Part shown: positions 1 through 64,000 of the stretch, piece after piece
Numbering within the stretch: position 1 is the stretch's first letter
Layout: each line of letters opens with the position of its first letter
Assembly: GCA_949840905.1 (NCBI GenBank)
Contig: CATKXW010000001.1
Span: 75,499-139,498 of the forward strand
Length of the DNA stretch: 64,000 nt
Source of the DNA: an uncultured Eggerthellaceae bacterium
Lineage (GTDB): Bacteria; Actinomycetota; Coriobacteriia; Coriobacteriales; Eggerthellaceae
Reading direction: 5' to 3'
Notes under the pieces: model-generated
The model's input: the letters and a program-made list of their open reading frames with translations, nothing else
Database searches by the model: none
Told to the model about the DNA's origin: nothing
Translations under genes and position numbers: made by a program

Positions 1-208
1 GCGCAACGCCATCGGTGCCGCCAACGCGCTAGTGGCGGCCCAGTTGGCGCTGGCCGGCGTAGGCTCGGTGATCGGCTTCGACGAGACGGTGTGGGCCATG
101 GACACGGTAGGACGCTCGCTGCCCTTCGAGCTGCGCGAGAGCGCCTTGGGCGGCCTCGCCGCCACCCCGACCGCCTGCGCCCTGTGCGCCAAGGACTGCC
201 CCGCCTGA
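1..208 (+). CDS. L-serine dehydratase (iron-sulfur type), C-terminal fragment; 5' end lies outside the window
   Basis: Frame starting at nt 2 reads RNAIGAANALVAAQLALAG...VIGFDETVWAMDTVGRSLPFELRESALGGLA and ends at TGA 206-208. This resembles the conserved SdaA/SdaAA C-terminus (ERNAIGA ... ET..GGLA). Confidence 0.6.
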   Translation, partial: RNAIGAANALVAAQLALAGVGSVIGFDETVWAMDTVGRSLPFELRESALGGLAATPTACALCAKDCPA

Positions 209-215
209 TATGAAC

Positions 216-248
216 AAGACCGCATCCCTCCCAGAGGGGCGCGGTCTT
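216..248. terminator. Hairpin between convergent sdaA and pcrA; candidate bidirectional terminator
   Basis: AAGACCGC-AT-CCCTC-CCA-GAGGG-GC-GCGGTCTT: 8 bp outer plus 5 bp inner stem, followed by a short T-run on either strand. Confidence 0.5.
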
Positions 249-299
249 GGAAGAACGCTCTGCGACAAGGCGCATAGCTGGCTGGCGGCGGCCGATAGG

Positions 300-2666
300 T
301 CAGCCTATCTTCACGATGGGAGCATAATCCTTCAGCAGCTTCTTGGTCTGGCCGGTCTTGGCGAACTGGACGTGGAGGGTGTCGCCGTCGACCTTGGTGA
401 CCTTGCCGCGGCCGAAGGTCTTGTGATCCACGATGTCGCCTTGCGAGAACGACATCTTCGCGGCGGCCTTCTTGCCCACATCGCGCGCCTCGCGGCGATC
501 GGCTTGGCTGCGCCCGCGGCTTCCCGAGGCGCTCGAACGGCCGAACACGCGGCCCTCTCCCGCCTCCGAGCCAGAACCCGCGATGCCGCGACGGCTCCCC
601 CGCTTCTCCCAGCCGGTGCCCGCGAAACCGGCCGATCCCACGCCAGTGGTCTGACGCAGCTCGCTCGGTATCTCGGTGAGGAAGCGCGATACCGGGTTCG
701 CCGAGGTCTGACCATAGAGCTGTCGCTGCTGGGCGCAGGTGATGCTCAGGCGCTTGCGGGCGCGCGTGATGGCCACGTAGGCGAGACGGCGCTCCTCTTC
801 CACGCCGCTCGCATCGGCCATGGAGTTCATGTGCGGGAAGATGCTCTCCTCCATACCGGCCAGATACACGTGGTCGAACTCGAGGCCCTTGGAAGAATGG
901 ACCGTCATGAGCGTGACCGCATGGCCATCCTCGGTCATGGTATCCAGGTCGGTGCGCAGCCGTACCCATTCGATGAAATCGGCTAGCGAATCAGCGCTCA
1001 GGATGCGCGGGGCCTCCTCGGCTTCCACCACCAGCGAGAGCTGGTCGCCCAGCTCTGGCGCGAGCGCCCCCCCTTCCTCCTCCGAAGGGGCGGCGTAGCC
1101 CTCATCGTGGGTCTCGACGAACTCGTCGACCACGCCCAAGAACTCCTTGATGTTCTCGATGCGGCCGCGCGCCTCATCGGTGTTCTCAGCCTCCAAGGCT
1201 CCGATCAGGCCCGAGCGGTCTATCACCGCCTCGATGATCTTGCGCAGTTCGCCGCCATAGGTACGCGCCGTCTTCAACAGCTCCACGAACTCACCCACTG
1301 CGCTGCGCGTAGCGGCACGGGTATCGGGTTCGGTCATGAACACCTCGGCCGCCTCTAGGAACGGCAGGTCCATCTGACGCCCCAACGCCTCGATGCGCTC
1401 GATGGACGTCTTGCCGATGCCGCGGCGCGGAACGTTCACCACGCGCTTGGCCGCTATGTCATCGGCTGGATTGACCACCAGCGTCAGATAAGCCATGATG
1501 TCGCGTATCTCGGCACGGTCGAAGAAGCGCGTGCCGCCCACGATGCGATAGGGCACCCCCGCGCGCAGCAGCATATCCTCCAACATGCGCGATTGGGCGT
1601 TGGTACGATAGAACACCGCTATGTCATCGTAGCTGACGCCCTGACTGCGCTTCTTCTCGATCTCACCTGCTATCCAACGGCCCTCGTCACGCTCGTCGGT
1701 GGCCATGTACACGCCGATCTTCTCACCGGCCTCGGCCTCGGTGAACAGCTTCTTAGCCTTGCGATGCTGATTGTTGGCTATCACGGCGTTGGCCGCGTCC
1801 AAGATGTTGCCCACGCTGCGATAGTTCTGTTCGAGCTTCACCGTATGGGCGTCGGGATAGTCGTTCTCGAACTCCAAGATGTTGCGGATATCGGCCCCGC
1901 GCCATGAATAGATCGACTGGTCGTCGTCGCCCACCACCATGATGTTCTTGTGGCGCGCTGCGAGAAGACGGGTGATCTCGTACTGGGCATGGTTGGTGTC
2001 CTGATACTCGTCCACCAGGATATAGCGGAAGCGCTGCTGGTAGGCCGCCAGCACGTCCTCATGGTTGCTCAGCAGCAGATAGGAGTACAACAACAGGTCA
2101 TCGAAGTCGAACGCGTTGGCCGCCTTCAAGCGCTCCTGCAGCCGAGCGTAGACCTGGGCAGCTATCTTGCCGATGGGATCTGTGGCCTGGGCTTCGAAGT
2201 TGCCGGGCACGATCAGCTCATTCTTGGCTTGAGAGATGCGGTTCATCAGCGTGTTGATAGGGTAGCGCTTCGGGTCGATGTCCAGCTCAGCCAAGATCTC
2301 GCGGTAGAGCCGCTTCGAATCGTCAGTATCGTAGATGGTGAAGTTGCGCGTGAAGCCGAGACGCTCGGCGTCGGCTCTCAGGATGCGCACGCACATGCTA
2401 TGGAACGTGGATACCCACATGCCGTTGGACGAGCCGCCGATCAGCCCCGCCAAGCGCTCCCGCATCTCACGGGCCGCTTTGTTCGTGAACGTGATGGCGA
2501 GCACTTCCCACGGGGCCGCCCCCTCGTCCTGGATGAGGTGGGCGATGCGATAGGTGAGCACACGGGTCTTGCCGCTGCCAGCGCCTGCCAATACCAGCAG
2601 CGGGCCTTCGGTGGTGATCACCGCTTCCCGCTGAGGCGGGTTCAAAGTCTCAAGGTCGAGAGCCAT
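300..2666 (-). CDS. pcrA: ATP-dependent DNA helicase PcrA/UvrD
   Basis: 788 aa. N-terminus LNPPQREAV, Walker A AGAGSGKT, DEYQDTN motif, and a UvrD-type C-terminal Tudor-like tail (GDIVDHKTFGRGKV). ATG at 2666. Confidence 0.93.
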   Translation of the reverse strand: MALDLETLNPPQREAVITTEGPLLVLAGAGSGKTRVLTYRIAHLIQDEGAAPWEVLAITFTNKAAREMRERLAGLIGGSSNGMWVSTFHSMCVRILRADAERLGFTRNFTIYDTDDSKRLYREILAELDIDPKRYPINTLMNRISQAKNELIVPGNFEAQATDPIGKIAAQVYARLQERLKAANAFDFDDLLLYSYLLLSNHEDVLAAYQQRFRYILVDEYQDTNHAQYEITRLLAARHKNIMVVGDDDQSIYSWRGADIRNILEFENDYPDAHTVKLEQNYRSVGNILDAANAVIANNQHRKAKKLFTEAEAGEKIGVYMATDERDEGRWIAGEIEKKRSQGVSYDDIAVFYRTNAQSRMLEDMLLRAGVPYRIVGGTRFFDRAEIRDIMAYLTLVVNPADDIAAKRVVNVPRRGIGKTSIERIEALGRQMDLPFLEAAEVFMTEPDTRAATRSAVGEFVELLKTARTYGGELRKIIEAVIDRSGLIGALEAENTDEARGRIENIKEFLGVVDEFVETHDEGYAAPSEEEGGALAPELGDQLSLVVEAEEAPRILSADSLADFIEWVRLRTDLDTMTEDGHAVTLMTVHSSKGLEFDHVYLAGMEESIFPHMNSMADASGVEEERRLAYVAITRARKRLSITCAQQRQLYGQTSANPVSRFLTEIPSELRQTTGVGSAGFAGTGWEKRGSRRGIAGSGSEAGEGRVFGRSSASGSRGRSQADRREARDVGKKAAAKMSFSQGDIVDHKTFGRGKVTKVDGDTLHVQFAKTGQTKKLLKDYAPIVKIG

Positions 2667-2721
2667 AGTAGGATGCGAACCTCCTGTTCATACGACATGC
2701 ATCGAGAGCGAAGCGGCGGCG

Positions 2722-2761
2722 GAATGAAAAGGGAAGGCAGGGGATGCGCCCCTTCCTTCCC
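2722..2761 (-). terminator. Rho-independent terminator downstream of the lipoprotein gene
   Basis: On the minus strand GGGAAGGAAGGGGCGCATCCCCTGCCTTCCC (about 11 bp stem with one mismatch) is followed by TTTTCATT. Confidence 0.65.
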
Positions 2762-2793
2762 TTTCGTGCGCTGCGGGCTTTTCGCCCAACGTC

Positions 2794-3381
2794 TTACTGG
2801 AAGAACATCGAGAACAGTTCGGCGGTGGCGCTCGGTGCCATCTGCCAGGTACCGTCCTTCTTCTCATAGTCGAGGCTGATGTCGGTCTCGCTCAGCGGCA
2901 GGTCAGCGAGGATCTGCTTGAATTGATCGCCCATCGCCGTCATGACCTGCTCCTTGGTCATGCCAGCGAACTGCTGCGGATCCGCCATGGCATTGCTCGC
3001 CATCTCGGCGACACCGGTGGCGAACTCGCTGAAGTCCCGCGCTGTCACGGTGACCTCCGCTACAGCCTCTTCACCAGCCACCTTGATGTCGTCGATCGCG
3101 TAGTCAAAGCCCTCGAACATCGAGCTCGCGATCTCTTCGGGCGATATGCCCATGGCCTCCATCTGGGCAGCCTGAGAAGCCATGGCCGATTCCATGGATT
3201 CAGCAACCTCTTTGACGGTAGCCTCGTCAGCGTTCTTGATCTGATCGAGCTCGCTCACTAGATCCTCGCGGACCAGCTGCTCGCTGTTTTCCGGCGCGGC
3301 GCAGCCAGCCAATGCGGTCGCGCCCAGCACCAACAGGGCGCTGGCCAGGATCGCGATGATGGACCTTCTCATGACCGACAT
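2794..3381 (-). CDS. Hypothetical lipoprotein
   Basis: 195 aa. Signal peptide plus lipobox (ILASALLVLGATALAGC). Acidic mature part with no recognisable catalytic motif. Confidence 0.6.
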   Translation of the reverse strand: MSVMRRSIIAILASALLVLGATALAGCAAPENSEQLVREDLVSELDQIKNADEATVKEVAESMESAMASQAAQMEAMGISPEEIASSMFEGFDYAIDDIKVAGEEAVAEVTVTARDFSEFATGVAEMASNAMADPQQFAGMTKEQVMTAMGDQFKQILADLPLSETDISLDYEKKDGTWQMAPSATAELFSMFFQ

Positions 3382-3481
3382 CCTCTCTCTTTTCGCGCTT
3401 TCCTTCTTCTATGATCTCGATCGTCTTGCCCGTAAACAGAGAGGAAAGAGCGCGCCTCTCCCCTCTTCGTCCTTTTCGAAC

Positions 3482-4285
3482 CTACACGATCTTCTTTCCG
3501 AACACAGCGGCCACGCGGCGCAGCTCGGCTACCAGCTCTTCGAACTGGTACGGCGTCAGCTGCTGCGGACCGTCGGAAAGCGCCACAGGCGGGTTCGGAT
3601 GCACCTCGATCATGAGCGAATCGGCACCGGCCGCCACCGCTGCGTAGGCGAGAGACGGCACCAGGTCGCGCTGACCCGCTGGATGCGACACATCGATACA
3701 CACCGGATACAGCGACTGCTTATGGATGACGGGCACGGCCGCGATGTCGAGAGTGAATCGCGTGGCCGTCTCGAAAGTGCGGATGCCGCGCTCGCACAGC
3801 ACCACGTTGGTGTTGCCGCAGTCGGTGATGTAGTCGGTAGCAGCCAGCCACTCCGCGATGGTGCCGGCGAAACCGCGCTTATACAGCACCATCTGATGGC
3901 TGTCAGCCGTCACCTGGCCGATCTTCTTCAACAGACTGAAGTTCTGGAAGTTGCGAGCACCCACCTGCAGGCCGTCCACGTAGTCGGCCACCAGCTGGCA
4001 ATGGGCGGAATCCATCACCTCGGTGAGCGTCTTCAGACCGTAACGATCCCCGGCGCTCTTCATGATCTTCAGCGCTTCTTCGCCGAGACCCTGGAACGAA
4101 TGGGGGTTGGTGCGCGGCTTGAAAGCACCGCCGCGGACCCAGTTCAGGCCCAAACCCTTGACGCATTCGGCGACCTCGTCGAATTGTTCTGCCGACTCCA
4201 CCGAACACGGACCGGCATAGATGGTTATCTCGTCGCTACGGGCGCCCAGATCGGGCAGCGTAGGCAGTATCGTCTCTTGGCTCAT
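3482..4285 (-). CDS. aroF: 3-deoxy-7-phosphoheptulonate (DAHP) synthase, type I-beta
   Basis: 267 aa. AGPCSVES...GGAFKPRT.PHSFQGLG core typical of the I-beta DAHPS/KDO8PS family. Its ATG overlaps the upstream chorismate mutase stop (ATGA at 4282-4285). Confidence 0.85.
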   Translation of the reverse strand: MSQETILPTLPDLGARSDEITIYAGPCSVESAEQFDEVAECVKGLGLNWVRGGAFKPRTNPHSFQGLGEEALKIMKSAGDRYGLKTLTEVMDSAHCQLVADYVDGLQVGARNFQNFSLLKKIGQVTADSHQMVLYKRGFAGTIAEWLAATDYITDCGNTNVVLCERGIRTFETATRFTLDIAAVPVIHKQSLYPVCIDVSHPAGQRDLVPSLAYAAVAAGADSLMIEVHPNPPVALSDGPQQLTPYQFEELVAELRRVAAVFGKKIV

Positions 4286-4560
4286 ACGGAAGGCGTCTCC
4301 TTGCTCACTTTGAGGATGGTCGCGTATATCTCGCGCAGATAATCGTTGAAGAGCGGACCGTCGTTCAAGGCGGCCACCTTGTCGAATATCTCCTCTTCGC
4401 GGCGGGCGTCATAGAGGCCCATGCCCGCATCGGGCTTCAAACCGCGAATGACCAGCGAGTGGCCGACGCGCTTGTTCAGCAGCGCTACGAGCTCCTTGTC
4501 GATGGCGTCGATCTGCTCGCGATGCCGCTGGATCTGCTCAAGAGCATTGTCGTCAGACAT
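4282..4560 (-). CDS. Chorismate mutase (AroQ-type, small stand-alone protein)
   Basis: 92 aa from the ATG at 4560, which is preceded by GGGAGGG. Sequence LEQIQRHREQIDAIDKELVALLNKR...ARREEEIF is AroQ-like. The annotated 134-aa ORF start is an upstream extension without an SD. Confidence 0.8.
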   Translation of the reverse strand: MSDDNALEQIQRHREQIDAIDKELVALLNKRVGHSLVIRGLKPDAGMGLYDARREEEIFDKVAALNDGPLFNDYLREIYATILKVSKETPSV

Positions 4561-4593
4561 GTTCATCCCTCCCATTACGAAATGTGTGGTGAC

Positions 4594-4602
4594 ATGATAG
4601 CA
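4594..4602 (-). promoter_or_regulatory. Candidate extended -10 promoter (TGCTATCAT) for the chorismate mutase-aroF operon
   Basis: Minus strand reads GGTGCTATCATGT about 35 nt upstream of the ATG at 4560. The same TGCTAnnAT pattern recurs at three other operon starts in this window. Confidence 0.4.
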
Positions 4603-5294
4603 CCGCGACGAGGGCGAACGGACGACGCTTCGAGGCCTTCGATGAAAATCAGAGGCGTCGTGTGGCCACCACGCGATGATGATCATCGACGCCCTACCTC
4701 AAGCTGTCCTGACGGTCGAACATCCCGGTGATCCCTGGAAGGCCGAAGACGGCGATGATCCATCATCCTTCTCCGTACCGCGTCTCGAACTCATAGGCGC
4801 ACCGCACGCAAAGCCCTCTTCGGTGCATGACCCCCCGACCCTCTCGATCGGAAGATGAGGAGAACGGCCGCGCTCGCAGACGCGAGATGCTCGGTGAGCC
4901 CCCGCAAGACCTGGGAGCGGACCCTTTTGATGGGCCCTTCCACCACCCTTGAAAGAACAGCCATGCATCCCAGCGAGCGCTTCCGGTATCTCCACGAAAC
5001 CCCTCATGAGAGGCCATATGTTGAGGAACCGTTGCTTGCGTCGCTTCGAGCTGCGTGGCTAGAATAAGTGACAGAAAGAGCCATAAGGGCTGAATTCGGG
5101 AAGGGACGGTTCGCTCAAGCGAGAGTGCCGGCGAGAGGGTCTCTCCTCCATGACGAGGAGGATCGTCGTCGGGCCACTAGCAAGCCGGCCCGCACAACGT
5201 TGAATAGAAAGAGCGTGCTCGGGGCACGTTCGATCGATCATTGCCATCGACCGGAAAGGAGAAGCGAGCTTCCTCGGTTCGATAGGCAGGGCGT

Positions 5295-6134
5295 GTGGTC
5301 GTGTGCTCACGACGAACTTCCTGGTACCGCCCTCGTGGCGAAGCGACCGCCATCGAAGTCGGTGAGCCCGTGATCGAGCCTTACAAAGAGTACAGTCCTT
5401 TGGATCCTTTGGGCCGATGCGGCGTGGCGACGGCGTGCTTGGGCCTCGAAACGCTGCCGCCCGAAGGAGAACGCCGCGGCGAGATAGGCCATGTGCATCC
5501 CACTGGTTGGCATATGACCTGCTATGACCGCAACCTCGTCTCGGGAGAGAGCCTCTATAATCGCACGCACCTCATAGCCTGGTGCCTCAGCGAAGAGCTC
5601 GACAATCCCCAGAACCTCATCACAGGCACCCAATATCTCAATCAAGGTTCCATGCAGCCGTTGGAGACGCGCGTGGTGGATTACATACGGACTTCGGGCA
5701 ATCACGTGCTCTACCGCGTCACCCCTGTGTTCCAAGGAGACGAGCTGGTGGCCCGCGGCGTACAGGTGGAGGCGCGCTCGGTGGAAGACGAGGGGGCCGG
5801 CGTCAGCTTCAACGTGTACTGTTACAACGTGCAGCCGGGCGTCACCATCGACTATGCCACCGGCGAGAGCCACCCCGATTTCCTGCCCTCTCGCACCGCG
5901 CTCACGCAGAAAGGATACCTTGCTGATAGCGCCCGGCCCCTCTGTGCCACCGCGAACGAGAGCGCCACGCCGACGGCCCCCTCCTACATCATCAACTTCG
6001 CGACCCAACGGTTCCACTTGACCACCTGCAAGAGCGTAGCGGACATCGCAGCACGCAACCAGGGAGCATGCCGGCTCGATCGCGACATGCTGAAGACCCT
6101 CGGCTATCTTCCCTGCGATCGCTGCAAGCCGTGA
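5295..6134 (+). CDS. DNA/RNA non-specific endonuclease (EndA/NucA-like) with a C-terminal Cys-rich metal-binding motif; no signal peptide
   Basis: 279 aa. YSPLDPLGRCGVA...HVHPTGWH...NRTHLIAW...NLITGTQYLN core of the DNA-entry nuclease family. C-terminus FHLTTCKSV...GYLPCDRCKP. GTG start at 5295 (or 5301), with an in-frame stop at 5283. Confidence 0.75.
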   Translation: MVVCSRRTSWYRPRGEATAIEVGEPVIEPYKEYSPLDPLGRCGVATACLGLETLPPEGERRGEIGHVHPTGWHMTCYDRNLVSGESLYNRTHLIAWCLSEELDNPQNLITGTQYLNQGSMQPLETRVVDYIRTSGNHVLYRVTPVFQGDELVARGVQVEARSVEDEGAGVSFNVYCYNVQPGVTIDYATGESHPDFLPSRTALTQKGYLADSARPLCATANESATPTAPSYIINFATQRFHLTTCKSVADIAARNQGACRLDRDMLKTLGYLPCDRCKP

Positions 6135-6167
6135 AGCGGACATGGCGCGCAAGAAGCCCGAGCATCC

Positions 6168-7589
6168 TCAGAGCTCGACGAGCCCCTCCGTCTCTTCCTC
6201 CTCGACAACGTCGTCGAACCCCTCCTCTTCGAGCTCTTCTTCGTCTGGGACCTCCTCATCGGCCCAAGGAAGGAACGCCCCTTTCTCCCACAGAGCCGAT
6301 ACCGGGATGGCCCAGATCTTCTCGGTGAGGCGCAAGGTGATGGAGCCGAGGTAGACGATGAAGCCGCGAACGAAGCGCTCGTCTTCGGCAAGGAACCGCA
6401 GAGCGCCGATGGTGTCGCTGCGCACCCAAACGGAATTGCGCACCGTGATGCCCACCAGGCGATCCTTGCGGGAGAGCACCAGATCCACCCGGCGAACGCG
6501 ACGGTCGAACCGCTTCCAATGGCAGCAAGCGGTCTCCTCGCTCGCCCATTGCGCCGCCGCCACCAGCTGATTGACGCATAGTGCCCGCAAGACGCGCCCG
6601 AAGGCATAGGGATCCACGGCGATGTCGCGATCCATAGCCGCCAGCGCCTCCACAGCGAGCACCGTGTCGATAGGATGCACCCGCGTCTTGCCGAAGCCGC
6701 GATCGCGCTTGCGCTTCTTGCTCAGATCGGGCAAGCAGTGGACGAGCAGGTGCTCGACGAAGGAGTCAAGGTGGGTGGTGAGCGTCTCCTCGTCCACATA
6801 ACAAGCCCGCGCCATGGCATCCAGCCCGAGCGGTATCCCCGGACTAGCGAGCACCTTCTTCAGGATAGAGCTCTCGATCATCTGGTCGATGAGCCCCTTC
6901 GATCCGTCATCGCCAGCCATCATCTTCGCCATTCCCTGACGGACCCGTTCGCTGCGCTGCTGCGGACCCGAATCCGCCAGATGCAGCGCATGATGAGGAA
7001 ACCCGCCGAGGCGCATCATGGTGCGCAGGTCGCTACACGGATGCGAGCTGCGGAAGTTCAGCGACAGCTCCCGATCGAACAGGTCATCGACGATGCAGCC
7101 TGGACGCCCGCTCATCTCGGCTTGGGTCAACGGGAACAGCGTGAAGCGCTGCGGCTTCAACGGCTTACGAGGCTTCTTGCGGCCTTTCGACTTCTCTGCG
7201 AGCTTCTGCGCTGGCGGCTCGGGAGCCTTCGGCTCCTCGATCGGCAGCACGCGCGAGCTCACGAGGATGAACACCGGCTCTTCGACAGGCTTCTTCGGCG
7301 CTATCTGCTGTACGGCAGCTATGAGAGAGTCGAGGCGCTGGGCCTCGTCTATGATGGCGGGGCGCGAGAGCGAAGCGACCCATTCCACTGGCTGTTGAAC
7401 AGCGCGCTCGAACACCTCTTCGTCGGCAAGGGTGACGTAATGGAAATGGCTGAGGACGATCTCGTTGAGCACCAACGAGGTCTTGCCCGCACCGCGCGGG
7501 CCTTCCAATATCACGATAGGGCTGGTCGCACGGGCGATGGACTCGGCAAGGGCGCGACGTACGTAGGGGGCCTCGGGGGCTCTCGCCAT
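6168..7589 (-). CDS. AAA_14/DUF4143-family ATPase
   Basis: 473 aa. Walker A GPRGAGKT, Walker B AIIDEAQ, C-terminal DUF4143-like block (HWKRFDRRVRRVDLVL...GITVRNS). SD AGGAAG lies upstream. A perfect TATAAT (7627-7632, minus strand) overlaps the stop codon of the upstream gene. Confidence 0.75.
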   Translation of the reverse strand: MARAPEAPYVRRALAESIARATSPIVILEGPRGAGKTSLVLNEIVLSHFHYVTLADEEVFERAVQQPVEWVASLSRPAIIDEAQRLDSLIAAVQQIAPKKPVEEPVFILVSSRVLPIEEPKAPEPPAQKLAEKSKGRKKPRKPLKPQRFTLFPLTQAEMSGRPGCIVDDLFDRELSLNFRSSHPCSDLRTMMRLGGFPHHALHLADSGPQQRSERVRQGMAKMMAGDDGSKGLIDQMIESSILKKVLASPGIPLGLDAMARACYVDEETLTTHLDSFVEHLLVHCLPDLSKKRKRDRGFGKTRVHPIDTVLAVEALAAMDRDIAVDPYAFGRVLRALCVNQLVAAAQWASEETACCHWKRFDRRVRRVDLVLSRKDRLVGITVRNSVWVRSDTIGALRFLAEDERFVRGFIVYLGSITLRLTEKIWAIPVSALWEKGAFLPWADEEVPDEEELEEEGFDDVVEEEETEGLVEL

Positions 7590-7627
7590 GGGTTCTTCCT
7601 GACTCTTCGCGACGGGAATGCACCCGA

Positions 7628-8458
7628 TTATAGCCGAACCCTCGCTCCTTCCTCACTGAGCTGCGGGCTTGCGTCACCGGAGCGTTCCTCTACGGAAGGC
7701 CAGCTCAACAGAGCGAGCACCTTCCGTTTCGCATCAAGGGCAGCTGGACTGAGCAGATACGCCTCGCGCGAGTCGCGCGGGGCGTCGACGACCACCTCGC
7801 CCACGATGGTGGCCGCTCCACGCAAGCCAGGCTTCGCGAGCACCAGGATACGATCGGCCACCGACAGGGCCTCGTCCACATCATGGGTGATGAGCATGGC
7901 CGTCGAGCCGTGAGCCGTGAGCCGATCGACGAACCAGCCTCGCATGGTGGCTCGCGTGAGCGCATCAAGGGCGCTGAACGGCTCGTCCATGAGGATGACC
8001 TCGTCGTCCATGAGCAACGTGCGCAGCAGTGCCGCACGCTGGCGCATGCCGCCCGACAGCTGATGGGGATAGGCGCGCTCGGCACCCTCGAGGCCGAACT
8101 CGGGAAGAAGGGCGGCGGCCCGGGCGCGGGCCTCCTTCTTCCCCATGCCTTTGGCCAGAAGAGGCAACGCCACGTTGTCGAGCAGCCGCCGCTCAGGCAG
8201 CAGCAGGTCCTTCTGCAACATGTAGCTCACCTGCCCGGGACGACCTGTCACATCGGCACCGTTCAGCAGCACTCGTCCGCCCACCGGCTCGATCAGGCCG
8301 GCCAACGCATGGAACAGGGTGGTCTTGCCGCTACCCGAGCGCCCGACCAGGCATACGAGCTCGCCGCGGACCAACGAGAAGGAGGCCCCCTCCACGATGA
8401 CCTCGTCCTGCCACGCTAAAGTGAGGTCATGAGCTTGCAAGGCGGCGACCGACCTCAT
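7628..8458 (-). CDS. ABC transporter ATP-binding protein (NitT/TauT family; ThiZ-like)
   Basis: 276 aa from the ATG at 8458 (ATGA overlap with the upstream stop). Walker A GRSGSGKTT, signature LSGGMRQR, Walker B ILMDEP. Confidence 0.88.
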   Translation of the reverse strand: MRSVAALQAHDLTLAWQDEVIVEGASFSLVRGELVCLVGRSGSGKTTLFHALAGLIEPVGGRVLLNGADVTGRPGQVSYMLQKDLLLPERRLLDNVALPLLAKGMGKKEARARAAALLPEFGLEGAERAYPHQLSGGMRQRAALLRTLLMDDEVILMDEPFSALDALTRATMRGWFVDRLTAHGSTAMLITHDVDEALSVADRILVLAKPGLRGAATIVGEVVVDAPRDSREAYLLSPAALDAKRKVLALLSWPSVEERSGDASPQLSEEGARVRL

Positions 8459-9489
8459 CGCGGAAGGTACTCGTTGGTGAAGCCGGCGTCCATCGGCAGC
8501 GGACGCTCGGTCAGGCCCTGTTCGTTCATCCATCCATAGAAGGCGTTCCAACGCTCGGCGTCGAAGACCCCCCACTGCTCGGCGTCGGCGCGGTACTTGT
8601 CAGCCAAGAAGCGCTGGGATGCCACTGCGAGGTCGGGATCGACCTCCGGCGCGGCTGCCACCAAGATGGCCGCCGCCTCATCGGGGCGCTCCATGGCGCG
8701 CTCGTATCCGCGGGCCGTGGCTGCAAGGAACGCCCGCGCCGTATCGGGATGCTCTTCCAAGAACCGATCGTTGGCGATGATGACCGGCGTGTAGTAATCG
8801 AACCGCTCATCGAGGGCTCCCACGGCGAAGTAGTCGGTCTCAAAGCCTTGGAGCTTCGCGTTCTGCCCAGCCCACCCTTCGAAGCACCACACGGCATCGA
8901 ACTGCTCGGCACGCAAGCCGCTCACCTCATCGGTGGAGTTGGCTGGCACCAATTCCACCTTCTCCCACTCACCGCCTGCATCTTCCACCAGGGTGCGCAC
9001 GATAGCCTTCTCCGTCGCCACATCAAGGGTGCCGTAGCGCTCACCTTCCAGCCCCAAAGGATCGGTGATGCCCTCGCCCGCACGGCTGATGAGGCCGCTC
9101 GTGTTGTGCTGGATGATGGCGGCCACCGCCGTCACCGGCAAAGGATCGGCACTGCCAAGATAGTTCGCCATCCAATCCTGATAGCTGATGCCGAACTCAG
9201 CGCGACCGCTGGCAACAAGGGCGTCAGCGCCGTCCTCGGGCGGCTGCACCACGGTGACGTCGAGCCCTTCATCGGCGTAGTAGCCCTGATCGATGGCGAC
9301 GTAGATGCCGCTGTGGTTGGTGTTCGGGGTATAGTCGAGCACCACAGTGACCGGCGTCAGCCCCGCAGAGCCGTCCGAGCGAGCCACAGCGCCGTCCATG
9401 TTCGGCTGTGGCGAGCAGCCGACCAGCCCGATCGCTAGCATCGCCGCAGTCAGCAGCACGACCGCCCTCTTCCTTCGCGTTCTCTTCAT
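8455..9489 (-). CDS. ABC substrate-binding lipoprotein, NMT1/THI5-like (ThiY-like, pyrimidine/HMP precursor binding)
   Basis: 344 aa from the ATG at 9489 (ATGA overlap with the permease stop). Lipobox LAIGLVGCS. LDYTPNTNHSGIYVA..GYY is typical of the NMT1/THI5-like family. The operon sits behind a TPP riboswitch. Confidence 0.8.
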   Translation of the reverse strand: MKRTRRKRAVVLLTAAMLAIGLVGCSPQPNMDGAVARSDGSAGLTPVTVVLDYTPNTNHSGIYVAIDQGYYADEGLDVTVVQPPEDGADALVASGRAEFGISYQDWMANYLGSADPLPVTAVAAIIQHNTSGLISRAGEGITDPLGLEGERYGTLDVATEKAIVRTLVEDAGGEWEKVELVPANSTDEVSGLRAEQFDAVWCFEGWAGQNAKLQGFETDYFAVGALDERFDYYTPVIIANDRFLEEHPDTARAFLAATARGYERAMERPDEAAAILVAAAPEVDPDLAVASQRFLADKYRADAEQWGVFDAERWNAFYGWMNEQGLTERPLPMDAGFTNEYLPR

Positions 9490-10340
9490 GCGTCCTTCCC
9501 TTCTTCCGTCATGACCGCGCTCCCGCGGCGTTTCCATGGCATGCACCCGTAGCGCAGCGCCTTGACGATGACCATGAGCAACAGCGACACTCCTGAGATG
9601 ATCGCCACGGCGGCGAACAGCGAATCGTAGTCATAGGACTTCCGCACGCGCGTCATGTAGACGCCCAAGCCCTCGAAGCCGCCCAACCATTCGGCCACCA
9701 CGGCCGCCACCACGGCATAGGCAGCGGCCATGAGCAGCCCCGAGAAGAACGAGTCGGCGGCAGCAGGCAGCTTCGCATAGCGGAAGATGCGCCAGCGGCC
9801 CATGCCCATGGTGCGCAGAAGGTCGATGGCATCAGGATCGACCGAGCGGAAGCCGCTCGCCAGCGCCACGGTGATGGGAAAGAACGTGGTGAGCACGACC
9901 AGCAGCACCTTGGGCAGCATGTCATAGCCGAACCATAGCACCAGAAGCGGTGCCACGGCCACGGTCGGGATGGTCTGGGATATGGTGATGAGCGGTGAGA
10001 GCGCCGCATCCACCAGGAAGAACCGCTCCATGGCCACTGCGATCAAAAAGCCGAGGGCGACCCCTCCCGCAAGCCCCATCAGCGCCTCTGCGAGAGTGAC
10101 GGCGCCATGGGCTGCCAACAGCTCCCCATCGGCGAGAAGAGCGTCCAGCACCTGCATCGGGCTGGGCAGCATGAAGCTGGGCACCAGGTGCAACGTACAG
10201 ACGAGCTGCCATAGGCCGAGCAACGTCGCCACGGCCAGACAGGGCACGATCGCGCGCACGGATCGGCGGATGCGCCGCTTCGCATCCCTGTGGTGGGATC
10301 GAGAGAACGGCTCTAAGGTCTCAATGGGTTCTTCGTTCAT
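9486..10340 (-). CDS. ABC transporter permease (ThiX-like)
   Basis: 284 aa, multi-span, BPD-type permease. First gene after the TPP riboswitch. Confidence 0.85.
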   Translation of the reverse strand: MNEEPIETLEPFSRSHHRDAKRRIRRSVRAIVPCLAVATLLGLWQLVCTLHLVPSFMLPSPMQVLDALLADGELLAAHGAVTLAEALMGLAGGVALGFLIAVAMERFFLVDAALSPLITISQTIPTVAVAPLLVLWFGYDMLPKVLLVVLTTFFPITVALASGFRSVDPDAIDLLRTMGMGRWRIFRYAKLPAAADSFFSGLLMAAAYAVVAAVVAEWLGGFEGLGVYMTRVRKSYDYDSLFAAVAIISGVSLLLMVIVKALRYGCMPWKRRGSAVMTEEGKDA

Positions 10341-10341
10341 G

Positions 10342-10445
10342 ATGCTTCCCTACGCTGGCATTACCCAGATCAGGTTCCCTCGGGTCGGAAAGCGGGCTCA
10401 TGCTCTCCCTCTCAGCCGCGATGATCTCCCTCGCAGCTCCCCTCT
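10342..10445 (-). promoter_or_regulatory. TPP (THI-box) riboswitch
   Basis: Minus strand reads GCGGCUGAGAGGGAGAGCAUGAGCCCGCUUUCCGACCCGAGGGAACCUGAUCUGGGUAAUGCCAGCGUAGGGAAGC. It contains the CUGAGA, ACCUGAUCUGGGUAAUGCCAGCG and AGGGA consensus blocks. The 3' AGGGAAG doubles as the SD, 5 nt before the ATG at 10340. Confidence 0.9.
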
Positions 10446-10461
10446 ATCAAATGTGGCACCG

Positions 10462-10470
10462 ATTGTAGCA
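10462..10470 (-). promoter_or_regulatory. Candidate extended -10 promoter (TGCTACAAT) for the riboswitch-thiXYZ transcript
   Basis: Minus strand reads TATGCTACAATCGG immediately upstream of the riboswitch. Confidence 0.5.
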
Positions 10471-10545
10471 TACTCTCATCGAGCAGTGGTGGTGCCTCGC
10501 TATGCCACTACCACCGAAGACGAACCTACGAAAGAGGAGCGAGCG

Positions 10546-11334
10546 ATGGACGTCACCACCCCCTCCCTTCCCCTCACCGATGCGCACGCACATCTGAACT
10601 GCGACGACAACGCGCTCGAAGAGCTCGCCTATCGCCGCGAGCACGCCGTGGCCACCTGCTTGTCCACAGCGACCCTCGCCGAATGGGAACGGGCGAACGA
10701 CCTTCTTGCCTCCGCGGATGTCGAGGGGGATGCGCCGTTGTGCGTCAGCTTCGGCATTCATCCTTGGGAAGCCACCGCTCACGAGCCGAGCGAATGCGCC
10801 GAGGCCTACCGCCGCTGTGCAGCCATCGGCGAGATAGGTCTCGACGACCTTTGGTGCGATGTGCCCCTGCCTCGCCAGATCGCGGTGTTCGAACAGCAGT
10901 TGCAATGGGCAGCCGACCTGCATAAGCCCATCGTCCTGCACACGAAGGGTCAAGAGGCGCGCATCGCCGCTATGGTGGCCGACTTCCCCGAACCTGTGCT
11001 GGTCCATTGGTATTCCGGACCTCTCGATATCTTCGAGCGCTTCGCCGAGGCAGCCTGCTCCTTCACCCTCGGGCCCGACTGCTCAGAAGAAGACGAGCTG
11101 GGCCACGCGTTGCTGTGCGCGCTCTCGCCGGAGCGCATCCTCACAGAGACCGACGGCATGGAGGGCATCCTCTGGGCCGCTGGCCAAAAGACCGGGAGCA
11201 CCTCCGACCTCTCTCTCATAGAGACGACGCTCTCGCGCACCACGCTCGCGCTCGCCCGCGCTCGCAACGCAGACCCGCACATCATGGCTTGCCAGCTCAG
11301 AAAGAACTTCGAGCTCTTCTATGCCTTGAACTGA
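10546..11334 (+). CDS. TatD-family metal-dependent hydrolase
   Basis: 262 aa from the ATG at 10546, preceded by AAAGAGGAG. Motifs DAHAHL, GEIGLD, LHTK. The 454-aa ORF in the track is an artefactual 5' extension across the permease and riboswitch. Confidence 0.8.
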   Translation: MDVTTPSLPLTDAHAHLNCDDNALEELAYRREHAVATCLSTATLAEWERANDLLASADVEGDAPLCVSFGIHPWEATAHEPSECAEAYRRCAAIGEIGLDDLWCDVPLPRQIAVFEQQLQWAADLHKPIVLHTKGQEARIAAMVADFPEPVLVHWYSGPLDIFERFAEAACSFTLGPDCSEEDELGHALLCALSPERILTETDGMEGILWAAGQKTGSTSDLSLIETTLSRTTLALARARNADPHIMACQLRKNFELFYALN

Positions 11335-13367
11335 GAGGGATGCTTCTTGAAGAAGTCGAAGCGCGCAGGGAGCTCCTTCACCAGATGGGCACCTGCGGCG
11401 ATCTCTTCGGCGGTGCACAGCTCGGCGTTGCCGTCGAAGTCGTAGTTCCAGCTGAAGAAGTCCGTCGCGGAGAAGTCCAGCATCTCGCAGATGAGCTCGC
11501 AGCCCCGCGGCACCACCGGATGCATCAGAAGCGTCGCCACGCGCAGCAAGAAGAAGCTGTCGCACAGCACCTGTTTGCGCGCCACCTCGTCATCAGCGGC
11601 CTCGGCCGCCTTGATGCCGTCGGCCCACCATTTCTGCCCATAGCGGATGAACTCGTCCATGAGCGACATCACCGAATGCAGCTCCACCCGATGCATGAGC
11701 CCATCATAGGCGCGCAAGGTCTCGCGCGCCCGCTCCACCACCGAAATGGTAGGAGCATCCAGCGGCATGAGCCCATCGAAGCTCTTCTGCGCCTCATAGA
11801 AGCAGCTGCGTGCCAAACGGTTGAACACGTTGGTGAGCAGCGCACCCTCCTTCAGCGCCGGATCGGCCACGCGCGGGTCGTTACGCTTCTCCTCGTCCGG
11901 CTCGAAGGGCTTGGGAGAGAACCCGACCGCCTTCTGATCGAGGCCCAGAGCGAGGAAATGGGCGCGCAGCTGCTCGGCCGTATAATGCTCCAGAAGCTCT
12001 TCGCCCGTCGGCGGCTTCACTGCTCCTGAAGAGGAGGCCTTGGTCTTGCCGAACAGCAGATGATGGTTCGCCACCAGCTTCGTCTGGCGCAAAGGCTCAT
12101 CATCGACGCCCGCCTCGGCACCGCGCTCTTCAGCGAACAGACCGCCCGGTCGTAGCGCCTGCCACAGAGCCGGCTGGGCTACGCCGTAGAAATACAGGTT
12201 GTCCTGACCGATGAACTGATAGATGCAGGAATCGGGCGCGCACCAGAAGTCGCGCCACGCCTCACGCGGCAGTCCGCGCTCATCGTTGCACGCGATGGTG
12301 AACGAGATAGGCGCCCACAACGACTCGGGCCAGCACCACACGGTGAGGCCTTCCACCCCATCCAGCACCGGTGCCTTCACGCCCCATTCGATGTTGCCCG
12401 TGATGCGGAACGGCACGAGCGTCTTCGACGTGCGAAAGCGGATGTTCGCCTGAGCGAGCACCTTGCGCGCCTCATCCCGCGCCTCGATGGAGGCGAACTC
12501 TATCTCGAAGCTGGCCTTGCCCTTCTCCGCCTCTCGCTGCTCGTGCTCGGGCAGTTGAGCGCGCACTTCGAGGTAACGCTCATAGGCCTCGTTCTTCACG
12601 AAGATGATAGGAGGTGCCAGAAACTCGGCGATGGCCTGCGGCACCAGCGGACGCACCTCGGGGTCGGCCTGCAGCTGCTTCACGCGCTCGCGCAGAACAT
12701 CGCCAAAGGCCGGCAGGTCGAAGTACCAGTTCATGACCGACCGCATCTCCGGCACCGTATCGGTCAGAGTGGAGCGCGGGTTCGGCAGGTCCTCGGGAGC
12801 GTAGCTGTGACCGAGGTCGCACTCGTCGGCATAAGCCCGCTCGGCCTTGCAGCCCTGCACCGGGCAATACGATCCGAGCACTTGGCGGCCGTTCAGGAAC
12901 GTCTCGGCCTGAGTATCGTAGAACTGCAACGTGGAATCGAGCTTCAACCAGCCGTTCTGCCACAACCGCGTGATGAGCTCATCGGTCAGCTCTTGGTGCA
13001 CCTCGCCGCCATGGCCGATGCCCGAGCCCTCGAAGATGTCGAGGGAGACATCGAAGGCGCGCAACGTGGCGGCCTGACGCTCATGGTTCTGCTGCACGTA
13101 ATCAGCGATGGTGCCCTGGAAGCCCTGCTCTTCGCAAGCCTTCCGATAACCCTCGTTGATGGGCGAGCCGTAGCAATCGGTGCCCGAGACGAACCGCACG
13201 TTCTCGGCACCGATACGGTCGCGCAAGAAGCGGGCGAAGGCGTCGGCGGGAACGAACACGCCGCCGATATGGCCGAAATGCAGCGGTTTGTTGCCGTAGG
13301 GCATGCCCGCCGTCACCACGGCGGTCGCAGGCCATCGCAGGCGCGCATTCTCGCTCAGGTCGGACAC
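11319..13367 (-). CDS. metG: Methionine--tRNA ligase
   Basis: 682 aa class I aaRS. PYGNKPLHFGHIGG (HIGH-type motif), SGTDCYGSPI, and a Cys knuckle CPVQGC...C. The 3' end overlaps tatD convergently by 16 nt. Confidence 0.8.
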   Translation of the reverse strand: MSDLSENARLRWPATAVVTAGMPYGNKPLHFGHIGGVFVPADAFARFLRDRIGAENVRFVSGTDCYGSPINEGYRKACEEQGFQGTIADYVQQNHERQAATLRAFDVSLDIFEGSGIGHGGEVHQELTDELITRLWQNGWLKLDSTLQFYDTQAETFLNGRQVLGSYCPVQGCKAERAYADECDLGHSYAPEDLPNPRSTLTDTVPEMRSVMNWYFDLPAFGDVLRERVKQLQADPEVRPLVPQAIAEFLAPPIIFVKNEAYERYLEVRAQLPEHEQREAEKGKASFEIEFASIEARDEARKVLAQANIRFRTSKTLVPFRITGNIEWGVKAPVLDGVEGLTVWCWPESLWAPISFTIACNDERGLPREAWRDFWCAPDSCIYQFIGQDNLYFYGVAQPALWQALRPGGLFAEERGAEAGVDDEPLRQTKLVANHHLLFGKTKASSSGAVKPPTGEELLEHYTAEQLRAHFLALGLDQKAVGFSPKPFEPDEEKRNDPRVADPALKEGALLTNVFNRLARSCFYEAQKSFDGLMPLDAPTISVVERARETLRAYDGLMHRVELHSVMSLMDEFIRYGQKWWADGIKAAEAADDEVARKQVLCDSFFLLRVATLLMHPVVPRGCELICEMLDFSATDFFSWNYDFDGNAELCTAEEIAAGAHLVKELPARFDFFKKHPSQFKA

Positions 13368-13415
13368 GGCATACCCCTTCTCTTGGATGATCGAAAGCTC
13401 TTCGTCGAATATGGC

Positions 13416-15221
13416 CTAGAACTCGAAGTTCTCGTCGCTCTTGGCCGCATGCGTCTGCGCCTTCTTGGCCGTGCGCATGAGGAACTCCTCGTTGGTATCG
13501 GTCTGCTTGAGCGATTTGATGAGCATGTCCATCGAGCGCTCGGTGTTGTTCATGTTGCCCAGGATGCGGCGCACGGCCCAGATCAGCGGTGCCTCCTGCG
13601 GATCGAGCAGCAGCTCCTCTTTGCGGGTGCCCGACGACACCGGGTCGATGGCCGGGAAGATGCGACGATCGGCCAGGTTGCGATCGAGCTTGAGCTCCAT
13701 GTTGCCGGTGCCCTTGAACTCCTCGAAGATGACCTCGTCCATCTTCGAGCCGGTATCGATCAGCGCTGACGCGAGGATGGTGAGCGAGCCGCCGCCCTCG
13801 ATGTTGCGCGCCGCGCCCAAGAAGCGCTTGGGAGGATAGAGCGCCGTGGAATCGACGCCACCGGACAGGATGCGGCCCGAAGCCGGCTGCGCCAGGTTGT
13901 ACGCGCGCGCCAAACGGGTGATGGAGTCGAGCAGGATCACCACGTCCTTGCCCTGCTCCACCAAGCGCTTCGCGCGCTCGATGACCAGCTCGGCCACGGC
14001 GATGTGGTTCTCGGAGGGCATGTCGAAGGTGGAGGAGATGACCTCGCCTCGAATGGAGCGCTCCATGTCGGTGGCTTCCTCGGGACGCTCGTCGATACCG
14101 AGGTACATCAGGTGCACCTGCGGGTTGTTCGCCGTGATGGAAGCGGCGATGTCCTTCAAGATGGTGGTCTTGCCGGCCTTGGGCGGCGACACGATCAGAC
14201 CGCGCTGGCCCTTGCCCACCGGCGCCACCAGATCCACCACGCGCGCAGTGATGGTGTTCTTGCCATGCTCCATGGTCATGCGCTCATCGGGAAAGATGGG
14301 CGTGAGGTCGGCGAAGCGGGGACGATAGGTCAGCTCGTCGATGGGGATGCCGTTGACGGAGAACACCTTCTGGATGGCCGCGAACTTCTCGTTGCTGCGT
14401 GCAGGCCGGGTCTGGCCCGTCACGTGGTCGCCACGGCGCAGACCGTTGCGACGGATGGTGGACAGGCCCACGTACACGTCATGGTCGCCGGGCAGATACC
14501 CGCTGGCGCGCAAGAAGCCATAGCCATCGGCCATGATATCGAGGATGCCCTCCACCTCCGCGAAGCCCTCGGCCTTCAAGATGGTATCGTAGAGCGAATC
14601 GATGAGCTCGGCCTTCTTCAGACCCGAGGCGTCCATGTTGTACGCCGCCGCGCGCTCGCGCAGGTCGGCCACCTTCAGCGCAGCCAGCTCTTCTTTCGTC
14701 ACGCTGGGCTGTATGGGCTGGTTGTTGTGGTTGTTGTTTCGCTGGCGGCGATTGTTATTGTTGTTATGCTTCTGGTTGTTCTGTTGGTTCTGGCGCCCGT
14801 TGTTGTTCTTCTGGCCGTTGTTGTGCTGATAGGACCCGTTATTGCCGCCGGATGTGCGGTTGTTCTTGCGCACCACGGTGGTCTTCTGCTGTTTGGGCTC
14901 CGCAGCGGACGCAGGGGCTTCGGCCGCTGGCGCTGGCTCAGGAGCCGCTTGTGCAGCCTCTGCAGCCGGGACCTCTTCCTCAGCAGCCTTCTTGCGCGGG
15001 CGGCCCCGCTTGGGCTTCTCGACCGGTGCCTCTTCAGCCTGGGGCTCCTCAGCCTTGGCATCCGCCCCTTCCTCGGGAAGAGGGTTCTTGCGCGGGCGGC
15101 CCCGCTTGCGCTTAGGGGGCTCGGCGGCGTCTGCTGCCTCCGTCTTCTCGGCGGCGCTCGTCGCCTCCACTACTGCTTCGGCAGCCTCAGCGGCTGCCGC
15201 ATCGGACTTTCTCGGGCTCAT
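13416..15221 (-). CDS. rho: Transcription termination factor Rho with a long N-terminal insertion
   Basis: 601 aa from the ATG at 15221 (SD GGGAGAAGG; ATGA overlap with the tal stop). The track start at 15242 is a TTG. C-terminal two thirds is canonical Rho (GFGFLR-like GYGFLRA, Walker A PPKAGKT, RecA-type core). The N-terminus has an Ala/Glu-rich region, two KRGRPRK motifs and an Asn/Gln-rich tract. Confidence 0.93.
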   Translation of the reverse strand: MSPRKSDAAAAEAAEAVVEATSAAEKTEAADAAEPPKRKRGRPRKNPLPEEGADAKAEEPQAEEAPVEKPKRGRPRKKAAEEEVPAAEAAQAAPEPAPAAEAPASAAEPKQQKTTVVRKNNRTSGGNNGSYQHNNGQKNNNGRQNQQNNQKHNNNNNRRQRNNNHNNQPIQPSVTKEELAALKVADLRERAAAYNMDASGLKKAELIDSLYDTILKAEGFAEVEGILDIMADGYGFLRASGYLPGDHDVYVGLSTIRRNGLRRGDHVTGQTRPARSNEKFAAIQKVFSVNGIPIDELTYRPRFADLTPIFPDERMTMEHGKNTITARVVDLVAPVGKGQRGLIVSPPKAGKTTILKDIAASITANNPQVHLMYLGIDERPEEATDMERSIRGEVISSTFDMPSENHIAVAELVIERAKRLVEQGKDVVILLDSITRLARAYNLAQPASGRILSGGVDSTALYPPKRFLGAARNIEGGGSLTILASALIDTGSKMDEVIFEEFKGTGNMELKLDRNLADRRIFPAIDPVSSGTRKEELLLDPQEAPLIWAVRRILGNMNNTERSMDMLIKSLKQTDTNEEFLMRTAKKAQTHAAKSDENFEF

Positions 15222-15898
15222 GCGTTCTGTACCTTCTCCCAATCCTTCAGGAATGCTTCAAGACCACGGTCGGTCAGCGGATGCTGTACGCACTTCTTCA
15301 GAATGCCGAACGGCACCGTGGCGATGTCGGCGCCCATCAGCGCCGCTTGGGCCACATGGTTCGCGCTGCGGATGGAGGCCGCGATGATCTCCACCTGCTC
15401 GCCGTTGACCGTATCCGCCGTGAAATCGTAGTTGCCTATGGCCGTCACCACGTCATCGAGCTGGGCCAGGCCATCTTCGGATATGTCGTCGAAGCGACCC
15501 ACGAACGGCGAGATATAACGAGCGCCGGCCCGGGCGGCCAGCACGGCCTGGGGCACCGTGAAGCACAGGGTCATGTTCACCGGGATGCCCTCGTCGGCCA
15601 GCACGCGCGTGGCGGCCAGGCCCTCTACCATAGTGGGCACCTTCACCACGACGTTGGGGGCGATAGCTGCCAGCTCGCGACCGTCGCGCACGATCTCGTC
15701 GCGGGTCATGGCCACGGTCTCGGCAGAGACAGGGCCGTCCACCAGCTCGCAGATGCGGGCGATATGCTTCGGGAAGTCGGCGAGCTTGCCGCCCACCCGC
15801 GCGTACAGCGACGGGTTGGTGGTCACGCCCGCGAGCGCGCCCCAGCTCGCGGCTTCCTCGATCTCGGCCAGGTCGGCCGTGTCCAAAAAGAACTTCAT
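15218..15898 (-). CDS. tal: Transaldolase / fructose-6-phosphate aldolase (short type 3B)
   Basis: 226 aa from the ATG at 15898 (SD GGAGGA). MKFFLDTADL...GVTTNPSL...VKVP signature. Confidence 0.88.
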   Translation of the reverse strand: MKFFLDTADLAEIEEAASWGALAGVTTNPSLYARVGGKLADFPKHIARICELVDGPVSAETVAMTRDEIVRDGRELAAIAPNVVVKVPTMVEGLAATRVLADEGIPVNMTLCFTVPQAVLAARAGARYISPFVGRFDDISEDGLAQLDDVVTAIGNYDFTADTVNGEQVEIIAASIRSANHVAQAALMGADIATVPFGILKKCVQHPLTDRGLEAFLKDWEKVQNA

Positions 15899-15970
15899 GT
15901 GCGTTCCTCCTCGGATGAGTTCGCGCGCGGACAGGAAAGGCCTCGCGCTCACAGCTTACGTCTTCGGGGA

Positions 15971-15988
15971 GAGCCGCCGCTGCGGCTC
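15971..15988 (-). terminator. Perfect 7-bp GC hairpin in the ftsQ-tal spacer (possible I-shaped terminator or leader element)
   Basis: GAGCCGC-CGCT-GCGGCTC with no U-tract. It lies downstream of the candidate tal-rho promoter, so it would be inside that leader. Confidence 0.3.
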
Positions 15989-16057
15989 GAGCGAGAAACA
16001 GGAGATCATTCTTAGGAGCGCCATCCTTAAAAGAGATGGTGCTGCTCGACGATGCCC

Positions 16058-16066
16058 ATCATAGCA
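16058..16066 (-). promoter_or_regulatory. Candidate extended -10 promoter (TGCTATGAT) for tal-rho
   Basis: Minus strand reads GCTGTGCTATGATGGGC in the 223-bp spacer after ftsQ. Confidence 0.45.
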
Positions 16067-16121
16067 CAGCTTCTCGCCTACCGCGCCGAAGAAACCAACG
16101 AATGCCAGCTCATCCCCCCTC

Positions 16122-17228
16122 TCACGCAGCACGGTAGGTGGGACGCTCGGGGTCGCGGACGTTGATGTAGGCCACCTTCCCCTCGCCTGCCTTCGCGATT
16201 ATCTCCAAGCAGACGCGCTCCTTGTCGCGGATGTTCCCCGCCTTGCCGAAGGCGATCTCGATGGCGTTGTCGAGGGTGAGCATGGTGGATTCGGCATCGG
16301 TGGCCGACACGAGCTTCACCTTCTGAGCCAGCTCGGTGGACATGCCCGATACGATGGCCAGAGCGTTCAGCACCGGCTCGTCGGTGCACTGGGCGCCGAT
16401 CTCAGGTCTCACCCCCACATCCACGTCGATGATATGCATGGCAGCCTCGACGTCCTCATAGATGCGCGGGCTGATGTTGCGCCCGATCTCGGAATCTTCG
16501 GAAGGGATGGCCATCAGCCAGATGCCGTCGGGGGAGATGGCCCAGCGTTGGATCGTCTGAGCTGTTCCCACGGGCACCTCCACGATGGCGCCAACGGGAC
16601 GCTCGGTGACGTTCACGCCCAGAGTAGCAGGGAACTCACGGGACACCGACACGCTCTGCACCCAAGCATCGCGCTTCAAGCTGCGCTCGATGGCCTCGGC
16701 ATCCACTGTCAGCAGCGTAGCGCCTTCGGGCACCACCACCAGCTGGTCTATCTCGGTCTGGGTGAGATGGTCGGCCCCGCGCACTTGCACGTCCTCGATG
16801 ACGAACACCGGGCTTTGGAACAGCACCACCACGCCCACCACCAAGGCCACCACTACCGCGAACACGATGCCCAGCACGATGAGCGGCTTCTTGGATCGCT
16901 TCGGCTTCGACCGCTCTTCCTGCTTCACCGACTTACGGTCGCGCGCAGCGGCGCTACGACCGCTAACGCTGGTGGTGAAGGTACCGCTCGAGCGGGTACC
17001 TCGCAAGGAGCCGGACGTCCTGCGCCCGCTCTTGGGCAGATCGCCCACGCGCACCGAGGCCACGGTGCGGCCGCTGCGCGTAGTGGAGCGGGTGACCGTG
17101 GGCGTGCGGCGACCACCGCGCCCTGCCGTGCGCGAACCCGCGGCCGATCCTGCCCGCACCGCACGGGCATTGCGCCGCTTCCTATTCGAAGCCGATGAAG
17201 CGGACTTCCGGCTTGAGCTCGATGCCAT
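16122..17228 (-). CDS. ftsQ: Cell division protein FtsQ/DivIB with an Arg/Ser-rich N-terminal extension
   Basis: 368 aa. About 115 aa basic disordered head, one TM (LIVLGIVFAVVVALVVGVVVL), then a POTRA/FtsQ domain (VFVIEDVQVRGADHLT...). The ATG at 17228 overlaps the murB 3' end by 47 nt. Confidence 0.85.
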   Translation of the reverse strand: MASSSSRKSASSASNRKRRNARAVRAGSAAGSRTAGRGGRRTPTVTRSTTRSGRTVASVRVGDLPKSGRRTSGSLRGTRSSGTFTTSVSGRSAAARDRKSVKQEERSKPKRSKKPLIVLGIVFAVVVALVVGVVVLFQSPVFVIEDVQVRGADHLTQTEIDQLVVVPEGATLLTVDAEAIERSLKRDAWVQSVSVSREFPATLGVNVTERPVGAIVEVPVGTAQTIQRWAISPDGIWLMAIPSEDSEIGRNISPRIYEDVEAAMHIIDVDVGVRPEIGAQCTDEPVLNALAIVSGMSTELAQKVKLVSATDAESTMLTLDNAIEIAFGKAGNIRDKERVCLEIIAKAGEGKVAYINVRDPERPTYRAA

Positions 17229-18123
17229 AGGCCTCGTTCACCTTCGTCTGTATCAGCTCGATGAGCGCTCGCACATCAGCTGCGCGCCCCTCACCGGTGT
17301 TCACGATGAAGTTGGCGTGCTTCGTCGACACTTGAGCGCCCCCGATGCTATGGCCCTTCAGCCCCACGCGCTCTATGAGCGCCCCGGCGCTGTCCCCTTC
17401 TGGGTTCCTGAACACGCTGCCGCAGCTCGGCTGGCCCAGGGGCTGAGAGCTTTTGCGCCGATTCAAGTTGGCTTCCATTTTCCCATGAATGCTGAAAGGC
17501 TCGCCCTTCTCCACCGATATCTCGCATTCCAGCAGCGTGTCAGCGGCGGCGAACGAAGTGGTGCGATAGCCCCATTCCACAGCCTCGCCGGATACGCGCT
17601 GCAGCTCGCCCTGCTCGGAGAGCAGCGTGACGGTGCGCACTCGCGAGCCGATCCATGAGTCGCGGCTTCCGGCGTTCATGCGCAGAGCGCCGCCTATGGT
17701 GCCAGGGGTGCCCACGGCGAACTCCATGCCGCCATAGCCCAAACGGAACGCCTCTTGCACCACCGCCGAGAGCATGGTGCCCGCGCCCACGGTGAAGCAT
17801 GCGATATCCTCATCGAAGTTCAAGCTGCGGAAGTCGCGACCGAGGGTGATGATCGCCCCGTCGTAGCCCTCGTCGGCCACCAGCAGGTTCGAGCCGCGCC
17901 CGATCACCATCCAGGGGGTACCGTCGACCTTGCAAGCCTCGATCAGCCGTGTCAGCGATCCCAGGTCGTTCGCCACCACGAAGTAGCGAGCCGGGCCGCC
18001 GATGCGGTAAGTGGTATGTCGCGCCAAAGGCTCGGATTCCATGACGTCGCCGTCGAAGCGCTTGGACGCCAAAACGGCCTCCACAGCGCTGGCTGCATGA
18101 CGAGCGAAGCTACGGGCGCCCAT
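17182..18123 (-). CDS. murB: UDP-N-acetylenolpyruvoylglucosamine reductase
   Basis: 313 aa. HTTYRIGGPA, GRGSNLLV, GGAQVS.KHANFIVN motifs. Confidence 0.93.
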   Translation of the reverse strand: MGARSFARHAASAVEAVLASKRFDGDVMESEPLARHTTYRIGGPARYFVVANDLGSLTRLIEACKVDGTPWMVIGRGSNLLVADEGYDGAIITLGRDFRSLNFDEDIACFTVGAGTMLSAVVQEAFRLGYGGMEFAVGTPGTIGGALRMNAGSRDSWIGSRVRTVTLLSEQGELQRVSGEAVEWGYRTTSFAAADTLLECEISVEKGEPFSIHGKMEANLNRRKSSQPLGQPSCGSVFRNPEGDSAGALIERVGLKGHSIGGAQVSTKHANFIVNTGEGRAADVRALIELIQTKVNEAYGIELKPEVRFIGFE

Positions 18124-18129
18124 GGACAG

Positions 18130-19548
18130 CTACCGATCCCTCATCTGGAGCTCGTCGACGAGCAAAGGCGCTATGCCGGTCACATCCCCCGCCCCCATGG
18201 TCAGCACCAGGTCTCCCGGAGCCGCCAGAGCGGCCATGGCGCTCGGAGCGTCGATGCGCCGCGGCACGTAGGCGGCCTCGGGATGCCCCTCATGGGCGAG
18301 CACCACGTTGAGGAACGTCTTGCCGCTGATGCCGGGCACCGGCGTCTCCCCAGCAGGGAACACGTCCATGAAGGTAACGGTGTCGGCATCGTCGAAAGCG
18401 GCGCCGAACTCTTCTGCTAGCACCTCGGTGAACAGCTTGACCCGCGAGTAGCGATGGGGCTGGAACAGCACATGGATGCGGCCGAAATCCAGCTCCTTCG
18501 CCGCGCGAATGGTGGCGGCTATCTCGGTGGGATGATGGGCGTAGTCATCCACCACGGTGACCCCGGCCGCTTCCCCCACCAGGTCGAAGCGACGGCGCAC
18601 CCCCGCGAAGCTCTCCAGCGCCTCAGCAGCACGCGCAACGTCGATACCGAGGGCATCCAGCAGCGTGAGCACCGCAGCGCCGTTCAGCACGTTATGAACG
18701 CCCGGGTTCTGCTTGATGGAGCTGCGCACCTCACGCCCATCGGGCAGGCGCAGCGCGAAGGTGGAGCCCACCCCGTGCGCCTCCACGGCGACCACCCGGC
18801 AATCGTTATGAGCGCCGATGCCGTAGCTGATGATCGGTGCCTTCGCGCAGGCGCGGGCAGCCTCGAGCAACGGCTGGTCGTCCCCGCACGCCACCACCAC
18901 GCCTTCAGCGGGCACCGAGGCGATGAACTCGCGGAACTTCTCGTATATCTCGTCCAGGTCGCCGTAATGGTCGAGATGGTCGGCCTCTATGTTGGTGACG
19001 ATGACAGCGAAGGGGTCGAGGAACGTGAACGACTTGTCCGACTCATCGGCTTCCACCACATAATGGTCGCCCGCGCCGCAATGGGCGTTGGTGCCATAAG
19101 CGCGCACGATGCCGCCCACGAGAAAGGTGGGATCCTCGCCGAGGGCGTCGAGAGCGTGGGCCAGCATGGAGGAGGTCGTGGTCTTGCCGTGGGTGCCGGC
19201 AACTGCCAAGGTCTTCAGCCCGTGGCCCAGATAGGCCAGCATCTCGGCTCGATGGATGATGCGCAGCCCGCGCGCTTGAGCCTCCTGCAGCTCGGGGTTG
19301 TTGTCGAGGATAGCCGTCGACACCACCACCACCGGCTCGCCCTCAGGGATGTTCTGGGGGCCATGACCGATGCTCACCGCGATGCCCGCATCTTCCAGCT
19401 GCTTGGTATAGCGGCTCTCCTTCAGATCAGAGCCGCTCACTGCGATGCCCTTATGGTGCGCCACCCGCGCGATGCCGCTCATGCCCACCCCGCCGATGCC
19501 GATGAAGTGCACCTTCTCGGGCAAGCTCTGTCCCTCGTTGTTCGTCAT
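18130..19548 (-). CDS. murC: UDP-N-acetylmuramate--L-alanine ligase
   Basis: 472 aa. HFIGIGGVGMSGIA, GTHGKTTT, Mur ligase middle and C-terminal domains. Confidence 0.93.
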   Translation of the reverse strand: MTNNEGQSLPEKVHFIGIGGVGMSGIARVAHHKGIAVSGSDLKESRYTKQLEDAGIAVSIGHGPQNIPEGEPVVVVSTAILDNNPELQEAQARGLRIIHRAEMLAYLGHGLKTLAVAGTHGKTTTSSMLAHALDALGEDPTFLVGGIVRAYGTNAHCGAGDHYVVEADESDKSFTFLDPFAVIVTNIEADHLDHYGDLDEIYEKFREFIASVPAEGVVVACGDDQPLLEAARACAKAPIISYGIGAHNDCRVVAVEAHGVGSTFALRLPDGREVRSSIKQNPGVHNVLNGAAVLTLLDALGIDVARAAEALESFAGVRRRFDLVGEAAGVTVVDDYAHHPTEIAATIRAAKELDFGRIHVLFQPHRYSRVKLFTEVLAEEFGAAFDDADTVTFMDVFPAGETPVPGISGKTFLNVVLAHEGHPEAAYVPRRIDAPSAMAALAAPGDLVLTMGAGDVTGIAPLLVDELQMRDR

Positions 19549-19584
19549 TGCTCTCGATCCTCTGGGCTCGTCGGTCCTTTGGCT

Positions 19585-20703
19585 CTATTGTAATACGCTG
19601 CACACCACCGACGCCAACTCGGCAGCGGCATCGTGGCCCATCTCGCGCCGGGCCGCCTCCGTCATGGAAGCGCGCAGCTCAGGCCCGTCCACCAGCGACA
19701 GCACTGCCTCGCGGAAGGCGATCGTGGCTGCTCCGGCATCGTCCACCACCTCGCTATCGGCCAGCATCTGAGCGCACCCAGCGTCCACATAGGCGCGGGC
19801 ATTGGTGGTCTGGTGGTCGGCGGTGGCATAAGGGAAGGGGATGAGCAGTGCCGGCACGGCTCGAGCCGCTATCTCGGCCAGAGAGGTGGCACCGGCCCGG
19901 GACACGATGAGATCGGCTGCCGCCAGGCACTTCCCCATCTGGTCCTGATAGCCCATCACTTGCCAGCGGCGAGCCTCCTCCTCGGTCAGCGCGAGCGCGC
20001 CCTCCACCCGCTTTAGCTCCTTAGGGCCGGTCACATGCACGATATGCAGGCCCTCCCGGGCAAGAAGCTCCTCTTTCAGCGCGATGAGGCCGTCGTTGAT
20101 GCGCTGGGCCCCTAGGCTGCCGCCGAACACCAGCATCAGCGTCGCATCATCAGGAACGCCCAGCAGATCACGGCCCTCCTCACGGGTCGCCTCCAGCACG
20201 CTTCGGCGCACCGGGTTGCCCGTTATGGCCGTGCGGCTCTGCACCTCCGGCGTCAGATGGCCAAGGGTGTGGCCGTAGGTGATGCACACCGCCGCCGCCC
20301 GCGCCGCCAGCGACCGGTTCGCCATGCCCATGACCGAGTTCTGCTCGTGCAGCACCACCGGTATCCCCATGCGCTCGGCTGCCATGGCAACCGGGATGGA
20401 CACATAGCCGCCAAAGCCCACCACCACATCGGGCTGAAGCTCTTTGAACCAGCGCATAGCGGCGCGGGTGCTCTTGGCGATCTTCAGAGACGAGGTGATC
20501 AGCGACAACGGATGGCGCCGGTTGAACCCGGCCGCTTCGAAGGCGGTGAACGGGATGTTCGCCGCAGGCACCAAGCGCGCCTCGATGCCACCGGGCGTGC
20601 CGGCGAAATGCACCTCGAAACCACGGTCGATCAGCGTTTCTGCCAGCGCAAGCGCCGGATTGATATGCCCAGCGGTCCCCCCGCCGGAGAGCACAGCCAA
20701 CAT
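19585..20703 (-). CDS. murG: Lipid II synthase MurG (undecaprenyldiphospho-muramoylpentapeptide beta-N-acetylglucosaminyltransferase)
   Basis: 372 aa from the ATG at 20703 (SD GGAAGGAG). SGGGTAGHINPALA motif. The 662-aa track ORF is an alternate-frame extension over ftsW. Confidence 0.92.
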   Translation of the reverse strand: MLAVLSGGGTAGHINPALALAETLIDRGFEVHFAGTPGGIEARLVPAANIPFTAFEAAGFNRRHPLSLITSSLKIAKSTRAAMRWFKELQPDVVVGFGGYVSIPVAMAAERMGIPVVLHEQNSVMGMANRSLAARAAAVCITYGHTLGHLTPEVQSRTAITGNPVRRSVLEATREEGRDLLGVPDDATLMLVFGGSLGAQRINDGLIALKEELLAREGLHIVHVTGPKELKRVEGALALTEEEARRWQVMGYQDQMGKCLAAADLIVSRAGATSLAEIAARAVPALLIPFPYATADHQTTNARAYVDAGCAQMLADSEVVDDAGAATIAFREAVLSLVDGPELRASMTEAARREMGHDAAAELASVVCSVLQ

Positions 20704-20717
20704 GAGCGCTCCTTCCT

Positions 20718-21917
20718 CTATCGCTGCGGGCCGCTCACGCGCACCACGCGCAGGTCTTCCCGTCGCCGCTGCTCCACCGGAGGCGCTGCGGAGACCGATA
20801 GCACCAATCCCACCATGATAAGGCTCGCGATCATCGACGAGCCGCCCGCCGAGATGAAGGGCAGGGGCTTTCCTGTGGTGGGGAGCACGCCGATGGTGCA
20901 GCCGATGTTGAGGAACGCCTGGAACACCAGCATGGTGGTGATGCCGCCGGCGATCATGGTGCCGGTGGCATCGGGGGCCAGCGCCGCGATGCGCAGGCCG
21001 CACACGAGCACTACGATGAACAAGCCGATGACCAGCACCGCTCCCACCAATCCCAGCTCCTCGCCTATCACGGCAAAGATGAAGTCGCTGTCGGAGGCGA
21101 ACAGGTACTGGAACTTCTCGCGGGAGTTGCCGAGGCCGACGCCGAACAGGCCGCCTTCCGCGAAGGCGTAGTAAGAGCGGATGATGTTGAAGCCCGACCC
21201 ATAGCCGCCCTCGCCGTCGTTCCACGGATCGAGATAGACCATCCGCCCGCTGCGATAGCCGGTGCCGAACACGGCGAACAGCAAGAACAGCATGCCCACG
21301 GCGATGACGACGGCGAGGATCCGTGGGCTCACGCCGCCCAGCCACATGACAGCCAGGATGCCGACGATGCAGATGAGGGTGGTGCCCAGGTCGGACTGGG
21401 TGAAGTAGAGGATGAGCACCGGCATGACGATGAACAGGCCTATCTGGATGAGCGTCACCCGCGGCTCCACCATGCCGCTGCGAAAGTCGTAGATGATGCG
21501 CACGGCCATCAGCACGAGCGCCACCTTCACGAACTCGGAGGGCTGGATGCGCACTGGCCCCAGCTGGAGCCACCGCTTCGCTCCAAACTCAGAGGTGCCC
21601 ACAGCCGATGTCATGATCAACAGCAGAAACGCTGCGACCCACACGATGTAGACGATGTTTCCGCACCACAGGTGATAGGGCACGAAGCGCCACAGGATGA
21701 ACGCCGCCACGATGCCCACGGCCGCGTAGAGGAGCTGGCCTGTCACCTGCTTGGTGGCCGAGCTGCCCGCCTCCACGGCCGTGACCGACGAGGCGGAATA
21801 CACCATGATGAGACCGATGAGCAGAAGCGACATCACCGCCAACAGGATGAGGATGCGGGGCACCTGGGTGCTGGGCGGCGCTGAGGCGCGGTGGGAACGG
21901 GGCGTACGTTGGGCCAT
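20718..21917 (-). CDS. ftsW: SEDS-family peptidoglycan glycosyltransferase FtsW
   Basis: 399 aa, about 10 TM, FtsW/RodA/SpoVE signature (QPSEF.K, SDFIFAVIGEELG, LPTTG.PLPFISAGGSS). Confidence 0.92.
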   Translation of the reverse strand: MAQRTPRSHRASAPPSTQVPRILILLAVMSLLLIGLIMVYSASSVTAVEAGSSATKQVTGQLLYAAVGIVAAFILWRFVPYHLWCGNIVYIVWVAAFLLLIMTSAVGTSEFGAKRWLQLGPVRIQPSEFVKVALVLMAVRIIYDFRSGMVEPRVTLIQIGLFIVMPVLILYFTQSDLGTTLICIVGILAVMWLGGVSPRILAVVIAVGMLFLLFAVFGTGYRSGRMVYLDPWNDGEGGYGSGFNIIRSYYAFAEGGLFGVGLGNSREKFQYLFASDSDFIFAVIGEELGLVGAVLVIGLFIVVLVCGLRIAALAPDATGTMIAGGITTMLVFQAFLNIGCTIGVLPTTGKPLPFISAGGSSMIASLIMVGLVLSVSAAPPVEQRRREDLRVVRVSGPQR

Positions 21918-21941
21918 GGGAGCTCAGAGCACCTTCCGCCG

Positions 21942-23462
21942 CTACGCCGCGGCTGCGGCGCGCGCAGCCACCAGAGCCTTGAACCTCTCGCCGCGCTCCT
22001 CGAAGCAGGAGAACTCGTCGAAGGAGGCGCATGCCGGCGACAACAGCACGATGTCGCCTGCTGCCGCCTGGGCCAGCGCCGTATCGAGAGCCTCTTCCAT
22101 GGTATCGGCCAGATGCACCGGCACAGCGATGCCCTCCTGTCGAAGGAAGGCTCTTCGCGGAGCATCGCAGAAGGCCTCTTGGAAGCGAACGCGAGACTCC
22201 CCGTACAGCACCACGGCCTGCGCATGAGCATCGCAGGCGTCTACGAGGGGGACCAGGTCGGTGCCCTTGTCGCGGCCGCCCAGCAAGATGATGGGCTTGC
22301 GAGGCGCGAAGGCCGTGAGCGCTTTCAGCACCGCGTCCACGTTGGTGGCCTTGGAGTCGTTGTAGCACGCGACGCCACCGACCTCGCCCGCAGGCTCGAT
22401 GCGGTGCTCCAGAGCCGGGAAGGAGACGAGGCCTTCTCTCACCGCATCAACGGGAACGCCGAGCGCGAGGGCCGCTGCGGCGGCAGCCAGGGCGTTGCCC
22501 TGGTTGTGCTCGCCTTTCAGCTGAAGCTCGTCCACGGCGATGAGGTCGTCATCGCGCCCGGCGAGGGCCACATGCAGCCGCCCTCCACCGACGAACGCCG
22601 CATTGGCGCTGCCGCATACGGCGCGCATGTCGCTATGCAGCCCACCTGCAGCGCCCAGGGGCACGTAGGCGAACCCGCGCTCCTCGTCGGAGAGCGCCTT
22701 CAGCTCGCGCACCTTCCCGCGCACGGTGTCGTCGGTGGCATCGAGCACGGCCACTCCATCGCGAGCAGGAGCGAGAGCCAGATTGTCCAACAGCTTGAGC
22801 TTGGCGTCCACGTAGCTTTGATGGCTGCCATGCCAACTGAGATGGTCGGGGGTGATGTTCAGCAGCACGGCCACATCGGGGCGGAAGTCCACGGTGGAGG
22901 CCAGCTGATAGGACGATGCTTCGGCCACGTACACCGCGGTCTTGCCGGCCGCTACGGCATCGATGCAGGTCTCGCCGATGTTACCCACCGCGTCAGCGTC
23001 AAGACCGGCGCAGCGCAGCAGATGAGCGCAGAGGGCTGTGGTGGTGGTCTTGCCGTTGGTGCCAGTGATGGCCACCCAACGGCTGTCCGCCGCGCTCTCG
23101 CGCCAGGCGAGCTCCACCTCCCCGATGATCTCGGCGGAAGCATCGCGGGCAGCGCCGTAGAGGGGTGAGAGGTTGGAGATGCCGGGGCTGACGACGCACA
23201 GGTCGAAGGTGCCGCTCACAGCCTTCTCCACCGACAGCAGAGCCTGGTGGGCCTCGACCGCATCCCGAAACCAGCCGAGCGCCTCTTCGGGCGCATCCCC
23301 GAAGACCACGGTGATCGACCCCACGCGCTCAGGGGCCATAGCGGCCACGGAGAGCAGGTACTCGCACACCGCCCGTCCGCTGCGCCCCACGCCCAGCACC
23401 AGCACGCGCCCTAAACGCGCACGCGCACGCTTCTTTCCTGAAAGGAACTCTCTATCCAGCAC
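21942..23462 (-). CDS. murD: UDP-N-acetylmuramoylalanine--D-glutamate ligase
   Basis: 506 aa. GVGRSG, ITGTNGKTTT, Mur ligase domains. GTG start at 23462. Confidence 0.9.
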   Translation of the reverse strand: MLDREFLSGKKRARARLGRVLVLGVGRSGRAVCEYLLSVAAMAPERVGSITVVFGDAPEEALGWFRDAVEAHQALLSVEKAVSGTFDLCVVSPGISNLSPLYGAARDASAEIIGEVELAWRESAADSRWVAITGTNGKTTTTALCAHLLRCAGLDADAVGNIGETCIDAVAAGKTAVYVAEASSYQLASTVDFRPDVAVLLNITPDHLSWHGSHQSYVDAKLKLLDNLALAPARDGVAVLDATDDTVRGKVRELKALSDEERGFAYVPLGAAGGLHSDMRAVCGSANAAFVGGGRLHVALAGRDDDLIAVDELQLKGEHNQGNALAAAAAALALGVPVDAVREGLVSFPALEHRIEPAGEVGGVACYNDSKATNVDAVLKALTAFAPRKPIILLGGRDKGTDLVPLVDACDAHAQAVVLYGESRVRFQEAFCDAPRRAFLRQEGIAVPVHLADTMEEALDTALAQAAAGDIVLLSPACASFDEFSCFEERGERFKALVAARAAAAA

Positions 23463-23606
23463 TGCCTACCTCGTTCTTCATCATCGTTCGCAATGCCATA
23501 CCATCTTACTAGGAAACGCCCCGCCATGGGGCCGCCACCTGCCCGTTAGCCGCCCTGTTCCCGGCGGCCAGCGCCGAAGGAAGACCGAAAGCCTCGAAGC
23601 GCCCGT

Positions 23607-24665
23607 TCAGGCGCCCAGCAGCGACTGGGAGAAGTACAGCACGAAGCCGCCCGCTGCCAGCACGCCCGACACGATCCAGAAGCGCACGACCACCTTCGTC
23701 TCGCTCCACCCCTTCTTCTCGAAGTGATGATGCAAAGGTGCCATGAGGAAGAAACGCTTCTGGGTGCGCTTGTAGTAGAACACCTGAATCATCACCGAAA
23801 GCGCCTCGGCCACGAACAGACCGCCGATGATGATGACCACGAACTCGGTCTTGGTCACCACCGACAGGCACCCGAGCGCCATGCCCAAGGCCAAAGACCC
23901 GGTATCGCCCATGAAGATATCGGCCGGAAACGAGTTGAACCACAGAAAGCCGATGCATGAGCCGGCAAGGGCTGCCGCGATGATGGCCGGCTCCAAAAGG
24001 TCGCTGCGGAAGGCGATGGCGGCCATGACCACCATCACGATCATCACCGTGCCCGCCGCCAAGCCATCGAGGCCGTCGGTGAGGTTCACCGCGTTGCACA
24101 GGCCCACCAACAGGATGAGGCAGAACAGCAGATACAGCCACGGGATCGAGAACGAGCCCCCATCGCCGAGCGGGATCGTGGTGCTCAGCACTCCAAGGTC
24201 GAAGGTGTAGATGAACGGTATCTCCACCGTGGGCGGGATACCGAGGAAGTTCACGGCGCACAGCACGAAGGCGGCGGATATGAGGCACTGGCCCACCAGC
24301 TTCGCCTTCGGAGTGAGGCCCAAAGAGCGCTCGTGGGCCACCTTCGACGCATCGTCGATGAAGCCGAGCAGCCCGGTGAGGAGGATAGCGCCCAGGATGA
24401 GGAACGTCTCGGGCACCGGCACCCCCACCATCAGCGTGGTGAGGGCCACCGCGATCAGCATGATGACGCCGCCCATGGTGGGCGTGCCCTGCTTCACCAG
24501 ATGGCTCTGAGGGCCGTCGGCCCGCACCTGCTGGCCGATCTGGCGGCGCTGCAGCAGCTTGATCCACGCGGGCATGAGAAAGCCCGTCAGCAGGCCGCAC
24601 ACCAGCACCGCGATGAAGACGAGGAACGTCGGATATGCCGCGAACTGCGAGAACATCAGTTGCAC
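23607..24665 (-). CDS. mraY: Phospho-N-acetylmuramoyl-pentapeptide transferase
   Basis: 352 aa. GTPTMGG, NAVNLTDGLDGLA, HHHFE motifs. Confidence 0.95.
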   Translation of the reverse strand: MQLMFSQFAAYPTFLVFIAVLVCGLLTGFLMPAWIKLLQRRQIGQQVRADGPQSHLVKQGTPTMGGVIMLIAVALTTLMVGVPVPETFLILGAILLTGLLGFIDDASKVAHERSLGLTPKAKLVGQCLISAAFVLCAVNFLGIPPTVEIPFIYTFDLGVLSTTIPLGDGGSFSIPWLYLLFCLILLVGLCNAVNLTDGLDGLAAGTVMIVMVVMAAIAFRSDLLEPAIIAAALAGSCIGFLWFNSFPADIFMGDTGSLALGMALGCLSVVTKTEFVVIIIGGLFVAEALSVMIQVFYYKRTQKRFFLMAPLHHHFEKKGWSETKVVVRFWIVSGVLAAGGFVLYFSQSLLGA

Positions 24666-26149
24666 AACCCTTCCACCACGCGATCGAGTCCCATGAAGTG
24701 CGAAGCTTTCACCAGCACCGCATCGCCCGGCTCCAGGTTGGCGTCGAGCACCTCCAGCACGTCGGCCACGGTCGCCGCGCGGCTCACATGAGCATCATCC
24801 ATGCCAGCCGCCACGGCCGCCTCGGCGATGGCAGCGCTCAGCTCGCCCACGCAGATGAGCTCGTCGAGCTCGCATCCGGCGGCGTAGGAGCCCACGGCCC
24901 TATGGCAGGCCGGCGCATGATCGCCCAGCTCGCCCATATCCCCGAGCACCGCATAGCGCCTGCCGACCACCGGCAGTCCGCGAAAAGCCGCCAGCGCAGC
25001 TCGCATGGAGTCAGGGTTGGCGTTGTAGGCGTCGTTGACCACCGTGCAGCCGGCGCGCGTGCGCAGCATCTCTTGGCGCCCGCTCTCGGGCACCGCTCTG
25101 GCCAGGGCATCGGCGATGGCCGTGAGGGTCATGCCGCAGCCATGGGCGATGGCCGCCGCCGCACAAGCGTTGGCCACGTTATGCTCGCCGTGCAGGCCCA
25201 AACAGCAGCGGACCTTCTCCACCTCGCCGCCGAAGCCCTCGGCGCACAGCGTGAACACAGGACGACCCTCTTCATCGAGAGAGCCGTCCTCTGCCCACAC
25301 CCGTCCGCGAGCCGCCCCGCTCCCCGCTGCCTCGACCGCGCCGTCCGCTCGCAGCCCCGCGAAGGTGAACACGTCCACGTCGCGACGGGCGGCCTGGGCC
25401 GTCTCCAGCATCAGCGCCGTGGAAGCATCTTGGGCGTTCACGAACGCCCGGCCCGTTCCGGAGGGCAGCGCCGCCAACAGCTCCGCCTTCGCCCCAGCGA
25501 TGTTCTCCACCGACCCCAGAAGCTCGATATGGCACTCGCCCACGTTGGTGACCAGGCCCCATTGGGGGCGCACGATGCGGCACAGCTCGGCTATCTGACC
25601 CGCGCCGCGCATGCCCATCTCCACCACCACCATCTCGGTCTCCGGGTCGGCGGCTAGAAGCGTCATGGGCACGCCCAGCTCGTTGTTCTGGTTCGCCTTG
25701 GTGGCTACCACCGAATGGGCCGTCGCCAGCACGTCGCGCACGAGGTTCTTCGTGGTGGTCTTGCCGGTGGAGCCCGTGATGCCGATCACATGACCGCACA
25801 GATGGCCCCGCCATGCCTCAGCGATATCGGTGATGGCATGAAAGGTGTTGGGCACCTCGATGATGGCGGCTCCCAGCTCCCGGGCCAAGGTCTTGGCGGA
25901 AGCGGGGGGCATGTCGGTGACCAACGCGCCCAAAGCGCCCTTGCGCAGGGCATCCTCCACGAAACGGTGGCCGTCCACCTTCTCGCCCGGCAGCGCGACG
26001 TAGAGCCAGTCGGGACGGATGTCGCGCGAGTCGAAGCTGATGCCCGTGTACAGCGCGCTCGCATCGATGGGGTCGACGAGGAACCGGCCACCGGTGCACG
26101 CGAGGATCTGTTTGGCGTTCAATCTCATCGAGCGCGAACCTTCAGCCAT
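24656..26149 (-). CDS. murF: UDP-N-acetylmuramoyl-tripeptide--D-alanyl-D-alanine ligase
   Basis: 497 aa. ITGSTGKTTTK and Mur ligase domains. An alternative ATG at 26128 forms an ATGA overlap with the murE stop, so the start is ambiguous. Confidence 0.9.
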   Translation of the reverse strand: MAEGSRSMRLNAKQILACTGGRFLVDPIDASALYTGISFDSRDIRPDWLYVALPGEKVDGHRFVEDALRKGALGALVTDMPPASAKTLARELGAAIIEVPNTFHAITDIAEAWRGHLCGHVIGITGSTGKTTTKNLVRDVLATAHSVVATKANQNNELGVPMTLLAADPETEMVVVEMGMRGAGQIAELCRIVRPQWGLVTNVGECHIELLGSVENIAGAKAELLAALPSGTGRAFVNAQDASTALMLETAQAARRDVDVFTFAGLRADGAVEAAGSGAARGRVWAEDGSLDEEGRPVFTLCAEGFGGEVEKVRCCLGLHGEHNVANACAAAAIAHGCGMTLTAIADALARAVPESGRQEMLRTRAGCTVVNDAYNANPDSMRAALAAFRGLPVVGRRYAVLGDMGELGDHAPACHRAVGSYAAGCELDELICVGELSAAIAEAAVAAGMDDAHVSRAATVADVLEVLDANLEPGDAVLVKASHFMGLDRVVEGLCN

Positions 26150-27642
26150 TCCTCGGCCGCCACCTTGCGGTCGTCGAAGTCGATGACGCTATCGCCGATG
26201 ATCTGGTAATCCTCATGGCCCTTACCGGCTATGAGGATGGCATCTCCCGCCTGCGCCGCCGCGATGGCCCGAGCGATGGCAGCCCGACGGTCGGGTACCA
26301 CCTCATAGGTGCCAGCAGCAGCCCCCTCCATGCCCGCCACGATATCGTCGATGATGGAGAGCGGGTCTTCGCTGCGAGGGTTGTCGCTGGTCACGATGGC
26401 TAGGTCGGCTTCGAGGGCCGCGCGTCCCATGATGGGGCGCTTGCCCGCGTCGCGGTCGCCGCCGCAGCCGAACACCACGATGGTGCGCGCTCCGGCAGGC
26501 TCCGCCAGCGCCTTCACCGAACCGATGGCCTTCGCGAGGGCATCGGGGGTGTGAGCGTAATCCACGTAGATGGACAGCTCGTCGAGGGGGTCGTCGCCGC
26601 CCACAGCGGTGCCGTCGACGGTCACGCGCTCCAAACGACCTGGCACGCTCGGCATGGAGGCCAGCGCTTCTTGGATGATGCGCGGCTCGATGCCCAGGCA
26701 GATGCCGATAGCGAGGGCGCCCATGACGTTCTCCACGTTGAAGCGTCCCACCAACGGATAGTCCAACACCAGCTCAGCGCCCTCGCAGGCTACCACCAAG
26801 CGCGTGTTGGCCGCGCCATAGGCCACCGAGAGCGGATGGATGTCGGCGTCCTCGTCGAAGCCGAAGGTGATGACCTCATCCCCTGCCTCGCGGCAGCGCC
26901 GCGCCAGCTCGCGGCCCCAGCCATCGCCCACGCCGATGACGCGACGAGCCGGATAGTCAGGGCCGAACAGCAGCGCTTTGGCCTCGAAGTAGGCTTCGAA
27001 GGTATGGTGATAGTCCAGATGGTCCTGGGTGAGGTTCGTGAAGGCGGTCACCGCGAAATGCAAGCCCCAGGTGCGCAGCAGGTCGAGCGCATGGGAGCTC
27101 ACCTCCATGGCCACCGCCTGGCATCCCGCATCGCGCATGCGCGCCATGATGGCTTCCAGGTCGGGAGCTTCGGGCGTGGTGTGCTCCGACTTCTCGGCCG
27201 CATCGCCGATGCGGATGCCCACGGTGCCGATGACGCCGGTCTTCTTCGCGGCCGCACGGCAGATATGCTCCACCAGATAGGTCGTGGTGGTCTTGCCATT
27301 GGTGCCGGTCACGCCCACCAGGTCGAAGGCGGCGGAGGGATCATCGTAGTAGCGGGCCGCAGCATGGGCCATGGCCTTGCGCGCATCGGCCACCACTACT
27401 TCGGTGACATCGGTGGAATCGGCCAGGTAGGGAGGCCGCTCCACCACCAGCGCCTTGGCACCGCGGTCGATGGCATCTTGGGCGAAGGTGTGGCCGTCCA
27501 CCGTGAGCCCCACCACGCAGAAGAACATGTCGCCAGGTCTCACCCGGTCGCTCCGGTAGGCCAGTCCCGTCACCTCGACATCGCCATCGCCCAAGATGGA
27601 ACGGTCGAGTCCCGAGAACAGCTCCGCAACGGTCTTTCCCAC
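26125..27642 (-). CDS. murE: UDP-N-acetylmuramoyl-L-alanyl-D-glutamate--2,6-diaminopimelate ligase
   Basis: 505 aa. VTGTNGKTTT. The DNPR motif (SDNPRSEDP) points to meso-DAP specificity. Confidence 0.92.
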   Translation of the reverse strand: MGKTVAELFSGLDRSILGDGDVEVTGLAYRSDRVRPGDMFFCVVGLTVDGHTFAQDAIDRGAKALVVERPPYLADSTDVTEVVVADARKAMAHAAARYYDDPSAAFDLVGVTGTNGKTTTTYLVEHICRAAAKKTGVIGTVGIRIGDAAEKSEHTTPEAPDLEAIMARMRDAGCQAVAMEVSSHALDLLRTWGLHFAVTAFTNLTQDHLDYHHTFEAYFEAKALLFGPDYPARRVIGVGDGWGRELARRCREAGDEVITFGFDEDADIHPLSVAYGAANTRLVVACEGAELVLDYPLVGRFNVENVMGALAIGICLGIEPRIIQEALASMPSVPGRLERVTVDGTAVGGDDPLDELSIYVDYAHTPDALAKAIGSVKALAEPAGARTIVVFGCGGDRDAGKRPIMGRAALEADLAIVTSDNPRSEDPLSIIDDIVAGMEGAAAGTYEVVPDRRAAIARAIAAAQAGDAILIAGKGHEDYQIIGDSVIDFDDRKVAAEEWLKVRAR

Positions 27643-27652
27643 GTTCTTCCCC

Positions 27653-29419
27653 TTATTCGGTCACTACGTTGTACTGCTCTACCGCATTGCTCATTATAGC
27701 CTTAAACACATCGGTGACCGAGCTCTCGTACGCGATGTCGTTGGCCCCCACATAGCACACCAGCTTGCTGGAGCTGTTGTCGATGAACCCGGTGAAGGCC
27801 AGGTTGTAATGGCTCTCGCTGTAGCCGCCCTCTTCGGCGATCTCGGCCGTGGAGGTCTTGCCCACCACCTCGTAGCCCTCGATGTCGGCCGCCTTGCCCG
27901 TGCCCTCGGTCACCACCGTGCGCAGGATGCTCTTGGTCTTGTCCATGGCTTCGGTGTCGAAGCATACGCGCTCGCAGCCGTAGAGGGGCTTGTAGCCGGT
28001 CTGCGGCATGGACAGCAGGAAATGGGGCTGTACGGCCACGCCATCGTTGGCGATGGCGGCGTAGAAGCGCGTCATCTGCAAGGGCGTCACGGTGATGCCC
28101 TGGCCGAAGCTGACGTTGTAGCCCACGATGCGGGCCCAGTTGTCGAAGTCCTGCACCATGCCCGCTGCTTCGCCTGGGTAATCGACGCCGGTACGCTCGG
28201 CGAAACCGTAGGTGACGATCGCATCGTTGAGCTTGTTGAAGCCCAGCTTCTCGCCGGCTATCAGCGATATGCCCACGTTGGAGGACTTGTTCATGATGGT
28301 GCGCAGCGACCAATCCACGTCAGGACGGGGATGCGCATCGGTCACCTCGTAGTCGTTCGCCTCGATGACCGAAGGACAATGGATGACCGTCTCCGGCTCC
28401 ATCACGCCGGCTTTGATCGATTCGAGACAGGTCACCGTCTTGAAGATGGAGCCGGGCTCTATGGCCTGGGTGATGGCCGCCACCTGGTCGGAGCCCACCT
28501 CTGATTCCGCCATGTTCGTCGGGTCCATGAGCGGAACGGAACAGCAGGCGTATATCTCGCCGGTCGCACCGTCCATCACCAACGACGTGCCCTTCTTCCC
28601 ATCAAGACGCTGAAGGCCGTTCTTCAGGGCGTCTTCCATCACCTCTTGCAGCTTGATGTCGAGGGAGATGACGATGTCCTCCCCGTCCACCGCAGCCGTC
28701 TCCTCATGCACCCCGCCCGGGATGGGGATGCCGTCAAGGCCGTGCTCAGCGGTGTAGGTGCCCGGTGTTCCCCGCAGCACGTCGTCGTACTGTAGCTCCA
28801 AGCCGGTGATGCCCTCGCCATCCACGTTGCAAAAGCCGATGACCTGACCGCCTACGGCCCCGTTCGGATAGGTGCGCTTCGTGTCCTCGATGAAGTAGAT
28901 GCCGTCGAGGTCGAGGGCCTTCACGCGATCGGCCACCTCGTTGTCCACCTGGCGCTTTATATAGACGAACGTCTTCTTCTTGCGCTTGATGAGGTCGATG
29001 TAGTCCTTCTGCTCGCCCCCGAGCACTTCAGCCAGCTTAGCAGCCTCGCCGTCGACGTCGGTGACCTCGGAAGGGTTCGCATAGATGGTGGTGGCGTCGA
29101 CCGACGTGGCCAGCACAAGACCGTTGCGATCGTAGATGGTGCCGCGGCGCGGCGTGGTGTCGAAGCTGACGGTGCGCGATTCTGACGCCATGGCGGAGTA
29201 GGTGTCGGCCACTATCACCTGCAGGTAGATCAGGCGCAGCATGAAGATGCATGCGACGACGAGGAAAGCGGCCAACACGATGCCCAAGCGGCCGGACCCG
29301 ACGTGGGATATGAGCGAGGAGACGCCGTTGACGGCGGAGTCGGTGGCACCATCGAGCCGTTCGCGCACACCGCGACCGTTCTTGCTGCCGAAGGGGAGCT
29401 TGAACCGCAACCGTATCAA
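27653..29419 (-). CDS. ftsI: Class B penicillin-binding protein (FtsI-type transpeptidase)
   Basis: 588 aa. N-terminal TM, PBP dimerisation domain, SxxK (SIFK) and SxN (SSN). The third box reads KTS instead of KTG. Confidence 0.88.
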   Translation of the reverse strand: MIRLRFKLPFGSKNGRGVRERLDGATDSAVNGVSSLISHVGSGRLGIVLAAFLVVACIFMLRLIYLQVIVADTYSAMASESRTVSFDTTPRRGTIYDRNGLVLATSVDATTIYANPSEVTDVDGEAAKLAEVLGGEQKDYIDLIKRKKKTFVYIKRQVDNEVADRVKALDLDGIYFIEDTKRTYPNGAVGGQVIGFCNVDGEGITGLELQYDDVLRGTPGTYTAEHGLDGIPIPGGVHEETAAVDGEDIVISLDIKLQEVMEDALKNGLQRLDGKKGTSLVMDGATGEIYACCSVPLMDPTNMAESEVGSDQVAAITQAIEPGSIFKTVTCLESIKAGVMEPETVIHCPSVIEANDYEVTDAHPRPDVDWSLRTIMNKSSNVGISLIAGEKLGFNKLNDAIVTYGFAERTGVDYPGEAAGMVQDFDNWARIVGYNVSFGQGITVTPLQMTRFYAAIANDGVAVQPHFLLSMPQTGYKPLYGCERVCFDTEAMDKTKSILRTVVTEGTGKAADIEGYEVVGKTSTAEIAEEGGYSESHYNLAFTGFIDNSSSKLVCYVGANDIAYESSVTDVFKAIMSNAVEQYNVVTE

Positions 29420-29440
29420 CTCCTCTATACGAGAGTCGGC

Positions 29441-29773
29441 CTAGGCCGCCTGTTGCGTCGCCGCCGCGATGCTGCGCGACAGCGACAGATCCCCGTTGCT
29501 ATCGGTCTTCACCACATCGCCGGAAAGATCGATCATCATCACATCGTTCGGAGATGCCATGCCCATGGAAGCCGCCTGCTCCTTCACACGGGAAGGGGCG
29601 GCCAGCTTGCTCTGGGCGATCTCGAGCGAGGAGCCTTCGGTGCGCGCCGTGCTGATCTGGTTCGACATCTCCTGGTTCTCCATGGCCGTGGCCACGGTCG
29701 CGGAACTGAGCGAGACGCGAGCCACGCACAGAAGCGTGAACGTCAAGATGAGGATAGCGACCACCTTGCCCAC
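29441..29773 (-). CDS. ftsL: FtsL-like cell division membrane protein
   Basis: 110 aa from the GTG at 29773. N-terminal TM then a coiled, Gln/Ser-rich periplasmic part. Position between rsmH and ftsI supports the call. Start uncertain. Confidence 0.6.
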   Translation of the reverse strand: MGKVVAILILTFTLLCVARVSLSSATVATAMENQEMSNQISTARTEGSSLEIAQSKLAAPSRVKEQAASMGMASPNDVMMIDLSGDVVKTDSNGDLSLSRSIAAATQQAA

Positions 29774-29989
29774 GAATCCTATCAGAGAAGAGCTGCGCTG
29801 ATCCGCCGCGGCGCGTCCGTTGGGGATGACCGCGATGGAGGGCTGGGCGAAAGGCTGCTGGCGACTGGGCGCGTAGATCGCCTCGGCCGCGTGGGCTCGA
29901 GCCGAGCGCTGCCGGGAAGGGCGGCGCGGAGCAGCAGAACCATGGCGCGAAAGGTCGTATGCTGGTAAGGCAGCGATAAGGAACCTCGT

Positions 29990-30955
29990 CTATCGTTTGA
30001 TGGCGGCCCGGAGCTTGGCGCTGCGGGCCCGGGGGTTACGGGCTATCTCCTCGTCGGACGGCAGGAGCGGCTTGCGGGTGATCTGGTCGAGAATCGGCTT
30101 CTTCCCACAGCCGCACTGCGGCAGGTCGGGTGGGCAGGTGCAGCGGTTCGCCGCACGGGCGAACGCCTCTTTCACCAGGCGGTCCTCCAGCGAGTGATAG
30201 CTGAGCACCACGATGCGCCCTCCCGGGTTCAACCAGCGGATAGCCGCGTCCAGTCCCTGTTGGAGCACGGACAGCTCGCCATTCACCTCGATGCGCAGCG
30301 CCTGGAACGTGCGCTTCGCCGGATGCCCCCCGGCCCGTCGGGCCGATGCGGGGATGGCGGCCTTGATGATGGCCACCAGCTGCTCGCTCGTCTCGATGGC
30401 GCGCTCTTCGCGAGCGGCCACGATGAACTCGGCGATGCGCCGGGCCCACTTCTCATCGGAGAAGTCGTGGATGATCCGAGCGAGATCTGCTGCGTTGTAG
30501 GTGTTGACGATCTCTTGTGCGGTAAGGGTCTGTGTGCCCGGATCCATCCGCATGTCCAGCGGCGCGTTCTCCTTGAAGGAGAAGCCGCGGGAGGGCGTGT
30601 CGATCTGCACCGAAGAGACGCCCAGGTCGAACAGGATAGCGTCGATGCCCGGGATAGCGCATTTCAGGAGCAGGTCGTCCAGCTGACCGAAGTTCCCGTG
30701 GAGCAGCACCACCGACGGACGGTCCTCTGCTGACAGCGTCCGCAGCCTCTCGGCTGCCGCTTCCAGCGCCACCTCGTCTTGGTCGATGCCCAGAAGCAGA
30801 CCGTCGGCACCGAGCCGCTTGGCTGCTTCGATGGAGTGGCCTGCGAAGCCGAGCGTAGCATCCACGAACGTTTGGTTTGTTTTAAGGTCGAGCAGTTCGA
30901 GGCACTCGGCTCGCAGGACGGGAATATGCCGATATTCGCTTGTCACTTCGCTCAC
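29990..30955 (-). CDS. rsmH: 16S rRNA (cytosine1402-N4)-methyltransferase
   Basis: 321 aa. HIPVL, DATLGFAGHS, DLGVSS.Q.D motifs. GTG start. Confidence 0.95.
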   Translation of the reverse strand: MSEVTSEYRHIPVLRAECLELLDLKTNQTFVDATLGFAGHSIEAAKRLGADGLLLGIDQDEVALEAAAERLRTLSAEDRPSVVLLHGNFGQLDDLLLKCAIPGIDAILFDLGVSSVQIDTPSRGFSFKENAPLDMRMDPGTQTLTAQEIVNTYNAADLARIIHDFSDEKWARRIAEFIVAAREERAIETSEQLVAIIKAAIPASARRAGGHPAKRTFQALRIEVNGELSVLQQGLDAAIRWLNPGGRIVVLSYHSLEDRLVKEAFARAANRCTCPPDLPQCGCGKKPILDQITRKPLLPSDEEIARNPRARSAKLRAAIKR

Positions 30956-31089
30956 GTCTTACGATTCCTGTCCGAGGGGCCGACCCACCATACTGCATGC
31001 GTCCTTCATCTTCTGCGGCACCTGTGCCAGAACACCGGCGGCCGTCTATGCTCGCTGCAAACCTGTGCGCTCGTTATCGGGGGTGAGCG

Positions 31090-31566
31090 CTAGGCATAGA
31101 ACAGCGAAAGGTCGATCTCCTCATCCAGCTCGTCGTAACGCTTCGCGTCCCAGATCTCGAATCGGCCGGTGTTGCCGAGCACGACCACTTCGCGCTCGAT
31201 GCCCACTTTGTCGCGAATTTCCGAGTTGAGCATTATGCGGCCCTGGCCGTCCACTTCCACGTCGCGGGCGTTGGCCTTCAGCTTGCGGCGCAGCGCCACG
31301 TGGGTCTTGTTCGCTTCGTCGTAGCCATCGAACTTGTCGGTGAACAGGCGATCGACCCAGGCGTTGAAATCGGAGGTCTGGAACACATAGATGCATTCGC
31401 TCAGTGGATCCGGCGTGACGACGAGATCCTTCGCAAGCACCTTGCGGAATTTCGCGGGGAGGGCAACGCGACCTTTGGTGTCGACCTTGAAGTGGAACTC
31501 ACCGTTGAGATCAACCACGCTGCGCGTGTCAACGGTGGACTCTACTTCTGTGACGACGACGGCCAT
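31090..31566 (-). CDS. mraZ: Transcriptional regulator MraZ
   Basis: 158 aa. Duplicated SpoVT/AbrB-like halves (DTKGRVALPAKFR ... DGQGRIMLNSEIR). Confidence 0.95.
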   Translation of the reverse strand: MAVVVTEVESTVDTRSVVDLNGEFHFKVDTKGRVALPAKFRKVLAKDLVVTPDPLSECIYVFQTSDFNAWVDRLFTDKFDGYDEANKTHVALRRKLKANARDVEVDGQGRIMLNSEIRDKVGIEREVVVLGNTGRFEIWDAKRYDELDEEIDLSLFYA

Positions 31567-31652
31567 GGACCCTTTCCCGTGCTGCGTTCATTCGGAATAT
31601 GGAGTGTGTTGATGCTGCGTTTCAAAATTCCGAAGGTGAGCTTGCTCGATGC

Positions 31653-31681
31653 ATATTACCCCACTTTGCCCCACTTCGCAA
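31653..31681 (-). promoter_or_regulatory. Candidate dcw (mraZ) promoter: -35 TTGCGA, 17-nt spacer, -10 TAATAT
   Basis: Minus strand reads TTGCGA-AGTGGGGCAAAGTGGGG-TAATAT, about 85 nt upstream of the mraZ ATG. The spacer is occupied by two GTGGGG boxes. Confidence 0.55.
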
Positions 31682-31731
31682 CAAAACCGCGCCACAAACC
31701 TCCCCTTTCGCACCACTCGGCTCCCCCACTT
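31659..31731 (-). promoter_or_regulatory. Array of MraZ-box-like direct repeats (AAGTGGGG / AGTGGTG)
   Basis: Plus-strand CCACT cores at 31661, 31671, 31713 and 31726, plus a CCACA core at 31692. Spacings are 10, 21, 21 and 13 bp. The first two are exact AAGTGGGG repeats 10 bp apart inside the promoter spacer. Confidence 0.6.
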
Positions 31732-31864
31732 CACCCCCGCGGGAATACCCTATCCGAACAGGTGTTTTGTCGAGAGGGAAACGGAATCGCAACATGTTGT
31801 GCCTTCCGCTTGACGACCACCCACATATAGCCGAGAGCGCACCGACGTACTACCCTCAGGATCG

Positions 31865-31879
31865 GTGGGGCGAAGTGGG
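31865..31879 (+). promoter_or_regulatory. Second pair of GTGGG boxes in inverted orientation, 10 bp apart
   Basis: GGTGGGGCGAAGTGGGAG on the plus strand, about 200 bp upstream of the promoter-proximal boxes. Confidence 0.4.
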
Positions 31880-31969
31880 AGAAAAAAATGGAGGGTCGTC
31901 CATGCCCATGCGACCGAGCGGATCATCGGAGCGCCAGGCGCGGCCAGCCGGACGCCGACGGCGCGAAGG

Positions 31970-32878
31970 TCATCGGGCGCGAGGATGAGCGTGCAGATAC
32001 TCTTCTTGAAGATGGGTGCGGTCGATGTGGGTGTATATCTGGGTGGTAGAGATGTCGGAGTGACCGAGTATCTCCTGGATGATGCGCAGGTCGGCACCGC
32101 CTTCGAGCATATGGGTGGCGAAGGAGTGGCGCAAGGTGTGGGGATGCAGGTCGTCTCGGCCGATGGCGCTGCCCGCCCGGGCCACGATGGCATGGATGCT
32201 CTGGCGCGTGAGCCGGCCGCCGCGCGCGTTCAGGAACACAGCGCCCGCATCGGCGGGGCGCAGCCGCTTCGCCTTGCAGCTGAGCTGAGCTCGCGCCTCT
32301 CCGAGATAGCGTTCGAGCCATTCCGCCGCACATCCCGACAAAGGCGAGATGCGCTCTTTGCCCCCCTTGCCCACCACGCGCAAGAACCCCTCTTCGCCAT
32401 AGACATCAGCGGTGTTCAGGCCGCTCGCCTCGCTGGCGCGAAGCCCACAGCCGTAGAGCACCTCCAGAAGCGTCCGGTCGCGCACCCCCAGAGGCGACGG
32501 ATCGCTCTGGCCGTCGAGCACGCGCCCCACCTCTGCCACGCTGAGCACATCGGGCAAGCGCTCGGGTATGCGCGGTAGCGTGATGGCATCGCAAGCGTTG
32601 CGAGCAGCCGCGCCCTCTCGCACCGCATAGCGGTGGAAGCCCTTCAGGACCGAGATGCGACGCTTCATCGACGTGGGCGCATAACCGCGCTCCATCAGAT
32701 CCGCCTGATAGGCCGCGATGGCCGCCCGATCGATGTCGTCGATATCATCGATGCCGAGCGTGACGAGGAACGCCTCGTAGTCGGCTAGGTCACGTCCGTA
32801 GGCCTCGGCGGTCAACGGCGAGCAGCCCTTCTCGATGCGCAGATGGTCCAGGTATTCCTCGATGAAAGGTCCGAGCAT
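31970..32878 (-). CDS. Tyrosine recombinase, XerC/XerD family
   Basis: 302 aa. N-terminal SAM-like domain, and a C-terminal catalytic [12 protein letters not shown]...[14 protein letters not shown] with the active-site Tyr. Confidence 0.88.
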
Positions 32879-32905
32879 GGCCCCTATTCTACCGTGAAAG
32901 AGCGA

Positions 32906-32936
32906 AGAGGGTGCCTCGCTGCAAGAGGCGCCCTCT
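32906..32936 (-). terminator. Hairpin terminator after topA
   Basis: 12-bp stem (AGAGGGUGCCUC / GAGGCGCCCUCU, one G-U pair), 7-nt loop, followed on the minus strand by UCGCUCUUUC. Confidence 0.55.
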
Positions 32937-32966
32937 CCTTCTACGACCTTCCGAGGCGAGGAAAGG

Positions 32967-35492
32967 TCACTTCTTCTTGGCGGGCGCCTTCTTGCGGGCA
33001 GGCTTCTTCGCCGCCTTCTTCTCCTTCTCCTCCTCTTTGGAAGGACAGTCGAAGTTGGGGCAGAGGGTCCACGGGCCGCGGGCAGAGGTGATGGTCACCA
33101 TGGGGGCTCCGCAGGCCGGGCACACCTCTTCGGTGGCCGTGATGGCACCGTTGGGCGGCAGCGGGTAGCGCGTGCCGCACTCGTCGAAGTTCTCGCAGGT
33201 GACGGAGCGCTTGAGCGTACGCGGGTTGCGCCGGGCAACGAGCTTGCTCTGCTTTCCCTGGGCCGCGCAGATAGGACAGGTGCCCACCACCACCTCCGGC
33301 TCGTGGTTCGTCGCGCAATTAGGGTCGATGCACTGGATGCGAGGCTTCTGACGGAAGGCCGTCACCTTTATCTGCGGCATTCCGCAGGTGGGACATGGTT
33401 GGTCGGGCAATGCCTCTATCTTGCCCGTGGGCAGCGGATAGGTGACGTCGCAATCGGGCCAGCCGGCGCAGCCGATGAACATCGACTTGGTCTTGTGGCT
33501 CGCGCGCAGCTGCAGGTCCTTGCCGCACTTCGGGCACTTCCCCACATAGGCATCAGCGGCCACGGCATCGGCCAAGGCTTCGTTGATCTCGTCAGAATGG
33601 GGCATCAGGTTCGCCAGCTCTGCGGCCAGCAGGTCGCGGGAGGTGCCCACCACGACATCTTTGGTGATGTCTCCCTCGGCGATCTCGTCCATCTTCTGTT
33701 CCAGATCGGCCGTCATGGCGGAATGGGTTATCTGAGGCGCGAACTTATCGAGGGCCTCGATCACGGCTATGCCGAGCTGGGAGGGCTCGATGGGGTCGTT
33801 CTGGATGTACTTCACGTTGTAGAGCCGTTCGATGATGGCGTGTCGCGTCGACTTGGTGCCCAGCCCTAGCTTCTCCATCTCCTGGATGAGCTTGCCCTGG
33901 CTGTAGCGAGCCGGCGGCTCCGTCTGCTTCTTCTCGCAGTTCGCGCCATTGAACGCGATGGTCTGGCCCTCGACCAGGTTCGGCATCTGCTCGTCTTTCT
34001 TCAAGCCGAACGGATAGATGGCACGGAAGCCCGGCTTCACGAGCACGTCCCCGCGCCCCACGAACGGCTCGCCGTTCACCTCGAGGGTCACCTTGGTGCC
34101 CCCGATGACAGCAGCCTCCGACAACGTGGCGAGGAAGCGACGTGCCACCAGGTTGTACAGCTTGTACTCCGCCGGCGGCAGGTCATCGGGCGTGGCCTTG
34201 GCTGTGGGATAGATCGGCGGATGGTCGGTGGTCTCCTTCTTGCCGCGGGTAGCGGTGAGCGCGCCTTTGGCCAGCAGCTCTTTGCAATAGGGGCCGTATG
34301 CCGGGTTGCCCGCGATGGTCTTCACTACTTCCGCCAGGTCGAGGGAAGAGGGATAGACGGTGTTGTCCACGCGCGGGTAGGAGATGTAGCCGTCCATGTA
34401 GAGGCTCTCGGCCAGACGCATGGTGCGGGCCGGCGACAAGCCCTCCGCGCTCGCCGCCGCCATCAGGGAGGTGGTGTTGAACGGCGCGGGCGCGGCCACC
34501 GTGCGCTTCTTCTTCTCGATGGAGGCCACCTGGGCGCTCACGGCGCCCTTCACCGCCGCCATGGCGGCATCGGCCGTAGCCTGGTCCTTGAACCGGGCGG
34601 TGCTGTGGGGCGCGATGAACGCCTCGAGGCCTTCAGCGTTCGCACCGGCAGCCGTAGGACCAGCCTCGGCAGCCGCATCGAAGGCGCCCTTGATGACCCA
34701 GTAATCCTCGGGCACGAACGCTCGACGCTCGCGCTCGCGCTCCACGATCAGCGCCAGCGTAGGCGTCTGCACCCGACCCGACGAGCGCACGTTGCCATAG
34801 CCCGCGAACTTCACCAGGGTGAGATAGCGCGTGAGCACCGCGCCCCAGATGAGGTCGATGTCCTGGCGAGACGCGCCCGCGCTGGCCAGATCGTCGTCCA
34901 TCTGGGCCAAGTTGCTGAACGCCCCTTGTATCTCTTGTTTGGTGAACGCCGAATAGCGCGCACGGCTCACCGGAGCCGTCGCGTTCACCTCACGGCAGCA
35001 CGCCAGAGCATCAGCGCCGATGAGCTCTCCTTCACGGTCGAAGTCGGTGGCGATGACGATGGAGTCGGCCTTCTTCGCCAGGTTCTTCAACGAGCGGATG
35101 ATGTCCTTCTCCTTGGGAAGCTTCTCGATGGGCGCATATACCAGATACGGCAGCGCCTCCATCTTCCACCCTTTCAGCTCCACGCCGTCCTCCATGAACG
35201 GCTTCTTCTTCTTGAAGGGAGGATGGGGCAGCGTGGAGGGCACGGTCGCGGGCAGCGCTTCGCCCTCGACGGTGACCCCCTGCCAGCCGTTGCGCTTGGT
35301 CCACACCATCTGCGGAGTGAAGTCCGGTTCGAGGATATGACCGCGCAGGCCTATGGTGACCCAGTCCTCGCCATCCACCTCGAAGCGGTACACCTTCGTG
35401 TTGAACACCTTGTCGGCCTTGGGCTTCTTCACGCCCAACAGCTCAGCTATCTTCTCGGCGGCGTCGTTCTTCTCCGTTACGACCAGCTTCAC
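32967..35492 (-). CDS. topA: DNA topoisomerase I
   Basis: 841 aa. TOPRIM N-terminus, catalytic GYISYPRVD, several C-terminal Cys4 zinc ribbons and a Lys-rich tail. GTG start with SD AAGGAG. Confidence 0.95.
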
Positions 35493-35649
35493 CCTGCGGC
35501 TCCTTTGCCTTTATATGAGCGGGACCGAACTTCCGCCCACGGACGCCGCGCCCACGCGGTGGCCCCCGTACGGGCCGTCGGTTCCCCGAATTGCATCTAT
35601 AATGGTCAACGTCCCGCTATTATAGGCCAAGGAATCGAGAGAGGCAGCC

Positions 35650-36174
35650 ATGAAGATATTGCGCAGAACGCTCATCGCGATCCTCATCCTGATCGTGCTC
35701 GTATGCTGCGTGCTGTTCCTGCTGCCCCAAGTGCTGGGAAAGAACCACCCGGTCACCGCCATCATCGACGACTCCAAGATAGCCCTTACCAACAGCGCCA
35801 TCGATGCTACCGGCGTCAAGGGTCGCGCCCAGGAGGCCCTCGAAGCGAACAGCGAGCGCATCGCCGAGGCCACGGGCCTTCCGCTAGCCACCGTCAACGA
35901 GGCCATCGGGGCGCTCGATATCGAGAGCTGGCAGGTGACCAGCCTTCCGCGCGGCGCAGTGGAGACCGGTACCGTCGACGTGGACCATGGCGGCGTCACC
36001 GCGAAGGTGACCACCTATGACGACCCTTCCGTGGTCACGGTGGATGCGTACGGCCAGACCGTCACCCTCGCCGTGCCGGAAAGCTCTCAGGCCTATGTGC
36101 GCTACCTCGCGCTGGTAGAGGACGCGGATCATCGTCGTGTTCCCGCAGCAGGCCTCTTCGGTTCAGGGGAGTGA
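35650..36174 (+). CDS. Hypothetical membrane-anchored protein
   Basis: 174 aa. Single N-terminal TM (LIAILILIVLVCCVLFLL). No recognisable domain. Confidence 0.5.
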   Translation: MKILRRTLIAILILIVLVCCVLFLLPQVLGKNHPVTAIIDDSKIALTNSAIDATGVKGRAQEALEANSERIAEATGLPLATVNEAIGALDIESWQVTSLPRGAVETGTVDVDHGGVTAKVTTYDDPSVVTVDAYGQTVTLAVPESSQAYVRYLALVEDADHRRVPAAGLFGSGE

Positions 36175-36254
36175 CCTTTTCATGCAGCCCTCTTCGCTGA
36201 CCACCCAGTGCTACGGCCCGCGCTCATAGTATCGGAGCCTCTCAGCAGCTCCGC

Positions 36255-38297
36255 CTAGAAGACGAGCCGTGTGGCCGACTCAGCAGGGCTTCCGTTCACC
36301 ATGGCCGTATCGGAGCTCTCGAGGGGAGAACGCTCCATCGCCTGGAAGCGCCACTTCTGGGCCTTGGTGCCGTTCGGTCGATACTGCTGGATGTTCGTGC
36401 CGTCGTCGGTGTAGCCGCCGGCCACATCCAGCACGAAGCCGGTCTTCTTCGAGATGATGGTGTAGGTGCCGTCCAGATTGCGGTCGATGCGCCATTTCTG
36501 GGCGTCAGTGCCGTTGGGTCCGTACTGCTGCACGTTGGTGCCGCAGTAATAGGAACCATCAGCCACGTCGAGCGCCTTGCCCGAGTTCGGGTTGATGATC
36601 ATGTAGAAGCCGTCTTTGAACGTGAGATTGAACACCTGGGCTACCGTATCATTGCAACGATACAGCTGGATGTTCGCCCGACTCAGCACCGAAGCGCCCT
36701 GCACGTCGATGACCATGTTCTCATCAAGATGGCTAGTGATGGCATAGGTGCCATTGGGCAGCACCTGCTCGCCCGGCTTCACCACCACGTCTTCGAAGGT
36801 GAACTTCTGGGCCATGGTACCGTTCTGGCGGCATTGCTGGATGTTGTTGCCGTTATGGGTGCCGGCATCGGCCACGTCAAGAGCATGGCCCGACTTCTTC
36901 GAGACCAGCGTGAACGTGCCGTCGCCATTGCGGTCGATGCGCCATTTCTGGGCGTCGGTGCCGTTCTGCGGATACTGCCAGATGTTGCCGCCGTTGACAT
37001 AGGAGCCATGAGCCACGTCGATGGCCATGTCCGACCCCACGTTGACGAGCGTGTAGAAGCCCCCTTCGAAGGCGATGCGATAACGCTGGGCCTCGGTGTT
37101 GTTCGCATCGTGCACCTGCACGTTGCCGCCCAGAAGCTTCGAGCCGCCCGCGATGTCCACGGCCTTGTTCGCGTCAAGGGCGGTCTTCAAGGTATAGGTA
37201 CCGTCCGCCAATACCTGCTCACCCGGTTCCACCATGCCCAGAGCACGGTCGGTGTAGTTCATGTCGACATTGCCGCGAATGCCAGCGATGCGCCCCGAGC
37301 TCGAGAACTGCCAGATGTCGTTCTCCTTGTTGAACCGGCCGTACTGCAAGCCCGCATAGGAGTTGTACTGGGCCACCCAACGCGTCACATGATCGAAATA
37401 CCCATCGGTGAGCTTCGTTTCCCACCAGCTCTTCGAGGCATAGATGCCCGTCTGATAGCCGGCACCGCCCACGATGTCGCAGAAGCGGCGCGCCATGCCC
37501 GCGTAATCGGTGCCCATGGAGCTATCCTCCATGTCGTAGTACACCGGCAACGCCACATCGCTCGGACCCAGTCCTGCCTCGCGCAGGCAACGGAGCACAT
37601 GCTCGCCCTCGCTCTGAGCGCTCTGCGGGTTGGAGCCATCCCACGTATCGACATGCTTGGCGTAGGAGTATAGATAGACGCCGAACGGGATGCCCACAGC
37701 CTGGGCACCTCGCACGTTGGCGATCCACTGAGCGTCGTCCTGGTCACGATAGTCGTCGCCGTAACCACAGCGGATGATGGCGAAATCGACGCCGGCGTTC
37801 TTCACGGCCTGCCAGTCGATGACGCCCTGGTGATAGCTCACGTCGATGCCTCTGAAGTTAGCGGCACCCGTGAAATGGCCCAGGGAATACTCGTACCAGC
37901 CAGCAGGACCTGCGCTGCTCGAAAGGCGCTCGTCGACGGAGAGCGGACCTTCGACCAGCCCATCGGTGGTGGAAGCACCGTTCTCGAAGCGCCAGCTGTT
38001 CTCGTTCGGCGCGGTCATCTGCGCAGGCTCCATCACAGGCTGTTCGGGCTGCGGGACCGGCTGCTCCTCGCGAGGGGCGACCTGCTCGGGCTCTGCCGGC
38101 TGTTCCGGCTGCACCGCAGGCTCGATGGGCTGCCCTGCCTCACCGGCATCCGCGCCTTCCTCGGCATCGGTGCCGCTCGACTCGATGATCATGTCAGATG
38201 CGCTCGACGGATCCTCGTCGGCGAACGCCGTCACGGGCAGAGCGCTCGCCACCAGCAGCAGCGAGAGGAACGTAGCGCACAGCTTATGCTTCACCAT
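36255..38297 (-). CDS. Secreted GH25 muramidase with two C-terminal ricin-B (beta-trefoil) lectin domains
   Basis: 680 aa from the ATG at 38297 (SD AGGGAG), signal peptide MVKHKLCATFLSLLLVASALPVTAFA. Pro/Glu-rich linker. GH25 core GIDVSYHQG.IDW...FAIIR. Two ~150-aa lectin units with QxW-type repeats (AQKWRI, AQKFTF, AQVFNL, AQKWRF). Confidence 0.85.
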   Translation of the reverse strand: MVKHKLCATFLSLLLVASALPVTAFADEDPSSASDMIIESSGTDAEEGADAGEAGQPIEPAVQPEQPAEPEQVAPREEQPVPQPEQPVMEPAQMTAPNENSWRFENGASTTDGLVEGPLSVDERLSSSAGPAGWYEYSLGHFTGAANFRGIDVSYHQGVIDWQAVKNAGVDFAIIRCGYGDDYRDQDDAQWIANVRGAQAVGIPFGVYLYSYAKHVDTWDGSNPQSAQSEGEHVLRCLREAGLGPSDVALPVYYDMEDSSMGTDYAGMARRFCDIVGGAGYQTGIYASKSWWETKLTDGYFDHVTRWVAQYNSYAGLQYGRFNKENDIWQFSSSGRIAGIRGNVDMNYTDRALGMVEPGEQVLADGTYTLKTALDANKAVDIAGGSKLLGGNVQVHDANNTEAQRYRIAFEGGFYTLVNVGSDMAIDVAHGSYVNGGNIWQYPQNGTDAQKWRIDRNGDGTFTLVSKKSGHALDVADAGTHNGNNIQQCRQNGTMAQKFTFEDVVVKPGEQVLPNGTYAITSHLDENMVIDVQGASVLSRANIQLYRCNDTVAQVFNLTFKDGFYMIINPNSGKALDVADGSYYCGTNVQQYGPNGTDAQKWRIDRNLDGTYTIISKKTGFVLDVAGGYTDDGTNIQQYRPNGTKAQKWRFQAMERSPLESSDTAMVNGSPAESATRLVF
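36327..37230 (-). repeat. Tandem duplication (period 450 bp) encoding the two lectin domains
   Basis: The identical 30-mer ATTGCGGTCGATGCGCCATTTCTGGGCGTC occurs at 36477-36506 and 36927-36956, exactly 150 codons apart. Confidence 0.8.
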
Positions 38298-38647
38298 GGA
38301 AACTCCCTGGTTCGTCATTCGATGTGAGAGATGTCAAAATGTCATCAAATTGTAATATGCCCAGTTCGATCCATCCCTCTATTCCACGGAATCTCTACGC
38401 CCACCTGAATAGGAGGACCTCCTCGTTTTCAGGCAACCATCCAGCCTGCTACGCGACTCGCATGAAGATGAAGGGACCGGACAGCATGGATGGCACGATA
38501 CGTTCGCAGAAGTTGCTCGAGCTCCCCCCGGAATAAAGCAGGGATACCGAGCTGTTTCGCGCGGAAGCCCGAACGTAGCAGAACGCCGCCGAAGGAACCG
38601 CCAGTTCCAGCTGCGAAATGTAGTTTGTGCGAGGTGGTGTGGGCGCT

Positions 38648-39796
38648 TTATGCGGCGGCGGGGGCCTTCTCGGCGGAGCCTCCCTCGGCGGCCTCTCGCT
38701 CCTCGCGAGCGAGCACCTGCTCCATGGCGGCGATGGCGCATTCGAGCTGCTCGTCGCCGGGTTCGTTGGTGGTGAGGTACTGCATCTGCATGCCAGGCCA
38801 CAAGATGACCTTCACCAGCACGTTGTCAGGATGCGAGCCGGCCCATTTCACCGTGATCTCGTAGGAGATGCCCGCGATGAGCGGCAGCAGTATCACCCGC
38901 GTGGCCACGATGACGGCGAACTTCGCCGGCCCGTCGGGGATGCCGAGCGCGCCGATGATGGCGTTGATGGGCACCACGGTGTACACGATGATGGCGATGA
39001 GCAGCACCATGATGAGGAACGCCGTGCCACAGCGCACATGCAGCCGCGGGAACTTCCGCGCGTTCTCCACCGTCAGCGGCAGCTGGTGCTCGTAGCAGTG
39101 GATGGTCTTGTGCTCGGCGCCGTGGTACATGAACATGCGCTTGATGTCCTCCATGCGGCCGATGAGCCACAGGTACAGCAGGAAGATGATGATGCGGATG
39201 ACGCCGTCCACCAGGTTCCACGCCAGCGCGTTGCCCTCGGTGTAGTCGCCCACGATGAGATTGGTGAGGAACGCCGGCGCCACGATGAAGATGGCCAGGC
39301 CCAAGACGACCCCGATGATCATGGCGAAGCCGGAGATGAAGCTGACGGAGGTGGAGCCGTCCTCCCCTTCCTTCGCGGCGTTCTTCGCGGCATCGCGCGG
39401 AGGCGTGACCTCTTCGATGACGCCCTCTTCGCAGGAACGCAGCTTCGTGTCCTTCTTCGGCTCGTCATCGTCTTCGAAGGCGTGCTCGGTGGCGATGGCG
39501 AGGGCTTTGAACCCCAAGGCCAGCGACTCTACCAAAGCCGTGCAGCCGCGCACCAGCGGCCAATGCAGCCAGCTGTTCTTCTTGCGGCCGGAAGCTAGGT
39601 CGTGCTCTTCCAAATAGATGTTGCCATCGGGCTCGCGCACGGCCACGGCCCAGTTGAACTTGCCGCGCATCATGATGCCTTCGAGCAGCGCCTGGCCACC
39701 GATATGGGTCTTGCGCTCGCCGTCCTCGGCGAAGGCGCGGGAAAGATCGCTCTGATCCGCAGCCTGTGCGGGCTGCATCGTGTTCTTCTCTGTCAT
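38648..39796 (-). CDS. DUF1385-family membrane protein (YqhQ-like)
   Basis: 382 aa. GGQALLEGIMMRG N-terminal block, YHGAEHK motif, several TMs. Carries an acidic/Lys-rich insertion. Confidence 0.75.
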   Translation of the reverse strand: MTEKNTMQPAQAADQSDLSRAFAEDGERKTHIGGQALLEGIMMRGKFNWAVAVREPDGNIYLEEHDLASGRKKNSWLHWPLVRGCTALVESLALGFKALAIATEHAFEDDDEPKKDTKLRSCEEGVIEEVTPPRDAAKNAAKEGEDGSTSVSFISGFAMIIGVVLGLAIFIVAPAFLTNLIVGDYTEGNALAWNLVDGVIRIIIFLLYLWLIGRMEDIKRMFMYHGAEHKTIHCYEHQLPLTVENARKFPRLHVRCGTAFLIMVLLIAIIVYTVVPINAIIGALGIPDGPAKFAVIVATRVILLPLIAGISYEITVKWAGSHPDNVLVKVILWPGMQMQYLTTNEPGDEQLECAIAAMEQVLAREEREAAEGGSAEKAPAAA

Positions 39797-39811
39797 AGGC
39801 GATAGCGCTCT

Positions 39812-40504
39812 CTAGGAAGCGACCGCGTCGCGATCGACGCGCTCGTAGGGAGTGCCGCAGGTCATCTTCCCTTCCGGGCAACTGTCGTGCACGCAGGGGG
39901 CGCCGGCGGCGGCGAAGATGTAGGGGGCAGTGGGGCGGGCCAGTTCCAGCATCTTGTGGGCCAGCTGCCGGATCTCCCACTGGGCGCGATTGCAGCAGCG
40001 CACATCGAAGAAGTGCATCAGCTCGCGCACGTTCATGGTGACCACGATCTTGGTCTCAACGGCGTTGGGCAGCACGTAGCGAGCATCCTCGGCGGGAATG
40101 CCGGCCGCCAGCAGCTTCTCGTAGGCCTCCTCGGTAGCGGCCACCACCCCATCGAAGATGCGCTCAGCATCGGCGTTGGCTGCGATGGTGGACGGCTTCA
40201 CCACATCGATGCCGTCCTTGAACTTCACGTAGCGCTGCGACTGTTGGTTGAAGCTGGCCAACCGATGACGCACTAGCTGATGGGTGAGGGCTCGCGACAC
40301 GCCGTCCACCGCGAAGGTGTAGCTGGCATGCTCGAGGGTGGAATAATGCCCGCTGCGCATGATGGTGGCCAGCACGCTGCGCATGCGCTCCTCAGACATG
40401 GTCTCCATGAGCTCGGCAGCTCCTACCGGTGCATAGCACAGGCGCGCAGCAGTGGCGATGGCGCGTTCGGGGTCGGGCGTGTGATACAGAAGCTCAACAT
40501 GCAT
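39812..40504 (-). CDS. thyX: FAD-dependent thymidylate synthase ThyX
   Basis: ThyX signature RHRLASFNQQSQRY. Preferred start is the ATG at 40504 (SD GAAGGA). The track start at 40540 sits directly against a TATACT -10-like hexamer. Confidence 0.88.
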   Translation of the reverse strand: MHVELLYHTPDPERAIATAARLCYAPVGAAELMETMSEERMRSVLATIMRSGHYSTLEHASYTFAVDGVSRALTHQLVRHRLASFNQQSQRYVKFKDGIDVVKPSTIAANADAERIFDGVVAATEEAYEKLLAAGIPAEDARYVLPNAVETKIVVTMNVRELMHFFDVRCCNRAQWEIRQLAHKMLELARPTAPYIFAAAGAPCVHDSCPEGKMTCGTPYERVDRDAVAS

Positions 40505-40584
40505 GGCATCGTCCTTCGCTTTTCGCTGTTCTTGGTTCATAGTATAAGAGAAATGATGACGAAACCATGAAGGAGCGACCCGCT

Positions 40585-41502
40585 ATGACCCAGTCCATCG
40601 ACAACGGCATCTTCGCACCACAGCTCACCACCACCGATTGGAACGAGGAGTGGAAGGAGCTGCAACGAGCACGCCGCGCCGCTGACGACGCCGCTCACTG
40701 GAACGAACGCTCCAAGACCTTCCGCCGCGCCGATGCGCCATCGCCCTATGTGGGACGGTTCTTGGAGCTGGCCCAGGTGCATCCGGGCGAGTCGGTGCTC
40801 GACATGGGATGCGGCACCGGCGCTTTGGCCGTGCCCCTGGCTGCGGAAGGCCATGCGGTGATCGCTGCCGACTTCAGCGAGGGAATGCTCGCCCGCACCC
40901 GCGAGGAATGCGAGAAAAGCGCCGTGACGGGCGTGGAGACGAAGCTTTTGAGCTGGTCGGATGACTGGGCCGCCCACGGCGTGGGACCGAACGCGGTGGA
41001 CGTGGCGGTGGCTTCGCGTTCCATCGCCACCGACGACCTGGAAGAGGCCCTGATGAAGCTGACCGTCGCCGCCCGTCGCCGCGCTTGCGTCACGCTCACC
41101 ACCGGCGCGTCCCCCCGTGTCAACGAGCGGGTGCTCACGGCTTTGGGCTTGCAACACGTGCTGGGGCGCGATCACGTGTACGCCTTCATGATCCTCGTCC
41201 ATCGAGGGTTCCAGCCGACGGTGGACTACATCGTGAGCGAGCGGCTGGACACCTACCTCAGCCCCGATGATGCCTACGAGCGCACGAGCGCCATGGTGCG
41301 CGCAGCTTGCGGCTCCCAAATAGACAAGGCCGCTCTGGAAGCGGCCTTGGAACGGTTGCCTTCGTGGTTGGACAGCGAGCTCGTAGCGAACGAGCACGCA
41401 GGCGAGAGCGACGGCCGCGGCAGCGTCCAAGGACCGTGGCGTCTGCGCACGCCACAGAAGAACACCTGGGCGTTCATCGCTTGGAACTGCGAGGATGCCT
41501 GA
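40585..41502 (+). CDS. Class I SAM-dependent methyltransferase
   Basis: Motif I VLDMGCGTGALA. Preferred start is the ATG at 40585 (SD GAAGGAG 9 nt upstream); alternative is 40567. Confidence 0.75.
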   Translation: MTQSIDNGIFAPQLTTTDWNEEWKELQRARRAADDAAHWNERSKTFRRADAPSPYVGRFLELAQVHPGESVLDMGCGTGALAVPLAAEGHAVIAADFSEGMLARTREECEKSAVTGVETKLLSWSDDWAAHGVGPNAVDVAVASRSIATDDLEEALMKLTVAARRRACVTLTTGASPRVNERVLTALGLQHVLGRDHVYAFMILVHRGFQPTVDYIVSERLDTYLSPDDAYERTSAMVRAACGSQIDKAALEAALERLPSWLDSELVANEHAGESDGRGSVQGPWRLRTPQKNTWAFIAWNCEDA

Positions 41503-41507
41503 AGCGC

Positions 41508-41867
41508 TTAGGACTGCGCGAGCACCTCAAGGCCCTTGAGCACGTTCTGCTGAGCGGCGCCCAACTTCTCCATGTGCTGCTCAGCACCGTACATCTCGCC
41601 GGTCTTCAGCGCGTCGGAGATGATGGTGGCCTCGTCATAGAGCGTGCGGAACGACAGGTTGCCCGCCACGCCCTTCAGGCCATGAGCCTCTTTGTAGCCC
41701 TGGTCGTAATCCTTCGCCTCCATGGCGGCTACCAGGCTCACGTAATGCTCGTCGGCCTCGTACTTCAGCGCCAGCCGCTTGTACAGATCGGCGTTGTTGT
41801 CGAATCGGTCCATGGCATCCACGTAATCGATGCCGTACGGTGCGAGCTGGTCGGATAACTCTGCCAT
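41508..41867 (-). CDS. Stand-alone Hpt (histidine phosphotransfer) domain protein
   Basis: 119 aa. Four-helix-bundle-like sequence with the phosphorylatable His motif EAHGLKGVAGNLS. Confidence 0.75.
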   Translation of the reverse strand: MAELSDQLAPYGIDYVDAMDRFDNNADLYKRLALKYEADEHYVSLVAAMEAKDYDQGYKEAHGLKGVAGNLSFRTLYDEATIISDALKTGEMYGAEQHMEKLGAAQQNVLKGLEVLAQS

Positions 41868-41930
41868 GGTGCATGCCCTTTCGGATCAGGTTCGGTGCCT
41901 TCCGCGCATGTTCGCAGAAGGAGGTTGCAT

Positions 41931-42443
41931 TCACTTTATCACTTTTGCCGATGAGCCTTCCGCCGTATCGGCCTTCGGCTTGGCATAGGCCCAGAACTTA
42001 TTGAGCACGAAGTTGATGGGCACCGCCACCACCATCACCAGAAGCGGCGCGAGGTACTCGGCCATAGCCCGTGGCGTGTCGAAGAAGAACACCTCGCCCA
42101 TGAGGAACAGCGGCTCGAAAAGCACCTCGTAGTGAGCCACCTCCAACAGCAGCACCAACAAGACGTTGTTCAGGATCAATCCGGTGAAGCCGTAGGAAAC
42201 GTAGGTCTTGATGAGCGTACGCCACCAGGGCTGCGCAGAGTCGACGCCGCCCTCGCGAAAGATGATGAAGTACTGGAACAACCACGCCGAGAACACGCTG
42301 ATCGCATACCCGAGCACCGATCCCACCAGATAGTGAGCGCCCAATGTCACCGCGGCCACGTACACGCCGTAGTTCACGAACGTGTTCATGAAGCCCACGG
42401 CCCCGAATTGGATAGCCTGCTTGACCGTGCTGTTCATCGCCAT
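41931..42443 (-). CDS. GtrA-family membrane protein (polyprenyl-phosphate-sugar translocation family)
   Basis: 170 aa, four TMs. N-terminal FGAVGFMNTFVNYGVY is typical of GtrA-like proteins. Confidence 0.75.
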   Translation of the reverse strand: MAMNSTVKQAIQFGAVGFMNTFVNYGVYVAAVTLGAHYLVGSVLGYAISVFSAWLFQYFIIFREGGVDSAQPWWRTLIKTYVSYGFTGLILNNVLLVLLLEVAHYEVLFEPLFLMGEVFFFDTPRAMAEYLAPLLVMVVAVPINFVLNKFWAYAKPKADTAEGSSAKVIK

Positions 42444-42468
42444 GGCGAAGTCCCCTGCCTTTCGCAGC

Positions 42469-43050
42469 TCAGCCGCGCGGACTGAACGGCGGATGGCGAC
42501 GGTCCTTCTCGCTCAGGATGATGCTCCCCTCGTCGAAGGCGTCATCACCGGACAAGGGCGGCCATGCGATGGCGATGGCAGGATCGTTCCACATCAGACC
42601 GCCCTCGTCGTTGGGATGGTACACGTCATCGCACTTATAGCAGAACTCCGCTCGCTCGCTCAACACCAAGAATCCGTGGGCGAAGCCGCGCGGGATGAAG
42701 AACTGACGATGGTTGCTCTCGCTGAGCACCACACCTTCCCACTGTCCGTAGGTGGGGCTGTCCGGCCGCAGGTCCACGGCCACATCGAACACCTCGCCGC
42801 GGGTGACGCGCACCAGCTTGCTCTGAGGGTGCTCGATCTGAAAGTGCAGCCCCCGCAGCACCCCACGCGTGGAGCTGGATTGGTTGTCCTGCACGAAATC
42901 GACGTCGATGCCGCCGGCCACGAAATCAGGGCGCTTGTAGGTCTCCATGAAGCAGCCTCGCTCATCGCCGTAGGCCTTCGCATCCACGATGATGACGCCT
43001 TCGATGGAGGTGGGAGTGAAGGTGAAGTTGCCGGATACGATGGCATCCAT
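42469..43050 (-). CDS. rmlC: dTDP-4-dehydrorhamnose 3,5-epimerase
   Basis: 193 aa. DERGCF.E, RGLHFQ, cupin fold motifs. Confidence 0.92.
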   Translation of the reverse strand: MDAIVSGNFTFTPTSIEGVIIVDAKAYGDERGCFMETYKRPDFVAGGIDVDFVQDNQSSSTRGVLRGLHFQIEHPQSKLVRVTRGEVFDVAVDLRPDSPTYGQWEGVVLSESNHRQFFIPRGFAHGFLVLSERAEFCYKCDDVYHPNDEGGLMWNDPAIAIAWPPLSGDDAFDEGSIILSEKDRRHPPFSPRG

Positions 43051-43051
43051 G

Positions 43052-45059
<2,008 letters not shown>

Positions 45060-45069
45060 GGTCTCCTCC

Positions 45070-45966
45070 TCAGTGGCGGCTCGGGGCGATGCGGCCCTCG
45101 GCCACCTTCTTCAGGTGCTGCCCATAGCCGCTCTTCTCGTATTTATGCACGGCATCCATCAGCTGTTCGTGGCTGATCCAGCCGTTTTCGTAGGCTATCT
45201 CCTCGATGGCCGACACCGAGAGCCCCTGGCTGCGCTCGATGGAGCGCACGAACTCCCCGGCTTCGTAGAGGCTTTCCATGGTGCCTGTGTCGAGCCACGC
45301 ATAACCGCGGCCCAAGGTGACCACGTTCAGCGATCCGTCCTCTAGATAGCGCTGGTTCAGCGTGGTTATCTCCAGCTCGCCGCGGGCGGAGGGCTTCACG
45401 GCGCGGGCGAACTCGCACACCCGCGCGTCGTAGAAGTACAGGCCGGTCACCGCATAGTTGCTCTTCGGATGCTCCGGCTTCTCCTCGATGGACACGGCAT
45501 TGAAATCCTCGTCGAACTCCACCACGCCGAAGCGCTCGGGATCTTCCACGTAATAGCCGAACACCGTAGCGCCCCCCTGCTGCTCGGCCGCCTCCACCGC
45601 GCGCACCAGATGACGGCCCAGACCGTTGCCATAGAAGATGTTGTCGCCCAGCACCAGCGCGCAACTATCGCCGTCGATGAAATCCTCGCCGATGATGAAC
45701 GCTTGGGCGAGCCCATCGGGCGAGGGCTGCTCGGCGTAGGACAGGCTGATGCCGTACGGGGAGCCGTCGCCCAGAAGCCGCTGGAAGTTCGGCAGGTCGG
45801 CCGGCGTGGAGATGATGAGGATGTCGCGGATGCCCGCCATCATGAGCACCGAGAGCGGGTAGTAGATCATGGGCTTGTCGTACACCGGCAACAGCTGCTT
45901 GCTCGTCACCATGGTGAGCGGATAGAGCCGCGTGCCGCTGCCGCCCGCTAAGATGATGCCTTTCAA
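45070..45966 (-). CDS. rmlA: Glucose-1-phosphate thymidylyltransferase
   Basis: 298 aa from the TTG at 45966 ([27 protein letters not shown] upstream). The longer track ORF adds an Arg-rich non-homologous head. Confidence 0.9.
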
Positions 45967-46100
45967 GGGCCGATCCCCCCTCTGCTCGGGCTCTCTGCCG
46001 CGCTCGCCCGCGCAACGAGGGCCTCGTGAATCCATTGCGACCATGATAGCGCAACTACCGGCCGCTCACCTTCCGGCGAGGGCTGCGGCGGCAGGCTCGA

Positions 46101-47039
46101 TCACCGTCCGATCAGTCGGCGCTTCAAACGTGCGAACACGGACGGCGGCTCGCTCACGGCCGCTGCGGCAGGGGCTACCTCCTCGGTGCGAGAGAGCTGG
46201 GATGCTTCGTTGTTCTGGGCCTGGGCGAGCAGCAGGGCGAGCTCGCGCGGAAAGCGCTCGAACAGCGCAGCGAGCACCCCGTCGTTGCCACCGCGTTCGA
46301 GGTTCTCATGGCACAGAGCGCACGCTTGGGAGTCGGCCACGTAATCCAGCTCGTAAGGGGCGGCGCTCACCACGGGGATGCCAAGGCGCAGCTCATGGAC
46401 GAACAACCATAGGTCGTCGGTGAACAGCGCGCTCGTGCGGATGGCCGCCTCGTCGAAGACCGCCTCGTCGAAGGCACGGGGCGGATAGAGGATGCCGCCC
46501 ACCCCCGTCGCCAGCAGATCGCAGCGCGGCTCGCCCTGATGGAGCTTCTGCTCCAAGAGCCAGCTGTCATAGGGGGCCAGGCGCCCCTGACCCTCTCCGG
46601 TCAGGGCGCGCACCAGATGGGTGCGGCAGGCCACCACCGCCGAAGGGTGCTCCTCATGGGCAGCCAGCAAGCGCTCCACCAGGTCGGAAGGGTAGCGGAT
46701 GTCATCATCCACGGTGATGACCACCGCATCGGGATGCGCCTGCATGGTCCAGAAGTACTTATCGTGGGGACCGAGCGTGCGAGGGCACCAGCGCACCTCC
46801 ACCGCACCCCCCTCGACCGCCCGGCCGAGGGCGCGCAAAGGCTCCTCGCGATCGGGGAAGTCGTCCTCGGCCAACCATAGGCAGATGCGATCGGGCGCCA
46901 CGGTCTGGCGTTGCAGCGACGCCAACACCTCGCCCAACCCGGCAAGGCGCGGAGGGTAGGTGGTCAGCGACAGGACGACCTCAGCCCCCTGAGGCACCAT
47001 CTCCCCGTCCGTCCTCATGATGCGGCGCAGCTCGCTCAA
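46101..47039 (-). CDS. Putative glycosyltransferase (GT-A-like, DDD motif)
   Basis: 312 aa. LSLTTYPPR...ICLWL...ITVDDDIRYP...TDDLWL pattern as in polysaccharide-locus glycosyltransferases. Start is the TTG at 47039 or the ATG at 47018. Confidence 0.55.
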   Translation of the reverse strand: MSELRRIMRTDGEMVPQGAEVVLSLTTYPPRLAGLGEVLASLQRQTVAPDRICLWLAEDDFPDREEPLRALGRAVEGGAVEVRWCPRTLGPHDKYFWTMQAHPDAVVITVDDDIRYPSDLVERLLAAHEEHPSAVVACRTHLVRALTGEGQGRLAPYDSWLLEQKLHQGEPRCDLLATGVGGILYPPRAFDEAVFDEAAIRTSALFTDDLWLFVHELRLGIPVVSAAPYELDYVADSQACALCHENLERGGNDGVLAALFERFPRELALLLAQAQNNEASQLSRTEEVAPAAAAVSEPPSVFARLKRRLIGR

Positions 47040-49102
47040 GCGACCTTGCGCAGGTACTTGGGCAGGTCGAACTCAAGACCGGTGCCCGACATGTTCTGAC
47101 CGAGCCACGAGTAACAGCTCGACATGGTCTCGGCGATGCCGGTAGCCCAGGTGAGCGAGGTGGCGTACTGATGCCAAGGGTCGCCGCCCTGCTCCATGCG
47201 CTGCACGTCCCAACGCATCTTATAAAGGGTGTTCTGCTGACCCGACTCAGGCGAGGTCGAGTTCACGTAATTGTTCGATATCCATTCCGCTGCGCCCACG
47301 ATAGCGCGCTCGGGGCTGCTCCAGCCGCCCTTCTTCGCCATGGCAGCACCGCCGTTGTTCGGGTCGACGTCGTAGGCACCGATGCCGTAGAAGTTGTAGT
47401 AGCCCTCATAGCCGGCCACCTTGCCCTGAGCGAGGGTCGAACAGCCCCACGCGCTCTCGATGGCGGCATGGGCGAGCAAATACACCTCGTTCACATTGTG
47501 CTTCTTGGCTGCGTCGATGAAGTACTGACCGGTCTCGCGCAGGTTGCTGCGCACGCCGTAGCGCTTCTCCTGATAGGTCACCTTCGAGGCGATCAGCTGG
47601 TTGAGCTGATCAGCCGTCACGTTGCCCGAGAACCCGTCGGAGAGGATGGCGTACTGGTAGTACTTCTGGCCCCAATAGGAGCACTTGTCAGGATCGAGGG
47701 TCTGCATCACGTCCTCAGCTTTGCTGCCAGAACGTGCCGCTTGGGTCTCAGCGAAGCGCTCCAGCCACACATCATAGGCGGTGACGCGGATGTTCGAGAA
47801 ATGGAGCGCGTCGAACAGCGCGCCCTGCACGCTGTTGCTGAGCGCTTTGGTATCGCCGAAGATGCGCATGGTCTTGATGCCGCCAGCACGGTTGACCACG
47901 TCAACAGCGCGCTCGGTGTTGTTCTCGTTCACCAGCATCATCACCGACTTGCTGCGTCCCTGAAGGGCGCCGCCGCCGAGAGCGTCCCACGGAGCCAGGC
48001 CGGTAGCGAAGCCGGCGCCCTCCATGGACAGGCCGTTCTTGGTGGCCCACACGGCCGTCTTGGCGCTGGTATCATAGCGATCGGTGCCGTCCATGCGCTC
48101 GACATTGCTCGCGCAGTCGCGCAGCATCTGCTCGGTGCCCGAGCTCACGCGCACGCCGCTGCCCACCACCAGGCCCTGGTCGAAGGAGCCAGCAGCACGC
48201 AGAGCGCCGGTCTGCTCGTCGTTCAGTACCAGGTCGTCGTTGGTGAGGAACAAAGGTGCCTTCTTCACGTAGGCCACCGGCGCGGCGGAAAGAGCGTCAG
48301 GGAACGCCACATCCTGGCCGCTGGCCACCACCACCAGGTCGTTGCCCCACAGACCGTTCTTCTTGCCGTAGTCGTAGATGGCCATCTGCGTCGCATAGCG
48401 ATCCACGCCGCCCAAACGGCCCTCCAGCGCGATGCCCATGGCGCGCAGGTCGTCCACCACCTGGTCGCTCAAGGCGGCCGTAGAGCCGATGACCAGAGCC
48501 TTCTTCACCCGCAGCGTGGTGATGGCGCTCTTGGCACAGTCGCTCAACCGCCACGGCTCGGTGAGGAGGATGGGGCAGTCGTAGGCGCCAGCCAAGCTCG
48601 ACGCGGTCAGTGCGTCGGGGAAGCGCTCGCCGGTGACCAGGATGATGTAGTCGCTGCTCTGCCATCCGGTGGTGGCCTGACGAGCGGAGGTGTCGTAGCG
48701 GTCGCAGCCGTCGAGGGTCACCACGCTCTGCGAGCGCGTGGTGCTCGAGAACAACGAGATACGATCATCGGCACCGGAACCGTCATCGTCGGTCTTCATG
48801 TTCTCGGCGATCTCCTCATCGGTGATGTTGGAGTACAGAGGAGCCTCTTCGCTCTCCTCCACCGGAGCCATCGGCTCATCGGAAGCTTCCTCGGCCGCTT
48901 CTGGCACATCGGGTTCTTTGAGCGATGCGGCCAGCGGAGCCTCTGCGGGGGCTTCTTCATTCTTCTGCATCAGATCGTCGACGAGAAGGCTCGTCCACGG
49001 AAGACCGTTGTTCGCCAACGCCGACAACGGCATCGACAAGACGAGGGCGGCCGACAGCGCCACGCCCACGATAGCAGCAAGCTTCACCTTGCGGTTCTTC
49101 AT
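47036..49102 (-). CDS. Secreted cell-wall hydrolase: three CWB2 (CW_binding_2) repeats plus a GH73 N-acetylglucosaminidase domain
   Basis: 688 aa from the ATG at 49102 (signal peptide MKNRKVKLAAIVGVALSAALVLSMPLSALA). Repeats GCDRYDTS..FPDALTASSLAGAYDCPILLT, GVDRYATQ..FPDALSAAPVAYVKKAPLFLT, GTDRYDTS... C-terminal LLAHAAIESAWG...YNFYGIGAYD is a glucosaminidase core. Confidence 0.85.
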   Translation of the reverse strand: MKNRKVKLAAIVGVALSAALVLSMPLSALANNGLPWTSLLVDDLMQKNEEAPAEAPLAASLKEPDVPEAAEEASDEPMAPVEESEEAPLYSNITDEEIAENMKTDDDGSGADDRISLFSSTTRSQSVVTLDGCDRYDTSARQATTGWQSSDYIILVTGERFPDALTASSLAGAYDCPILLTEPWRLSDCAKSAITTLRVKKALVIGSTAALSDQVVDDLRAMGIALEGRLGGVDRYATQMAIYDYGKKNGLWGNDLVVVASGQDVAFPDALSAAPVAYVKKAPLFLTNDDLVLNDEQTGALRAAGSFDQGLVVGSGVRVSSGTEQMLRDCASNVERMDGTDRYDTSAKTAVWATKNGLSMEGAGFATGLAPWDALGGGALQGRSKSVMMLVNENNTERAVDVVNRAGGIKTMRIFGDTKALSNSVQGALFDALHFSNIRVTAYDVWLERFAETQAARSGSKAEDVMQTLDPDKCSYWGQKYYQYAILSDGFSGNVTADQLNQLIASKVTYQEKRYGVRSNLRETGQYFIDAAKKHNVNEVYLLAHAAIESAWGCSTLAQGKVAGYEGYYNFYGIGAYDVDPNNGGAAMAKKGGWSSPERAIVGAAEWISNNYVNSTSPESGQQNTLYKMRWDVQRMEQGGDPWHQYATSLTWATGIAETMSSCYSWLGQNMSGTGLEFDLPKYLRKVA

Positions 49103-49258
49103 GACCAACACCCTTCTTCTCCGCCGCTCCCGTTCAGGTCCCCTTCCCTGGGGGGGCATTCGGAGGCGGCCTCTCTGCTACGTTTGGTGTTTATAATGAG
49201 TGATGTTAGATTATATGACCGTTCATTTCCCTTGAAAAGACGGAAGAAGAGCGAAAGC

Positions 49259-50581
49259 ATGGACCCCACATCTTCTCCGCGATGCGAGACCGCCGGCCCC
49301 GAAGGGGCCTCTGACGAGCGCTCGCGGCCAGCTCCGCTCTCGCTGAAGAGGAACATCGCCTGGAACACGACCGGCTGCCTCTTCTATCAGGGGTGTCAAT
49401 GGCTCACCACCATCGTGGTGGTATGGCTCAGCCACGGCTATGACAACGCGGGCATCCTCGCGCTCGCCATGGCGGTGGGCAACATCTTCGCCTCCATCGC
49501 CTTATATAAGATGCGCACCTTCCAAGTCTCCGACGTCGCGAACGCCTACAGCCAGGGAAACTACGCAGCGGTGCGCTTCATCACCGTCGGTGCCGCCTTC
49601 GCCCTGTGCATCCCCTATGCCCTCCTCACCACCACTGGGACCGATACGGTCCTGTGCATTCTCGCGTTTCTGCTGTTCAAGTCCGATGAGGCCTTCGCCG
49701 ACCTGCTCTACGGCGTCGATCAGCGCGGGATGCGCATGGACTACATCGGCATCTCGCAGCTGCTGCGCGGCGTGGCCTCGCTCGGAGCTTTCTCGCTCGG
49801 GCTCTTGGTCGGCCACAACCTGCTAGCGGCCATCGGCACCATGTTCGTCTCCTGCCTCGCCATCACCCTGTTCTACGATCTGCCCCATGCCCAGCGCTTC
49901 GCCTCGCTACGCCCGCGCATCTATGGCCGCACGGCGCTCTCGCTTCTGCGCAGCGGGCTTCCCGCGGTGCTCGCGCTGGTAGCTAACATCGCGGTGGTAT
50001 CGGTGAGCCGCCAGTTCCTCGGCGCTCTGTGCGGCGAAGAGCTGCTGGGCATCTACGCGAGCATCTCCACGCCGGCCGTGCTCATGCAGGCGGCGGTGGG
50101 ATACCTCTACACGCCCATGATCGGCCATCTTTCCCAACTGTGGAACAGCCATGACGTCCACGGCCTGATCCGCTTCCTCGGGAAGATGGGAGTGCTGGTC
50201 ATCGGGTCGCTGGCGCTGTGCTCGGCGTTGCTCGTCGCCGTCGCGCCGTGGTTGCTCACCCTCGTGTTCGGCGAATCCATCGCTCCGTGGGCGTGGATAT
50301 TCCCCTCCTCGATGCTGTGCACGGCTCTGATCGCGCTCATATCGCTGGCCTGCGACGTGCTCATCGTGTTCCGTCGCCCCTCTTCGGCGCTGCTCAGCTG
50401 CGCAGCTGCTTTCCTAGTGGCAGTGGTCGCGGCCGTGCCGTTCATCGAGGCGTTCTCCTTGAACGGCATCAACCTGTCCATCTCGCTGGCCTATGGGCTC
50501 GGCATCGTCATCGCCACGATCGCCATCGTGAGCGCCATCCGCCGCCGCTGCATGATGAAGACGGCGTCGCAGAACAGCTAG
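49259..50581 (+). CDS. Wzx-like oligosaccharide flippase (MOP/polysaccharide biosynthesis family)
   Basis: About 440 aa, about 12-14 TM. It is the real 3' third of the 1136-aa track ORF. A TATAAT at 49192-49197 favours the ATG at 49259 over 49196. Confidence 0.75.
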   Translation: MDPTSSPRCETAGPEGASDERSRPAPLSLKRNIAWNTTGCLFYQGCQWLTTIVVVWLSHGYDNAGILALAMAVGNIFASIALYKMRTFQVSDVANAYSQGNYAAVRFITVGAAFALCIPYALLTTTGTDTVLCILAFLLFKSDEAFADLLYGVDQRGMRMDYIGISQLLRGVASLGAFSLGLLVGHNLLAAIGTMFVSCLAITLFYDLPHAQRFASLRPRIYGRTALSLLRSGLPAVLALVANIAVVSVSRQFLGALCGEELLGIYASISTPAVLMQAAVGYLYTPMIGHLSQLWNSHDVHGLIRFLGKMGVLVIGSLALCSALLVAVAPWLLTLVFGESIAPWAWIFPSSMLCTALIALISLACDVLIVFRRPSSALLSCAAAFLVAVVAAVPFIEAFSLNGINLSISLAYGLGIVIATIAIVSAIRRRCMMKTASQNS

Positions 50582-50919
50582 CGGCTTCGCCGCTCGTTCT
50601 CGCTCAGAGCCTCGTCCTGCACCAGCTGGGAGAGCTTCGCCTTCAGCTTCGCTATCTCCAAAGAGGCGCTGAACTCCTTCATCAGCAATATGGCCACGAT
50701 GCACAAGAAGATGAAGTTCGCGGGCGACTCCACGCCCAGCAGGTCAGCGCACCAGAACGCTATCTGCGGGAACACCGCCAGCACCGCCAAGCACAGCACG
50801 AAGAAGAACCAGAAGATGGCATCGGCCGTCTTTATCTGGGACTTACGTATCTTGCGCAGCACGAACACCAGCGTGAGCAGGGCTGCGACTATGAGGAACA
50901 CCCTCAGACTGAGCGCCAT
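50578..50919 (-). CDS. DUF2304-family small membrane protein
   Basis: 113 aa, three TMs and a C-terminal amphipathic helix. It has the usual position immediately after a GT2 gene. Confidence 0.7.
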   Translation of the reverse strand: MALSLRVFLIVAALLTLVFVLRKIRKSQIKTADAIFWFFFVLCLAVLAVFPQIAFWCADLLGVESPANFIFLCIVAILLMKEFSASLEIAKLKAKLSQLVQDEALSENERRSR

Positions 50920-50926
50920 GGGCCGA

Positions 50927-51673
50927 TCACACCTTCTTCCTGAACCACTGCACCAACAGGATGGAAACGCACACCTGCAGCATATAGCTCATCGAGCGGG
51001 TGAACGTGAGGTAGCTCTCCCCTGCGATGCGCTCCTGCATCTCCACCTGCACCTCTTCCACCTTCGCGCCGCTGCGCATGGCCAACACGAGGGAATCGGG
51101 CTCAGGACCTAGGTCCAGCTCAGTAGCGAACGGCTCGATCATCTTGCGGTCGAACAGGCGCATGCCGGAGGTGGGATCGGTGATGGTCTTGCCCGTGGTG
51201 AGCTTGATGAGCCCCGTGATGAGGCTGGAGCCGATCATGCGGGCCGAAACGGGCTTCTTCTTCTCGCAGAACCGCGAGCCGATGACGATGTCAGCGCCGG
51301 TGCGTTCGGCCTGCTCCACCATAGGGAGTATGTAGGCGGCGCCGTGCTGACCGTCGGCATCGAACTGCACCGCGTAGTCGTAGCCGTGGCGCAGGGCGTA
51401 CTTCATGCCGGTCTGGAACGCCCCAGCAAGGCCGAGGTTCACAGGAAGCGAGACCAGGTTGTAGCCGTGCTCCTCGCACAGGCGCGCGGTGGCGTCCCGC
51501 GAGCCGTCGTTCACGATCACATGGTCGACCCCTGGTGCACGGGCCAGCAGGTCCTCCACCGTGGAGACGATGTTCTCTTCTTCGTTGTAGGCCGGGATGA
51601 TGGCCAGGATCCTTCGGTCCATGGTGCTCGTCTTCTCGTTTCGGTCGGTCGATGCCGCTATCGGGTCAGCCAT
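50927..51673 (-). CDS. GT2 glycosyltransferase (polyprenyl-phosphate glycosyltransferase-like, GtrB/CsbB type)
   Basis: 248 aa. ILAIIPAYNEEENI, DGSRD, FDADGQH motifs. Paired with DUF2304. Confidence 0.8.
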   Translation of the reverse strand: MADPIAASTDRNEKTSTMDRRILAIIPAYNEEENIVSTVEDLLARAPGVDHVIVNDGSRDATARLCEEHGYNLVSLPVNLGLAGAFQTGMKYALRHGYDYAVQFDADGQHGAAYILPMVEQAERTGADIVIGSRFCEKKKPVSARMIGSSLITGLIKLTTGKTITDPTSGMRLFDRKMIEPFATELDLGPEPDSLVLAMRSGAKVEEVQVEMQERIAGESYLTFTRSMSYMLQVCVSILLVQWFRKKV

Positions 51674-52457
51674 TGCTCTTGCGCCCCAGTCCGTGAGCGA
51701 GGTTGAGCGCCCAGGCGATGGGCGCGGGCCAGAAGCGCCGCAGCATCTCGCGGTCCTCGGCGGTGCGCGTGTTGTCCTTTATGAGGGCCGAGGTCTCCGA
51801 TCCCTCGTGGATCCTATGGTACATGAGGATGCGCGGGTCGTAGAGGAACTCGCCGCTCAGATGGGATATGCGCTCCCATGCCTCCCAATCGAGGTTGCTC
51901 TTCATGCCGTCTTGGAACACTGGGTACGGCAGCGCGTCCACCGCCATCGTCACCGACGGACAGCAGATGGCCGAGCCCAAGGAGAGCACACGACGGCGCA
52001 CGCGCACATCGGCGCGATTCGCCTTGTCCTCCAAAGGACGCAACAGCTTGCGCTTCACGGCCAGCAGACGGTTGTCGTCCACCGGCTCCCCATCGCGCAG
52101 CTCGCCGTAGTTGGTGAAGAACAGCAGCGGTCGTTCCGCGTCGTTCATGGCCTCCAACATGGCCTCGGCATAGGGGGCGCAGTACACGTCATCTTGGTGC
52201 GCGATGGTCACCAGCGGCGTATCGGCGCAGGACAGCGCATAGTTCCAATCGTGAGCGATGCCTGGGGCCTCGCCGCTCACGAACAGCTCGATGTCGGCCT
52301 GTCGTGCTGCGTCCTCTATCCACCCGTTCGGCGTGGAGGTGCACAAGATGATGTGGGAAGCGACGCTCTGGTCCTTCAACGAGGCGATGCACTCGCGCAG
52401 ATAGGGGCCTTCCCCGTAGGCGCAAAGGGCGAATGTGTGGTCTTGGGCAGTGAACAT
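51666..52457 (-). CDS. GT2-family glycosyltransferase
   Basis: 263 aa from the ATG at 52457. FALCAYGEGPYLRECIASL...IAHQDDVY. The track ORF to 52901 is a spurious extension. Confidence 0.7.
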   Translation of the reverse strand: MFTAQDHTFALCAYGEGPYLRECIASLKDQSVASHIILCTSTPNGWIEDAARQADIELFVSGEAPGIAHDWNYALSCADTPLVTIAHQDDVYCAPYAEAMLEAMNDAERPLLFFTNYGELRDGEPVDDNRLLAVKRKLLRPLEDKANRADVRVRRRVLSLGSAICCPSVTMAVDALPYPVFQDGMKSNLDWEAWERISHLSGEFLYDPRILMYHRIHEGSETSALIKDNTRTAEDREMLRRFWPAPIAWALNLAHGLGRKSNG

Positions 52458-52575
52458 GGGTCCAGTATAATGGACATTTCCTCTCCGTTCGCGAGATACC
52501 GCGAAGAGGACGCGCTTCGATGCCACGCGGAACGGTGCCGTCGAAGTCCTCCCTCGGAAACGAAAAGGTGATCCT

Positions 52576-54714
52576 ATGTGGGCCGGCTTCATCGTCGGAT
52601 GCCTCGTCGGCATCTTGATCCTGTTCATCCCCGGTGCGCTCGTGCTGCGCGCGCTGCGCTTCTCGCTGCCCCAAAGCTGCGCGTTCGCCCCTGCGCTCTC
52701 GGTGGCCATCATCGCCATAGCAGGCGTGGCCATCGACCTGCTCTCGCTGAAAGGGGTCGGGGCGCTGCTCGGCATGACGGCGCTCATCACGGTGGCGCTG
52801 AGCGCGAAGGGGCTGCTCTCCTCCCTGACCGCCTGGCGCGCCCACGCCGCGGAGAAGCCGAGCGCAGCTCCCCTGCTGCCGTCCATCTCCTGGGGGGCCA
52901 TCGCGCTCTACGTGGTGGTGAACGTGGGTGTCATGGGGTATCTGTTCCTCATCTGCCTGAGCTCCCTCGATGCCATCATCCCCATCGGGGACGTCAACTA
53001 CCATGTGAACGTCGTGATGTCCATGATGGACAGCGGCAACTTCTCCACCCTCTCCGTCTCCCCCTACCCTGACTCGCTTCCCGCCGAAGAGGTGCCCTTT
53101 GCCGCGAACGGCTACTATCCGGCCGCCTGGCATGCGGTATGCGCCCTGCTCGGCTCGCTCTGCGGCCTGAGCGCCCCTCTGGCGGAGAACGTCTTGAACT
53201 TCCTGTTCACCTCCGTGGTGTTCCCCCTCGGCGTGCTGGGGCTTTTGACGGTGGCCTTTCCTGAGCGCAAGACGTTCGTCTGGTGGGGGGCGCTCGTGGT
53301 GTGCGCCGGGGTCGCCTTCCCGCTGCGGCCCTTGCTGGTCCATCAGATATATCCGAACATCGCTGGGTTCTCCTGCCTGCCGGCGGTCATCGCCTTGAGC
53401 GCGGCGGCCTTGGGCCCCCTCGACGGGAAAGGGATGCGCTCGCGGCTCCTCGCCGCCTCCTTCGGCGGCTTCGTCGGGTTGGGCCTGCTGCATCCCAACG
53501 TGTTCTTGGCAGGATGCGTCTTCCTGTTCGCCATCGTGCTCTGCATCGGCATCCCGCAGCTCTCAGCTTGCCTCGCCCGTCGCGCCCGCCAACAGCGATG
53601 GCGTTCGCCGAGGCGGTGGCGCATCGCGCTCTCGGTGGCCTGGATCGTGCTGGCCGTGACGGTCTGGCTCGTGCTGTTGGACCTGCCGGCCTTCGCCAGC
53701 ATCACCAACTTCCTGTGGACGTGGACCGTCTCGGTGCCGAAGGCCATCATGTTGGTGCTCTCCTTCGGCCTGTGCCTCGGGCCGCCCCAATACCTTCTCG
53801 CGTTGCTCGGCGTCATCGGCGCCATCTGGTGCTCGCGCCATGAGGGCCATGGATGGCTCGTGCTCGCAGCCGTGCTGTTCGCCATCGTCTTCTGCGGCGG
53901 GGCCGCTGGGTCCCCTGAGGTGAAGAAGGTGTTCGCCGGCTTCTGGTACACCGACCCCGAGCGCACTTCAGCTCTGTTCACCATCGCCATGATCCCGCTC
54001 GTGGCCGCCGGTCTCGGGCTGGCCTACCAAGGGGTGCGAAAGGGCATCGACGTCCTGATCGAAAGAGGCGAGAAGGCCTCCTCCCAGCAGGGCCGCACCG
54101 CGACCGCGGCCAGATCGGCCAAGATCGGGGCCATCGCCGTGGTGACCGCGGTCTTCGTCAGCCTCGACTTCTTCGCAGCTCACATCCCTCTGCCCCTCCC
54201 CGGGTTCGGCGACGGCTCCGGTTTCGCCATCACACGCCAAGCCCTCCGCTATGAGAGCGATCCTGCCAACTCGCCGCTCTACACCGAAGCGGAGCAACGC
54301 TTCGTGGACGAGGCGCTCGCCCTGGTGAGCCAGGAGGGGCACGACGATGCGCTCATCATCAACCAGCCCCACGACGGCAGCCTGTTCGCTTACCCCGTCA
54401 ACGACGCCAACGTGTACTACAAGTCCTACATCCGCTCCGACCAAGAGAGCGAAGAGAGCAAGGCCATCCGCCTCTCCCTCGACGAGATATCCACCGACGA
54501 AGCCGTTCGCGCAGCCGTGCGCAAAGCCGAGGAGAGCGCCGGGGCCGTCTATGTGCTGGTGCTGAACCACGACGAGGGCGAGAACTACGACAGCAACCGC
54601 TGGAAAGAGGAGGACTGGACCGGCTTCGACGACCTCACCGACGCCACCCCCGGCTTCGAGACGGTGCTGGCCGACGGCACCATGCGCCTCTACCGCATCA
54701 CCGCCCTCGACTGA
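52576..54714 (+). CDS. Large polytopic membrane protein with a C-terminal extracytoplasmic domain (GT-C-like / polymer-modifying candidate)
   Basis: 712 aa, at least 12 predicted TMs. An early loop motif DVNYHVN...YYPAAWH, and a soluble acidic C-terminal ~170 aa. SD AAGGTGA before the ATG. Confidence 0.5.
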   Translation: MWAGFIVGCLVGILILFIPGALVLRALRFSLPQSCAFAPALSVAIIAIAGVAIDLLSLKGVGALLGMTALITVALSAKGLLSSLTAWRAHAAEKPSAAPLLPSISWGAIALYVVVNVGVMGYLFLICLSSLDAIIPIGDVNYHVNVVMSMMDSGNFSTLSVSPYPDSLPAEEVPFAANGYYPAAWHAVCALLGSLCGLSAPLAENVLNFLFTSVVFPLGVLGLLTVAFPERKTFVWWGALVVCAGVAFPLRPLLVHQIYPNIAGFSCLPAVIALSAAALGPLDGKGMRSRLLAASFGGFVGLGLLHPNVFLAGCVFLFAIVLCIGIPQLSACLARRARQQRWRSPRRWRIALSVAWIVLAVTVWLVLLDLPAFASITNFLWTWTVSVPKAIMLVLSFGLCLGPPQYLLALLGVIGAIWCSRHEGHGWLVLAAVLFAIVFCGGAAGSPEVKKVFAGFWYTDPERTSALFTIAMIPLVAAGLGLAYQGVRKGIDVLIERGEKASSQQGRTATAARSAKIGAIAVVTAVFVSLDFFAAHIPLPLPGFGDGSGFAITRQALRYESDPANSPLYTEAEQRFVDEALALVSQEGHDDALIINQPHDGSLFAYPVNDANVYYKSYIRSDQESEESKAIRLSLDEISTDEAVRAAVRKAEESAGAVYVLVLNHDEGENYDSNRWKEEDWTGFDDLTDATPGFETVLADGTMRLYRITALD

Positions 54715-54744
54715 CGCCTCCCCTCCCTTCATCGCACCATCGAA

Positions 54745-54788
54745 AAGCCCCCTTCTTCCGTTCGAGCGCGGACGGAAGAAGGGGGCTT
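54745..54788. terminator. Strong bidirectional terminator hairpin between convergent genes
   Basis: Perfect 17-bp stem AAGCCCCCTTCTTCCGT / ACGGAAGAAGGGGGCTT with a 10-nt loop. The minus-strand reading is followed by TTTTCG. Confidence 0.8.
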
Positions 54789-54831
54789 CGACGTTCGGTC
54801 TGCGAGCGCAGCTAGCGCCAGATCAGCCAGG

Positions 54832-57800
54832 TCAGCGACCCATCACCTTGTGAGCCAGGCCCTTCACGGTCTCTCGCCGCTTGCTGCCCACGGGCATCAG
54901 CGGGTTCACTATCTTGCGCACCGCGCGCCCCACCGGCAGCGCTGGCGGCTTGGGAGCCGGCGCGACATCAGGCCGCTCGTTGGCGAGCAGCATGGCCAGC
55001 ATCACCTCGTAGAACGGCGTGTTGCGCGCATAGCGCCAGTACACCTCGTTGCGATCGCAGTACCAATCCTTCCACGGCTTCTGGAACCCGGCGTAATGGA
55101 TGATCCACGGATCGGCATAGGATGCGCAGAACCCGTCGTAGACCGCCGCCGGCGCGTGGACGAACACGTTCGCGATACGGTTGCCGCAGTCGTTCATCAC
55201 GTTCCATCGCGGGTCGAGGTAGCGCACGCGCCCCTCGCAACAGGCGTTGAGCACGTCTTGGTCGTTATAGATGTAGTCGGGATCCGCCGCGAAGGTGAGC
55301 CACTCGTCCACCCCATGGGCGTTGCGCATCGCCTCGGTGTTCAGCACCAGCACCCCAGCTTGGAAGTAGTCGTAGGGGTCCTTCATGTGCAGCGTCTCAG
55401 CGTTGTAGGCCAGACGCTTGCCGTCCTTCAAGTTGAGGTTGCCGAGGAAGTCGATGTCGCGCACGGCTCCCACCAGGGCATCCCCCAGGTCGGTATCATA
55501 GAGCGCAGCCACGTCCCCCTCCACGATGAGGTCCGAATCCAGGTAGAGCACCTTATGGTATTCCGGCAGGATATCCTGGATCAGGAAGCGGAAGTACGTC
55601 TCGATGCCGATATGCTCGTTGTTGGTCGACAGGTCGTACTCGGCCACCAGGCTGCCGGCGCCTACGAATCGCAGGCGCGCGTTGGCGCGATCGAGGAACC
55701 GCTTCATCACCTGCTGATCGTAGCCGCTGATGCCGTTCTCCAACACCACGATGTCATAGAAGCGCTCAGGCGAGGCGTTCTCCAGCATGGAGGAGATGGT
55801 GGTGGTCAGCATGGGCACGTAGCCGCCGTCAGCAGCGAACACCACGGGCACCACCGGCAACGGCTGTTCGAGCTGCATGCTGGGCAGCGCCGGGCCGTGG
55901 GTCTTGTCCGGATGCTCGAAGTGCACGCACTGCACCTGCTTGGTCTTCCACTGCGCGCCGGTGCGCATCTGATGGTTATAGTAGATGTTGAACAAGCGCT
56001 CGGAGAGGTGACCAGGGGTGCGCAGCGCCTCTTTGCTATAGGTGCTCATGTCCGTCACTTCGCAGAACCGCTCCAAGATGGGGAACATCCACTCGCAGTA
56101 GGCGAAGAAGATGTCCTTCTTCATCACGTACATGTTGCAGAAGCAGGTGAAGTTGCCGTTAGCGAAGGCTTCGACGTCCTCGACGTAGTCGGGATGCATG
56201 TCCTCCACGATGGCGAGCACCGTCGGCAGGTCGTCCTCTTTCAGAAGGGGCGCTTCGACGTACTGCTCAAGGGGCGTGTTCGCGCGGAACGGGAACTTCC
56301 GCAGGTCCTTCATCTCGGTGGTGATGACGTCGTAGCCCTCCACGGCGCGGGCGATGGTAGCGTCGTCAAGACCGTACTTCTTCTGGGTGGCGGCATCTAT
56401 CACGCCGTCCATGATCTCGCCGTAGTCGTTCTCCTCATAGCGCACATCGCTGAAGTTGAAGTAGCGGCGGTAGTGGCAGAAGCCGTAGTAGTCGGCATCC
56501 ACGTTCTTCCACGCCCAGTACTGGGCCGTCAGCTCGCAGTACTGCGGGTTCAGCTCGCTGATGTTCTCGCCCGCGTCATCGGAGAGCATGTGGTCGAAGC
56601 GCGCAGCGGCGTTAGCCGCTCCCACCTGCACCGGTTGCAAGATGTCGCTCTCGAACAGGTCGACGTCCTTATGGGCCGCCACGAACAGGCGGATGCGCTG
56701 GTCGTCCCAACGCTTGCGGACGGCCTGCTGCACGGTGCGCGCACGCACGTTCTCACGATCGTTGCGCGCCTGCTGCGCCATGGCATAGGTGCGCGGCGAG
56801 AGCACCTTGGAGCGAGCGAGGCTGCGGGCGAGGTCGAACCACTGGTCGAAGGGCTCCTCTCCCTCATAGGCGGCACCCTGAGCCCACAGGGCGTAGGCAT
56901 CGTCGCGCACGAAGCGCACCAGCTCGTAGATGGTCTCGTCCTCGCCGATGATGGGGACCAGCCCCTGGGCCGCCTCCAGCTTGTCCTCGTCAGCCACACG
57001 CTCGTGCCAATCGTTGCAAAGGAGCTGCAGCAGCTTCTCCTTAGCGCCGCGCACCGCGCCGTCCAAGGAAGGATCGTGGCAGCTGGCGGCATATTCCTCG
57101 ATGGCGTCGATGGCCATCTGGAACGCGCGAGCGCTCTTCAGAAACGACTCCACGCTCAGAGCCGCCGAGCCGTTCAGGCCGCGACCGTAGTAATAGTCGA
57201 GAGCGACCACGTCATTGGCGGTGAGCTGCTCGCTCGCCAGGCTGGCGATGACGAAGAACTCGTAGGCGTCCTGGGCACGGCCGAGGCGCTCGGCGTTCAT
57301 GGCCTCATAGGCGCGCTTGAGGAAATCGGTGCGATAGACGCGCTGAGTGACGCGCCAGTCTTGCTCGTAGCCGCCTTCCGCATCGAAGATGACCTTCATG
57401 ATGCGCCGGCCGCGCAGAGGCGCCATGGGGCGGTTGATGTAGGCCTCGAAGGCCGCTCGCTCCCCTTCGTTCACCCCAGCGTCCACCACCCGTATGCCGT
57501 AGTGGAGCATCTCGCAGGGCCGCTGGGCCAAGCGCTCGTCCAGCGCTCCCAACGCCCCTGCGGGCACCTCGTCATCGGAGTCGAGGAACAGCGCGTATTC
57601 CCCGCTCGCACGGGCCACTCCGCTCTTGCGGGCCCGATGGGTGCCCTCGTTGTGCGGCTTGTCCACCACAACGAAACGCCCATCGCGAGCGGCATGGTCT
57701 TGGGCGATGACGGCGCACCGATCGGGCGAGCCGTCGATGACCACCACGGCCTCCCAATCGGTGAAGGACTGAGCGAGCAGGCTGTCCAAGCAGGCCGGGA

Positions 57801-57849
57801 GGTATCGCTCGTTGTCATAGGCGGGGATGATGACGGAGAACCGCTTCAT
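54832..57849 (-). CDS. Three-domain glycosyltransferase: GT2 + DUF4422-like + GT8
   Basis: 1005 aa. GT2 at aa 1-220 (FSVIIPAYDNERYL, DGSPD, DSDDE). Helical linker. DUF4422-like block at aa ~385-645 (LFVAAHKD...NPQYCELTAQYWAWKN...YGFCHYRRYF). GT8 at aa ~665-930 (VVFAADGGYV...YFRFLI...LYLDSDLIV). Basic C-terminal tail. Confidence 0.8.
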   Translation of the reverse strand: MKRFSVIIPAYDNERYLPACLDSLLAQSFTDWEAVVVIDGSPDRCAVIAQDHAARDGRFVVVDKPHNEGTHRARKSGVARASGEYALFLDSDDEVPAGALGALDERLAQRPCEMLHYGIRVVDAGVNEGERAAFEAYINRPMAPLRGRRIMKVIFDAEGGYEQDWRVTQRVYRTDFLKRAYEAMNAERLGRAQDAYEFFVIASLASEQLTANDVVALDYYYGRGLNGSAALSVESFLKSARAFQMAIDAIEEYAASCHDPSLDGAVRGAKEKLLQLLCNDWHERVADEDKLEAAQGLVPIIGEDETIYELVRFVRDDAYALWAQGAAYEGEEPFDQWFDLARSLARSKVLSPRTYAMAQQARNDRENVRARTVQQAVRKRWDDQRIRLFVAAHKDVDLFESDILQPVQVGAANAAARFDHMLSDDAGENISELNPQYCELTAQYWAWKNVDADYYGFCHYRRYFNFSDVRYEENDYGEIMDGVIDAATQKKYGLDDATIARAVEGYDVITTEMKDLRKFPFRANTPLEQYVEAPLLKEDDLPTVLAIVEDMHPDYVEDVEAFANGNFTCFCNMYVMKKDIFFAYCEWMFPILERFCEVTDMSTYSKEALRTPGHLSERLFNIYYNHQMRTGAQWKTKQVQCVHFEHPDKTHGPALPSMQLEQPLPVVPVVFAADGGYVPMLTTTISSMLENASPERFYDIVVLENGISGYDQQVMKRFLDRANARLRFVGAGSLVAEYDLSTNNEHIGIETYFRFLIQDILPEYHKVLYLDSDLIVEGDVAALYDTDLGDALVGAVRDIDFLGNLNLKDGKRLAYNAETLHMKDPYDYFQAGVLVLNTEAMRNAHGVDEWLTFAADPDYIYNDQDVLNACCEGRVRYLDPRWNVMNDCGNRIANVFVHAPAAVYDGFCASYADPWIIHYAGFQKPWKDWYCDRNEVYWRYARNTPFYEVMLAMLLANERPDVAPAPKPPALPVGRAVRKIVNPLMPVGSKRRETVKGLAHKVMGR

Positions 57850-57874
57850 GGGCGCTCACTTTCTCGTTTTCGAC

Positions 57875-57891
57875 ATGCTATATAATAGCAT
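57875..57891. promoter_or_regulatory. Perfect 17-bp palindrome containing back-to-back extended -10 elements (candidate operator/divergent promoter)
   Basis: ATGCTAT-ATA-ATAGCAT. The plus strand reads TGCTATATAAT and the minus strand reads TGCTATTATAT. It sits between the 1005-aa GT gene (-) and wzm (+). Confidence 0.55.
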
Positions 57892-57952
57892 CGCTCGACC
57901 GTCCGCTCGGTCAAGCGCGCCGCAGAACCGACGGTAAGGAGCGAGCCCGAAC

Positions 57953-58741
57953 GTGTCCGCACAGAGCGTACAGAACCAGACCGGCCTGAGGCGCGACTGG
58001 TTCACCATCACCTCTCTGGTCTCCAAGGATTTCAAGCTCAAATACCGTCGAAGCGTGCTGGGCGTGCTGTGGTCGGTGCTGAACCCGCTGCTCATGATGT
58101 GCGTGCTCACGGCCGTGTTCAGCACGTTCTTCCGCTTCGAGCTGGAGCACTATCCGTTCTACCTCATCTTGGGAACCACGCTGTTCTCGCTGATGTCGGA
58201 CTCCACCAACACCGCCATGACCTCCATCATCGACTCGGCGCCTCTCATCAAGAAGATACGCATCGACAAGATCATCTTCCCGCTCGAAAAGGTGCTGTTC
58301 CAGATGGTGAACTTCGCCATCTCGCTCATCGCCGTGGTCATCGTCATGGTGTTCCTGCAGATACCGCCCACCTTCAACCTGGCGTTCCTACCGCTGCTGC
58401 TCGTCTACGTGGCACTGTTCAGCGCAGGGCTCGGGCTCATCCTGTCCACCCTCGCGGTGTTCTTCCGCGACGTGGTGCACATCTGGAGCGTGGTCACCAC
58501 CGCATGGATGTACGCCACCCCGCTGTTCTACCCGGTCAGCATCTTGCCCGACTGGATGCTCGGGTTCGAGGCGTTCAACCCGATGTATCACTATGTCACC
58601 TACTTCCGCGACATCGCGCTGTGGGGGAACACCCCCGGCGCCATCGAGAACCTCGTGTGCTTCGCCATGGCCGCGGTCACGTTCCTGGTGGGCTTCTTCG
58701 TGTTCCGCAGGGCGCAGAAGAAGTTCATCCTCTACGTGTGA
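57953..58741 (+). CDS. ABC-2 type polysaccharide/teichoic-acid export permease (Wzm/TagG-like)
   Basis: 262 aa. KDFKLKYRRSVLGVLWSVLNP N-terminal signature, six TMs. GTG start with AAGGAG 11 nt upstream. Confidence 0.88.
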   Translation: MSAQSVQNQTGLRRDWFTITSLVSKDFKLKYRRSVLGVLWSVLNPLLMMCVLTAVFSTFFRFELEHYPFYLILGTTLFSLMSDSTNTAMTSIIDSAPLIKKIRIDKIIFPLEKVLFQMVNFAISLIAVVIVMVFLQIPPTFNLAFLPLLLVYVALFSAGLGLILSTLAVFFRDVVHIWSVVTTAWMYATPLFYPVSILPDWMLGFEAFNPMYHYVTYFRDIALWGNTPGAIENLVCFAMAAVTFLVGFFVFRRAQKKFILYV

Positions 58742-58759
58742 GCGAGAAAGGGACGCGCG

Positions 58760-60607
58760 ATGCCCAAAGAGGTCAACACATCTTCGCTGATGACGAGCGC
58801 CGCGGCTCCGGCCGCCGACGAGGGACGGACGGTGATAGCCGTCGAGGATGTCTCCATGGTGTTCAACATAGCCAACCAGCAGCTGAACAACTTGAAGGAA
58901 TACGCCATCGCGCTCGCGCGCCGCGAGCTTATGTTCAAGGAGTTCGTCGCCCTCGACCATGTCTCCCTCACCGTGAAGAAGGGGGATGTGTTCGGCATCC
59001 TGGGCACTAACGGCTCGGGCAAGTCCACCCTGCTGAAGATCATCGCCGGAGTGCTGGAGCCCACCTGCGGCACCGTCGAGATAGACGGGTCCATCGCCCC
59101 TCTGATAGAGCTGGGAGCTGGGTTCGACTTCGAGCTCACCGCTCGCGAGAACATCTACCTCAACGGCGCTCTGCTGGGCTATCCGCGGCGCTTCATCGAC
59201 GAGCATTTCGACGAGATAGTCGACTTCGCCGAGATAGGCGAGTTCCTCGACATGCCCATCAAGAACTATTCTTCGGGCATGGTGGCGCGCATCGCCTTCG
59301 CCATCGCCACGGTGATCGTGCCCGACATCCTCATCGTGGACGAGGTGCTGTCGGTGGGCGATTTCATGTTCCAGCAGAAGTGCGAGCAGAAGATACAGAG
59401 CCTCATCAACGAGCATGGGGTGACCGTGCTCATCGTCTCTCACAACAACGACCAGATAGAACGCCTCTGCAACAAGGCCATCTGGATAGAGAAGGGCCAT
59501 GGCCGCATCGTGGGCAGCGCAGAGGAGGTCTGCGGCATCTACCGCGCGCTCGGCGGCCACACCGGCAGCGCTCAGGCCGAAGCACAGCTCTTAGAGCTGA
59601 TCGAGAGTCCCGTGGCTCCCGCCGAAGACGCCCTCGAGGTGATCGCGGGCGATACCCGCTACAGCACCAACGTGCAGCTGGCGCGGCGCACGAGCTTGGC
59701 CGCCGGCGGCACGGCCACCATCGCGTTCGGAGAAGACCCCGACGCCCACCTGCTGGCCGTGGCCTTGGCCGGAGCGCTGCAAGGCGCGGCGCTCATCACG
59801 AAGGCCGATGAGCTGCCCGACGCCACAGCGCTGGTGCTGGCTCAGATGGCACCGTCCCGGGTCGTGCTGATGGATCGCGACGGCCAGCTCGCAGCGGATA
59901 TGGTCGATGCGGTGCGCGCAGTGGTCGGCCCCGCCTGCGAGGTCACCCGCCTCGCAGCGGACGGGACGGTCGCGCTCGCCCGCGGAGCGCTCGCCTATGC
60001 GGATGCCCACCACGCCACGTTCAGCCCGGTGGCCTTCGTGGTGGGCGGGAACGGCGCGTTCGCCTCCGCCACCATCGCCCCCTACCTCGCCCGCCATGGC
60101 TCTCAGCTGCTGTTCGCCACCGAGGGCGAGCCGCTGGATGGCACCGTCATGGAAGAGATGCGGAAGCGCGGGGCGCAAGAGGTCGTCTTGTTGGGCTCTG
60201 TGCCCGTGACCGAGAAGGGCCGTCACGCGGCCCAGCAGGCCGGGCTGACCCTCACCGCCCTCGCAGGCGACAGCGACGCAGAAGCCCATCGAACCGCCTT
60301 GCGGTGGCTCACGGAACGCCATCGAGCCACCGGCGAGCTGGTGAGCCGCCTGGTGCTGACCACCCTGGCCGGTCCGACCGACAGCTATTCGGCCGCTGCG
60401 CTAGCCGCCCAAGACCACGCCGTCATCATGATGGCCGACCACAACGACCTCGACAGCATGGCGGCGGTCGTCTCGTTCATCGAGGAGGAGCGCGGGGCGG
60501 TGGATTCCGTGGCCGTCATCGGCAACGACGCATGCTTCAACGGCACCGATCGCAAGCTCGTCCGAAAAGCCCTCGCCCGCGCGAAGGCCGCAGCGCAGAA
60601 GGGCTAA
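58760..60607 (+). CDS. Polysaccharide/teichoic-acid export ATP-binding protein (Wzt/TagH-like) with a ~335-aa C-terminal CWB2-like extension
   Basis: 615 aa. NBD with GTNGSGKST, YSSGM, ILIVDE. The C-terminal part has three CWB2-like segments, the first starting AGDTRYSTNVQLA. Confidence 0.85.
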   Translation: MPKEVNTSSLMTSAAAPAADEGRTVIAVEDVSMVFNIANQQLNNLKEYAIALARRELMFKEFVALDHVSLTVKKGDVFGILGTNGSGKSTLLKIIAGVLEPTCGTVEIDGSIAPLIELGAGFDFELTARENIYLNGALLGYPRRFIDEHFDEIVDFAEIGEFLDMPIKNYSSGMVARIAFAIATVIVPDILIVDEVLSVGDFMFQQKCEQKIQSLINEHGVTVLIVSHNNDQIERLCNKAIWIEKGHGRIVGSAEEVCGIYRALGGHTGSAQAEAQLLELIESPVAPAEDALEVIAGDTRYSTNVQLARRTSLAAGGTATIAFGEDPDAHLLAVALAGALQGAALITKADELPDATALVLAQMAPSRVVLMDRDGQLAADMVDAVRAVVGPACEVTRLAADGTVALARGALAYADAHHATFSPVAFVVGGNGAFASATIAPYLARHGSQLLFATEGEPLDGTVMEEMRKRGAQEVVLLGSVPVTEKGRHAAQQAGLTLTALAGDSDAEAHRTALRWLTERHRATGELVSRLVLTTLAGPTDSYSAAALAAQDHAVIMMADHNDLDSMAAVVSFIEEERGAVDSVAVIGNDACFNGTDRKLVRKALARAKAAAQKG

Positions 60608-61920
60608 TCGCGTCCGAACAGATCGCGCGTGTACACCTTAGCGCGCACGTCATCGAGCTCCGGATGATAGCGGTTCGCCAAGATGAGCGTGCTGCGACGC
60701 TTCAGCTCATCCAGATCGGCCACCACCTCTACCCCGTCGAACTCCGCACCGGCGAAGGCCGGTTCGTAGATGACCATGTCCACGCCCTTGTTCCGTAGCC
60801 GTTCCATCACGCCGATGATGGAGGATTGGCGGAAGTTGTCAGAGCCAGCCTTCATGGTGAGCCGATAGATGCCCACCACCGGGTGCACGCCGGTGCCGAA
60901 CCCGCCCCATTCTCGCAGAAGACCGTACACTTGCTCGGCGATGAGGTCTTTGCGCGTGTCGTTGGTGCGCACGATGGCGCCGATGAGCTCCTGGGGCACA
61001 TCCGCGTAGTTCGCCAACAGCTGCTTGCTGTCCTTGGGGAGGCAGTAGCCGCCGTAGCCGAACGAGGGGTTGTTGTAGTGGCCGCCGATGCGCGGATCGA
61101 GACACACGCCCTCGATGATCTGGGCCGTGTTCAGGCCGCGCAAGGCCGCATAGGTGTCCAGTTCGTTGAAGTAGCTCACGCGCAGGGCCAGATAGGTGTT
61201 GGCGAACAGCTTGATGGCCTCGGCCTCGGTGCTGCCGCAGACCAGCTGGGGCACAGCATCCATGGGCTCGGCTGCGCCTTCGGCCAGGAGCCGCGCGAAG
61301 AACGCGCCGAACTCGCAGTTGCGCCTATCGACAAGATCGACGCCCACCACGATGCGAGAGGGATGCAGGTTGTCGAACAGCGCATGGCCCTCGCGCAGGA
61401 ACTCAGGGCTGAACACGATGCGCCCATCGTTCGCCCGCTGACGCAGTTCGGCGGTATAGCCTACGGGAACGGTGGATTTGATGACGATCCAGCAGCGCTG
61501 GTTCACAGCGCGCACCGTGGCGATGGCCGTCTCCACCGTAGAGGTATCGAAGCGGTCGAGGTCGCTGTCATAGTCGGTAGGGGTGGCGATGACCACGATG
61601 TCGGCGCAACCATAGGCCGCTGCCGGATCGAAGGTAGCCCGTAGAGCCAGCGGATGCTCGCCGGTGGCCGCCGCCATGAAGGCCGCCGTTATCTCGGGAT
61701 CGGCGATGGGGCTGATCCAGTCGTTCACCATGGCGACCTTCTCGGGCACCACGTCCACCAAGGCGACATCGCTATGCTGGGCCAGCAGCGTCGCCATCGA
61801 CAGCCCCACATAGCCCGCGCCCGCCACCGCGATGCGCGCTCGGCCATCGGGGCGCACGAACGGCTCTTCTTCGACCGCTTGCTGTTGTTGTTGCTGCTGC
61901 TTCTTCCGCCCGAACACCAT
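60604..61920 (-). CDS. ugd: UDP-glucose 6-dehydrogenase family (nucleotide-sugar dehydrogenase)
   Basis: 438 aa. GAGYVGLS Rossmann motif and catalytic GYGGYCLPKD. The ATG at 61920 has SD GGAAGGGA. The N-terminal 30 aa includes seven consecutive Gln. Confidence 0.88.
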   Translation of the reverse strand: MVFGRKKQQQQQQQAVEEEPFVRPDGRARIAVAGAGYVGLSMATLLAQHSDVALVDVVPEKVAMVNDWISPIADPEITAAFMAAATGEHPLALRATFDPAAAYGCADIVVIATPTDYDSDLDRFDTSTVETAIATVRAVNQRCWIVIKSTVPVGYTAELRQRANDGRIVFSPEFLREGHALFDNLHPSRIVVGVDLVDRRNCEFGAFFARLLAEGAAEPMDAVPQLVCGSTEAEAIKLFANTYLALRVSYFNELDTYAALRGLNTAQIIEGVCLDPRIGGHYNNPSFGYGGYCLPKDSKQLLANYADVPQELIGAIVRTNDTRKDLIAEQVYGLLREWGGFGTGVHPVVGIYRLTMKAGSDNFRQSSIIGVMERLRNKGVDMVIYEPAFAGAEFDGVEVVADLDELKRRSTLILANRYHPELDDVRAKVYTRDLFGRD

Positions 61921-61932
61921 GGCGTTCCCTTC

Positions 61933-62691
61933 CTAGGAGATATGACCCAAAAAGTCCTTCGTGCGCTCCGATGTGGGATGGTCGAACACCTCTTCGGGCG
62001 TGCCCTCTTCCACGATGACGCCACCGTCCATGAAGATGACGCGATCGGCCACATCGCGCGCGAAGCCCATCTCGTGGGTCACCACGATCATGGTCATGCC
62101 CTTCCGCGCCAGGTTGCGCATGACGGCCAGCACATCGCGCACTAGCTCCGGATCGAGGGCGCTCGTGGCCTCGTCGAACAGCATGACATGCGGCTCCATG
62201 GCCAGAGCGCGGGCGATGGCCACGCGCTGCTGCTGACCGCCGGACAGCTCAGAGGGCTTGTAGTCCACGCGATCGGCCAGGCCCACCTCCGACAGGCGCT
62301 CGATGGCCACGGCCTCCGCCTCGGCCTTGGAGCGCTTCAACACCTTCTGCTGGGCGATCATGACGTTCTTCTTAGCCGTCATCTGCGGGAACAGGTTGAA
62401 GTTCTGAAACACCATGCCGATCTCGGCACGAACATGGTTGATGTCCACGCCCTTGGCGGTGATGTCGGTGTCCTCGAAGTAGATATGGCCGCCGGTCGGG
62501 GTCTCCAACAGGTTGATGCAGCGCAGCATGGTGGACTTGCCCGAGCCTGACGGCCCCAGCACCACCACCACTTCCCCGCGCTTCACTTCCAGGTTCACAT
62601 CGCGCAGCACCACGTTGTCGCCGAATGCCTTCTGCAGACCGACGATGCGCACGATGGGATCGTTGTCGTTCCTCAGCTCTTCCATGCCCAT
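61933..62691 (-). CDS. Polar amino-acid ABC transporter ATP-binding protein (GlnQ-like)
   Basis: 252 aa. [37 protein letters not shown]. Confidence 0.92.
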
Positions 62692-62703
62692 CCTCCTTGG
62701 CCT

Positions 62704-64000
62704 CTAGTCCGCCTTCGTGCTGGTCGCGCCGAACTCAGGTGAGAGCACTTCCCCGCTCAACCCGTCGAGGCTCGGCGAATCAGCCGTGTTGAGCGCCAGC
62801 GGCGCTGCCGGCTTTCCCTTGTGCGTGCGCTTGCCGCGCGCGCCGCCTTTGCCCGACAACCGCCGCTCCAGCATGCCCACCAGCTTCGCCAAGGGCAGCG
62901 TGATGATCAGATAGAAGATGGCCGCCACGATGTAGGGCGTGATGGAGCCGGTGGAGGCCACGATGGTCTTCGCGTACATGACCACCTCCATGACGCCCAC
63001 CGCGGCCAGCATGGAGGTATCCTTGTACAGCAGGATGAACTCGCTGGTCATGGTAGGGATCACCCGCAACACCGTTTGGGGGATGATGACATAGGTCATG
63101 GTCTGAGCGCCGTTCATTCCCAGCGAGCGCGCCGCCTCGGTCTGACCGGCCGGGATCGACTGGATGCCCGCGCGGAATATCTCGCACAGATACGCCGCTG
63201 AGTTCATGGCCAACACGATGACGCCCAGCGGGAACGACGGGATCTGCACCCCCGCCAAGGGAAGGCCGAAGAAGGCGATGTATATCTGCAGGAACAGCGG
63301 CGTGCCGCGCACCACGTTCACATACACCGACGCGATGGCCCGCAGCACGCGGAACCGCGCCATGCGCATGAGCGAGAGCACGAAGCCCACGGGAATGGCC
63401 AGCGGGAAGGCGCAGGCCACGATGCCCACGGCCATGAGGAAGCCCTTGAACACCACCGGGAAGCTCGTCACGATGAGCGCGGGGTTGAAGAACAAGAACA
63501 GGAACTTGTTGGAGTTCCACGCCTGCACCCAGTCCTGCTCGTTGAGGGCCTTGGCCCACTGATCGGTGAGCGAGACGCTCTCCACCATGATGGGCGGGAT
63601 GCCCTCGATGGGGCGCGTGGTGCCCCCGGCCAGCTCGCAGGTGCCCGCGAGCTGCATCTCACCGCCTGAGACCGGGAACGTGACGTCGTATATCTCCACA
63701 CGGAAGTAGGCGCCGGCGGGGGCGGCCTCGGCGAAGCGCGCCTCGAAGGTGCTGTCATCGGCCGTGAGCGCGGCATCGATGACGGTGCGCTCCATCAGGT
63801 CCGCCCCTGACAGCATGGTGATGCGGGAGCCCTCGGTGCCGAAGGTGGCTCCTTCGGGGAAGGTGAAGCTCAAGGCGACCACCGCCTCGTCAGCAGCGGC
63901 CCGCCCCTCCCAGGTGATGCGGGTCACAGAACCGCCCATCACAGCGCTGCCGGTATCGCCGTTGGGCCGTGCCGTGCACTTCACGGTGTCGAGAGCCAGC
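62704..64000 (-). CDS. Polar amino-acid ABC transporter permease with a non-permease N-terminal domain; 5' end outside the window
   Basis: The C-terminal ~220 aa is a HisM/GlnP-type permease (EAARSLGMNG...). The frame stays open upstream of the GTG at 63984 to the window edge, so the gene is partial. Confidence 0.8.
   Translation of the reverse strand, partial: LALDTVKCTARPNGDTGSAVMGGSVTRITWEGRAAADEAVVALSFTFPEGATFGTEGSRITMLSGADLMERTVIDAALTADDSTFEARFAEAAPAGAYFRVEIYDVTFPVSGGEMQLAGTCELAGGTTRPIEGIPPIMVESVSLTDQWAKALNEQDWVQAWNSNKFLFLFFNPALIVTSFPVVFKGFLMAVGIVACAFPLAIPVGFVLSLMRMARFRVLRAIASVYVNVVRGTPLFLQIYIAFFGLPLAGVQIPSFPLGVIVLAMNSAAYLCEIFRAGIQSIPAGQTEAARSLGMNGAQTMTYVIIPQTVLRVIPTMTSEFILLYKDTSMLAAVGVMEVVMYAKTIVASTGSITPYIVAAIFYLIITLPLAKLVGMLERRLSGKGGARGKRTHKGKPAAPLALNTADSPSLDGLSGEVLSPEFGATSTKAD

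Follow-up and report, generated by a model that had tools for sequence, protein, structure and literature searches.

An Asn/Gln-rich, basic tract in the initial region of Rho from an uncultured Eggerthellaceae bacterium: features, retention among Coriobacteriia and candidate functions

Disordered additions to bacterial Rho factors

The global pattern of transcription termination is set by Rho. In the Rho proteins classified as Type 2a, an "initial region" of more than 25 residues stands before the N-terminal domain (Moreira, Chyou, Wade and Brown, 2024, NAR; PMC11347177). Such a region is found in 47.7% of the Rho sequences of Actinomycetota, and the residues enriched in the actinobacterial additions are Arg, Asp, Asn and Gly (PMC11347177). 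Disorder and droplet promotion are both predicted for atypical Rho regions that carry APA, QN and RxR motifs (PMC11347177). The main text of the same study makes no mention of the Coriobacteriia.

The functions of several additions of this kind have been studied. In M. tuberculosis and Micrococcus luteus, a disordered, Arg-containing add-on located near the primary RNA-binding site was shown to raise the affinity of Rho for RNA and to permit the use of structured, G+C-rich Rut sites (PMC13650167; PMC11347177). These regions, which are insertions (M. tuberculosis Rho also has a short initial region), are polyampholytes rich in Arg, Asp and Gly and carry an EDDV motif. The disordered insertion domain of the M. 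tuberculosis protein is required to engage structured Rut sites (PMC13650167), and condensates of mycobacterial Rho form via additional regions (bioRxiv 10.1101/2025.08.28.672908). In Bacteroides thetaiotaomicron, Rho (BtRho) contains a KE-rich subdomain and an N/Q-rich "PLD" of 68 residues with a conserved cationic motif of 9 residues (Krypotou et al., 2023, 2026; PMC13269538). This PLD, which modulates condensation, shows a high propensity for RNA binding. Across relatives it keeps its composition but neither its length nor its sequence; on its own it is insufficient for RNA-driven phase separation, and it acts mainly as a negative modulator (PMC13269538). The Rho of Clostridium botulinum (Cb-Rho) offers a prion precedent, with a core peptide of 21 uncharged residues including two Phe (Pallares et al., 2016, PMC4703818; PMC11175392). 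This core, composed of N, S and F with 67% Asn and positive on both PAPA and pWALTZ, belongs to an insertion region in a low-GC Firmicute. Finally, no aggregation of B. fragilis Rho, a protein with a QN motif, was seen under the test conditions, and this motif by itself was stated not to be enough (PMC11347177).

The rho gene and its Asn/Gln-rich tract

The window considered here is a stretch of 64,000 nucleotides from an uncultured Eggerthellaceae bacterium (assembly GCA_949840905.1, contig CATKXW010000001.1). It encodes the transcription terminator Rho (Table 1), which a profile search assigns to the family TIGR00767 / NF006886, with 603.7 bits for TIGR00767 against a cut-off of 509.45. The gene is the sole rho copy of the genome, and its 601-aa product, read from the ATG at 15221, is found verbatim in a public protein collection. 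This ATG overlaps the TGA stop codon of an upstream transaldolase/Fsa-like gene (ATGA), and a Shine-Dalgarno-like sequence, GGGAGAAGG, lies ahead of it at 15232-15240.

Table 1. Positions in the window of the rho gene and of the segments of its product
Feature	Residues	Position	Strand	Basis or remark
rho gene	1-601	13416..15221	minus	601 aa; TIGR00767, PF07497 and PF00006 matches
N-terminal initial region	1-175	14697..15221	minus	Ahead of the Rho-model alignment; predicted disordered (AF2)
AT-hook-like motif 1, KRKRGRPRKNP	37-47	15081..15113	minus	Best Pfam match AT_hook, below threshold
AT-hook-like motif 2, KPKRGRPRKKA	69-79	14985..15017	minus	Same sub-threshold AT_hook match
Ala/Pro/Glu-rich spacer, "APA"-type	80-113	14883..14984	minus	Sequence; APA class described in PMC11347177
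TTVVRK mini-motif	114-119	14865..14882	minus	Borders the tract on its N-terminal side; kept in the closest genera
Asn/Gln-rich basic tract	120-168	14718..14864	minus	22 N, 8 Q, 7 K/R, 0 D/E
RRQR basic motif	158-161	14739..14750	minus	Within the tract; matches the family-wide RRQRR-like cluster
Linker PIQPSVT	169-175	14697..14717	minus	P-S-V-(S/T) conserved; Pro in 37/38 orthologues
N-terminal helix bundle (SAP-like)	~176-222	14556..14696	minus	Weak SAP match; AF2 pLDDT 86-90
Rho RNA-binding (OB/CSD-like) domain, PF07497		14343..14555	minus	93.5 bits
RecA-type ATPase domain, PF00006		13632..14243	minus	86.7 bits

The Rho model aligns with the protein in one contiguous piece (protein 183-590 in a 608-aa numbering, model 3-412 of 415). 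With 175 residues ahead of the first aligned residue, number 176, and a single unbroken alignment after it, this protein is a Type 2a Rho. The tract, initially described as an insertion, is thus not one; it forms the end of a 175-aa region preceding the helix bundle, from which 7 residues separate it. An AF2 model, whose shallow alignment (43 sequences) leaves parts of the ATPase domain at low confidence, served here only to set the disordered N-terminus against the confidently modelled helix bundle and OB domain. Its pLDDT stays under 50 over most of residues 1-149 and over most of the tract, reaches 53-59 for residues 150-170, and is 86-90 in both of these domains. A low-confidence helix spans residues 155-164, over the RRQR motif.

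The initial region contains two copies of KRGRPRK. For both stretches, the top Pfam match is AT_hook (PF02178), at 15.0 bits and E = 0.022, below the gathering cut-off of 17.4; the GRP core of these AT-hook-like motifs occurs in 13 of 38 Coriobacteriia orthologues. Downstream come AAPEPAPAAEAPASAAEP, NQQNNQKHNNNNN and, last, RRQR, an arrangement that, judged by eye, corresponds to the published order of the APA, QN and RxR motifs defined by MEME/MAST. As in other Type 2a proteins, an Ala/Pro-rich segment, a Q/N-rich segment and an Arg cluster follow each other in a region predicted to be disordered. Unlike in the published Type 2a proteins, KRGRPRK motifs are present, Lys stands beside Arg, and the tract is free of acidic residues.

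The tract itself is made of 49 residues (N 22, Q 8, R 5, G 5, H 3, K 2, S 2, T 1, Y 1), with neither D/E nor any of I/L/V/M/F/W. Asn and Gln account for 61% of it and K/R for 14%; its net charge is +7, and that of the last 60 residues of the initial region is +11. The Asn/Gln-rich string quoted in the initial annotation is recovered exactly, and the span proposed there, 14705-14880, brackets the tract at 14718-14864. The lower GC content attributed to the corresponding DNA is also verified (0.51, versus 0.64 for both the gene and the window). This dip is confined to codon positions 1 (0.43 versus 0.65) and 2 (0.27 versus 0.45), with none at third positions (0.84 versus 0.85). Because GC3 is normal, the dip reflects amino-acid composition and not foreign DNA; an inserted fragment can be discarded since GC3 equals that of the rest of the gene and the Asn codons (19 AAC, 3 AAT) are host-like. 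Within the tract, the DNA shows short imperfect tandem repeats of 9 and 18 nt. That the tract arose by recent replication slippage alone was rejected, these repeats being only short and imperfect and the long Asn runs of the relatives mixing AAC and AAT.

The Asn-richness of the tract is far above chance. When the genome was scanned in all six frames, from stop to stop (1,975,200 bp, 21,548 segments), no other window of 49 residues was as rich in Asn: the tract holds 22, the next window 15, the following one 10 and all others at most 9. It also comes first for the sum of Asn and Gln, with 30 residues, the runner-up having 26.

Retention and variation of the initial region

An initial region is present in all 38 Coriobacteriia Rho orthologues examined, with a length of 49 to 403 aa. 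The shortest ones (49-71 aa) are essentially a polar, basic tract (N/Q/G/S with K/R) plus the basic motif. Over the last 60 residues, the median net charge of the 38 proteins is +9 (range 0 to +12), and N/Q/G/S/K/R/H represent a median of 77% of the residues. A basic cluster of the RRQRR type is found at a conserved position, 14-21 residues before the helix bundle, where K/R/H make up 42-71% of the residues; an RR.RR-like string occurs in half of the proteins (19/38) and RRQR(R) or RKQRR in 15/38. The polar module and its basic motif are thus retained family-wide. As in the BtRho PLD, composition is conserved among the 38 orthologues while length and sequence are not, and a short conserved cationic motif, here the cluster at -21 to -14 from the helix bundle, is embedded in the tract.

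The Asn content is far from constant, with 2 to 26 Asn per 60 residues across the class. Two genomes of the same genus (L002 and L003) have 11 Asn and are devoid of a block of ~17-19 residues that is common to the present Rho and to P0004. In the latter, which comes from a different species and is 80% identical across the whole Rho, the block RQNQQNNQKHNNNNNR is identical. Within the species, the only three Rho sequences of the collection all have 601 residues and are related by three substitutions, all located in the initial region; neither indels nor length polymorphism were found among these three sequences.

The idea, put forward in the initial annotation, that an Asn-rich tract has been maintained against the compositional bias of the genome holds in part. 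In its favor, a polar, basic tract occurs in 38/38 orthologues, GC3 is normal, and Asn content increases with GC3 across the orthologues (Spearman +0.38, p = 0.02, for proteins that are phylogenetically non-independent), an observation which, with the same reservation, dismisses AT-bias as the cause of the Asn-richness. Against it, length and Asn content vary even within a genus, so that the hypervariability among close relatives, named at the outset as an argument against the idea, is partly observed. Since the Asn content is itself unconserved, the selected property may be "polar and basic" rather than "Asn-rich". In that case, the very high Asn content seen in this species might have drifted neutrally inside a polar and basic constraint.

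Beyond the Coriobacteriia, the 150 residues upstream of the RNA-binding domain were considered at 48 other actinobacterial Rho loci. Pooled, they contain 18% R, 12% G, 10% D and 7% N, and several of these loci, of ~0.56-0.67 GC, hold 16-20 Asn per 49 residues. The view that actinobacterial Rho insertions are usually not Asn-rich is therefore inaccurate, the more so as Asn counts among the four residues enriched in them and as the QN motif has been reported in both initial and insertion regions of Actinomycetota (PMC11347177). The tract described here is one clear further example of a catalogued class of Rho add-ons, and reveals no new mechanism.

Possible functions of the tract

Considering the properties of the tract and those of the described systems, it is reasonably probable that it acts as an auxiliary RNA-binding arm of low specificity and as a tuner of the RNA-dependent condensation of Rho. 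In this model, the tract would be the module of the disordered initial region closest to the helix bundle. Each of the six protomers would offer a flexible, cationic Asn/Gln/Gly segment beside the crown of primary RNA-binding sites. Thanks to the RRQR motif and to its positive charge, the arm would help to capture nascent, structured and G+C-rich transcripts, and multivalent polar and cationic contacts would modulate the RNA-dependent self-association of the protein. We infer RNA binding and condensate tuning by analogy, the nearest working analogue being the Asn/Gln-rich subdomain of BtRho with its cationic motif. In both proteins, an N/Q-rich tract of conserved composition carries a conserved basic motif and follows a charged subdomain with short conserved basic motifs, and both organisms are gut anaerobes. 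However, the BtRho region separates the helix bundle from the OB domain, while the present tract comes before the helix bundle, and the upstream part is here Ala/Glu/Pro-rich with AT-hooks instead of Lys/Glu-rich. There is no sequence homology between the two regions; the resemblance would thus be convergent. As for the add-ons of M. tuberculosis and Micrococcus luteus, they share with the tract disorder, Arg residues and proximity to the primary RNA-binding site. Unlike them, the tract lies ahead of the helix bundle, contains no acidic residues and is far richer in Asn and Gln.

Alternatively, the tract might be a largely neutral, low-complexity filler that would count only through its disorder, its length and the positive charge it brings close to the helix bundle, the extreme Asn content being a lineage-specific expansion without a function of its own. 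The wide range of Asn content among orthologues, the 11 Asn and the missing block in L002 and L003, the short tandem repeats and the clustering of all three conspecific amino-acid differences in the initial region would all fit such a view. Yet the class of tract and the basic motif are retained in every orthologue, down to the minimal ones, and RQNQQNNQKHNNNNNR is unchanged in another species. Moreover, the Asn runs are interrupted by synonymous AAC/AAT changes, which means that they are not fresh slippage products, and the rise of Asn-richness with GC3 goes against mutational pressure. Such a filler is therefore rather unlikely.

A third possibility is the one suggested by the initial annotation, which called the tract prion-like. 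It might be a true prion-forming domain, as in Cb-Rho, where a prion-forming domain was reportedly also described by Yuan and Hochschild in 2017; a rare, heritable amyloid would then inactivate Rho and cause genome-wide read-through. The first part of this description stands. The best window of 80 residues in Rho contains 33 Q/N, for a threshold of 30 reportedly set by Michelitsch and Weissman (2000), and the tract has the Q/N-richness and the predicted disorder of prion domains. A PLAAC-style log-odds is strongly positive, at about +46 bits over 60 residues, this being an indicative value based on rough, approximate frequencies. The genome also encodes the disaggregase ClpB (1275.9 bits for a curated cut-off of 1232.1), a protein that is nearly universal. 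Like the Cb-Rho core, the tract is an Asn-rich, polar, disordered, N-terminal part of Rho. The amyloid part of the description fares less well. With 14% K/R and a net charge of +7, the tract is cationic, its longest run without K/R/D/E is 15 residues, as compared with the 21 residues with two Phe of the Cb-Rho core, and it stands ahead of the helix bundle. Nor was a core for amyloid formation in the sense of the pWALTZ concept, ~21 residues long and uncharged, found in the tract, which has one Tyr and no Phe, Ile, Val or Leu. On the PAPA scale, applied here in a simplified form (window averaging included) and indicative only, the best 41-aa window scores -0.06 for a threshold of 0.05, and the best 21-aa window +0.014, where the core peptide of Cb-Rho, also 21 residues long, reaches +0.165; on the same indicative scale, none of the 38 Coriobacteriia orthologues reaches 0.05. 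Close relatives differ in tract length and Asn content, and the behavior of the QN-bearing Rho of B. fragilis points in the same direction (PMC11347177). A prion-forming domain thus appears very unlikely, and capturing RNA or tuning droplets seems a better match for the tract than action as a prion.

Finally, it is most improbable that the A/C-rich, G-poor mRNA segment (44% A, 33% C, 18% G and 5% U in the sense strand) is a rut-like site inside the gene, used by Rho to attenuate its own expression, because, even if few windows of the gene show a C>G excess as strong as that of the tract (C-G = 20 per 78 nt), another window (offset ~858) equals or exceeds this excess, YC dinucleotides number 15 per 147 nt for a gene average of 22.5, and the relatives conserve the amino-acid class (N/Q/G/K/R, including G-rich codons) and not the nucleotide sequence.

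Returning to the RNA-binding and condensate-tuning arm, its interest lies in what disordered add-ons do elsewhere: they alter the RNA targets of Rho in M. tuberculosis and make its activity responsive to starvation in the gut in B. thetaiotaomicron. Abundant in the gut, the Eggerthellaceae metabolise drugs and isoflavones. It is tempting to imagine, quite unlikely as it is, that those of the gut have independently evolved the same design as Bacteroides Rho, where a charged arm bearing motifs (here AT-hooks) and an Asn/Gln segment with a cationic motif would form a condensate switch operating under stress or starvation, with possibly, in species of extreme Asn content, a heritable, prion-like loss of termination. 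Should RNA capture or condensation indeed be tuned by the tract and the RRQRR motif, the same strategy would be at work in a second gut lineage, independent of the first, and the module, which is limited to 49-70 aa in the minimal orthologues, would be compact and well delimited for experiments.

The rho gene and the initial region of its product

The rho gene was identified from its match to TIGR00767 (603.7 bits for a cut-off of 509.45) and from Pfam matches to Rho_RNA_bind and to the ATP-synt_ab ATPase. Its ATG overlaps the TGA of an upstream transaldolase/Fsa-like gene (ATGA). It is preceded by a Shine-Dalgarno-like sequence, GGGAGAAGG, located within the final codons of this transaldolase/fructose-6-phosphate-aldolase-like gene. 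The resulting 601-residue protein has a verbatim match in the public protein collection, where none was found for a 608-residue form starting at a TTG. Many relatives conserve the peptide encoded by the GGGAGAAGG stretch of the upstream gene (GLGESAERM...), pointing to a conserved tal-rho operon in which translation of the two genes would be coupled. The search for Rho covered 41 genomes, that of the window and 40 others of the same order, and each was found to encode it. The genome is that of an Eggerthellaceae bacterium, and the closest named Rho proteins come from Adlercreutzia, Enterorhabdus and Senegalimassilia.

From residue 176 (601-residue numbering) to the C-terminus, the alignment to the Rho family model has no break. 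Thus, the Asn/Gln-rich tract is not inserted between the N-terminal helix bundle and the RNA-binding OB domain, and the initial annotation, which placed it in an N-terminal insertion, has to be corrected: the tract is the final portion of a 175-residue region ahead of the bundle. This differs from the Rho proteins of M. luteus, M. tuberculosis, B. thetaiotaomicron and C. botulinum, where the insertion lies between bundle and OB domain. From its domain order, the present protein is a Type 2a Rho, the class having such an "initial region" ahead of the bundle (Moreira et al., 2024, PMC11347177). In this region, from the N-terminus, a head rich in acidic residues and Ala is followed by two KRGRPRK motifs resembling AT-hooks, by an Ala/Pro/Glu spacer, by a short TTVVRK motif and by the N/Q tract, which contains an RRQR; a linker, PIQPSVT, then leads to the bundle. 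Read by eye, this order agrees with the APA, QN, RxR succession reported for Actinomycetota Rho add-ons (PMC11347177).

In an AlphaFold2 model built on a 43-sequence alignment, pLDDT values are 28-41 for residues 1-149, 53-59 for residues 150-170 and 86-90 for the helix bundle and OB domain, so that the initial region is predicted to be disordered. The sole secondary structure predicted in it is a weak, low-confidence helix covering the RRQR, which could correspond to a binding-induced helix at a conserved basic motif. The two AT-hook-like motifs are near-identical to each other, and their top Pfam match, AT_hook, stays below threshold (15 versus 17.4 bits). Of 38 Coriobacteriia Rho orthologues with a reconstructed upstream frame, only 13 have the GRP core of the AT-hook; a longer form, RGRPRKNPLPE, is found again across genera (three copies in protein P0016, and also in P0031 and at locus L029). 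TTVVR(K/R), the sole aliphatic patch within the disordered region, is conserved in an Adlercreutzia-like clade (the window, loci L002, L003 and L007, proteins P0004, P0005, P0007 and P0049; TTIVRK in P0048).

Features of rho and of the encoded initial region, with positions in the window
Feature	Position	Strand	Remark
rho open reading frame	13416-15242	minus	ATG start at 15221
ATGA overlap with the upstream gene	15218-15221		
AT-hook-like motif PKRKRGRPRKNP	15081-15113	minus	Rho initial region
AT-hook-like motif KPKRGRPRKKA	14985-15017	minus	Rho initial region
TTVVR(K/R), short hydrophobic motif	14865-14882	minus	residues 114-119, N-terminal edge of the tract
Asn/Gln-rich tract	14718-14864	minus	residues 120-168, the string quoted in the initial annotation
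Predicted helix, NNNRRQRNNN	14739-14768	minus	residues 155-164, pLDDT ~53-59

Composition of the tract and its retention in Coriobacteriia

The 49-residue tract contains 22 Asn, 8 Gln, 5 Arg, 2 Lys, 5 Gly, 3 His, 2 Ser, 1 Thr and 1 Tyr. Acidic, aliphatic and Phe/Trp residues are absent and the net charge is +7. When the whole 1.98-Mb genome (61.5% GC) is translated in six frames, 21,548 stretches between stops measure 49 residues or more. Among these, the tract is the most Asn-rich 49-residue window, with 22 Asn versus 15 and 10 in the runners-up and at most 9 elsewhere; it also ranks first for Asn plus Gln (30 versus 26 for the next). The Asn/Gln-rich string first noticed in Rho is confirmed to the residue, and so is the lower GC of its DNA (0.51 versus 0.64). 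This dip is limited to codon positions 1 and 2, GC3 being 0.84 in the tract versus 0.85 in the remainder of rho, and Asn is encoded by 19 AAC and 3 AAT. The dip thus only reflects the amino-acid composition, and the DNA is native. The runner-up with 15 Asn belongs to a 342-residue open frame with a Gly/Asn/Ser/Asp repeat (…NGNNGDGSGNGSNNGNGDGNGSGSS…), on contig C1 outside the window, ~26 kb below the rho tract in plus-strand coordinates.

All 38 orthologues have an initial region, of 49 to 403 residues, and all carry a polar, basic tract immediately ahead of the bundle. The four shortest regions (49-71 residues) are essentially this tract alone, for example MSAKQQGQKQAASNKQNAGNKSQGQKQSGRQRRRSH... 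N/Q/G/S/K/R/H make up a median fraction of 0.77 of the 60 residues ahead of the E-V-x-P-S-V linker. The median net charge of this stretch is +9 (from 0 to +12), and it contains hardly any aromatic or aliphatic residue. A basic cluster of conserved position lies 14-21 residues ahead of the bundle, where K/R/H amount to 42-71%; an RRQR(R)/RKQRR string is found in 15 orthologues, and the window's RRQR occupies the same position. The number of Asn per 60 residues, in turn, is anywhere between 2 and 26. Two genomes of the same genus have 11 and do not possess a block of ~17-19 residues common to the window and to P0004, a protein of another species in which RQNQQNNQKHNNNNNR is identical. Three conspecific sequences, all of 601 residues, differ by three substitutions only, all within the initial region. 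Across the orthologues, conservation bears on a polar, cationic, non-hydrophobic class and on the basic motif, not on Asn as such.

Two side observations may be added. In Collinsella (loci L041, L043-L062), the tract ahead of the bundle is a mixed-charge Arg/Asn/Asp/Glu/Lys block (…RPNRRQHKRNDERNERKDERNNDRRNRQRDRKQRNKERNAA), nearly identical in ~20 Collinsella genomes and MAGs; it represents a markedly different solution, conserved in sequence, at the equivalent position. Besides, contigs L036, L037 and L042, labelled "Candidatus Melainabacteria", "Oscillibacter sp. MSJ-31" and "Acutalibacteraceae", encode Rho 65-69% identical to that of the window, with an Eggerthellaceae-type initial region on L036 and L037; mis-binning or mislabelling of MAG contigs is the probable cause.

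Possible roles of the tract

It had been proposed that Asn is maintained by selection against the compositional bias of the genome. Tract Asn rises with gene GC3 across orthologues (Spearman +0.38, p = 0.02, uncorrected for phylogeny), the fewest Asn being found in AT-rich relatives. Moreover, AAC and AAT codons are interleaved in the long Asn runs of relatives (e.g. N12 at locus L010), which are thus not fresh slippage products. Together with the normal GC3 of the tract, these data argue that Asn-richness is no mutational by-product, and to that extent the proposal stands. Selection on Asn itself is less clear, since it is the class that is conserved while Asn varies widely; extreme Asn content as a neutral filler within a polar/cationic constraint is plausible, if rather unlikely.

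A bona fide prion domain is more doubtful still. The prion-like character of the tract is retained in so far as its region is Q/N-rich by the classical criterion (33 Q/N per 80 residues), is predicted to be disordered by AlphaFold2 and has a clearly positive PLAAC-style log-odds (~+46, a rough value, indicative only, obtained with a yeast background and approximate prion-domain frequencies). The genome also encodes ClpB. However, Lys and Arg make up 14% of the tract, the longest stretch without charged residues is 15 residues and there is only one aromatic residue. On the PAPA scale, in a simplified computation that is indicative only, the best 41-residue window scores -0.06 and the best 21-residue window +0.014 for a threshold of 0.05, and all 38 orthologues remain below this threshold; the 21-residue amyloid core of C. 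botulinum Rho scores +0.165. This core is uncharged and 67% Asn, with Ser and Phe (PMC4703818). Furthermore, a QN motif by itself is reported not to make a prion. B. fragilis Rho, which has a motif of this kind, failed to aggregate under the conditions used, and the M. tuberculosis add-ons are predicted to be droplet-forming, not prion-like (PMC11347177). A nucleotide-level rut site is most improbable, as the tract is a C>G window of rho but not its strongest one and is poor in YC dimers.

The position, composition, charge, predicted disorder and family-wide retention of the tract are matters of observation; for its role, the best-fitting precedent is the disordered region of B. thetaiotaomicron Rho. 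The 68-residue Asn/Gln-rich "PLD" within that region carries a conserved positively charged 9-residue motif, is conserved across the genus in composition but not in length and sequence, has a high propensity to bind RNA and tunes the condensation that depends on RNA and ppGpp (PMC13269538). In addition, M. tuberculosis Rho needs its disordered insertion domain to engage structured Rut sites (PMC13650167), and mycobacterial Rho forms condensates through additional regions (bioRxiv 10.1101/2025.08.28.672908). By analogy with these cases, we propose that six cationic N/Q arms surround the primary RNA-binding crown of Rho, where they would enhance capture of structured, G+C-rich nascent RNA and also modulate RNA-dependent self-association. 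We therefore lean, with some reserve, towards an RNA-capture arm that would also tune Rho condensates.

Relation to other actinobacterial Rho proteins

The view that actinobacterial add-ons are Arg/Asp/Gly-rich rather than Asn-rich is half right. In 48 actinobacterial loci from outside Coriobacteriia, the stretch of 150 residues preceding the RNA-binding domain contains 18% R, 12% G, 10% D and 7% N. However, several loci of ~0.56-0.67 GC (Acidimicrobiaceae MAGs, Paeniglutamicibacter, Rhodoluna) reach 16-20 Asn per 49 residues, and Asn is among the enriched residues of Rho add-ons, for which a widespread "QN" motif has been defined (PMC11347177). The tract thus belongs, as a clear and extreme case, to an already published class, Type 2a Rho with a QN motif, and the features specific to Coriobacteriia do not amount to a new kind of system. 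From the orthologue comparison, what is worth recording for this class of bacteria is the polar, basic tract found in every orthologue, with its RRQRR-like motif, the minimal initial regions and the frequent AT-hook-like motifs upstream. These motifs pose the question of whether Rho would be tethered to AT-rich DNA or to RNA.

Follow-up and report, generated by a model that had tools for sequence, protein, structure and literature searches.

A GT2 glycosyltransferase fused to a predicted WbbM-type galactan polymerase in Coriobacteriia and bifidobacteria

Introduction

WbbM, the D-galactan I polymerase of Klebsiella pneumoniae O2a, combines a GT111 Galf-transferase with a GT8 Galp-transferase and makes the O2a galactan in an ABC-transporter pathway (PMC12269835, PMC11294581, PMC11231755); GT111, its UDP-Galf transferase domain, is DUF4422 in Pfam (PMC12269835). 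The primer on which WbbM works, Galf-Galp-GlcNAc-PP-Und, is made by WecA, WbbO and WbbN (PMC11294581), and the adaptor enzymes – WbbN among them – interact with WbbM (PMC11231755).

Other systems offer partial parallels. WbdA, which makes the mannan of E. coli O9 and Klebsiella O3 and O5 with one module per linkage, holds several transferase modules in one polypeptide and builds the whole chain in the cytoplasm (PMC11231755). WbbB (Klebsiella O12) and ORF6 of Klebsiella O7 are large multi-module proteins of the ABC-transporter pathway in which an N-terminal activity is followed by a helical region and two C-terminal polymerising modules; WbbB and WbdD have extended coiled coils (PMC11231755). 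TarS and TarP of Staphylococcus aureus and RmlT of Listeria monocytogenes are GT2 enzymes, laid out as catalytic, helical and oligomerisation domains, that decorate preformed wall teichoic acid in the cytoplasm (PMC11697029).

Coriobacteriia (Collinsella, Eggerthellaceae, Olsenella, Atopobium/Lancefieldella) and bifidobacteria are abundant in human and animal microbiota, and their wall-polysaccharide biosynthesis is almost unstudied. Here we analyse a gene from an uncultured Eggerthellaceae bacterium, lying in a stretch of 64,000 nucleotides (the window), whose product carries a collinear homologue of WbbM behind a third, self-contained glycosyltransferase.

Results

The fusion gene

54832..57849, minus strand: three-module glycosyltransferase gene, 1005 aa (ATG at 57849, TGA at 54832-54834; ORF list and translation)
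54741..54790, minus strand: G+C-rich hairpin followed by TTTT, a likely intrinsic terminator (read from sequence, about 40 nt past the stop codon)

The reading frame of 1005 codons is uninterrupted, and from its sequence surroundings the gene looks monocistronic. An earlier reading made from the letters alone (the sequence-only reading) had proposed that three glycosyltransferase modules are joined here in one polypeptide, and mapping of the domain boundaries with HMMs finds them in the order GT2 (Glycos_transf_2, PF00535, aa 5-156, E 6.7e-31), DUF4422 (PF14393, aa 387-627, E 1.4e-69, profile positions 1-219 of 220) and GT8 (Glyco_transf_8, PF01501, aa 669-929, E 1.3e-37), with scores far above the cut-offs. 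A 1011-aa ORF on the plus strand (54850-57885) was rejected as a high-GC shadow frame.

The same three Pfam domains, at 100% length coverage and 50-71% identity, are found in more than 120 protein clusters, and residues 1-1005 of the fusion are encoded in at least 80 species genomes (44-55% identity). Among 151 sampled genomes of the class – the window's own not counted – 14 carry the fusion without internal stops: 13 match over the whole length, and one (G070) encodes a variant of 1118 aa with a diverged N-terminal module. Recurrence of the same full-length architecture in 80 or more species genomes excludes both a frameshift and an assembly chimera, either of which would have undone the earlier proposal. 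The GT2–DUF4422–GT8 fusion is genuine, and Coriobacteriia and bifidobacteria carry it widely. It comprises two units, aa 1-384 and aa 385-946 plus the tail, each of which is also found as a separate gene. The geometry between modules is uncertain in the full-length AlphaFold2 prediction, which is of the monomer (pTM 0.58).

The GT111–GT8 unit

55900..56697, minus strand: GT111 (DUF4422) module, predicted UDP-Galf-dependent galactofuranosyltransferase, aa 385-650 (Pfam PF14393, identity to WbbM)
55855..55899, minus strand: Pro-rich flexible linker between GT111 and GT8, aa 651-665 (pLDDT below 50 at 652-661)
55012..55854, minus strand: retaining GT8 module, predicted alpha-galactopyranosyltransferase, aa 666-946 (Pfam PF01501, matches to WbbM and LgtC)

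The second unit has the two domains of WbbM in the same order. [quoted passage not shown] The GT8 module also matches LgtC, both in sequence (1g9r, E 1.6e-22) and in fold (TMt, the TM-score normalised to the target, 0.80). Aa 651-665 form the only low-confidence linker inside the protein.

Among its invariant columns the GT111 module displays H393, C-E-L-T-x-Q-Y-W-A-W-K-N (438-449), H-Y-R-R (459-462), N572, R610 and G-H-L-x-E-R (613-618). In the GT8 module the motifs D771-S-D773 (DxD), D863-Q864-D865 and H918-x-x-G921-x-x-K924-P-W926 are invariant in 57 homologues and common to WbbM and LgtC. Overall, WbbM has the same residue at 84 of the 137 family-invariant positions, among them those of HYRR, GHxxER and the GT8 DxD, DQD and HxxGxxKPW motifs.

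Since aa 385-946 aligns end to end with 6U4B, the C-terminal two thirds of the protein is predicted, from sequence, to be a polymerase of WbbM type that makes a repeat of the disaccharide Galf/Galp; an identity of 34% does not fix sugar or linkage specificity, which is what we infer from homology. The earlier view is supported that the protein polymerises glycan in the cytoplasm with several glycosyltransferase modules, as part of an ABC-transporter-dependent pathway. The accompanying remark that the activity of DUF4422 is poorly defined is outdated, the family being GT111, the galactofuranosyltransferase half of Klebsiella WbbM (PMC12269835). Nor does the locus supply much of the functional hint expected of it, given that DUF4422 and GT8 together are already a collinear homologue of the whole of WbbM.

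The N-terminal GT2 enzyme

57160..57849, minus strand: GT2 catalytic subdomain of GT-A fold, aa 1-230 (Pfam PF00535, invariant columns, Foldseek)
56698..57159, minus strand: six-helix subdomain of the GT2 enzyme, aa 231-384 (AlphaFold2, free-standing paralogues, Foldseek)

The catalytic acids of the GT2 module – D39, the DxD motif D90-x-D92-D93, and D194 – are all invariant, and its GT-A core matches 3bcv with a TMt of 0.80. D194 stands at the start of helix 193-204; in RmlT, D198, for which a D198A variant has been crystallised, stands at the start of helix h11 (196-206) (PMC11697029). By this apparent equivalence D194 is a candidate catalytic base. Aa 1-384 is an inverting GT2 of GT-A fold, with nucleotide-binding Asp, DxD and predicted base Asp present.

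The sequence-only reading had described aa 230-380 as a helical linker of about 150 aa that might act as a spacer or ruler. The region is helical: AlphaFold2 and DSSP give helices at 233-257, 260-284, 287-301, 303-323, 333-345 and 352-382, each of 13-31 residues. It is not a linker. The helices form a compact bundle that, when aa 1-384 is predicted by itself (pLDDT 94.8, pTM 0.91), makes one rigid body with the GT-A core; the bundle has invariant residues of its own (W281, R284, R312, R315, D316, Y319); and the same bundle is carried by free-standing enzymes. Two such paralogues, of 415 and 421 aa, span residues 1-376 and stop there, and many further representatives have lengths of 377-445 aa. 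The last helix (352-383), hydrophilic and basic, shows neither amphipathic nor heptad character (hydrophobic moment 0.10) and leads directly into the first strand of GT111. A role as spacer, ruler or linker is not supported, and aa 1-384 is an autonomous enzyme.

The best Foldseek matches to aa 1-384 are TarS, TarP and RmlT, although the match is moderate (TMq, the TM-score normalised to the query, 0.48-0.55; rmsd 5-10 Å) and sequence identity is 13-20%. The apparent resemblance lies in the architecture, a GT-A subdomain tightly joined to a helical subdomain with a further domain next, and in the chemistry: inverting GT2, DxD, and an Asp that begins what looks like the equivalent helix. The oligomerisation or turret domains of these enzymes are absent from the fusion, which has a whole WbbM-type polymerase in their place; the free paralogues end after the helical subdomain. 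Poly-ribitol-phosphate is an unlikely acceptor for the fusion's GT2; a galactan or a lipid-linked primer is expected.

In a phylogenetic tree, 12 free paralogues and the fused modules of two bifidobacterial relatives form one clade (support 100/100), within which the 12 free paralogues form their own subclade (100/99). In the loci where position was examined (L025, L040), members of this subclade lie directly upstream of the fused gene. Free paralogues have basic C-termini, and related loci hold from one to three copies of the GT2 module. All-pairs identity is 47% for the GT-A core and 31% for the helical subdomain, as against 63% for GT111 and 62% for GT8. Among the adaptors compared, the N-terminal GT2 has no specific similarity to a characterised one, and it gave no match to the GlfT1 model.

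The C-terminal tail

54835..55011, minus strand: C-terminal tail, aa 947-1005 (AlphaFold2, invariant columns, charge and hydrophobic moment)

The protein had been said to end in a basic tail, and so it does, after a Pro-rich part: one short helix is followed by a Pro-rich disordered stretch (956-974) and two basic helices, 975-984 and 990-1002, with net charges of +3 and +4. The first of these has a hydrophobic moment of 0.96. A motif within the tail, P986...R991-R992-E993, is invariant in the family. From these features we infer that the tail probably makes a peripheral contact with the membrane or with a partner.

Locus and genome context

57850..57952, no strand: promoter region of 103 bp between the fused gene and the divergent wzm (sequence)
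57953..60607, plus strand: wzm (57953-58741) and wzt (58760-60607), ABC-2 exporter for a lipid-linked polymer (Pfam, translation)
52576..54714, plus strand: DUF6541, polytopic membrane protein of 712 aa, convergent with the fused gene (Pfam, 1.3e-134)

As noted earlier, the fused gene adjoins wzm/wzt, from which it is divergently transcribed across the 103-bp spacer. Adjacency to wzm/wzt is seen in 22 of 80 related loci, and is not seen in the Atopobium and Lancefieldella relatives. The window's Wzt has a CWB2-like C-terminal extension of about 350 aa. This extension is absent from all 14 sampled fusion-bearing genomes, and of 23 related loci with a Wzt match only two also matched the extension; coupling of the conserved fusion to it therefore seems unlikely. 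DUF6541, a possible extracytoplasmic partner, is a recurrent neighbour, adjacent to the fused gene in L003, L010 and L012 and, by tblastn, in 12 of 80 loci.

Two glf genes occur in the genome, both outside the window. All 14 other fusion-bearing genomes examined also have glf, and relatives in Collinsella, Berryella and Galliscardovia have it within the cluster; because 66 of the 68 sampled genomes listed for the order carry it, making it almost universal there, its presence does not discriminate. The genome holds a second MraY/WecA-family gene beyond that of the window, and four LCP genes. The locus of the fusion includes rmlABCD and ugd, rmlC being absent from three of 15 fusion-bearing genomes. 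Two further genes in the window (46101-47039 and 51666-52457) are predicted only as GT2, and the locus genes that were scanned include no WbbO-like GT4. In Bifidobacterium primatium the locus reads wzm, wzt, fusion, rmlA-B-CD, and Pfam detects no glycosyltransferase other than the fusion between wzm/wzt and the rml genes.

Discussion

We consider it fairly likely that the fusion is a galactan synthase, in which a WbbM-type backbone polymerase is joined to a GT2 that adds a further sugar. The analysis shows the domain identities, the collinearity with WbbM, the conserved catalytic motifs, the autonomy of the GT2 unit, the genomic supply of UDP-Galf and the adjacent exporter; the sugars and linkages, the role of the GT2 unit, trimerisation, membrane contact through the basic tail and attachment to the wall are predictions. 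WbbM is the closest relative in several respects: the Wzm/Wzt pathway, glf-derived UDP-Galf and the catalytic motifs are common to both. The fusion differs in its additional 384-residue GT2 enzyme at the N-terminus, in a Pro-rich and basic tail with its own conserved motif, in the lack of a WbbO-like GT4 among the scanned genes of its locus, and in its host, a Gram-positive actinobacterium; the product would therefore be a wall polysaccharide and not an O antigen.

The protein would act as a peripheral glycan synthase with three active sites on the cytoplasmic face of the membrane. The GT111 module would transfer beta-Galf from UDP-Galf and the retaining GT8 module alpha-Galp from UDP-Gal, the two alternating on an undecaprenyl-diphosphate-linked primer; the resulting galactan would repeat a Galf-Galp disaccharide along its backbone, most probably as ->3)-beta-D-Galf-(1->3)-alpha-D-Galp-(1-> or in a closely similar form. 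The GT2 enzyme, joined to the polymerase at the place where TarS, TarP and RmlT carry their oligomerisation domain, would most likely attach one more sugar to the growing galactan, either as a branch or as the third residue within the chain, from a donor that may differ between lineages. Once complete, the lipid-linked chain would leave through Wzm/Wzt, DUF6541 and the locus's polyprenyl-phosphate-sugar synthase might modify it outside the membrane, and an LCP enzyme would attach it to peptidoglycan. Sequence divergence is much faster in the GT2 module than in the polymerase modules, and some loci have a duplicated GT2, as would fit a branching or third-sugar role, for which divergence rate, copy number and fold analogy argue indirectly. 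Together the three modules could make a repeat with three linkages. The modules of WbdA are GT4 mannosyltransferases and those of the fusion belong to GT2, GT111 and GT8, for which one linkage per module in every repeat is a possibility only.

The main rival, which we regard as possible without thinking it likely, assigns the N-terminal GT2 to priming: an adaptor transferase, acting once per chain, would place a committed sugar on the Und-PP-linked primer, and the fusion would hard-wire an interaction of the WbbN–WbbM type. The Klebsiella O2a adaptors prepare the primer of WbbM and interact with WbbM; the fusion is the only Pfam-detected glycosyltransferase between wzm/wzt and the rml genes in B. 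primatium; the invariant arginines R284, R312 and R315 of the helical subdomain could bind a diphosphate; and the basic C-termini of the free paralogues resemble those of peripheral membrane enzymes. WbbN is a separate protein that shares at least the GT2 family with the N-terminal module. Against priming, an adaptor between a conserved primer and a conserved polymerase is expected to be at least as conserved as the polymerase, yet identity is 31-47% as against 62-63%, and loci hold as many as three paralogous copies. The GlfT1 model and the characterised adaptors compared offer no specific resemblance, and either of the window's other two GT2 genes could prime instead.

A second alternative, which we judge improbable, is a polymerase-terminator like WbbB, whose GT2 would cap the non-reducing end while the helical region sets chain length as a ruler and the extended C-terminal domain of Wzt reads the cap. 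The order of parts – N-terminal transferase, helical region, two C-terminal polymerising modules – does mirror WbbB and ORF6 of Klebsiella O7, and the window's Wzt has its extension of about 350 aa; in known systems such extensions accompany capped chains. The coiled-coil ruler of WbbB, WbdD and ORF6 of O7 is nevertheless missing: instead of an extended coiled coil there are helices of at most 31 residues, in a compact bundle that is rigid on the GT-A core, belongs to the GT2 enzyme and is carried by free-standing enzymes, with a last helix that lacks heptad character. At the N-terminus stands an ordinary GT2 and neither a Kdo transferase nor a methyltransferase-kinase, and in relatives the fusion seems not to be coupled to a Wzt binding domain, given the record of 14 genomes without the extension and two loci of 23 with it.

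The least probable reading is that the modules have drifted in specificity from WbbM (GT8 to Glc or GalNAc, GT111 to another Galf linkage) and make another heteropolysaccharide, for instance one containing rhamnose or glucuronate: identity to WbbM is just 34%, 53 of the 137 family-invariant positions differ from it, GT8 enzymes use several UDP-hexoses, and rmlABCD and ugd share the locus. It is disfavoured in that Galf transfer is the only characterised GT111 activity (PMC12269835), that glf accompanies the fusion in the window's genome and in 14 of 14 others (in-cluster in several relatives), that the active-site motifs are common to WbbM and LgtC, both galactosyltransferases, and that rmlC is missing from three of 15 fusion-bearing genomes.

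Returning to the galactan synthase, two of its three parts, GT111 and GT8, are already well understood; what is new is a third self-contained enzyme at the front end of a WbbM homologue. Gram-positive Actinomycetota commonly have the WbbM design, which is known from one Gram-negative O antigen, and in them it is extended by this module. WbbM itself was reportedly described by Clarke and colleagues in 2020 as a homotrimer whose central stalk orients the active sites toward the membrane. More tentatively, we suggest that the fusion is a self-sufficient modular synthase whose backbone polymerase, presumably trimeric, scaffolds a fast-evolving, exchangeable TarS-like GT2 that sets a strain-specific branch or third sugar. 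In gut Coriobacteriia and many bifidobacteria its product, a branched polymer containing Galf, might be both the surface antigen and the chief polysaccharide of the wall, with DUF6541 completing it outside the membrane; in this genome it might serve also as the ligand of CWB2 domains (in the neighbouring wall hydrolase and Wzt).

The fusion family offers a direct handle on a Galf-containing wall polymer, with a predicted galactan-I-like backbone and three named active sites for mutation, and its N-terminal GT2 is a likely source of structural and antigenic variation from strain to strain. To our knowledge Galf is absent from mammals, and Galf polymers are therefore candidate immune and phage-receptor determinants. 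For annotation, a "DUF4422 domain-containing protein" of about 1000 aa can be read as a predicted GT2–GT111–GT8 galactan synthase.

Architecture and conservation of the fused gene

The synthase gene is a single frame of 1005 codons that runs without interruption on the reverse strand (open reading frame list and translation). Pfam places three domains along the product, each far above its curated cut-off: Glycos_transf_2 (residues 5-156, E = 6.7e-31), DUF4422 (residues 387-627, E = 1.4e-69) and Glyco_transf_8 (residues 669-929, E = 1.3e-37). The sequence-only reading of a single polypeptide with GT2, DUF4422-like and GT8 modules is thus borne out by the domain mapping that it had proposed as a check. 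The opposite strand has an equally long frame (54850-57885, +), a shadow frame of the kind common in high-GC DNA (GC content ~63%).

Features of the synthase locus (window coordinates)
41931-42443, -, gtrA
42469-43050, -, rmlC
43052-44101, -, rmlB
44106-45059, -, rmlD
45070-46044, -, rmlA
46101-47039, -, GT2
47036-49159, -, wall hydrolase with three CWB2 repeats and a glucosaminidase domain
50927-51673, -, GT2 of 248 aa with a sub-threshold NCBIfam PpgS match
51666-52457, -, further GT2
52576-54714, +, DUF6541 membrane protein
54832-57849, -, three-module synthase
57953-60607, +, wzm and wzt
60604-61920, -, ugd

The gene had been described as lying next to wzm/wzt, and so it does: wzm is divergent and begins 103 bp from the synthase ATG. 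The synthase and DUF6541 genes converge, and in the gap between them, some 40 nt past the synthase stop codon, a strong G+C-rich hairpin with a TTTT run after it (54741-54790) resembles a terminator for the synthase gene. Given the divergent wzm on one side and this hairpin on the other, the synthase gene appears to be transcribed on its own.

A frameshift or assembly fusion of separate genes, the doubt attached to the first description, is ruled out by conservation of the architecture over its full length. Among 5.8 billion proteins searched, more than 120 homologous clusters (50-71% identity, 100% query coverage, ~1000 aa) have the three domains alike, with named clusters from Olsenella, Slackia and Coriobacteriaceae. 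When one genome per species was scanned, at least 80 loci were found, nearly all matched across residues 1-1005 at 44-55% identity. Carriers in the Coriobacteriia include Olsenella, Collinsella, Eggerthellaceae, Slackia, Berryella, Senegalimassilia, Atopobium/Lancefieldella, Thermophilibacter and Tractidigestivibacter; those in the Bifidobacteriaceae include B. boum, B. thermacidophilum, B. subtile, B. ruminantium, B. miconis, B. primatium, a B. angulatum MAG and Galliscardovia. The GT2-GT111-GT8 variant (GT111 being the family of the DUF4422 module) is therefore widespread in gut and oral Actinomycetota. Full-length homologues are publicly annotated as "DUF4422 domain-containing protein", and no description of the fusion was found in the literature searched.

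Within the class the distribution is patchy. The fused gene is present without stops in 14 of 151 evenly drawn genomes (the window's own not counted); in 13 the match spans the whole length, and the remaining one (G070) encodes a 1118-aa variant with a diverged N-terminal module. All other sampled genomes of the window's own family, within this 151-genome sample, lack it. In a tree of N-terminal modules the window's copy groups with those of Olsenella sp. An290 and O. profusa (support 100/98), which, together with the patchy distribution, suggests that the locus may have been exchanged between families. Contigs labelled Oscillospiraceae, Alistipes, Bacillota, Acidaminococcaceae and Oribacterium (L018, L026, L032, L044 and L058) also carry the fused gene, at 46-52% identity. 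L032 and a Collinsella isolate (L054) have identical N-modules. These contigs most likely reflect errors of MAG binning rather than transfer across phyla.

The C-terminal two thirds resemble WbbM

Residues 385-946 align as one stretch with residues 28-588 of Klebsiella pneumoniae WbbM (PDB 6U4B; E = 9.5e-91 in a search of all PDB sequences); 34% of the 550 aligned positions are identical (35% for GT111 and 34% for GT8). WbbM has the same residue at 84 of the 137 positions of this region that do not vary across 57 family members; among the 84 are H393, HYRR (459-462), N572, R610 and GH..ER (613-618) in GT111, and D674, D771-x-D773, D863-Q-D865 and H918..G921..K924-P-W926 in GT8. The whole protein, modelled with AlphaFold2 (mean pLDDT 88.5), has 6U4B as its best structural match (E = 6.9e-47), followed by LgtC for the GT8 part; the sole truly disordered linker is at the GT111/GT8 junction (residues 652-661, pLDDT <50). 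On alignment and model alike, the C-terminal two thirds are predicted to be a WbbM-type polymerase. WbbM itself, which Clarke et al. reportedly found in 2020 to be a trimer, is collinear with this part of the protein; the window's protein adds an N-terminal GT2.

The activities of WbbM are published. Its N-terminal DUF4422 domain is a UDP-Galf transferase and founder of family GT111 (PMC12269835), so that the earlier statement that DUF4422 activity is poorly defined is out of date, and its C-terminal domain is a GT8 UDP-Galp transferase (PMC12269835, PMC11294581, PMC11231755). The acceptor is Galf-Galp-GlcNAc-PP-Und, the product of WecA, WbbO and WbbN (PMC11294581). Two of the three modules are thus explained by a solved and characterised homologue, and the synthase is an architectural variant of the WbbM-type polymerases of ABC-transporter-dependent glycan pathways. 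Of the proposal of a single-protein polymerase, the polymerase homology of GT111 plus GT8 stands; a helical spacer or ruler and a poorly defined DUF4422 do not.

Some Olsenella and Thermophilibacter loci carry, near the fused gene, a second, unfused WbbM-like gene (GT111 + GT8, ~620-657 aa; L014 7228-9063, L015 14440-16293 and G108:C3:12486-14336). It is 58-60% identical to the window's polymerase part, as close as the fused copy is; these loci are accordingly predicted to have two polymerases.

The helical region is part of the N-terminal enzyme

The stretch between the first two modules had been taken for a long helical linker acting as spacer or ruler. DSSP on the model shows a GT-A core to about residue 225 and then six helices (233-257, 260-284, 287-301, 303-323, 333-345 and 352-383) separated by short turns only. 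Modelled alone, residues 1-384 score a pLDDT of 94.8 and a pTM of 0.91, and so are predicted to form one rigid globular body. The final helix is hydrophilic and basic (hydrophobic moment 0.10), and the first GT111 beta-strand begins three residues on. Invariant residues of the helical subdomain are W281, R284, R312, R315, D316 and Y319.

The same region is found in proteins that have no polymerase attached. In the related metagenomic locus L003, two free-standing paralogues (421 and 415 aa) are encoded immediately upstream of that locus's fused gene; they share 39-43% identity with the module of the window, their alignment spans residues 1-376, and they end soon after the last helix. An exhaustive HMMER search with the N-module (1.84 billion representatives, E <= 1e-30) matched 456 clusters: many are free forms of 377-445 aa with most of the module length matched, and others are multi-GT2 proteins of ~1000-1700 aa with two to five matched stretches each. 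A coiled-coil ruler is ruled out by the model of residues 1-384, the free paralogues and the hydrophobic moment: the region is a compact bundle, in contrast to the rulers of WbdD and WbbB, which are extended coiled coils (PMC11231755). A flexible spacer does not fit these observations either. Model and paralogues indicate that the N-terminal third is a complete, autonomous GT2 enzyme, to which the supposed linker belongs.

In a maximum-likelihood tree, twelve free paralogues from Coriobacteriia and bifidobacteria (among others L025, L040, L039, L042, L046, L052 and L053) form a 100/99 subclade nested in a 100/100 clade that is completed by two fused modules, from B. primatium and Galliscardovia. 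This sister relationship hints that N-modules may have been swapped. Where examined (L025, L040) the free paralogue is directly upstream of the fused gene; no such paralogue is present in the window's own genome.

By sequence the N-module is an ordinary GT2, with relatives past about residue 100 only in its own family. Its NCBIfam matches (PRK10073, TuaG and EpsD, the first two best) are sub-threshold and confined to the first ~95 residues. The best folds across all 384 residues are Staphylococcus aureus TarS and TarP and Listeria monocytogenes RmlT (TM-score normalised to the query 0.48-0.55); smaller structures comprising GT-A only fit the core well (3bcv, TM-score normalised to the target 0.80). 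TarS and TarP are trimers and RmlT a dimer, and they decorate preformed polymer in the cytoplasm (PMC11697029). Where these enzymes have an oligomerisation region, the window's protein has its WbbM-type polymerase. Given a fold match of moderate strength and no oligomerisation domain, we read the modelled resemblance as one of architecture and do not place the module in the TarS family.

Candidate roles of the N-terminal module

The main question raised by the fused synthase is the role of its N-terminal GT2: an intact, autonomous and fast-evolving module for which branching, priming and capping are candidate roles. All three groups of catalytic acids (D39; D90, D92 and D93; D194) are invariant, and the module is therefore predicted to be active. 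It diverges much faster than the polymerase modules: all-pairs identity is 47% for the GT-A core and 31% for the helical subdomain, vs. 63% for GT111 and 62% for GT8. Loci contain from one to three copies. A variable, duplicated module on a conserved backbone polymerase is what would be expected of a part that lends diversity to a surface glycan, and our favoured reading, held tentatively, is that the N-module adds a branch or a third residue.

The main rival, which we consider rather unlikely, is that the module primes the polymer. The Klebsiella GT2 adaptor WbbN works with and binds WbbM (PMC11294581, PMC11231755). Moreover, the Bifidobacterium primatium locus (L056 5662-14785) consists of wzt, wzm and then the divergent fused synthase, rmlA, rmlB and a fused rmlC-rmlD, and the synthase is the sole glycosyltransferase that Pfam finds between wzm/wzt and the rml genes; a 723-aa protein with no Pfam matches and a rhamnosidase-like gene flank this cluster. 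Capping of the chain, coupled to a ruler, is highly improbable, since the helical bundle is compact and the window-type extension of Wzt is rarely present among carriers.

Several donors were considered. The presence of rmlABCD in the locus, the RmlT fold match and the B. primatium locus prompted the idea of a general rhamnosyltransferase; it is weakened by the absence of rmlC from 3 of 15 fusion-bearing genomes, each 99% complete, and dTDP-rhamnose cannot therefore be the general donor. It could still hold for the window's lineage, where rmlABCD, 9-15 kb from the synthase gene and on the same strand, make it attractive. UDP-glucuronate is a lead only: ugd is near the synthase gene in the window, as it is in the two closest relatives, and PRK10073 (the model for E. 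coli YibD/WaaH) and TuaG are the best NCBIfam matches. A GlfT1/GlfT2-like Galf-transferase finds no support, there being no match to the NCBIfam GlfT1 model and no GlfT2 among the top 50 fold matches. Nearby sugar-nucleotide genes, mapped onto the N-module tree, gave no clean pattern.

Neighbouring genes and export

The product of 50927-51673 has as its best NCBIfam match PpgS, in NCBIfam a polyprenyl-phospho-N-acetylgalactosaminyl synthase (E = 4.4e-29; 101.5 bits vs. a cut-off of 370). Taken with gtrA and DUF6541, it suggests that the polymer is modified outside the membrane. DUF6541 is a polytopic membrane protein of ~700 aa that has no solved relative, and a PDB sequence search gave no match for it or for the GT2s at 46101-47039 and 51666-52457. 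In three families it is a repeated neighbour of the fused synthase, including at loci whose wzm/wzt lie elsewhere: besides the window's copy there are copies in L003 (9398-11455), L010 (11959-14181) and L012 (3415-5517), and it adjoins the fused gene in L003, in a Collinsella locus and in an Olsenella-type locus, one of these with wzm/wzt far off. DUF6541 is thus a plausible candidate for an extracytoplasmic partner of the synthase.

The Wzt ATPase (58760-60607, +) is extended at its C-terminus by ~350 aa, in which no membrane helix is obvious; Pfam matches CWB2 weakly there, and the stretch also contains a CWB2-like start motif. None of the 14 sampled synthase-carrying genomes has this extension on its Wzt, and of the 23 related loci in which Wzt was matched, only 2 showed a match to it; it is thus probably a lineage-specific addition, outside the conserved machinery.

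Galactofuranose and the predicted product

Under the proposed scheme a galactan would be assembled lipid-linked in the cytoplasm, exported by the ABC transporter and then modified from polyprenyl-phosphate sugars by polytopic membrane proteins; cytoplasmic galactan, export and modification of this kind would recall actinobacterial arabinogalactan assembly. The genome has two genes of the MraY/WecA family: one inside the window, which may belong to a cell-division cluster, and one elsewhere, a candidate for the initiating enzyme. Four LCP-family genes are present. The wall polysaccharide of B. infantis ATCC 15697, described by Tone-Shimokawa in 1996, is said to equal Klebsiella galactan I in structure.

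Two glf genes (UDP-galactopyranose mutase) are on contigs other than the window's; in Collinsella, Berryella and Galliscardovia relatives glf is within the cluster. The window's genome and all 14 further fusion carriers examined have glf. This co-occurrence is uninformative on whether Galf is used, because in the window's order 66 of the 68 genomes that were sampled and listed have the gene. None of the listed genomes of the class's other orders does, and Galf-containing glycans thus look like a core trait of the order. As entered in a review table, the B. infantis ATCC 15697 polysaccharide contains galactofuranose in a disaccharide repeat (Tone-Shimokawa 1996).

Elsewhere in the window's genome, another cluster (G000:C6:68399-75117) contains three GT2 genes and a second DUF4422 gene, this one with a single domain and 31% identical to the GT111 module; one of the two glf genes is part of an open frame of 582 aa, after which comes a GT2 (G000:C2:6968-8079). 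From these two gene groups, the genome probably makes more than one Galf-containing glycan.

Follow-up and report, generated by a model that had tools for sequence, protein, structure and literature searches.

The wzt/tagH-like gene of an uncultured gut Eggerthellaceae bacterium encodes an ABC exporter ATPase whose nucleotide-binding domain (NBD) is followed by a ~325-residue C-terminal module. This module is a genuine CWB2 triplet with all three repeats, and as a whole it is homologous to the triplets that anchor secreted proteins to the cell wall. The module is predicted to lie in the cytoplasm, and by analogy with the carbohydrate-binding domains (CBDs) of some Wzt proteins it may capture a finished cell wall polymer for export. 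The gene was found in a 64,000-nucleotide stretch of DNA (the window), and the analysis followed an earlier, sequence-only reading of that stretch.

Architecture of the ATPase

The 615-residue protein is encoded by a single intact open reading frame, and an identical protein is encoded on 16 public contigs. The coordinates given in the sequence-only reading, 59600–60607, span the C-terminal part alone (residues ~281–615). The AlphaFold2 (AF2) model of the full-length protein has a pLDDT of 90.2 and a pTM of 0.85. The features of the gene, with the evidence for each in parentheses, are as follows.

58760..60607, plus strand: wzt/tagH-like gene, 615 aa, NBD, linker, and CWB2 triplet (single intact ORF; Pfam ABC_tran and CW_binding_2)
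58841..59545, plus strand: NBD of the Wzt/TarH/TagH type, residues ~28–262 (NCBIfam, PDB sequence matches, Foldseek)
59546..59632, plus strand: linker, residues ~263–291, then helix (invariant columns in the 88-sequence alignment A2)
59633..59926, plus strand: CWB2 repeat 1, residues ~292–389 (PF04122, 24.5 bits alone; a unit of four β-α elements in the model; aligns with repeat 1 of the GH73 hydrolase triplet)
59939..60238, plus strand: CWB2 repeat 2, sequence-degenerate, residues ~394–493 (no Pfam match alone; matches the second CWB2 of Cwp8 by phmmer and repeat 2 of the GH73 triplet by hhalign; Foldseek)
60248..60601, plus strand: CWB2 repeat 3 and C-terminal helix, residues ~497–614 (PF04122, 17.4 bits alone; conservation profile; structural match)

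The NBD carries the motifs on which its earlier assignment to the Wzt/TagH type was based, GTNGSGKST (82–90), YSSGM (170–174), ILIVDE (190–195), and SHN (227–229), with Walker A, ABC signature, Walker B, and H-loop all located in the ABC_tran domain (PF00005, 3e-20). NCBIfam models for TagH and Wzt match the NBD at 1e-55 to 1e-60, every one under its equivalog cut-off, and the equivalog level is missed widely by the TagH models NF010065 and NF010066 and the galactan Wzt model NF050108 (205, 189, and 194 bits versus 538, 320, and 400, respectively). The nearest sequences in the PDB are TarH (6jbh), Aquifex Wzt (6amx), Mycobacterium abscessus Wzt (9qfx), and TagH, at 1e-49 to 1e-56 (the first three at 1e-51 to 1e-56), with KpsT the next match after this group at 1e-30; the top Foldseek matches of the NBD, TagH, Wzt, and TarH, come in an order that agrees with the sequence search. 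By sequence, the ATPase is assigned to the broad Wzt/TagH type (type V ABC exporter NBD) as the equivalog of no named transporter.

The NBD sequences and structures closest to the query are those of Staphylococcus aureus TarH (6jbh/9cfl), Bacillus subtilis TagH (7dd0), and the mycobacterial galactan Wzm-Wzt (9qfx). Like the query, TarGH, TagGH, and the mycobacterial Wzm-Wzt pair a permease of the Wzm/TagG type with the ATPase, and they export wall polymers in Gram-positive or actinobacterial hosts. Unlike the query, TarH and the mycobacterial Wzt have no C-terminal module, and the C-terminal tail of B. subtilis TagH is unrelated to that of the query, since the 549-position TagH profile (PRK13545) matches positions 7–236 only.

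Between the NBD and the module, the linker region contains five residues that are invariant across alignment A2 (Tyr261, Gly265, Gly266, Gly269, and Glu274), with helices predicted at 254–264 and 271–282 in the AF2 model. Tyr261, in the hinge helix of the NBD, was considered as a counterpart of Tyr233 of Aquifex Wzt, which marks a glycan pocket of the CBD type, and was rejected as not discriminating because this tyrosine also occurs in M. abscessus Wzt, which has no CBD.

No signal peptide or credible transmembrane segment was found in the 615-residue protein, as the sequence-only reading had supposed, and because both are absent the module is predicted to be cytoplasmic. The only hydrophobic windows correspond to the buried Walker B strand and to an alanine-rich helix/strand at 327–347 within the globular fold (pLDDT ~97), and the module is joined directly to the NBD with no intervening transmembrane segment.

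The C-terminal module is a CWB2 triplet

The C-terminal part scores 34–36 bits against PF04122 (cut-off 24.9), and phmmer matches it to Cwp8 (5j6q) at 6e-8 and to Cwp6 (5j72) at 4.5e-6. The scores of the single repeats listed above show that the second and third segments were correctly described as degenerate. The AF2 model of residues 270–615 (pLDDT 95, pTM 0.92) is an α/β structure that recovers all three repeats as tandem toprim-like units in a predicted trefoil packing. In Foldseek, this model aligns over 327–340 columns with TM-scores of 0.72 for Cwp6, 0.68–0.72 for Cwp6 and Cwp8, and 0.64–0.72 when SlpA is included; all 11 PDB matches with E ≤ 1e-3 are CWB2 triplets, and the next fold falls below a TM-score of 0.23. 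The query therefore shares with Clostridioides difficile Cwp6 (5j72), Cwp8 (5j6q), and SlpA (7acy), and with B. subtilis LytB and LytC, both the PF04122 match and the three-repeat trefoil, at a sequence identity of 13–18% to known CWB2 triplets. The triplets of Cwp, SlpA, and LytB/LytC belong to secreted proteins and bind mature wall polymer extracellularly, whereas that of the query lacks a signal peptide and is carried by a cytoplasmic ATPase.

PILL-like hydrophobic motifs, which serve trimer packing in CWB2 triplets (PMC4973711, PMC5842191), follow the third helix of repeats 1–3, reading APVLL, PVFF, and A(I/F)LL in the family consensus, at the strand where they would be expected, and AALIT, SQLLF, and AVIMM in the query. 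The most conserved motif of the C-terminal part sits in repeat 3, with the family consensus LLEDPQDLDSVAHA and the query sequence MMADHNDLDSMAAV.

The jelly-roll fold of known Wzt CBDs was considered for the module and rejected: the model is α/β and no Wzt CBD is found among its Foldseek matches, with full-length Aquifex Wzt aligning over ~260 NBD columns only. The sequence-only reading, which had proposed the CWB2-like triplet, had named three observations that would speak against it, namely no PF04122 or structural similarity, a transmembrane helix, and a match to a characterized Wzt carbohydrate-binding module, and none of these was made.

The gene lies in a wall-glycopolymer locus

From its gene content, the region is a putative locus for a rhamnose-containing wall glycopolymer, in which the ATPase gene follows wzm. 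The neighboring features are as follows.

57953..58741, plus strand: wzm/tagG-like ABC-2 permease, 262 aa, separated from the downstream wzt by 18 nt (PF01061, 9e-21; at least five TM-like segments)
54832..57849, minus strand: GT2-DUF4422-GT8 glycosyltransferase, 1005 aa, likely polymerase (Pfam; 52% identical homologue in L018)
50578..54714, mixed strands: accessory glycosylation genes, namely DUF2304 (minus), two GT2 (minus), and a DUF6541 polytopic membrane protein (plus) (Pfam, gene calls)
47036..49159, minus strand, likely start 49102: secreted peptidoglycan hydrolase with three CWB2 repeats and GH73 (PF04122, 2e-41, in three stretches; Glucosaminidase, 7e-13)
43052..46044, minus strand: rmlB, rmlD, and rmlA, dTDP-rhamnose synthesis (Pfam)
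42472..43080: probable rmlC (motif only)
60604..61920, minus strand: UDP-sugar 6-dehydrogenase, convergent with wzt with a 4-nt overlap at the stops (Pfam)

The wzm-wzt pair is syntenic in seven related loci, with wzm always immediately upstream and a glycosyltransferase (GT) content that varies widely, and the convergent arrangement of the dehydrogenase recurs in L019 and L020. The GH73 hydrolase with three unambiguous CWB2 repeats reported in the sequence-only reading is real; its N terminus has a signal-peptide-like hydrophobic segment, and its gene lies ~10 kb from wzt. Among the annotated neighbors, no methyltransferase, kinase, or Kdo-transferase domain of the kind that terminates or caps chains was found, with two of these neighbors giving no Pfam match, one a membrane protein of 440 residues (49259..50581) and the other a GT2 (51666..52901) in its N-terminal region.

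Distribution and evolution of the fusion

The NBD-CWB2 fusion forms a large family that is common in public sequence data. The best 120 homologues, gathered with the full-length query, share its architecture at lengths of 594–728 residues; 119 of them cover 94–100% of the query, and all named sources among them are Eggerthellaceae. Cultivable relatives with an equivalent of the module are Adlercreutzia mucosicola (WP_084636245.1), Ellagibacter isourolithinifaciens DSM 104140, and Gordonibacter sp. An230. In 26 of 28 family members the C-terminal region matches PF04122, at best with 4e-20. The homologues are named only as "ABC transporter ATP-binding protein" in the databases, where automatic PF00005 and PF04122 labels are already present. 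No paper describing the fusion was found in the openly readable literature that was searched, in agreement with the sequence-only reading, which was aware of no described exporter of this kind, although the fusion itself is common.

Searched by itself with a word-indexed method, the C-terminal part gave no homologues, probably because its alanine-rich composition flooded the candidates; homologues were recovered by an exhaustive HMMER search and with the full-length query. Peptides taken from the C terminus of the query likewise matched nothing in a genome scan. Patterns could be designed from the tighter subset A4, alignment A3 being too divergent.

Across related loci, the C-terminal modules are 21–54% identical, as compared with 70–90% for the NBD, 66–77% for Wzm, and 52% for the polymerase. 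Within 90% clusters, change amounts to 0.041 per site in the module versus 0.011 in the NBD, and overall the module evolves ~3–4 times faster than the NBD. It is nonetheless under purifying selection, with a dN/dS of 0.06–0.36 among unsaturated pairs (dS 0.1–0.8; distant pairs, with dN and dS both ~0.9, were dropped as saturated), and all listed cluster members of at least 560 residues keep the C-terminal region. The subtype of the C-terminal region ("NHNDLDSM" or "EDPQDLDSVAHA") shows no clear correlation with polymerase type in eight loci, a sample too small for the question; the modules of the query and P0153 are only 32% identical, although both loci have a GT2-DUF4422-GT8 polymerase.

Proposed function in polymer capture

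The gene product would serve as the ATPase of a Wzm/Wzt-type (ABC type V) exporter whose cargo is an undecaprenyl-linked cell wall glycopolymer of an Eggerthellaceae bacterium. That its module captures the finished lipid-linked polymer for export, as the CBDs of Wzt proteins do, is the best explanation by analogy, and we hold the chances for and against it to be about even. In such a mechanism the triplet would bind the polymer, whether complete or still growing, or only its end, at the cytoplasmic face; binding would concentrate the polymer locally where the channel begins and license it for export, and ATP-driven closure of the NBDs would next free the glycan to enter the Wzm channel. The fast divergence of the module may mirror how diverse the glycans of these variable loci are.

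The systems for which this role is established are those of Escherichia coli O9a, Raoultella terrigena/Klebsiella pneumoniae O12, and Aquifex aeolicus WzmWzt (7k2t, 8dku). Their ATPases belong to the same NBD family (1e-55) and, like the query, act in an ABC-transporter-dependent glycan pathway, are paired with Wzm, and carry C-terminal to the NBD a cytoplasmic module that diverges far faster than the NBD. Known Wzt CBDs are dimeric β-sandwich (jelly-roll) domains of ~150 residues that recognize a terminal cap (PMC9445017), whereas the module of the query is an α/β CWB2 pseudo-trimer of ~325 residues with no structural similarity to them and no cap enzyme found among the annotated neighbors. 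The host also differs, being a Gram-positive actinobacterium whose cargo is presumably a wall polymer rather than O antigen.

Polymer capture is consistent with the position of the module C-terminal to the NBD, with its divergence beyond that of the NBD and Wzm, and with purifying selection; the maintenance of the module, its predicted cytoplasmic site, and the exporter context (wzm upstream, with rml genes, GTs, and wall hydrolases around) count in its favor. Binding of CWB2 triplets to the wall polymer PSII has been shown experimentally (PMC4973711), with the PSII site known from docking only (PMC5842191), and the rapid divergence of the module parallels that of serotype-specific Wzt CBDs (PMC9445017). 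Against polymer capture, C-terminal similarity does not track the main polymerase type in the eight loci, and no capping enzyme was found in the annotated neighbors. Characterized CBD-dependent export systems have such a chain-terminating or capping enzyme. Moreover, a scaffold under loose constraint would be just as likely to evolve faster at a dN/dS below 1.

The main alternative is a possible one, with perhaps half the weight of polymer capture. The triplet would then bind no glycan, serving as a platform for protein-protein docking or regulation that might recruit membrane-associated GTs, couple synthesis to export, or modulate the ATPase. Such a platform would suit a conserved fold with a very variable surface sequence, partner GTs that differ between loci, and the lack of a visible cap enzyme, and the invariant linker between NBD and module, together with the pTM of the full-length model, suggests a fixed mechanical coupling. 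We know of no precedent, however, for CWB2 as a protein-interaction module; GT sets as different as these would demand a conserved partner, and the only invariant neighbor is Wzm. In every characterized case the triplet binds wall polymer (PMC4973711).

It is improbable that the module senses a small cytoplasmic ligand, such as a nucleotide sugar, a lipid-carrier pyrophosphate-linkage unit, or a second messenger, and so gates export to precursor supply. Each CWB2 repeat is a toprim/Rossmann-like α/β unit, a fold that often binds nucleotides or phosphates (PMC5842191), and three loci have a UDP-sugar dehydrogenase gene next to wzt in convergent orientation. However, the near-invariant C-terminal positions include no conserved acidic or glycine-rich nucleotide motif, no nucleotide-binding protein exceeds a TM-score of 0.23 in Foldseek, and a conserved small ligand predicts a conserved pocket, in contrast to the low identity among modules.

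A functionless relic of gene fusion is very hard to credit: the module is the fastest-evolving part of the locus and its second repeat is undetectable by Pfam, but dN/dS lies well under 1, and length and fold are kept across the best homologues listed. Display outside the cell to bind the mature wall, with a topology like that of B. subtilis TagH, which has a long C-terminal extension and whose NCBIfam model is the best match to the NBD, is effectively refuted by the uninterrupted junction of NBD and module, by the sole hydrophobic window of the module (329–347) lying inside the globular fold, and by the restriction of the TagH profile match to the NBD.

To our knowledge, it is only in Gram-negative O-antigen systems that the way glycan ABC exporters select their substrates is understood, with the jelly-roll CBD as the one fold, and the CWB2 triplet is otherwise known only as an outside anchor of surface proteins to wall polymer. 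A cytoplasmic triplet that captures polymer would be a second solution to cargo choice, one for Gram-positive wall-polymer exporters, and the cytoplasm is an unexpected place for a domain regarded as strictly extracellular. Eggerthellaceae are prevalent, drug-metabolizing gut bacteria with a barely studied envelope chemistry, and the module could provide a soluble, easily expressed probe for their wall glycopolymers and for the CWB2 ligand site. Since genetic tools exist for Eggerthella lenta (PMC9734109), polymer capture is directly testable.

Comparison of the intracellular and secreted triplets

The sequence-only reading further proposed that one fold reads a single polymer both within the cell and at its exterior. 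In such an arrangement, Wzt would license export of the wall glycopolymer while the GH73 hydrolase and other secreted CWB2 proteins anchor to it outside. If so, this would be the first intracellular role of CWB2 and a second, independently recruited substrate-recognition fold in ABC-dependent glycan export; with the same module type reading the polymer on either side of the membrane, glycan structure would be expected to co-evolve with both the specificity of the exporter and the anchoring of surface proteins. The two triplets do occur together in the window; beyond this co-location the proposal finds no support, and we consider it rather doubtful. In related loci the neighboring wall hydrolases bear RicinB or choline-binding modules in place of CWB2. 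A phmmer search of all ORFs of the window with the GH73 triplet matched only itself; the window therefore has no further close CWB2 gene, and pairwise comparison detects no similarity to Wzt. At the profile level, the two triplets align in register over 290 columns (hhalign, 99.6%) with 18% identity.

The C-terminal module of the export ATPase

The wzt/tagH-like gene (58760..60607, + strand) is one intact ORF encoding 615 aa, and the region 59600-60607 picked out by the sequence-only reading is its 3' two-thirds. The first ~262 residues form the nucleotide-binding domain (NBD; Pfam ABC_tran, 3e-20) and contain all of the ABC motifs quoted in that reading. Among NCBIfam models the NBD scores best against those for teichoic-acid TagH and galactan Wzt (1e-55 to 1e-60), yet it stays far under the equivalog cut-off of each. 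The nearest sequences with a solved structure (1e-49 to 1e-56) belong to TarH, Aquifex Wzt, Mycobacterium abscessus Wzt, and B. subtilis TagH. The protein is thus of the broad Wzt/TagH kind, yet the equivalog of no named transporter.

The remainder had been read as three CW_binding_2 (CWB2) repeats, to be checked against PF04122 and against Cwp6 and Cwp8. The whole protein and the isolated C-terminal part both pass PF04122 (34-36 bits; gathering score 24.9), and a phmmer search of PDB sequences matched solely Cwp8 (6e-8) and Cwp6 (4.5e-6). Scored singly, repeat 1 reaches 24.5 bits and repeat 3 17.4 bits, with repeat 2 undetectable, so the description of segments 2 and 3 as degenerate was accurate. 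For residues 270-615, an AlphaFold2 model based on 28 family sequences shows three beta-alpha x4 units (mean pLDDT 95, pTM 0.92). In a Foldseek search of the PDB it gave exactly 11 matches at E<=1e-3, every one a CWB2 triplet, among them Cwp6 (1.3e-13, TM 0.72, 327 columns), Cwp8 (TM 0.68), and the SlpA high-molecular-weight subunit (TM 0.64-0.69); every other fold stayed below TM 0.23. The full-length model (pLDDT 90.2, pTM 0.85) still finds Cwp6 over 330 columns, amid hundreds of NBD matches. The predicted structure settles the module as a real CWB2 triplet.

The 615-aa sequence has no signal peptide. Just two windows in it are hydrophobic: one is the Walker-B strand region of the NBD, the other (residues 329-347) a helix and strand within globular repeat 1 (pLDDT ~97). 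The 549-position B. subtilis TagH profile aligns at NBD positions 7-236 only; with residues 329-347 buried, a TagH-like layout of transmembrane helix and extracellular tail was rejected. The triplet is therefore cytoplasmic, in keeping with the earlier remark that this part has no signal peptide and no obvious membrane span.

Wzt-CWB2 fusions as a family

Searched exhaustively by HMMER, the C-terminal part matched 1348 proteins at E<=1e-3, mostly ordinary secreted CWB2 proteins, with one set of ~600-aa representatives aligning at positions ~275-610. The best 120 matches listed for the full-length query are 594-728 aa long; in 119 of them the alignment spans 94-100% of the query (45-70% identity), against 67% for one match of 728 aa, and PF00005+PF04122 is precomputed for most. 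The proposed survey of Wzt/TagH homologues for this fusion thus yields at least 119 homologues of near-full coverage among the matches listed, and the fusion is a family rather than an isolated case. All named sources are Eggerthellaceae (Adlercreutzia, Enterorhabdus, Slackia, Senegalimassilia, Ellagibacter, and Gordonibacter), and the database labels are solely "ABC transporter ATP-binding protein" or "ATP-binding cassette domain-containing protein". Conserved across the family are an N-terminal decapeptide, MPExVNTxxL (residues 1-10, 58760..58789; low pLDDT), and a linker, Y-x3-GG-x2-G-x4-E (residues 261-274, 59540..59581). Conservation of the linker exceeds that of the module, and its Tyr261, Gly265, Gly266, Gly269, and Glu274 are invariant across 88 sequences.

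As sequence data, with automatic Pfam labels attached, the architecture is public already and hence not new. As a biological feature the fusion appears unreported: full-text literature searches turned up no description of CWB2 on a Wzt/TagH protein, or of any intracellular CWB2, matching the first reading's unawareness of such an exporter, and a 2018 review places CWB2 on surface proteins only (PMC5817068).

The wall-glycopolymer locus

Features of the locus in the window
16122..29419, −: dcw cell-wall cluster (ftsQ, murB, murC, murG, murD, murF, murE, ftsI), 25-30 kb upstream
36255..38318, −: GH25 muramidase with five RicinB-lectin repeats
47036..49159, −: secreted GH73 hydrolase with three CWB2 repeats
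49259..50581, +: 440-aa protein, about 10 TM-like segments, no Pfam match, between the GH73 hydrolase and DUF2304
50578..50919, −: DUF2304, small membrane protein
50927..51622, −: GT2
51666..52901, −: second GT2
52576..54714, +: DUF6541 polytopic membrane protein, about 15 TM-like segments
54832..57849, −: 1005-aa GT2-DUF4422-GT8 glycosyltransferase
stop 18 nt upstream of wzt: ABC-2 permease, Wzm/TagG type (PF01061)
60604..61920, −: UDP-sugar 6-dehydrogenase, convergent with wzt, stop codons overlapping by 4 nt

With rmlA/B/D near wzm-wzt (rmlC assigned by motif only) and two wall hydrolases, this is a chromosomal, ABC-transporter-dependent, rhamnose-containing wall-glycopolymer locus. The DUF4422+GT8 pairing, which we take to resemble Klebsiella WbbM-type galactan polymerases, hints at a galactan-like backbone; a 52% identical homologue of the glycosyltransferase adjoins wzm-wzt in the related locus L018. 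A 1011-aa ORF antisense to this gene (54850..57885, +) was discarded as a typical high-GC shadow ORF. The DUF2304, GT2, and DUF6541 set, which recurs near wzt in L018 and L021, resembles an extracytoplasmic glycosylation system of three components, in which a polyprenyl-P-sugar synthase and a small membrane protein are joined by a GT-C-like transferase (compare PMC11127046), and the 440-aa protein could be flippase-, polymerase-, or ligase-like. The convergent dehydrogenase gene also follows wzt in L019 and L020, which suggests uronic acid in the polymers of this subgroup.

Synteny of wzm-wzt is constant across seven related loci of very different glycosyltransferase content (among others GT2-DUF4422-GT8, GT2-GT4 fusions, GT2-GT2, GlfT2-like, LicD with choline-activation genes, Wzy_C, and YfhO/DUF6541). 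Some sister loci (L017 7845..15127; L018 13103..14878; L019 600..1508) carry either LicD together with choline kinase, a cytidylyltransferase, and a BCCT transporter for choline, or else proteins with choline-binding repeats, and therefore their polymers, unlike that of the window, are probably phosphocholine-decorated. Identity across loci is 70-90% for the NBD, 66-77% for Wzm, 52% for a shared polymerase, and 21-54% for the CWB2 module, whose length is constant. Inside 90%-identity clusters the module has 0.041 changes per site versus 0.011 for the NBD, and for unsaturated Ellagibacter pairs dN/dS (Nei-Gojobori) is 0.06-0.36 in the module and 0.01-0.12 in the NBD. By these rates selection maintains the module, under a constraint that is weaker or varies more.

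Proposed function of the cytoplasmic triplet

In C. difficile, CWB2 triplets bind PSII, a polymer of the wall (PMC4973711), and in some Wzt proteins a cytoplasmic C-terminal domain, export-essential and serotype-specific, recognizes the finished glycan through a pocket built against the NBD (PMC9445017). Wzt of the window carries a polymer-binding-type fold exactly where that domain sits. By these two precedents, the triplet would catch the completed lipid-linked polymer at the cytoplasmic face and pass it to the Wzm channel, with ATP-driven NBD movements breaking the contact, a proposal we regard as evenly balanced. Against this capture, the window locus shows no chain-terminating enzyme, and across the small set of loci compared module similarity does not obviously track the type of polymerase. 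A further weak point is that only docking has placed the ligand site of CWB2, the PILL motif being structural with no ligand-binding role (PMC5842191).

The main rival, a protein-docking or regulatory platform, is possible if somewhat unlikely, and a small-ligand sensor is quite improbable. A relic is very hard to accept for a module that selection maintains, and an extracellular module, given the topology, is scarcely credible.

Capture of the polymer would liken the protein to Wzt bearing a carbohydrate-binding domain (CBD) in working mode, although its fold keeps it out of the Wzt CBD family. By structure it belongs to the CWB2 family, but without that family's defining extracellular location. 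We would describe it as an ABC glycan exporter with a putative C-terminal recognition module of a different, unexpected fold. A cytoplasmic CWB2 on an exporter is a solid observation, surprising to a cell-envelope specialist, whatever role the triplet may prove to have.

Relationship to the GH73 hydrolase

The hydrolase (likely start 49102) has the unambiguous CWB2 triplet that the sequence-only reading described. The family profile aligns with it in register, 1-1, 2-2, and 3-3 (99.6% probability, E=1.7e-23, 290 columns, 18% identity), and therefore all three repeats were inherited together. The fusion is old, and its triplet is no recent copy of the neighboring GH73 gene. That one fold is used twice in the window stands; that it reads the same polymer inside and outside the cell is an attractive idea but rather doubtful. 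Co-location of the two triplets, in this window only, speaks for the idea, but they share only 18% identity, and in sister loci the hydrolases beside wzt bear RicinB (L017) or choline-binding repeats (L018) in place of CWB2. L017 (5682..7700) has the GH25-RicinB architecture of the window's muramidase directly beside wzm-wzt. The autolysins of these genomes therefore use at least three different wall-binding modules (CWB2, RicinB, and choline-binding).
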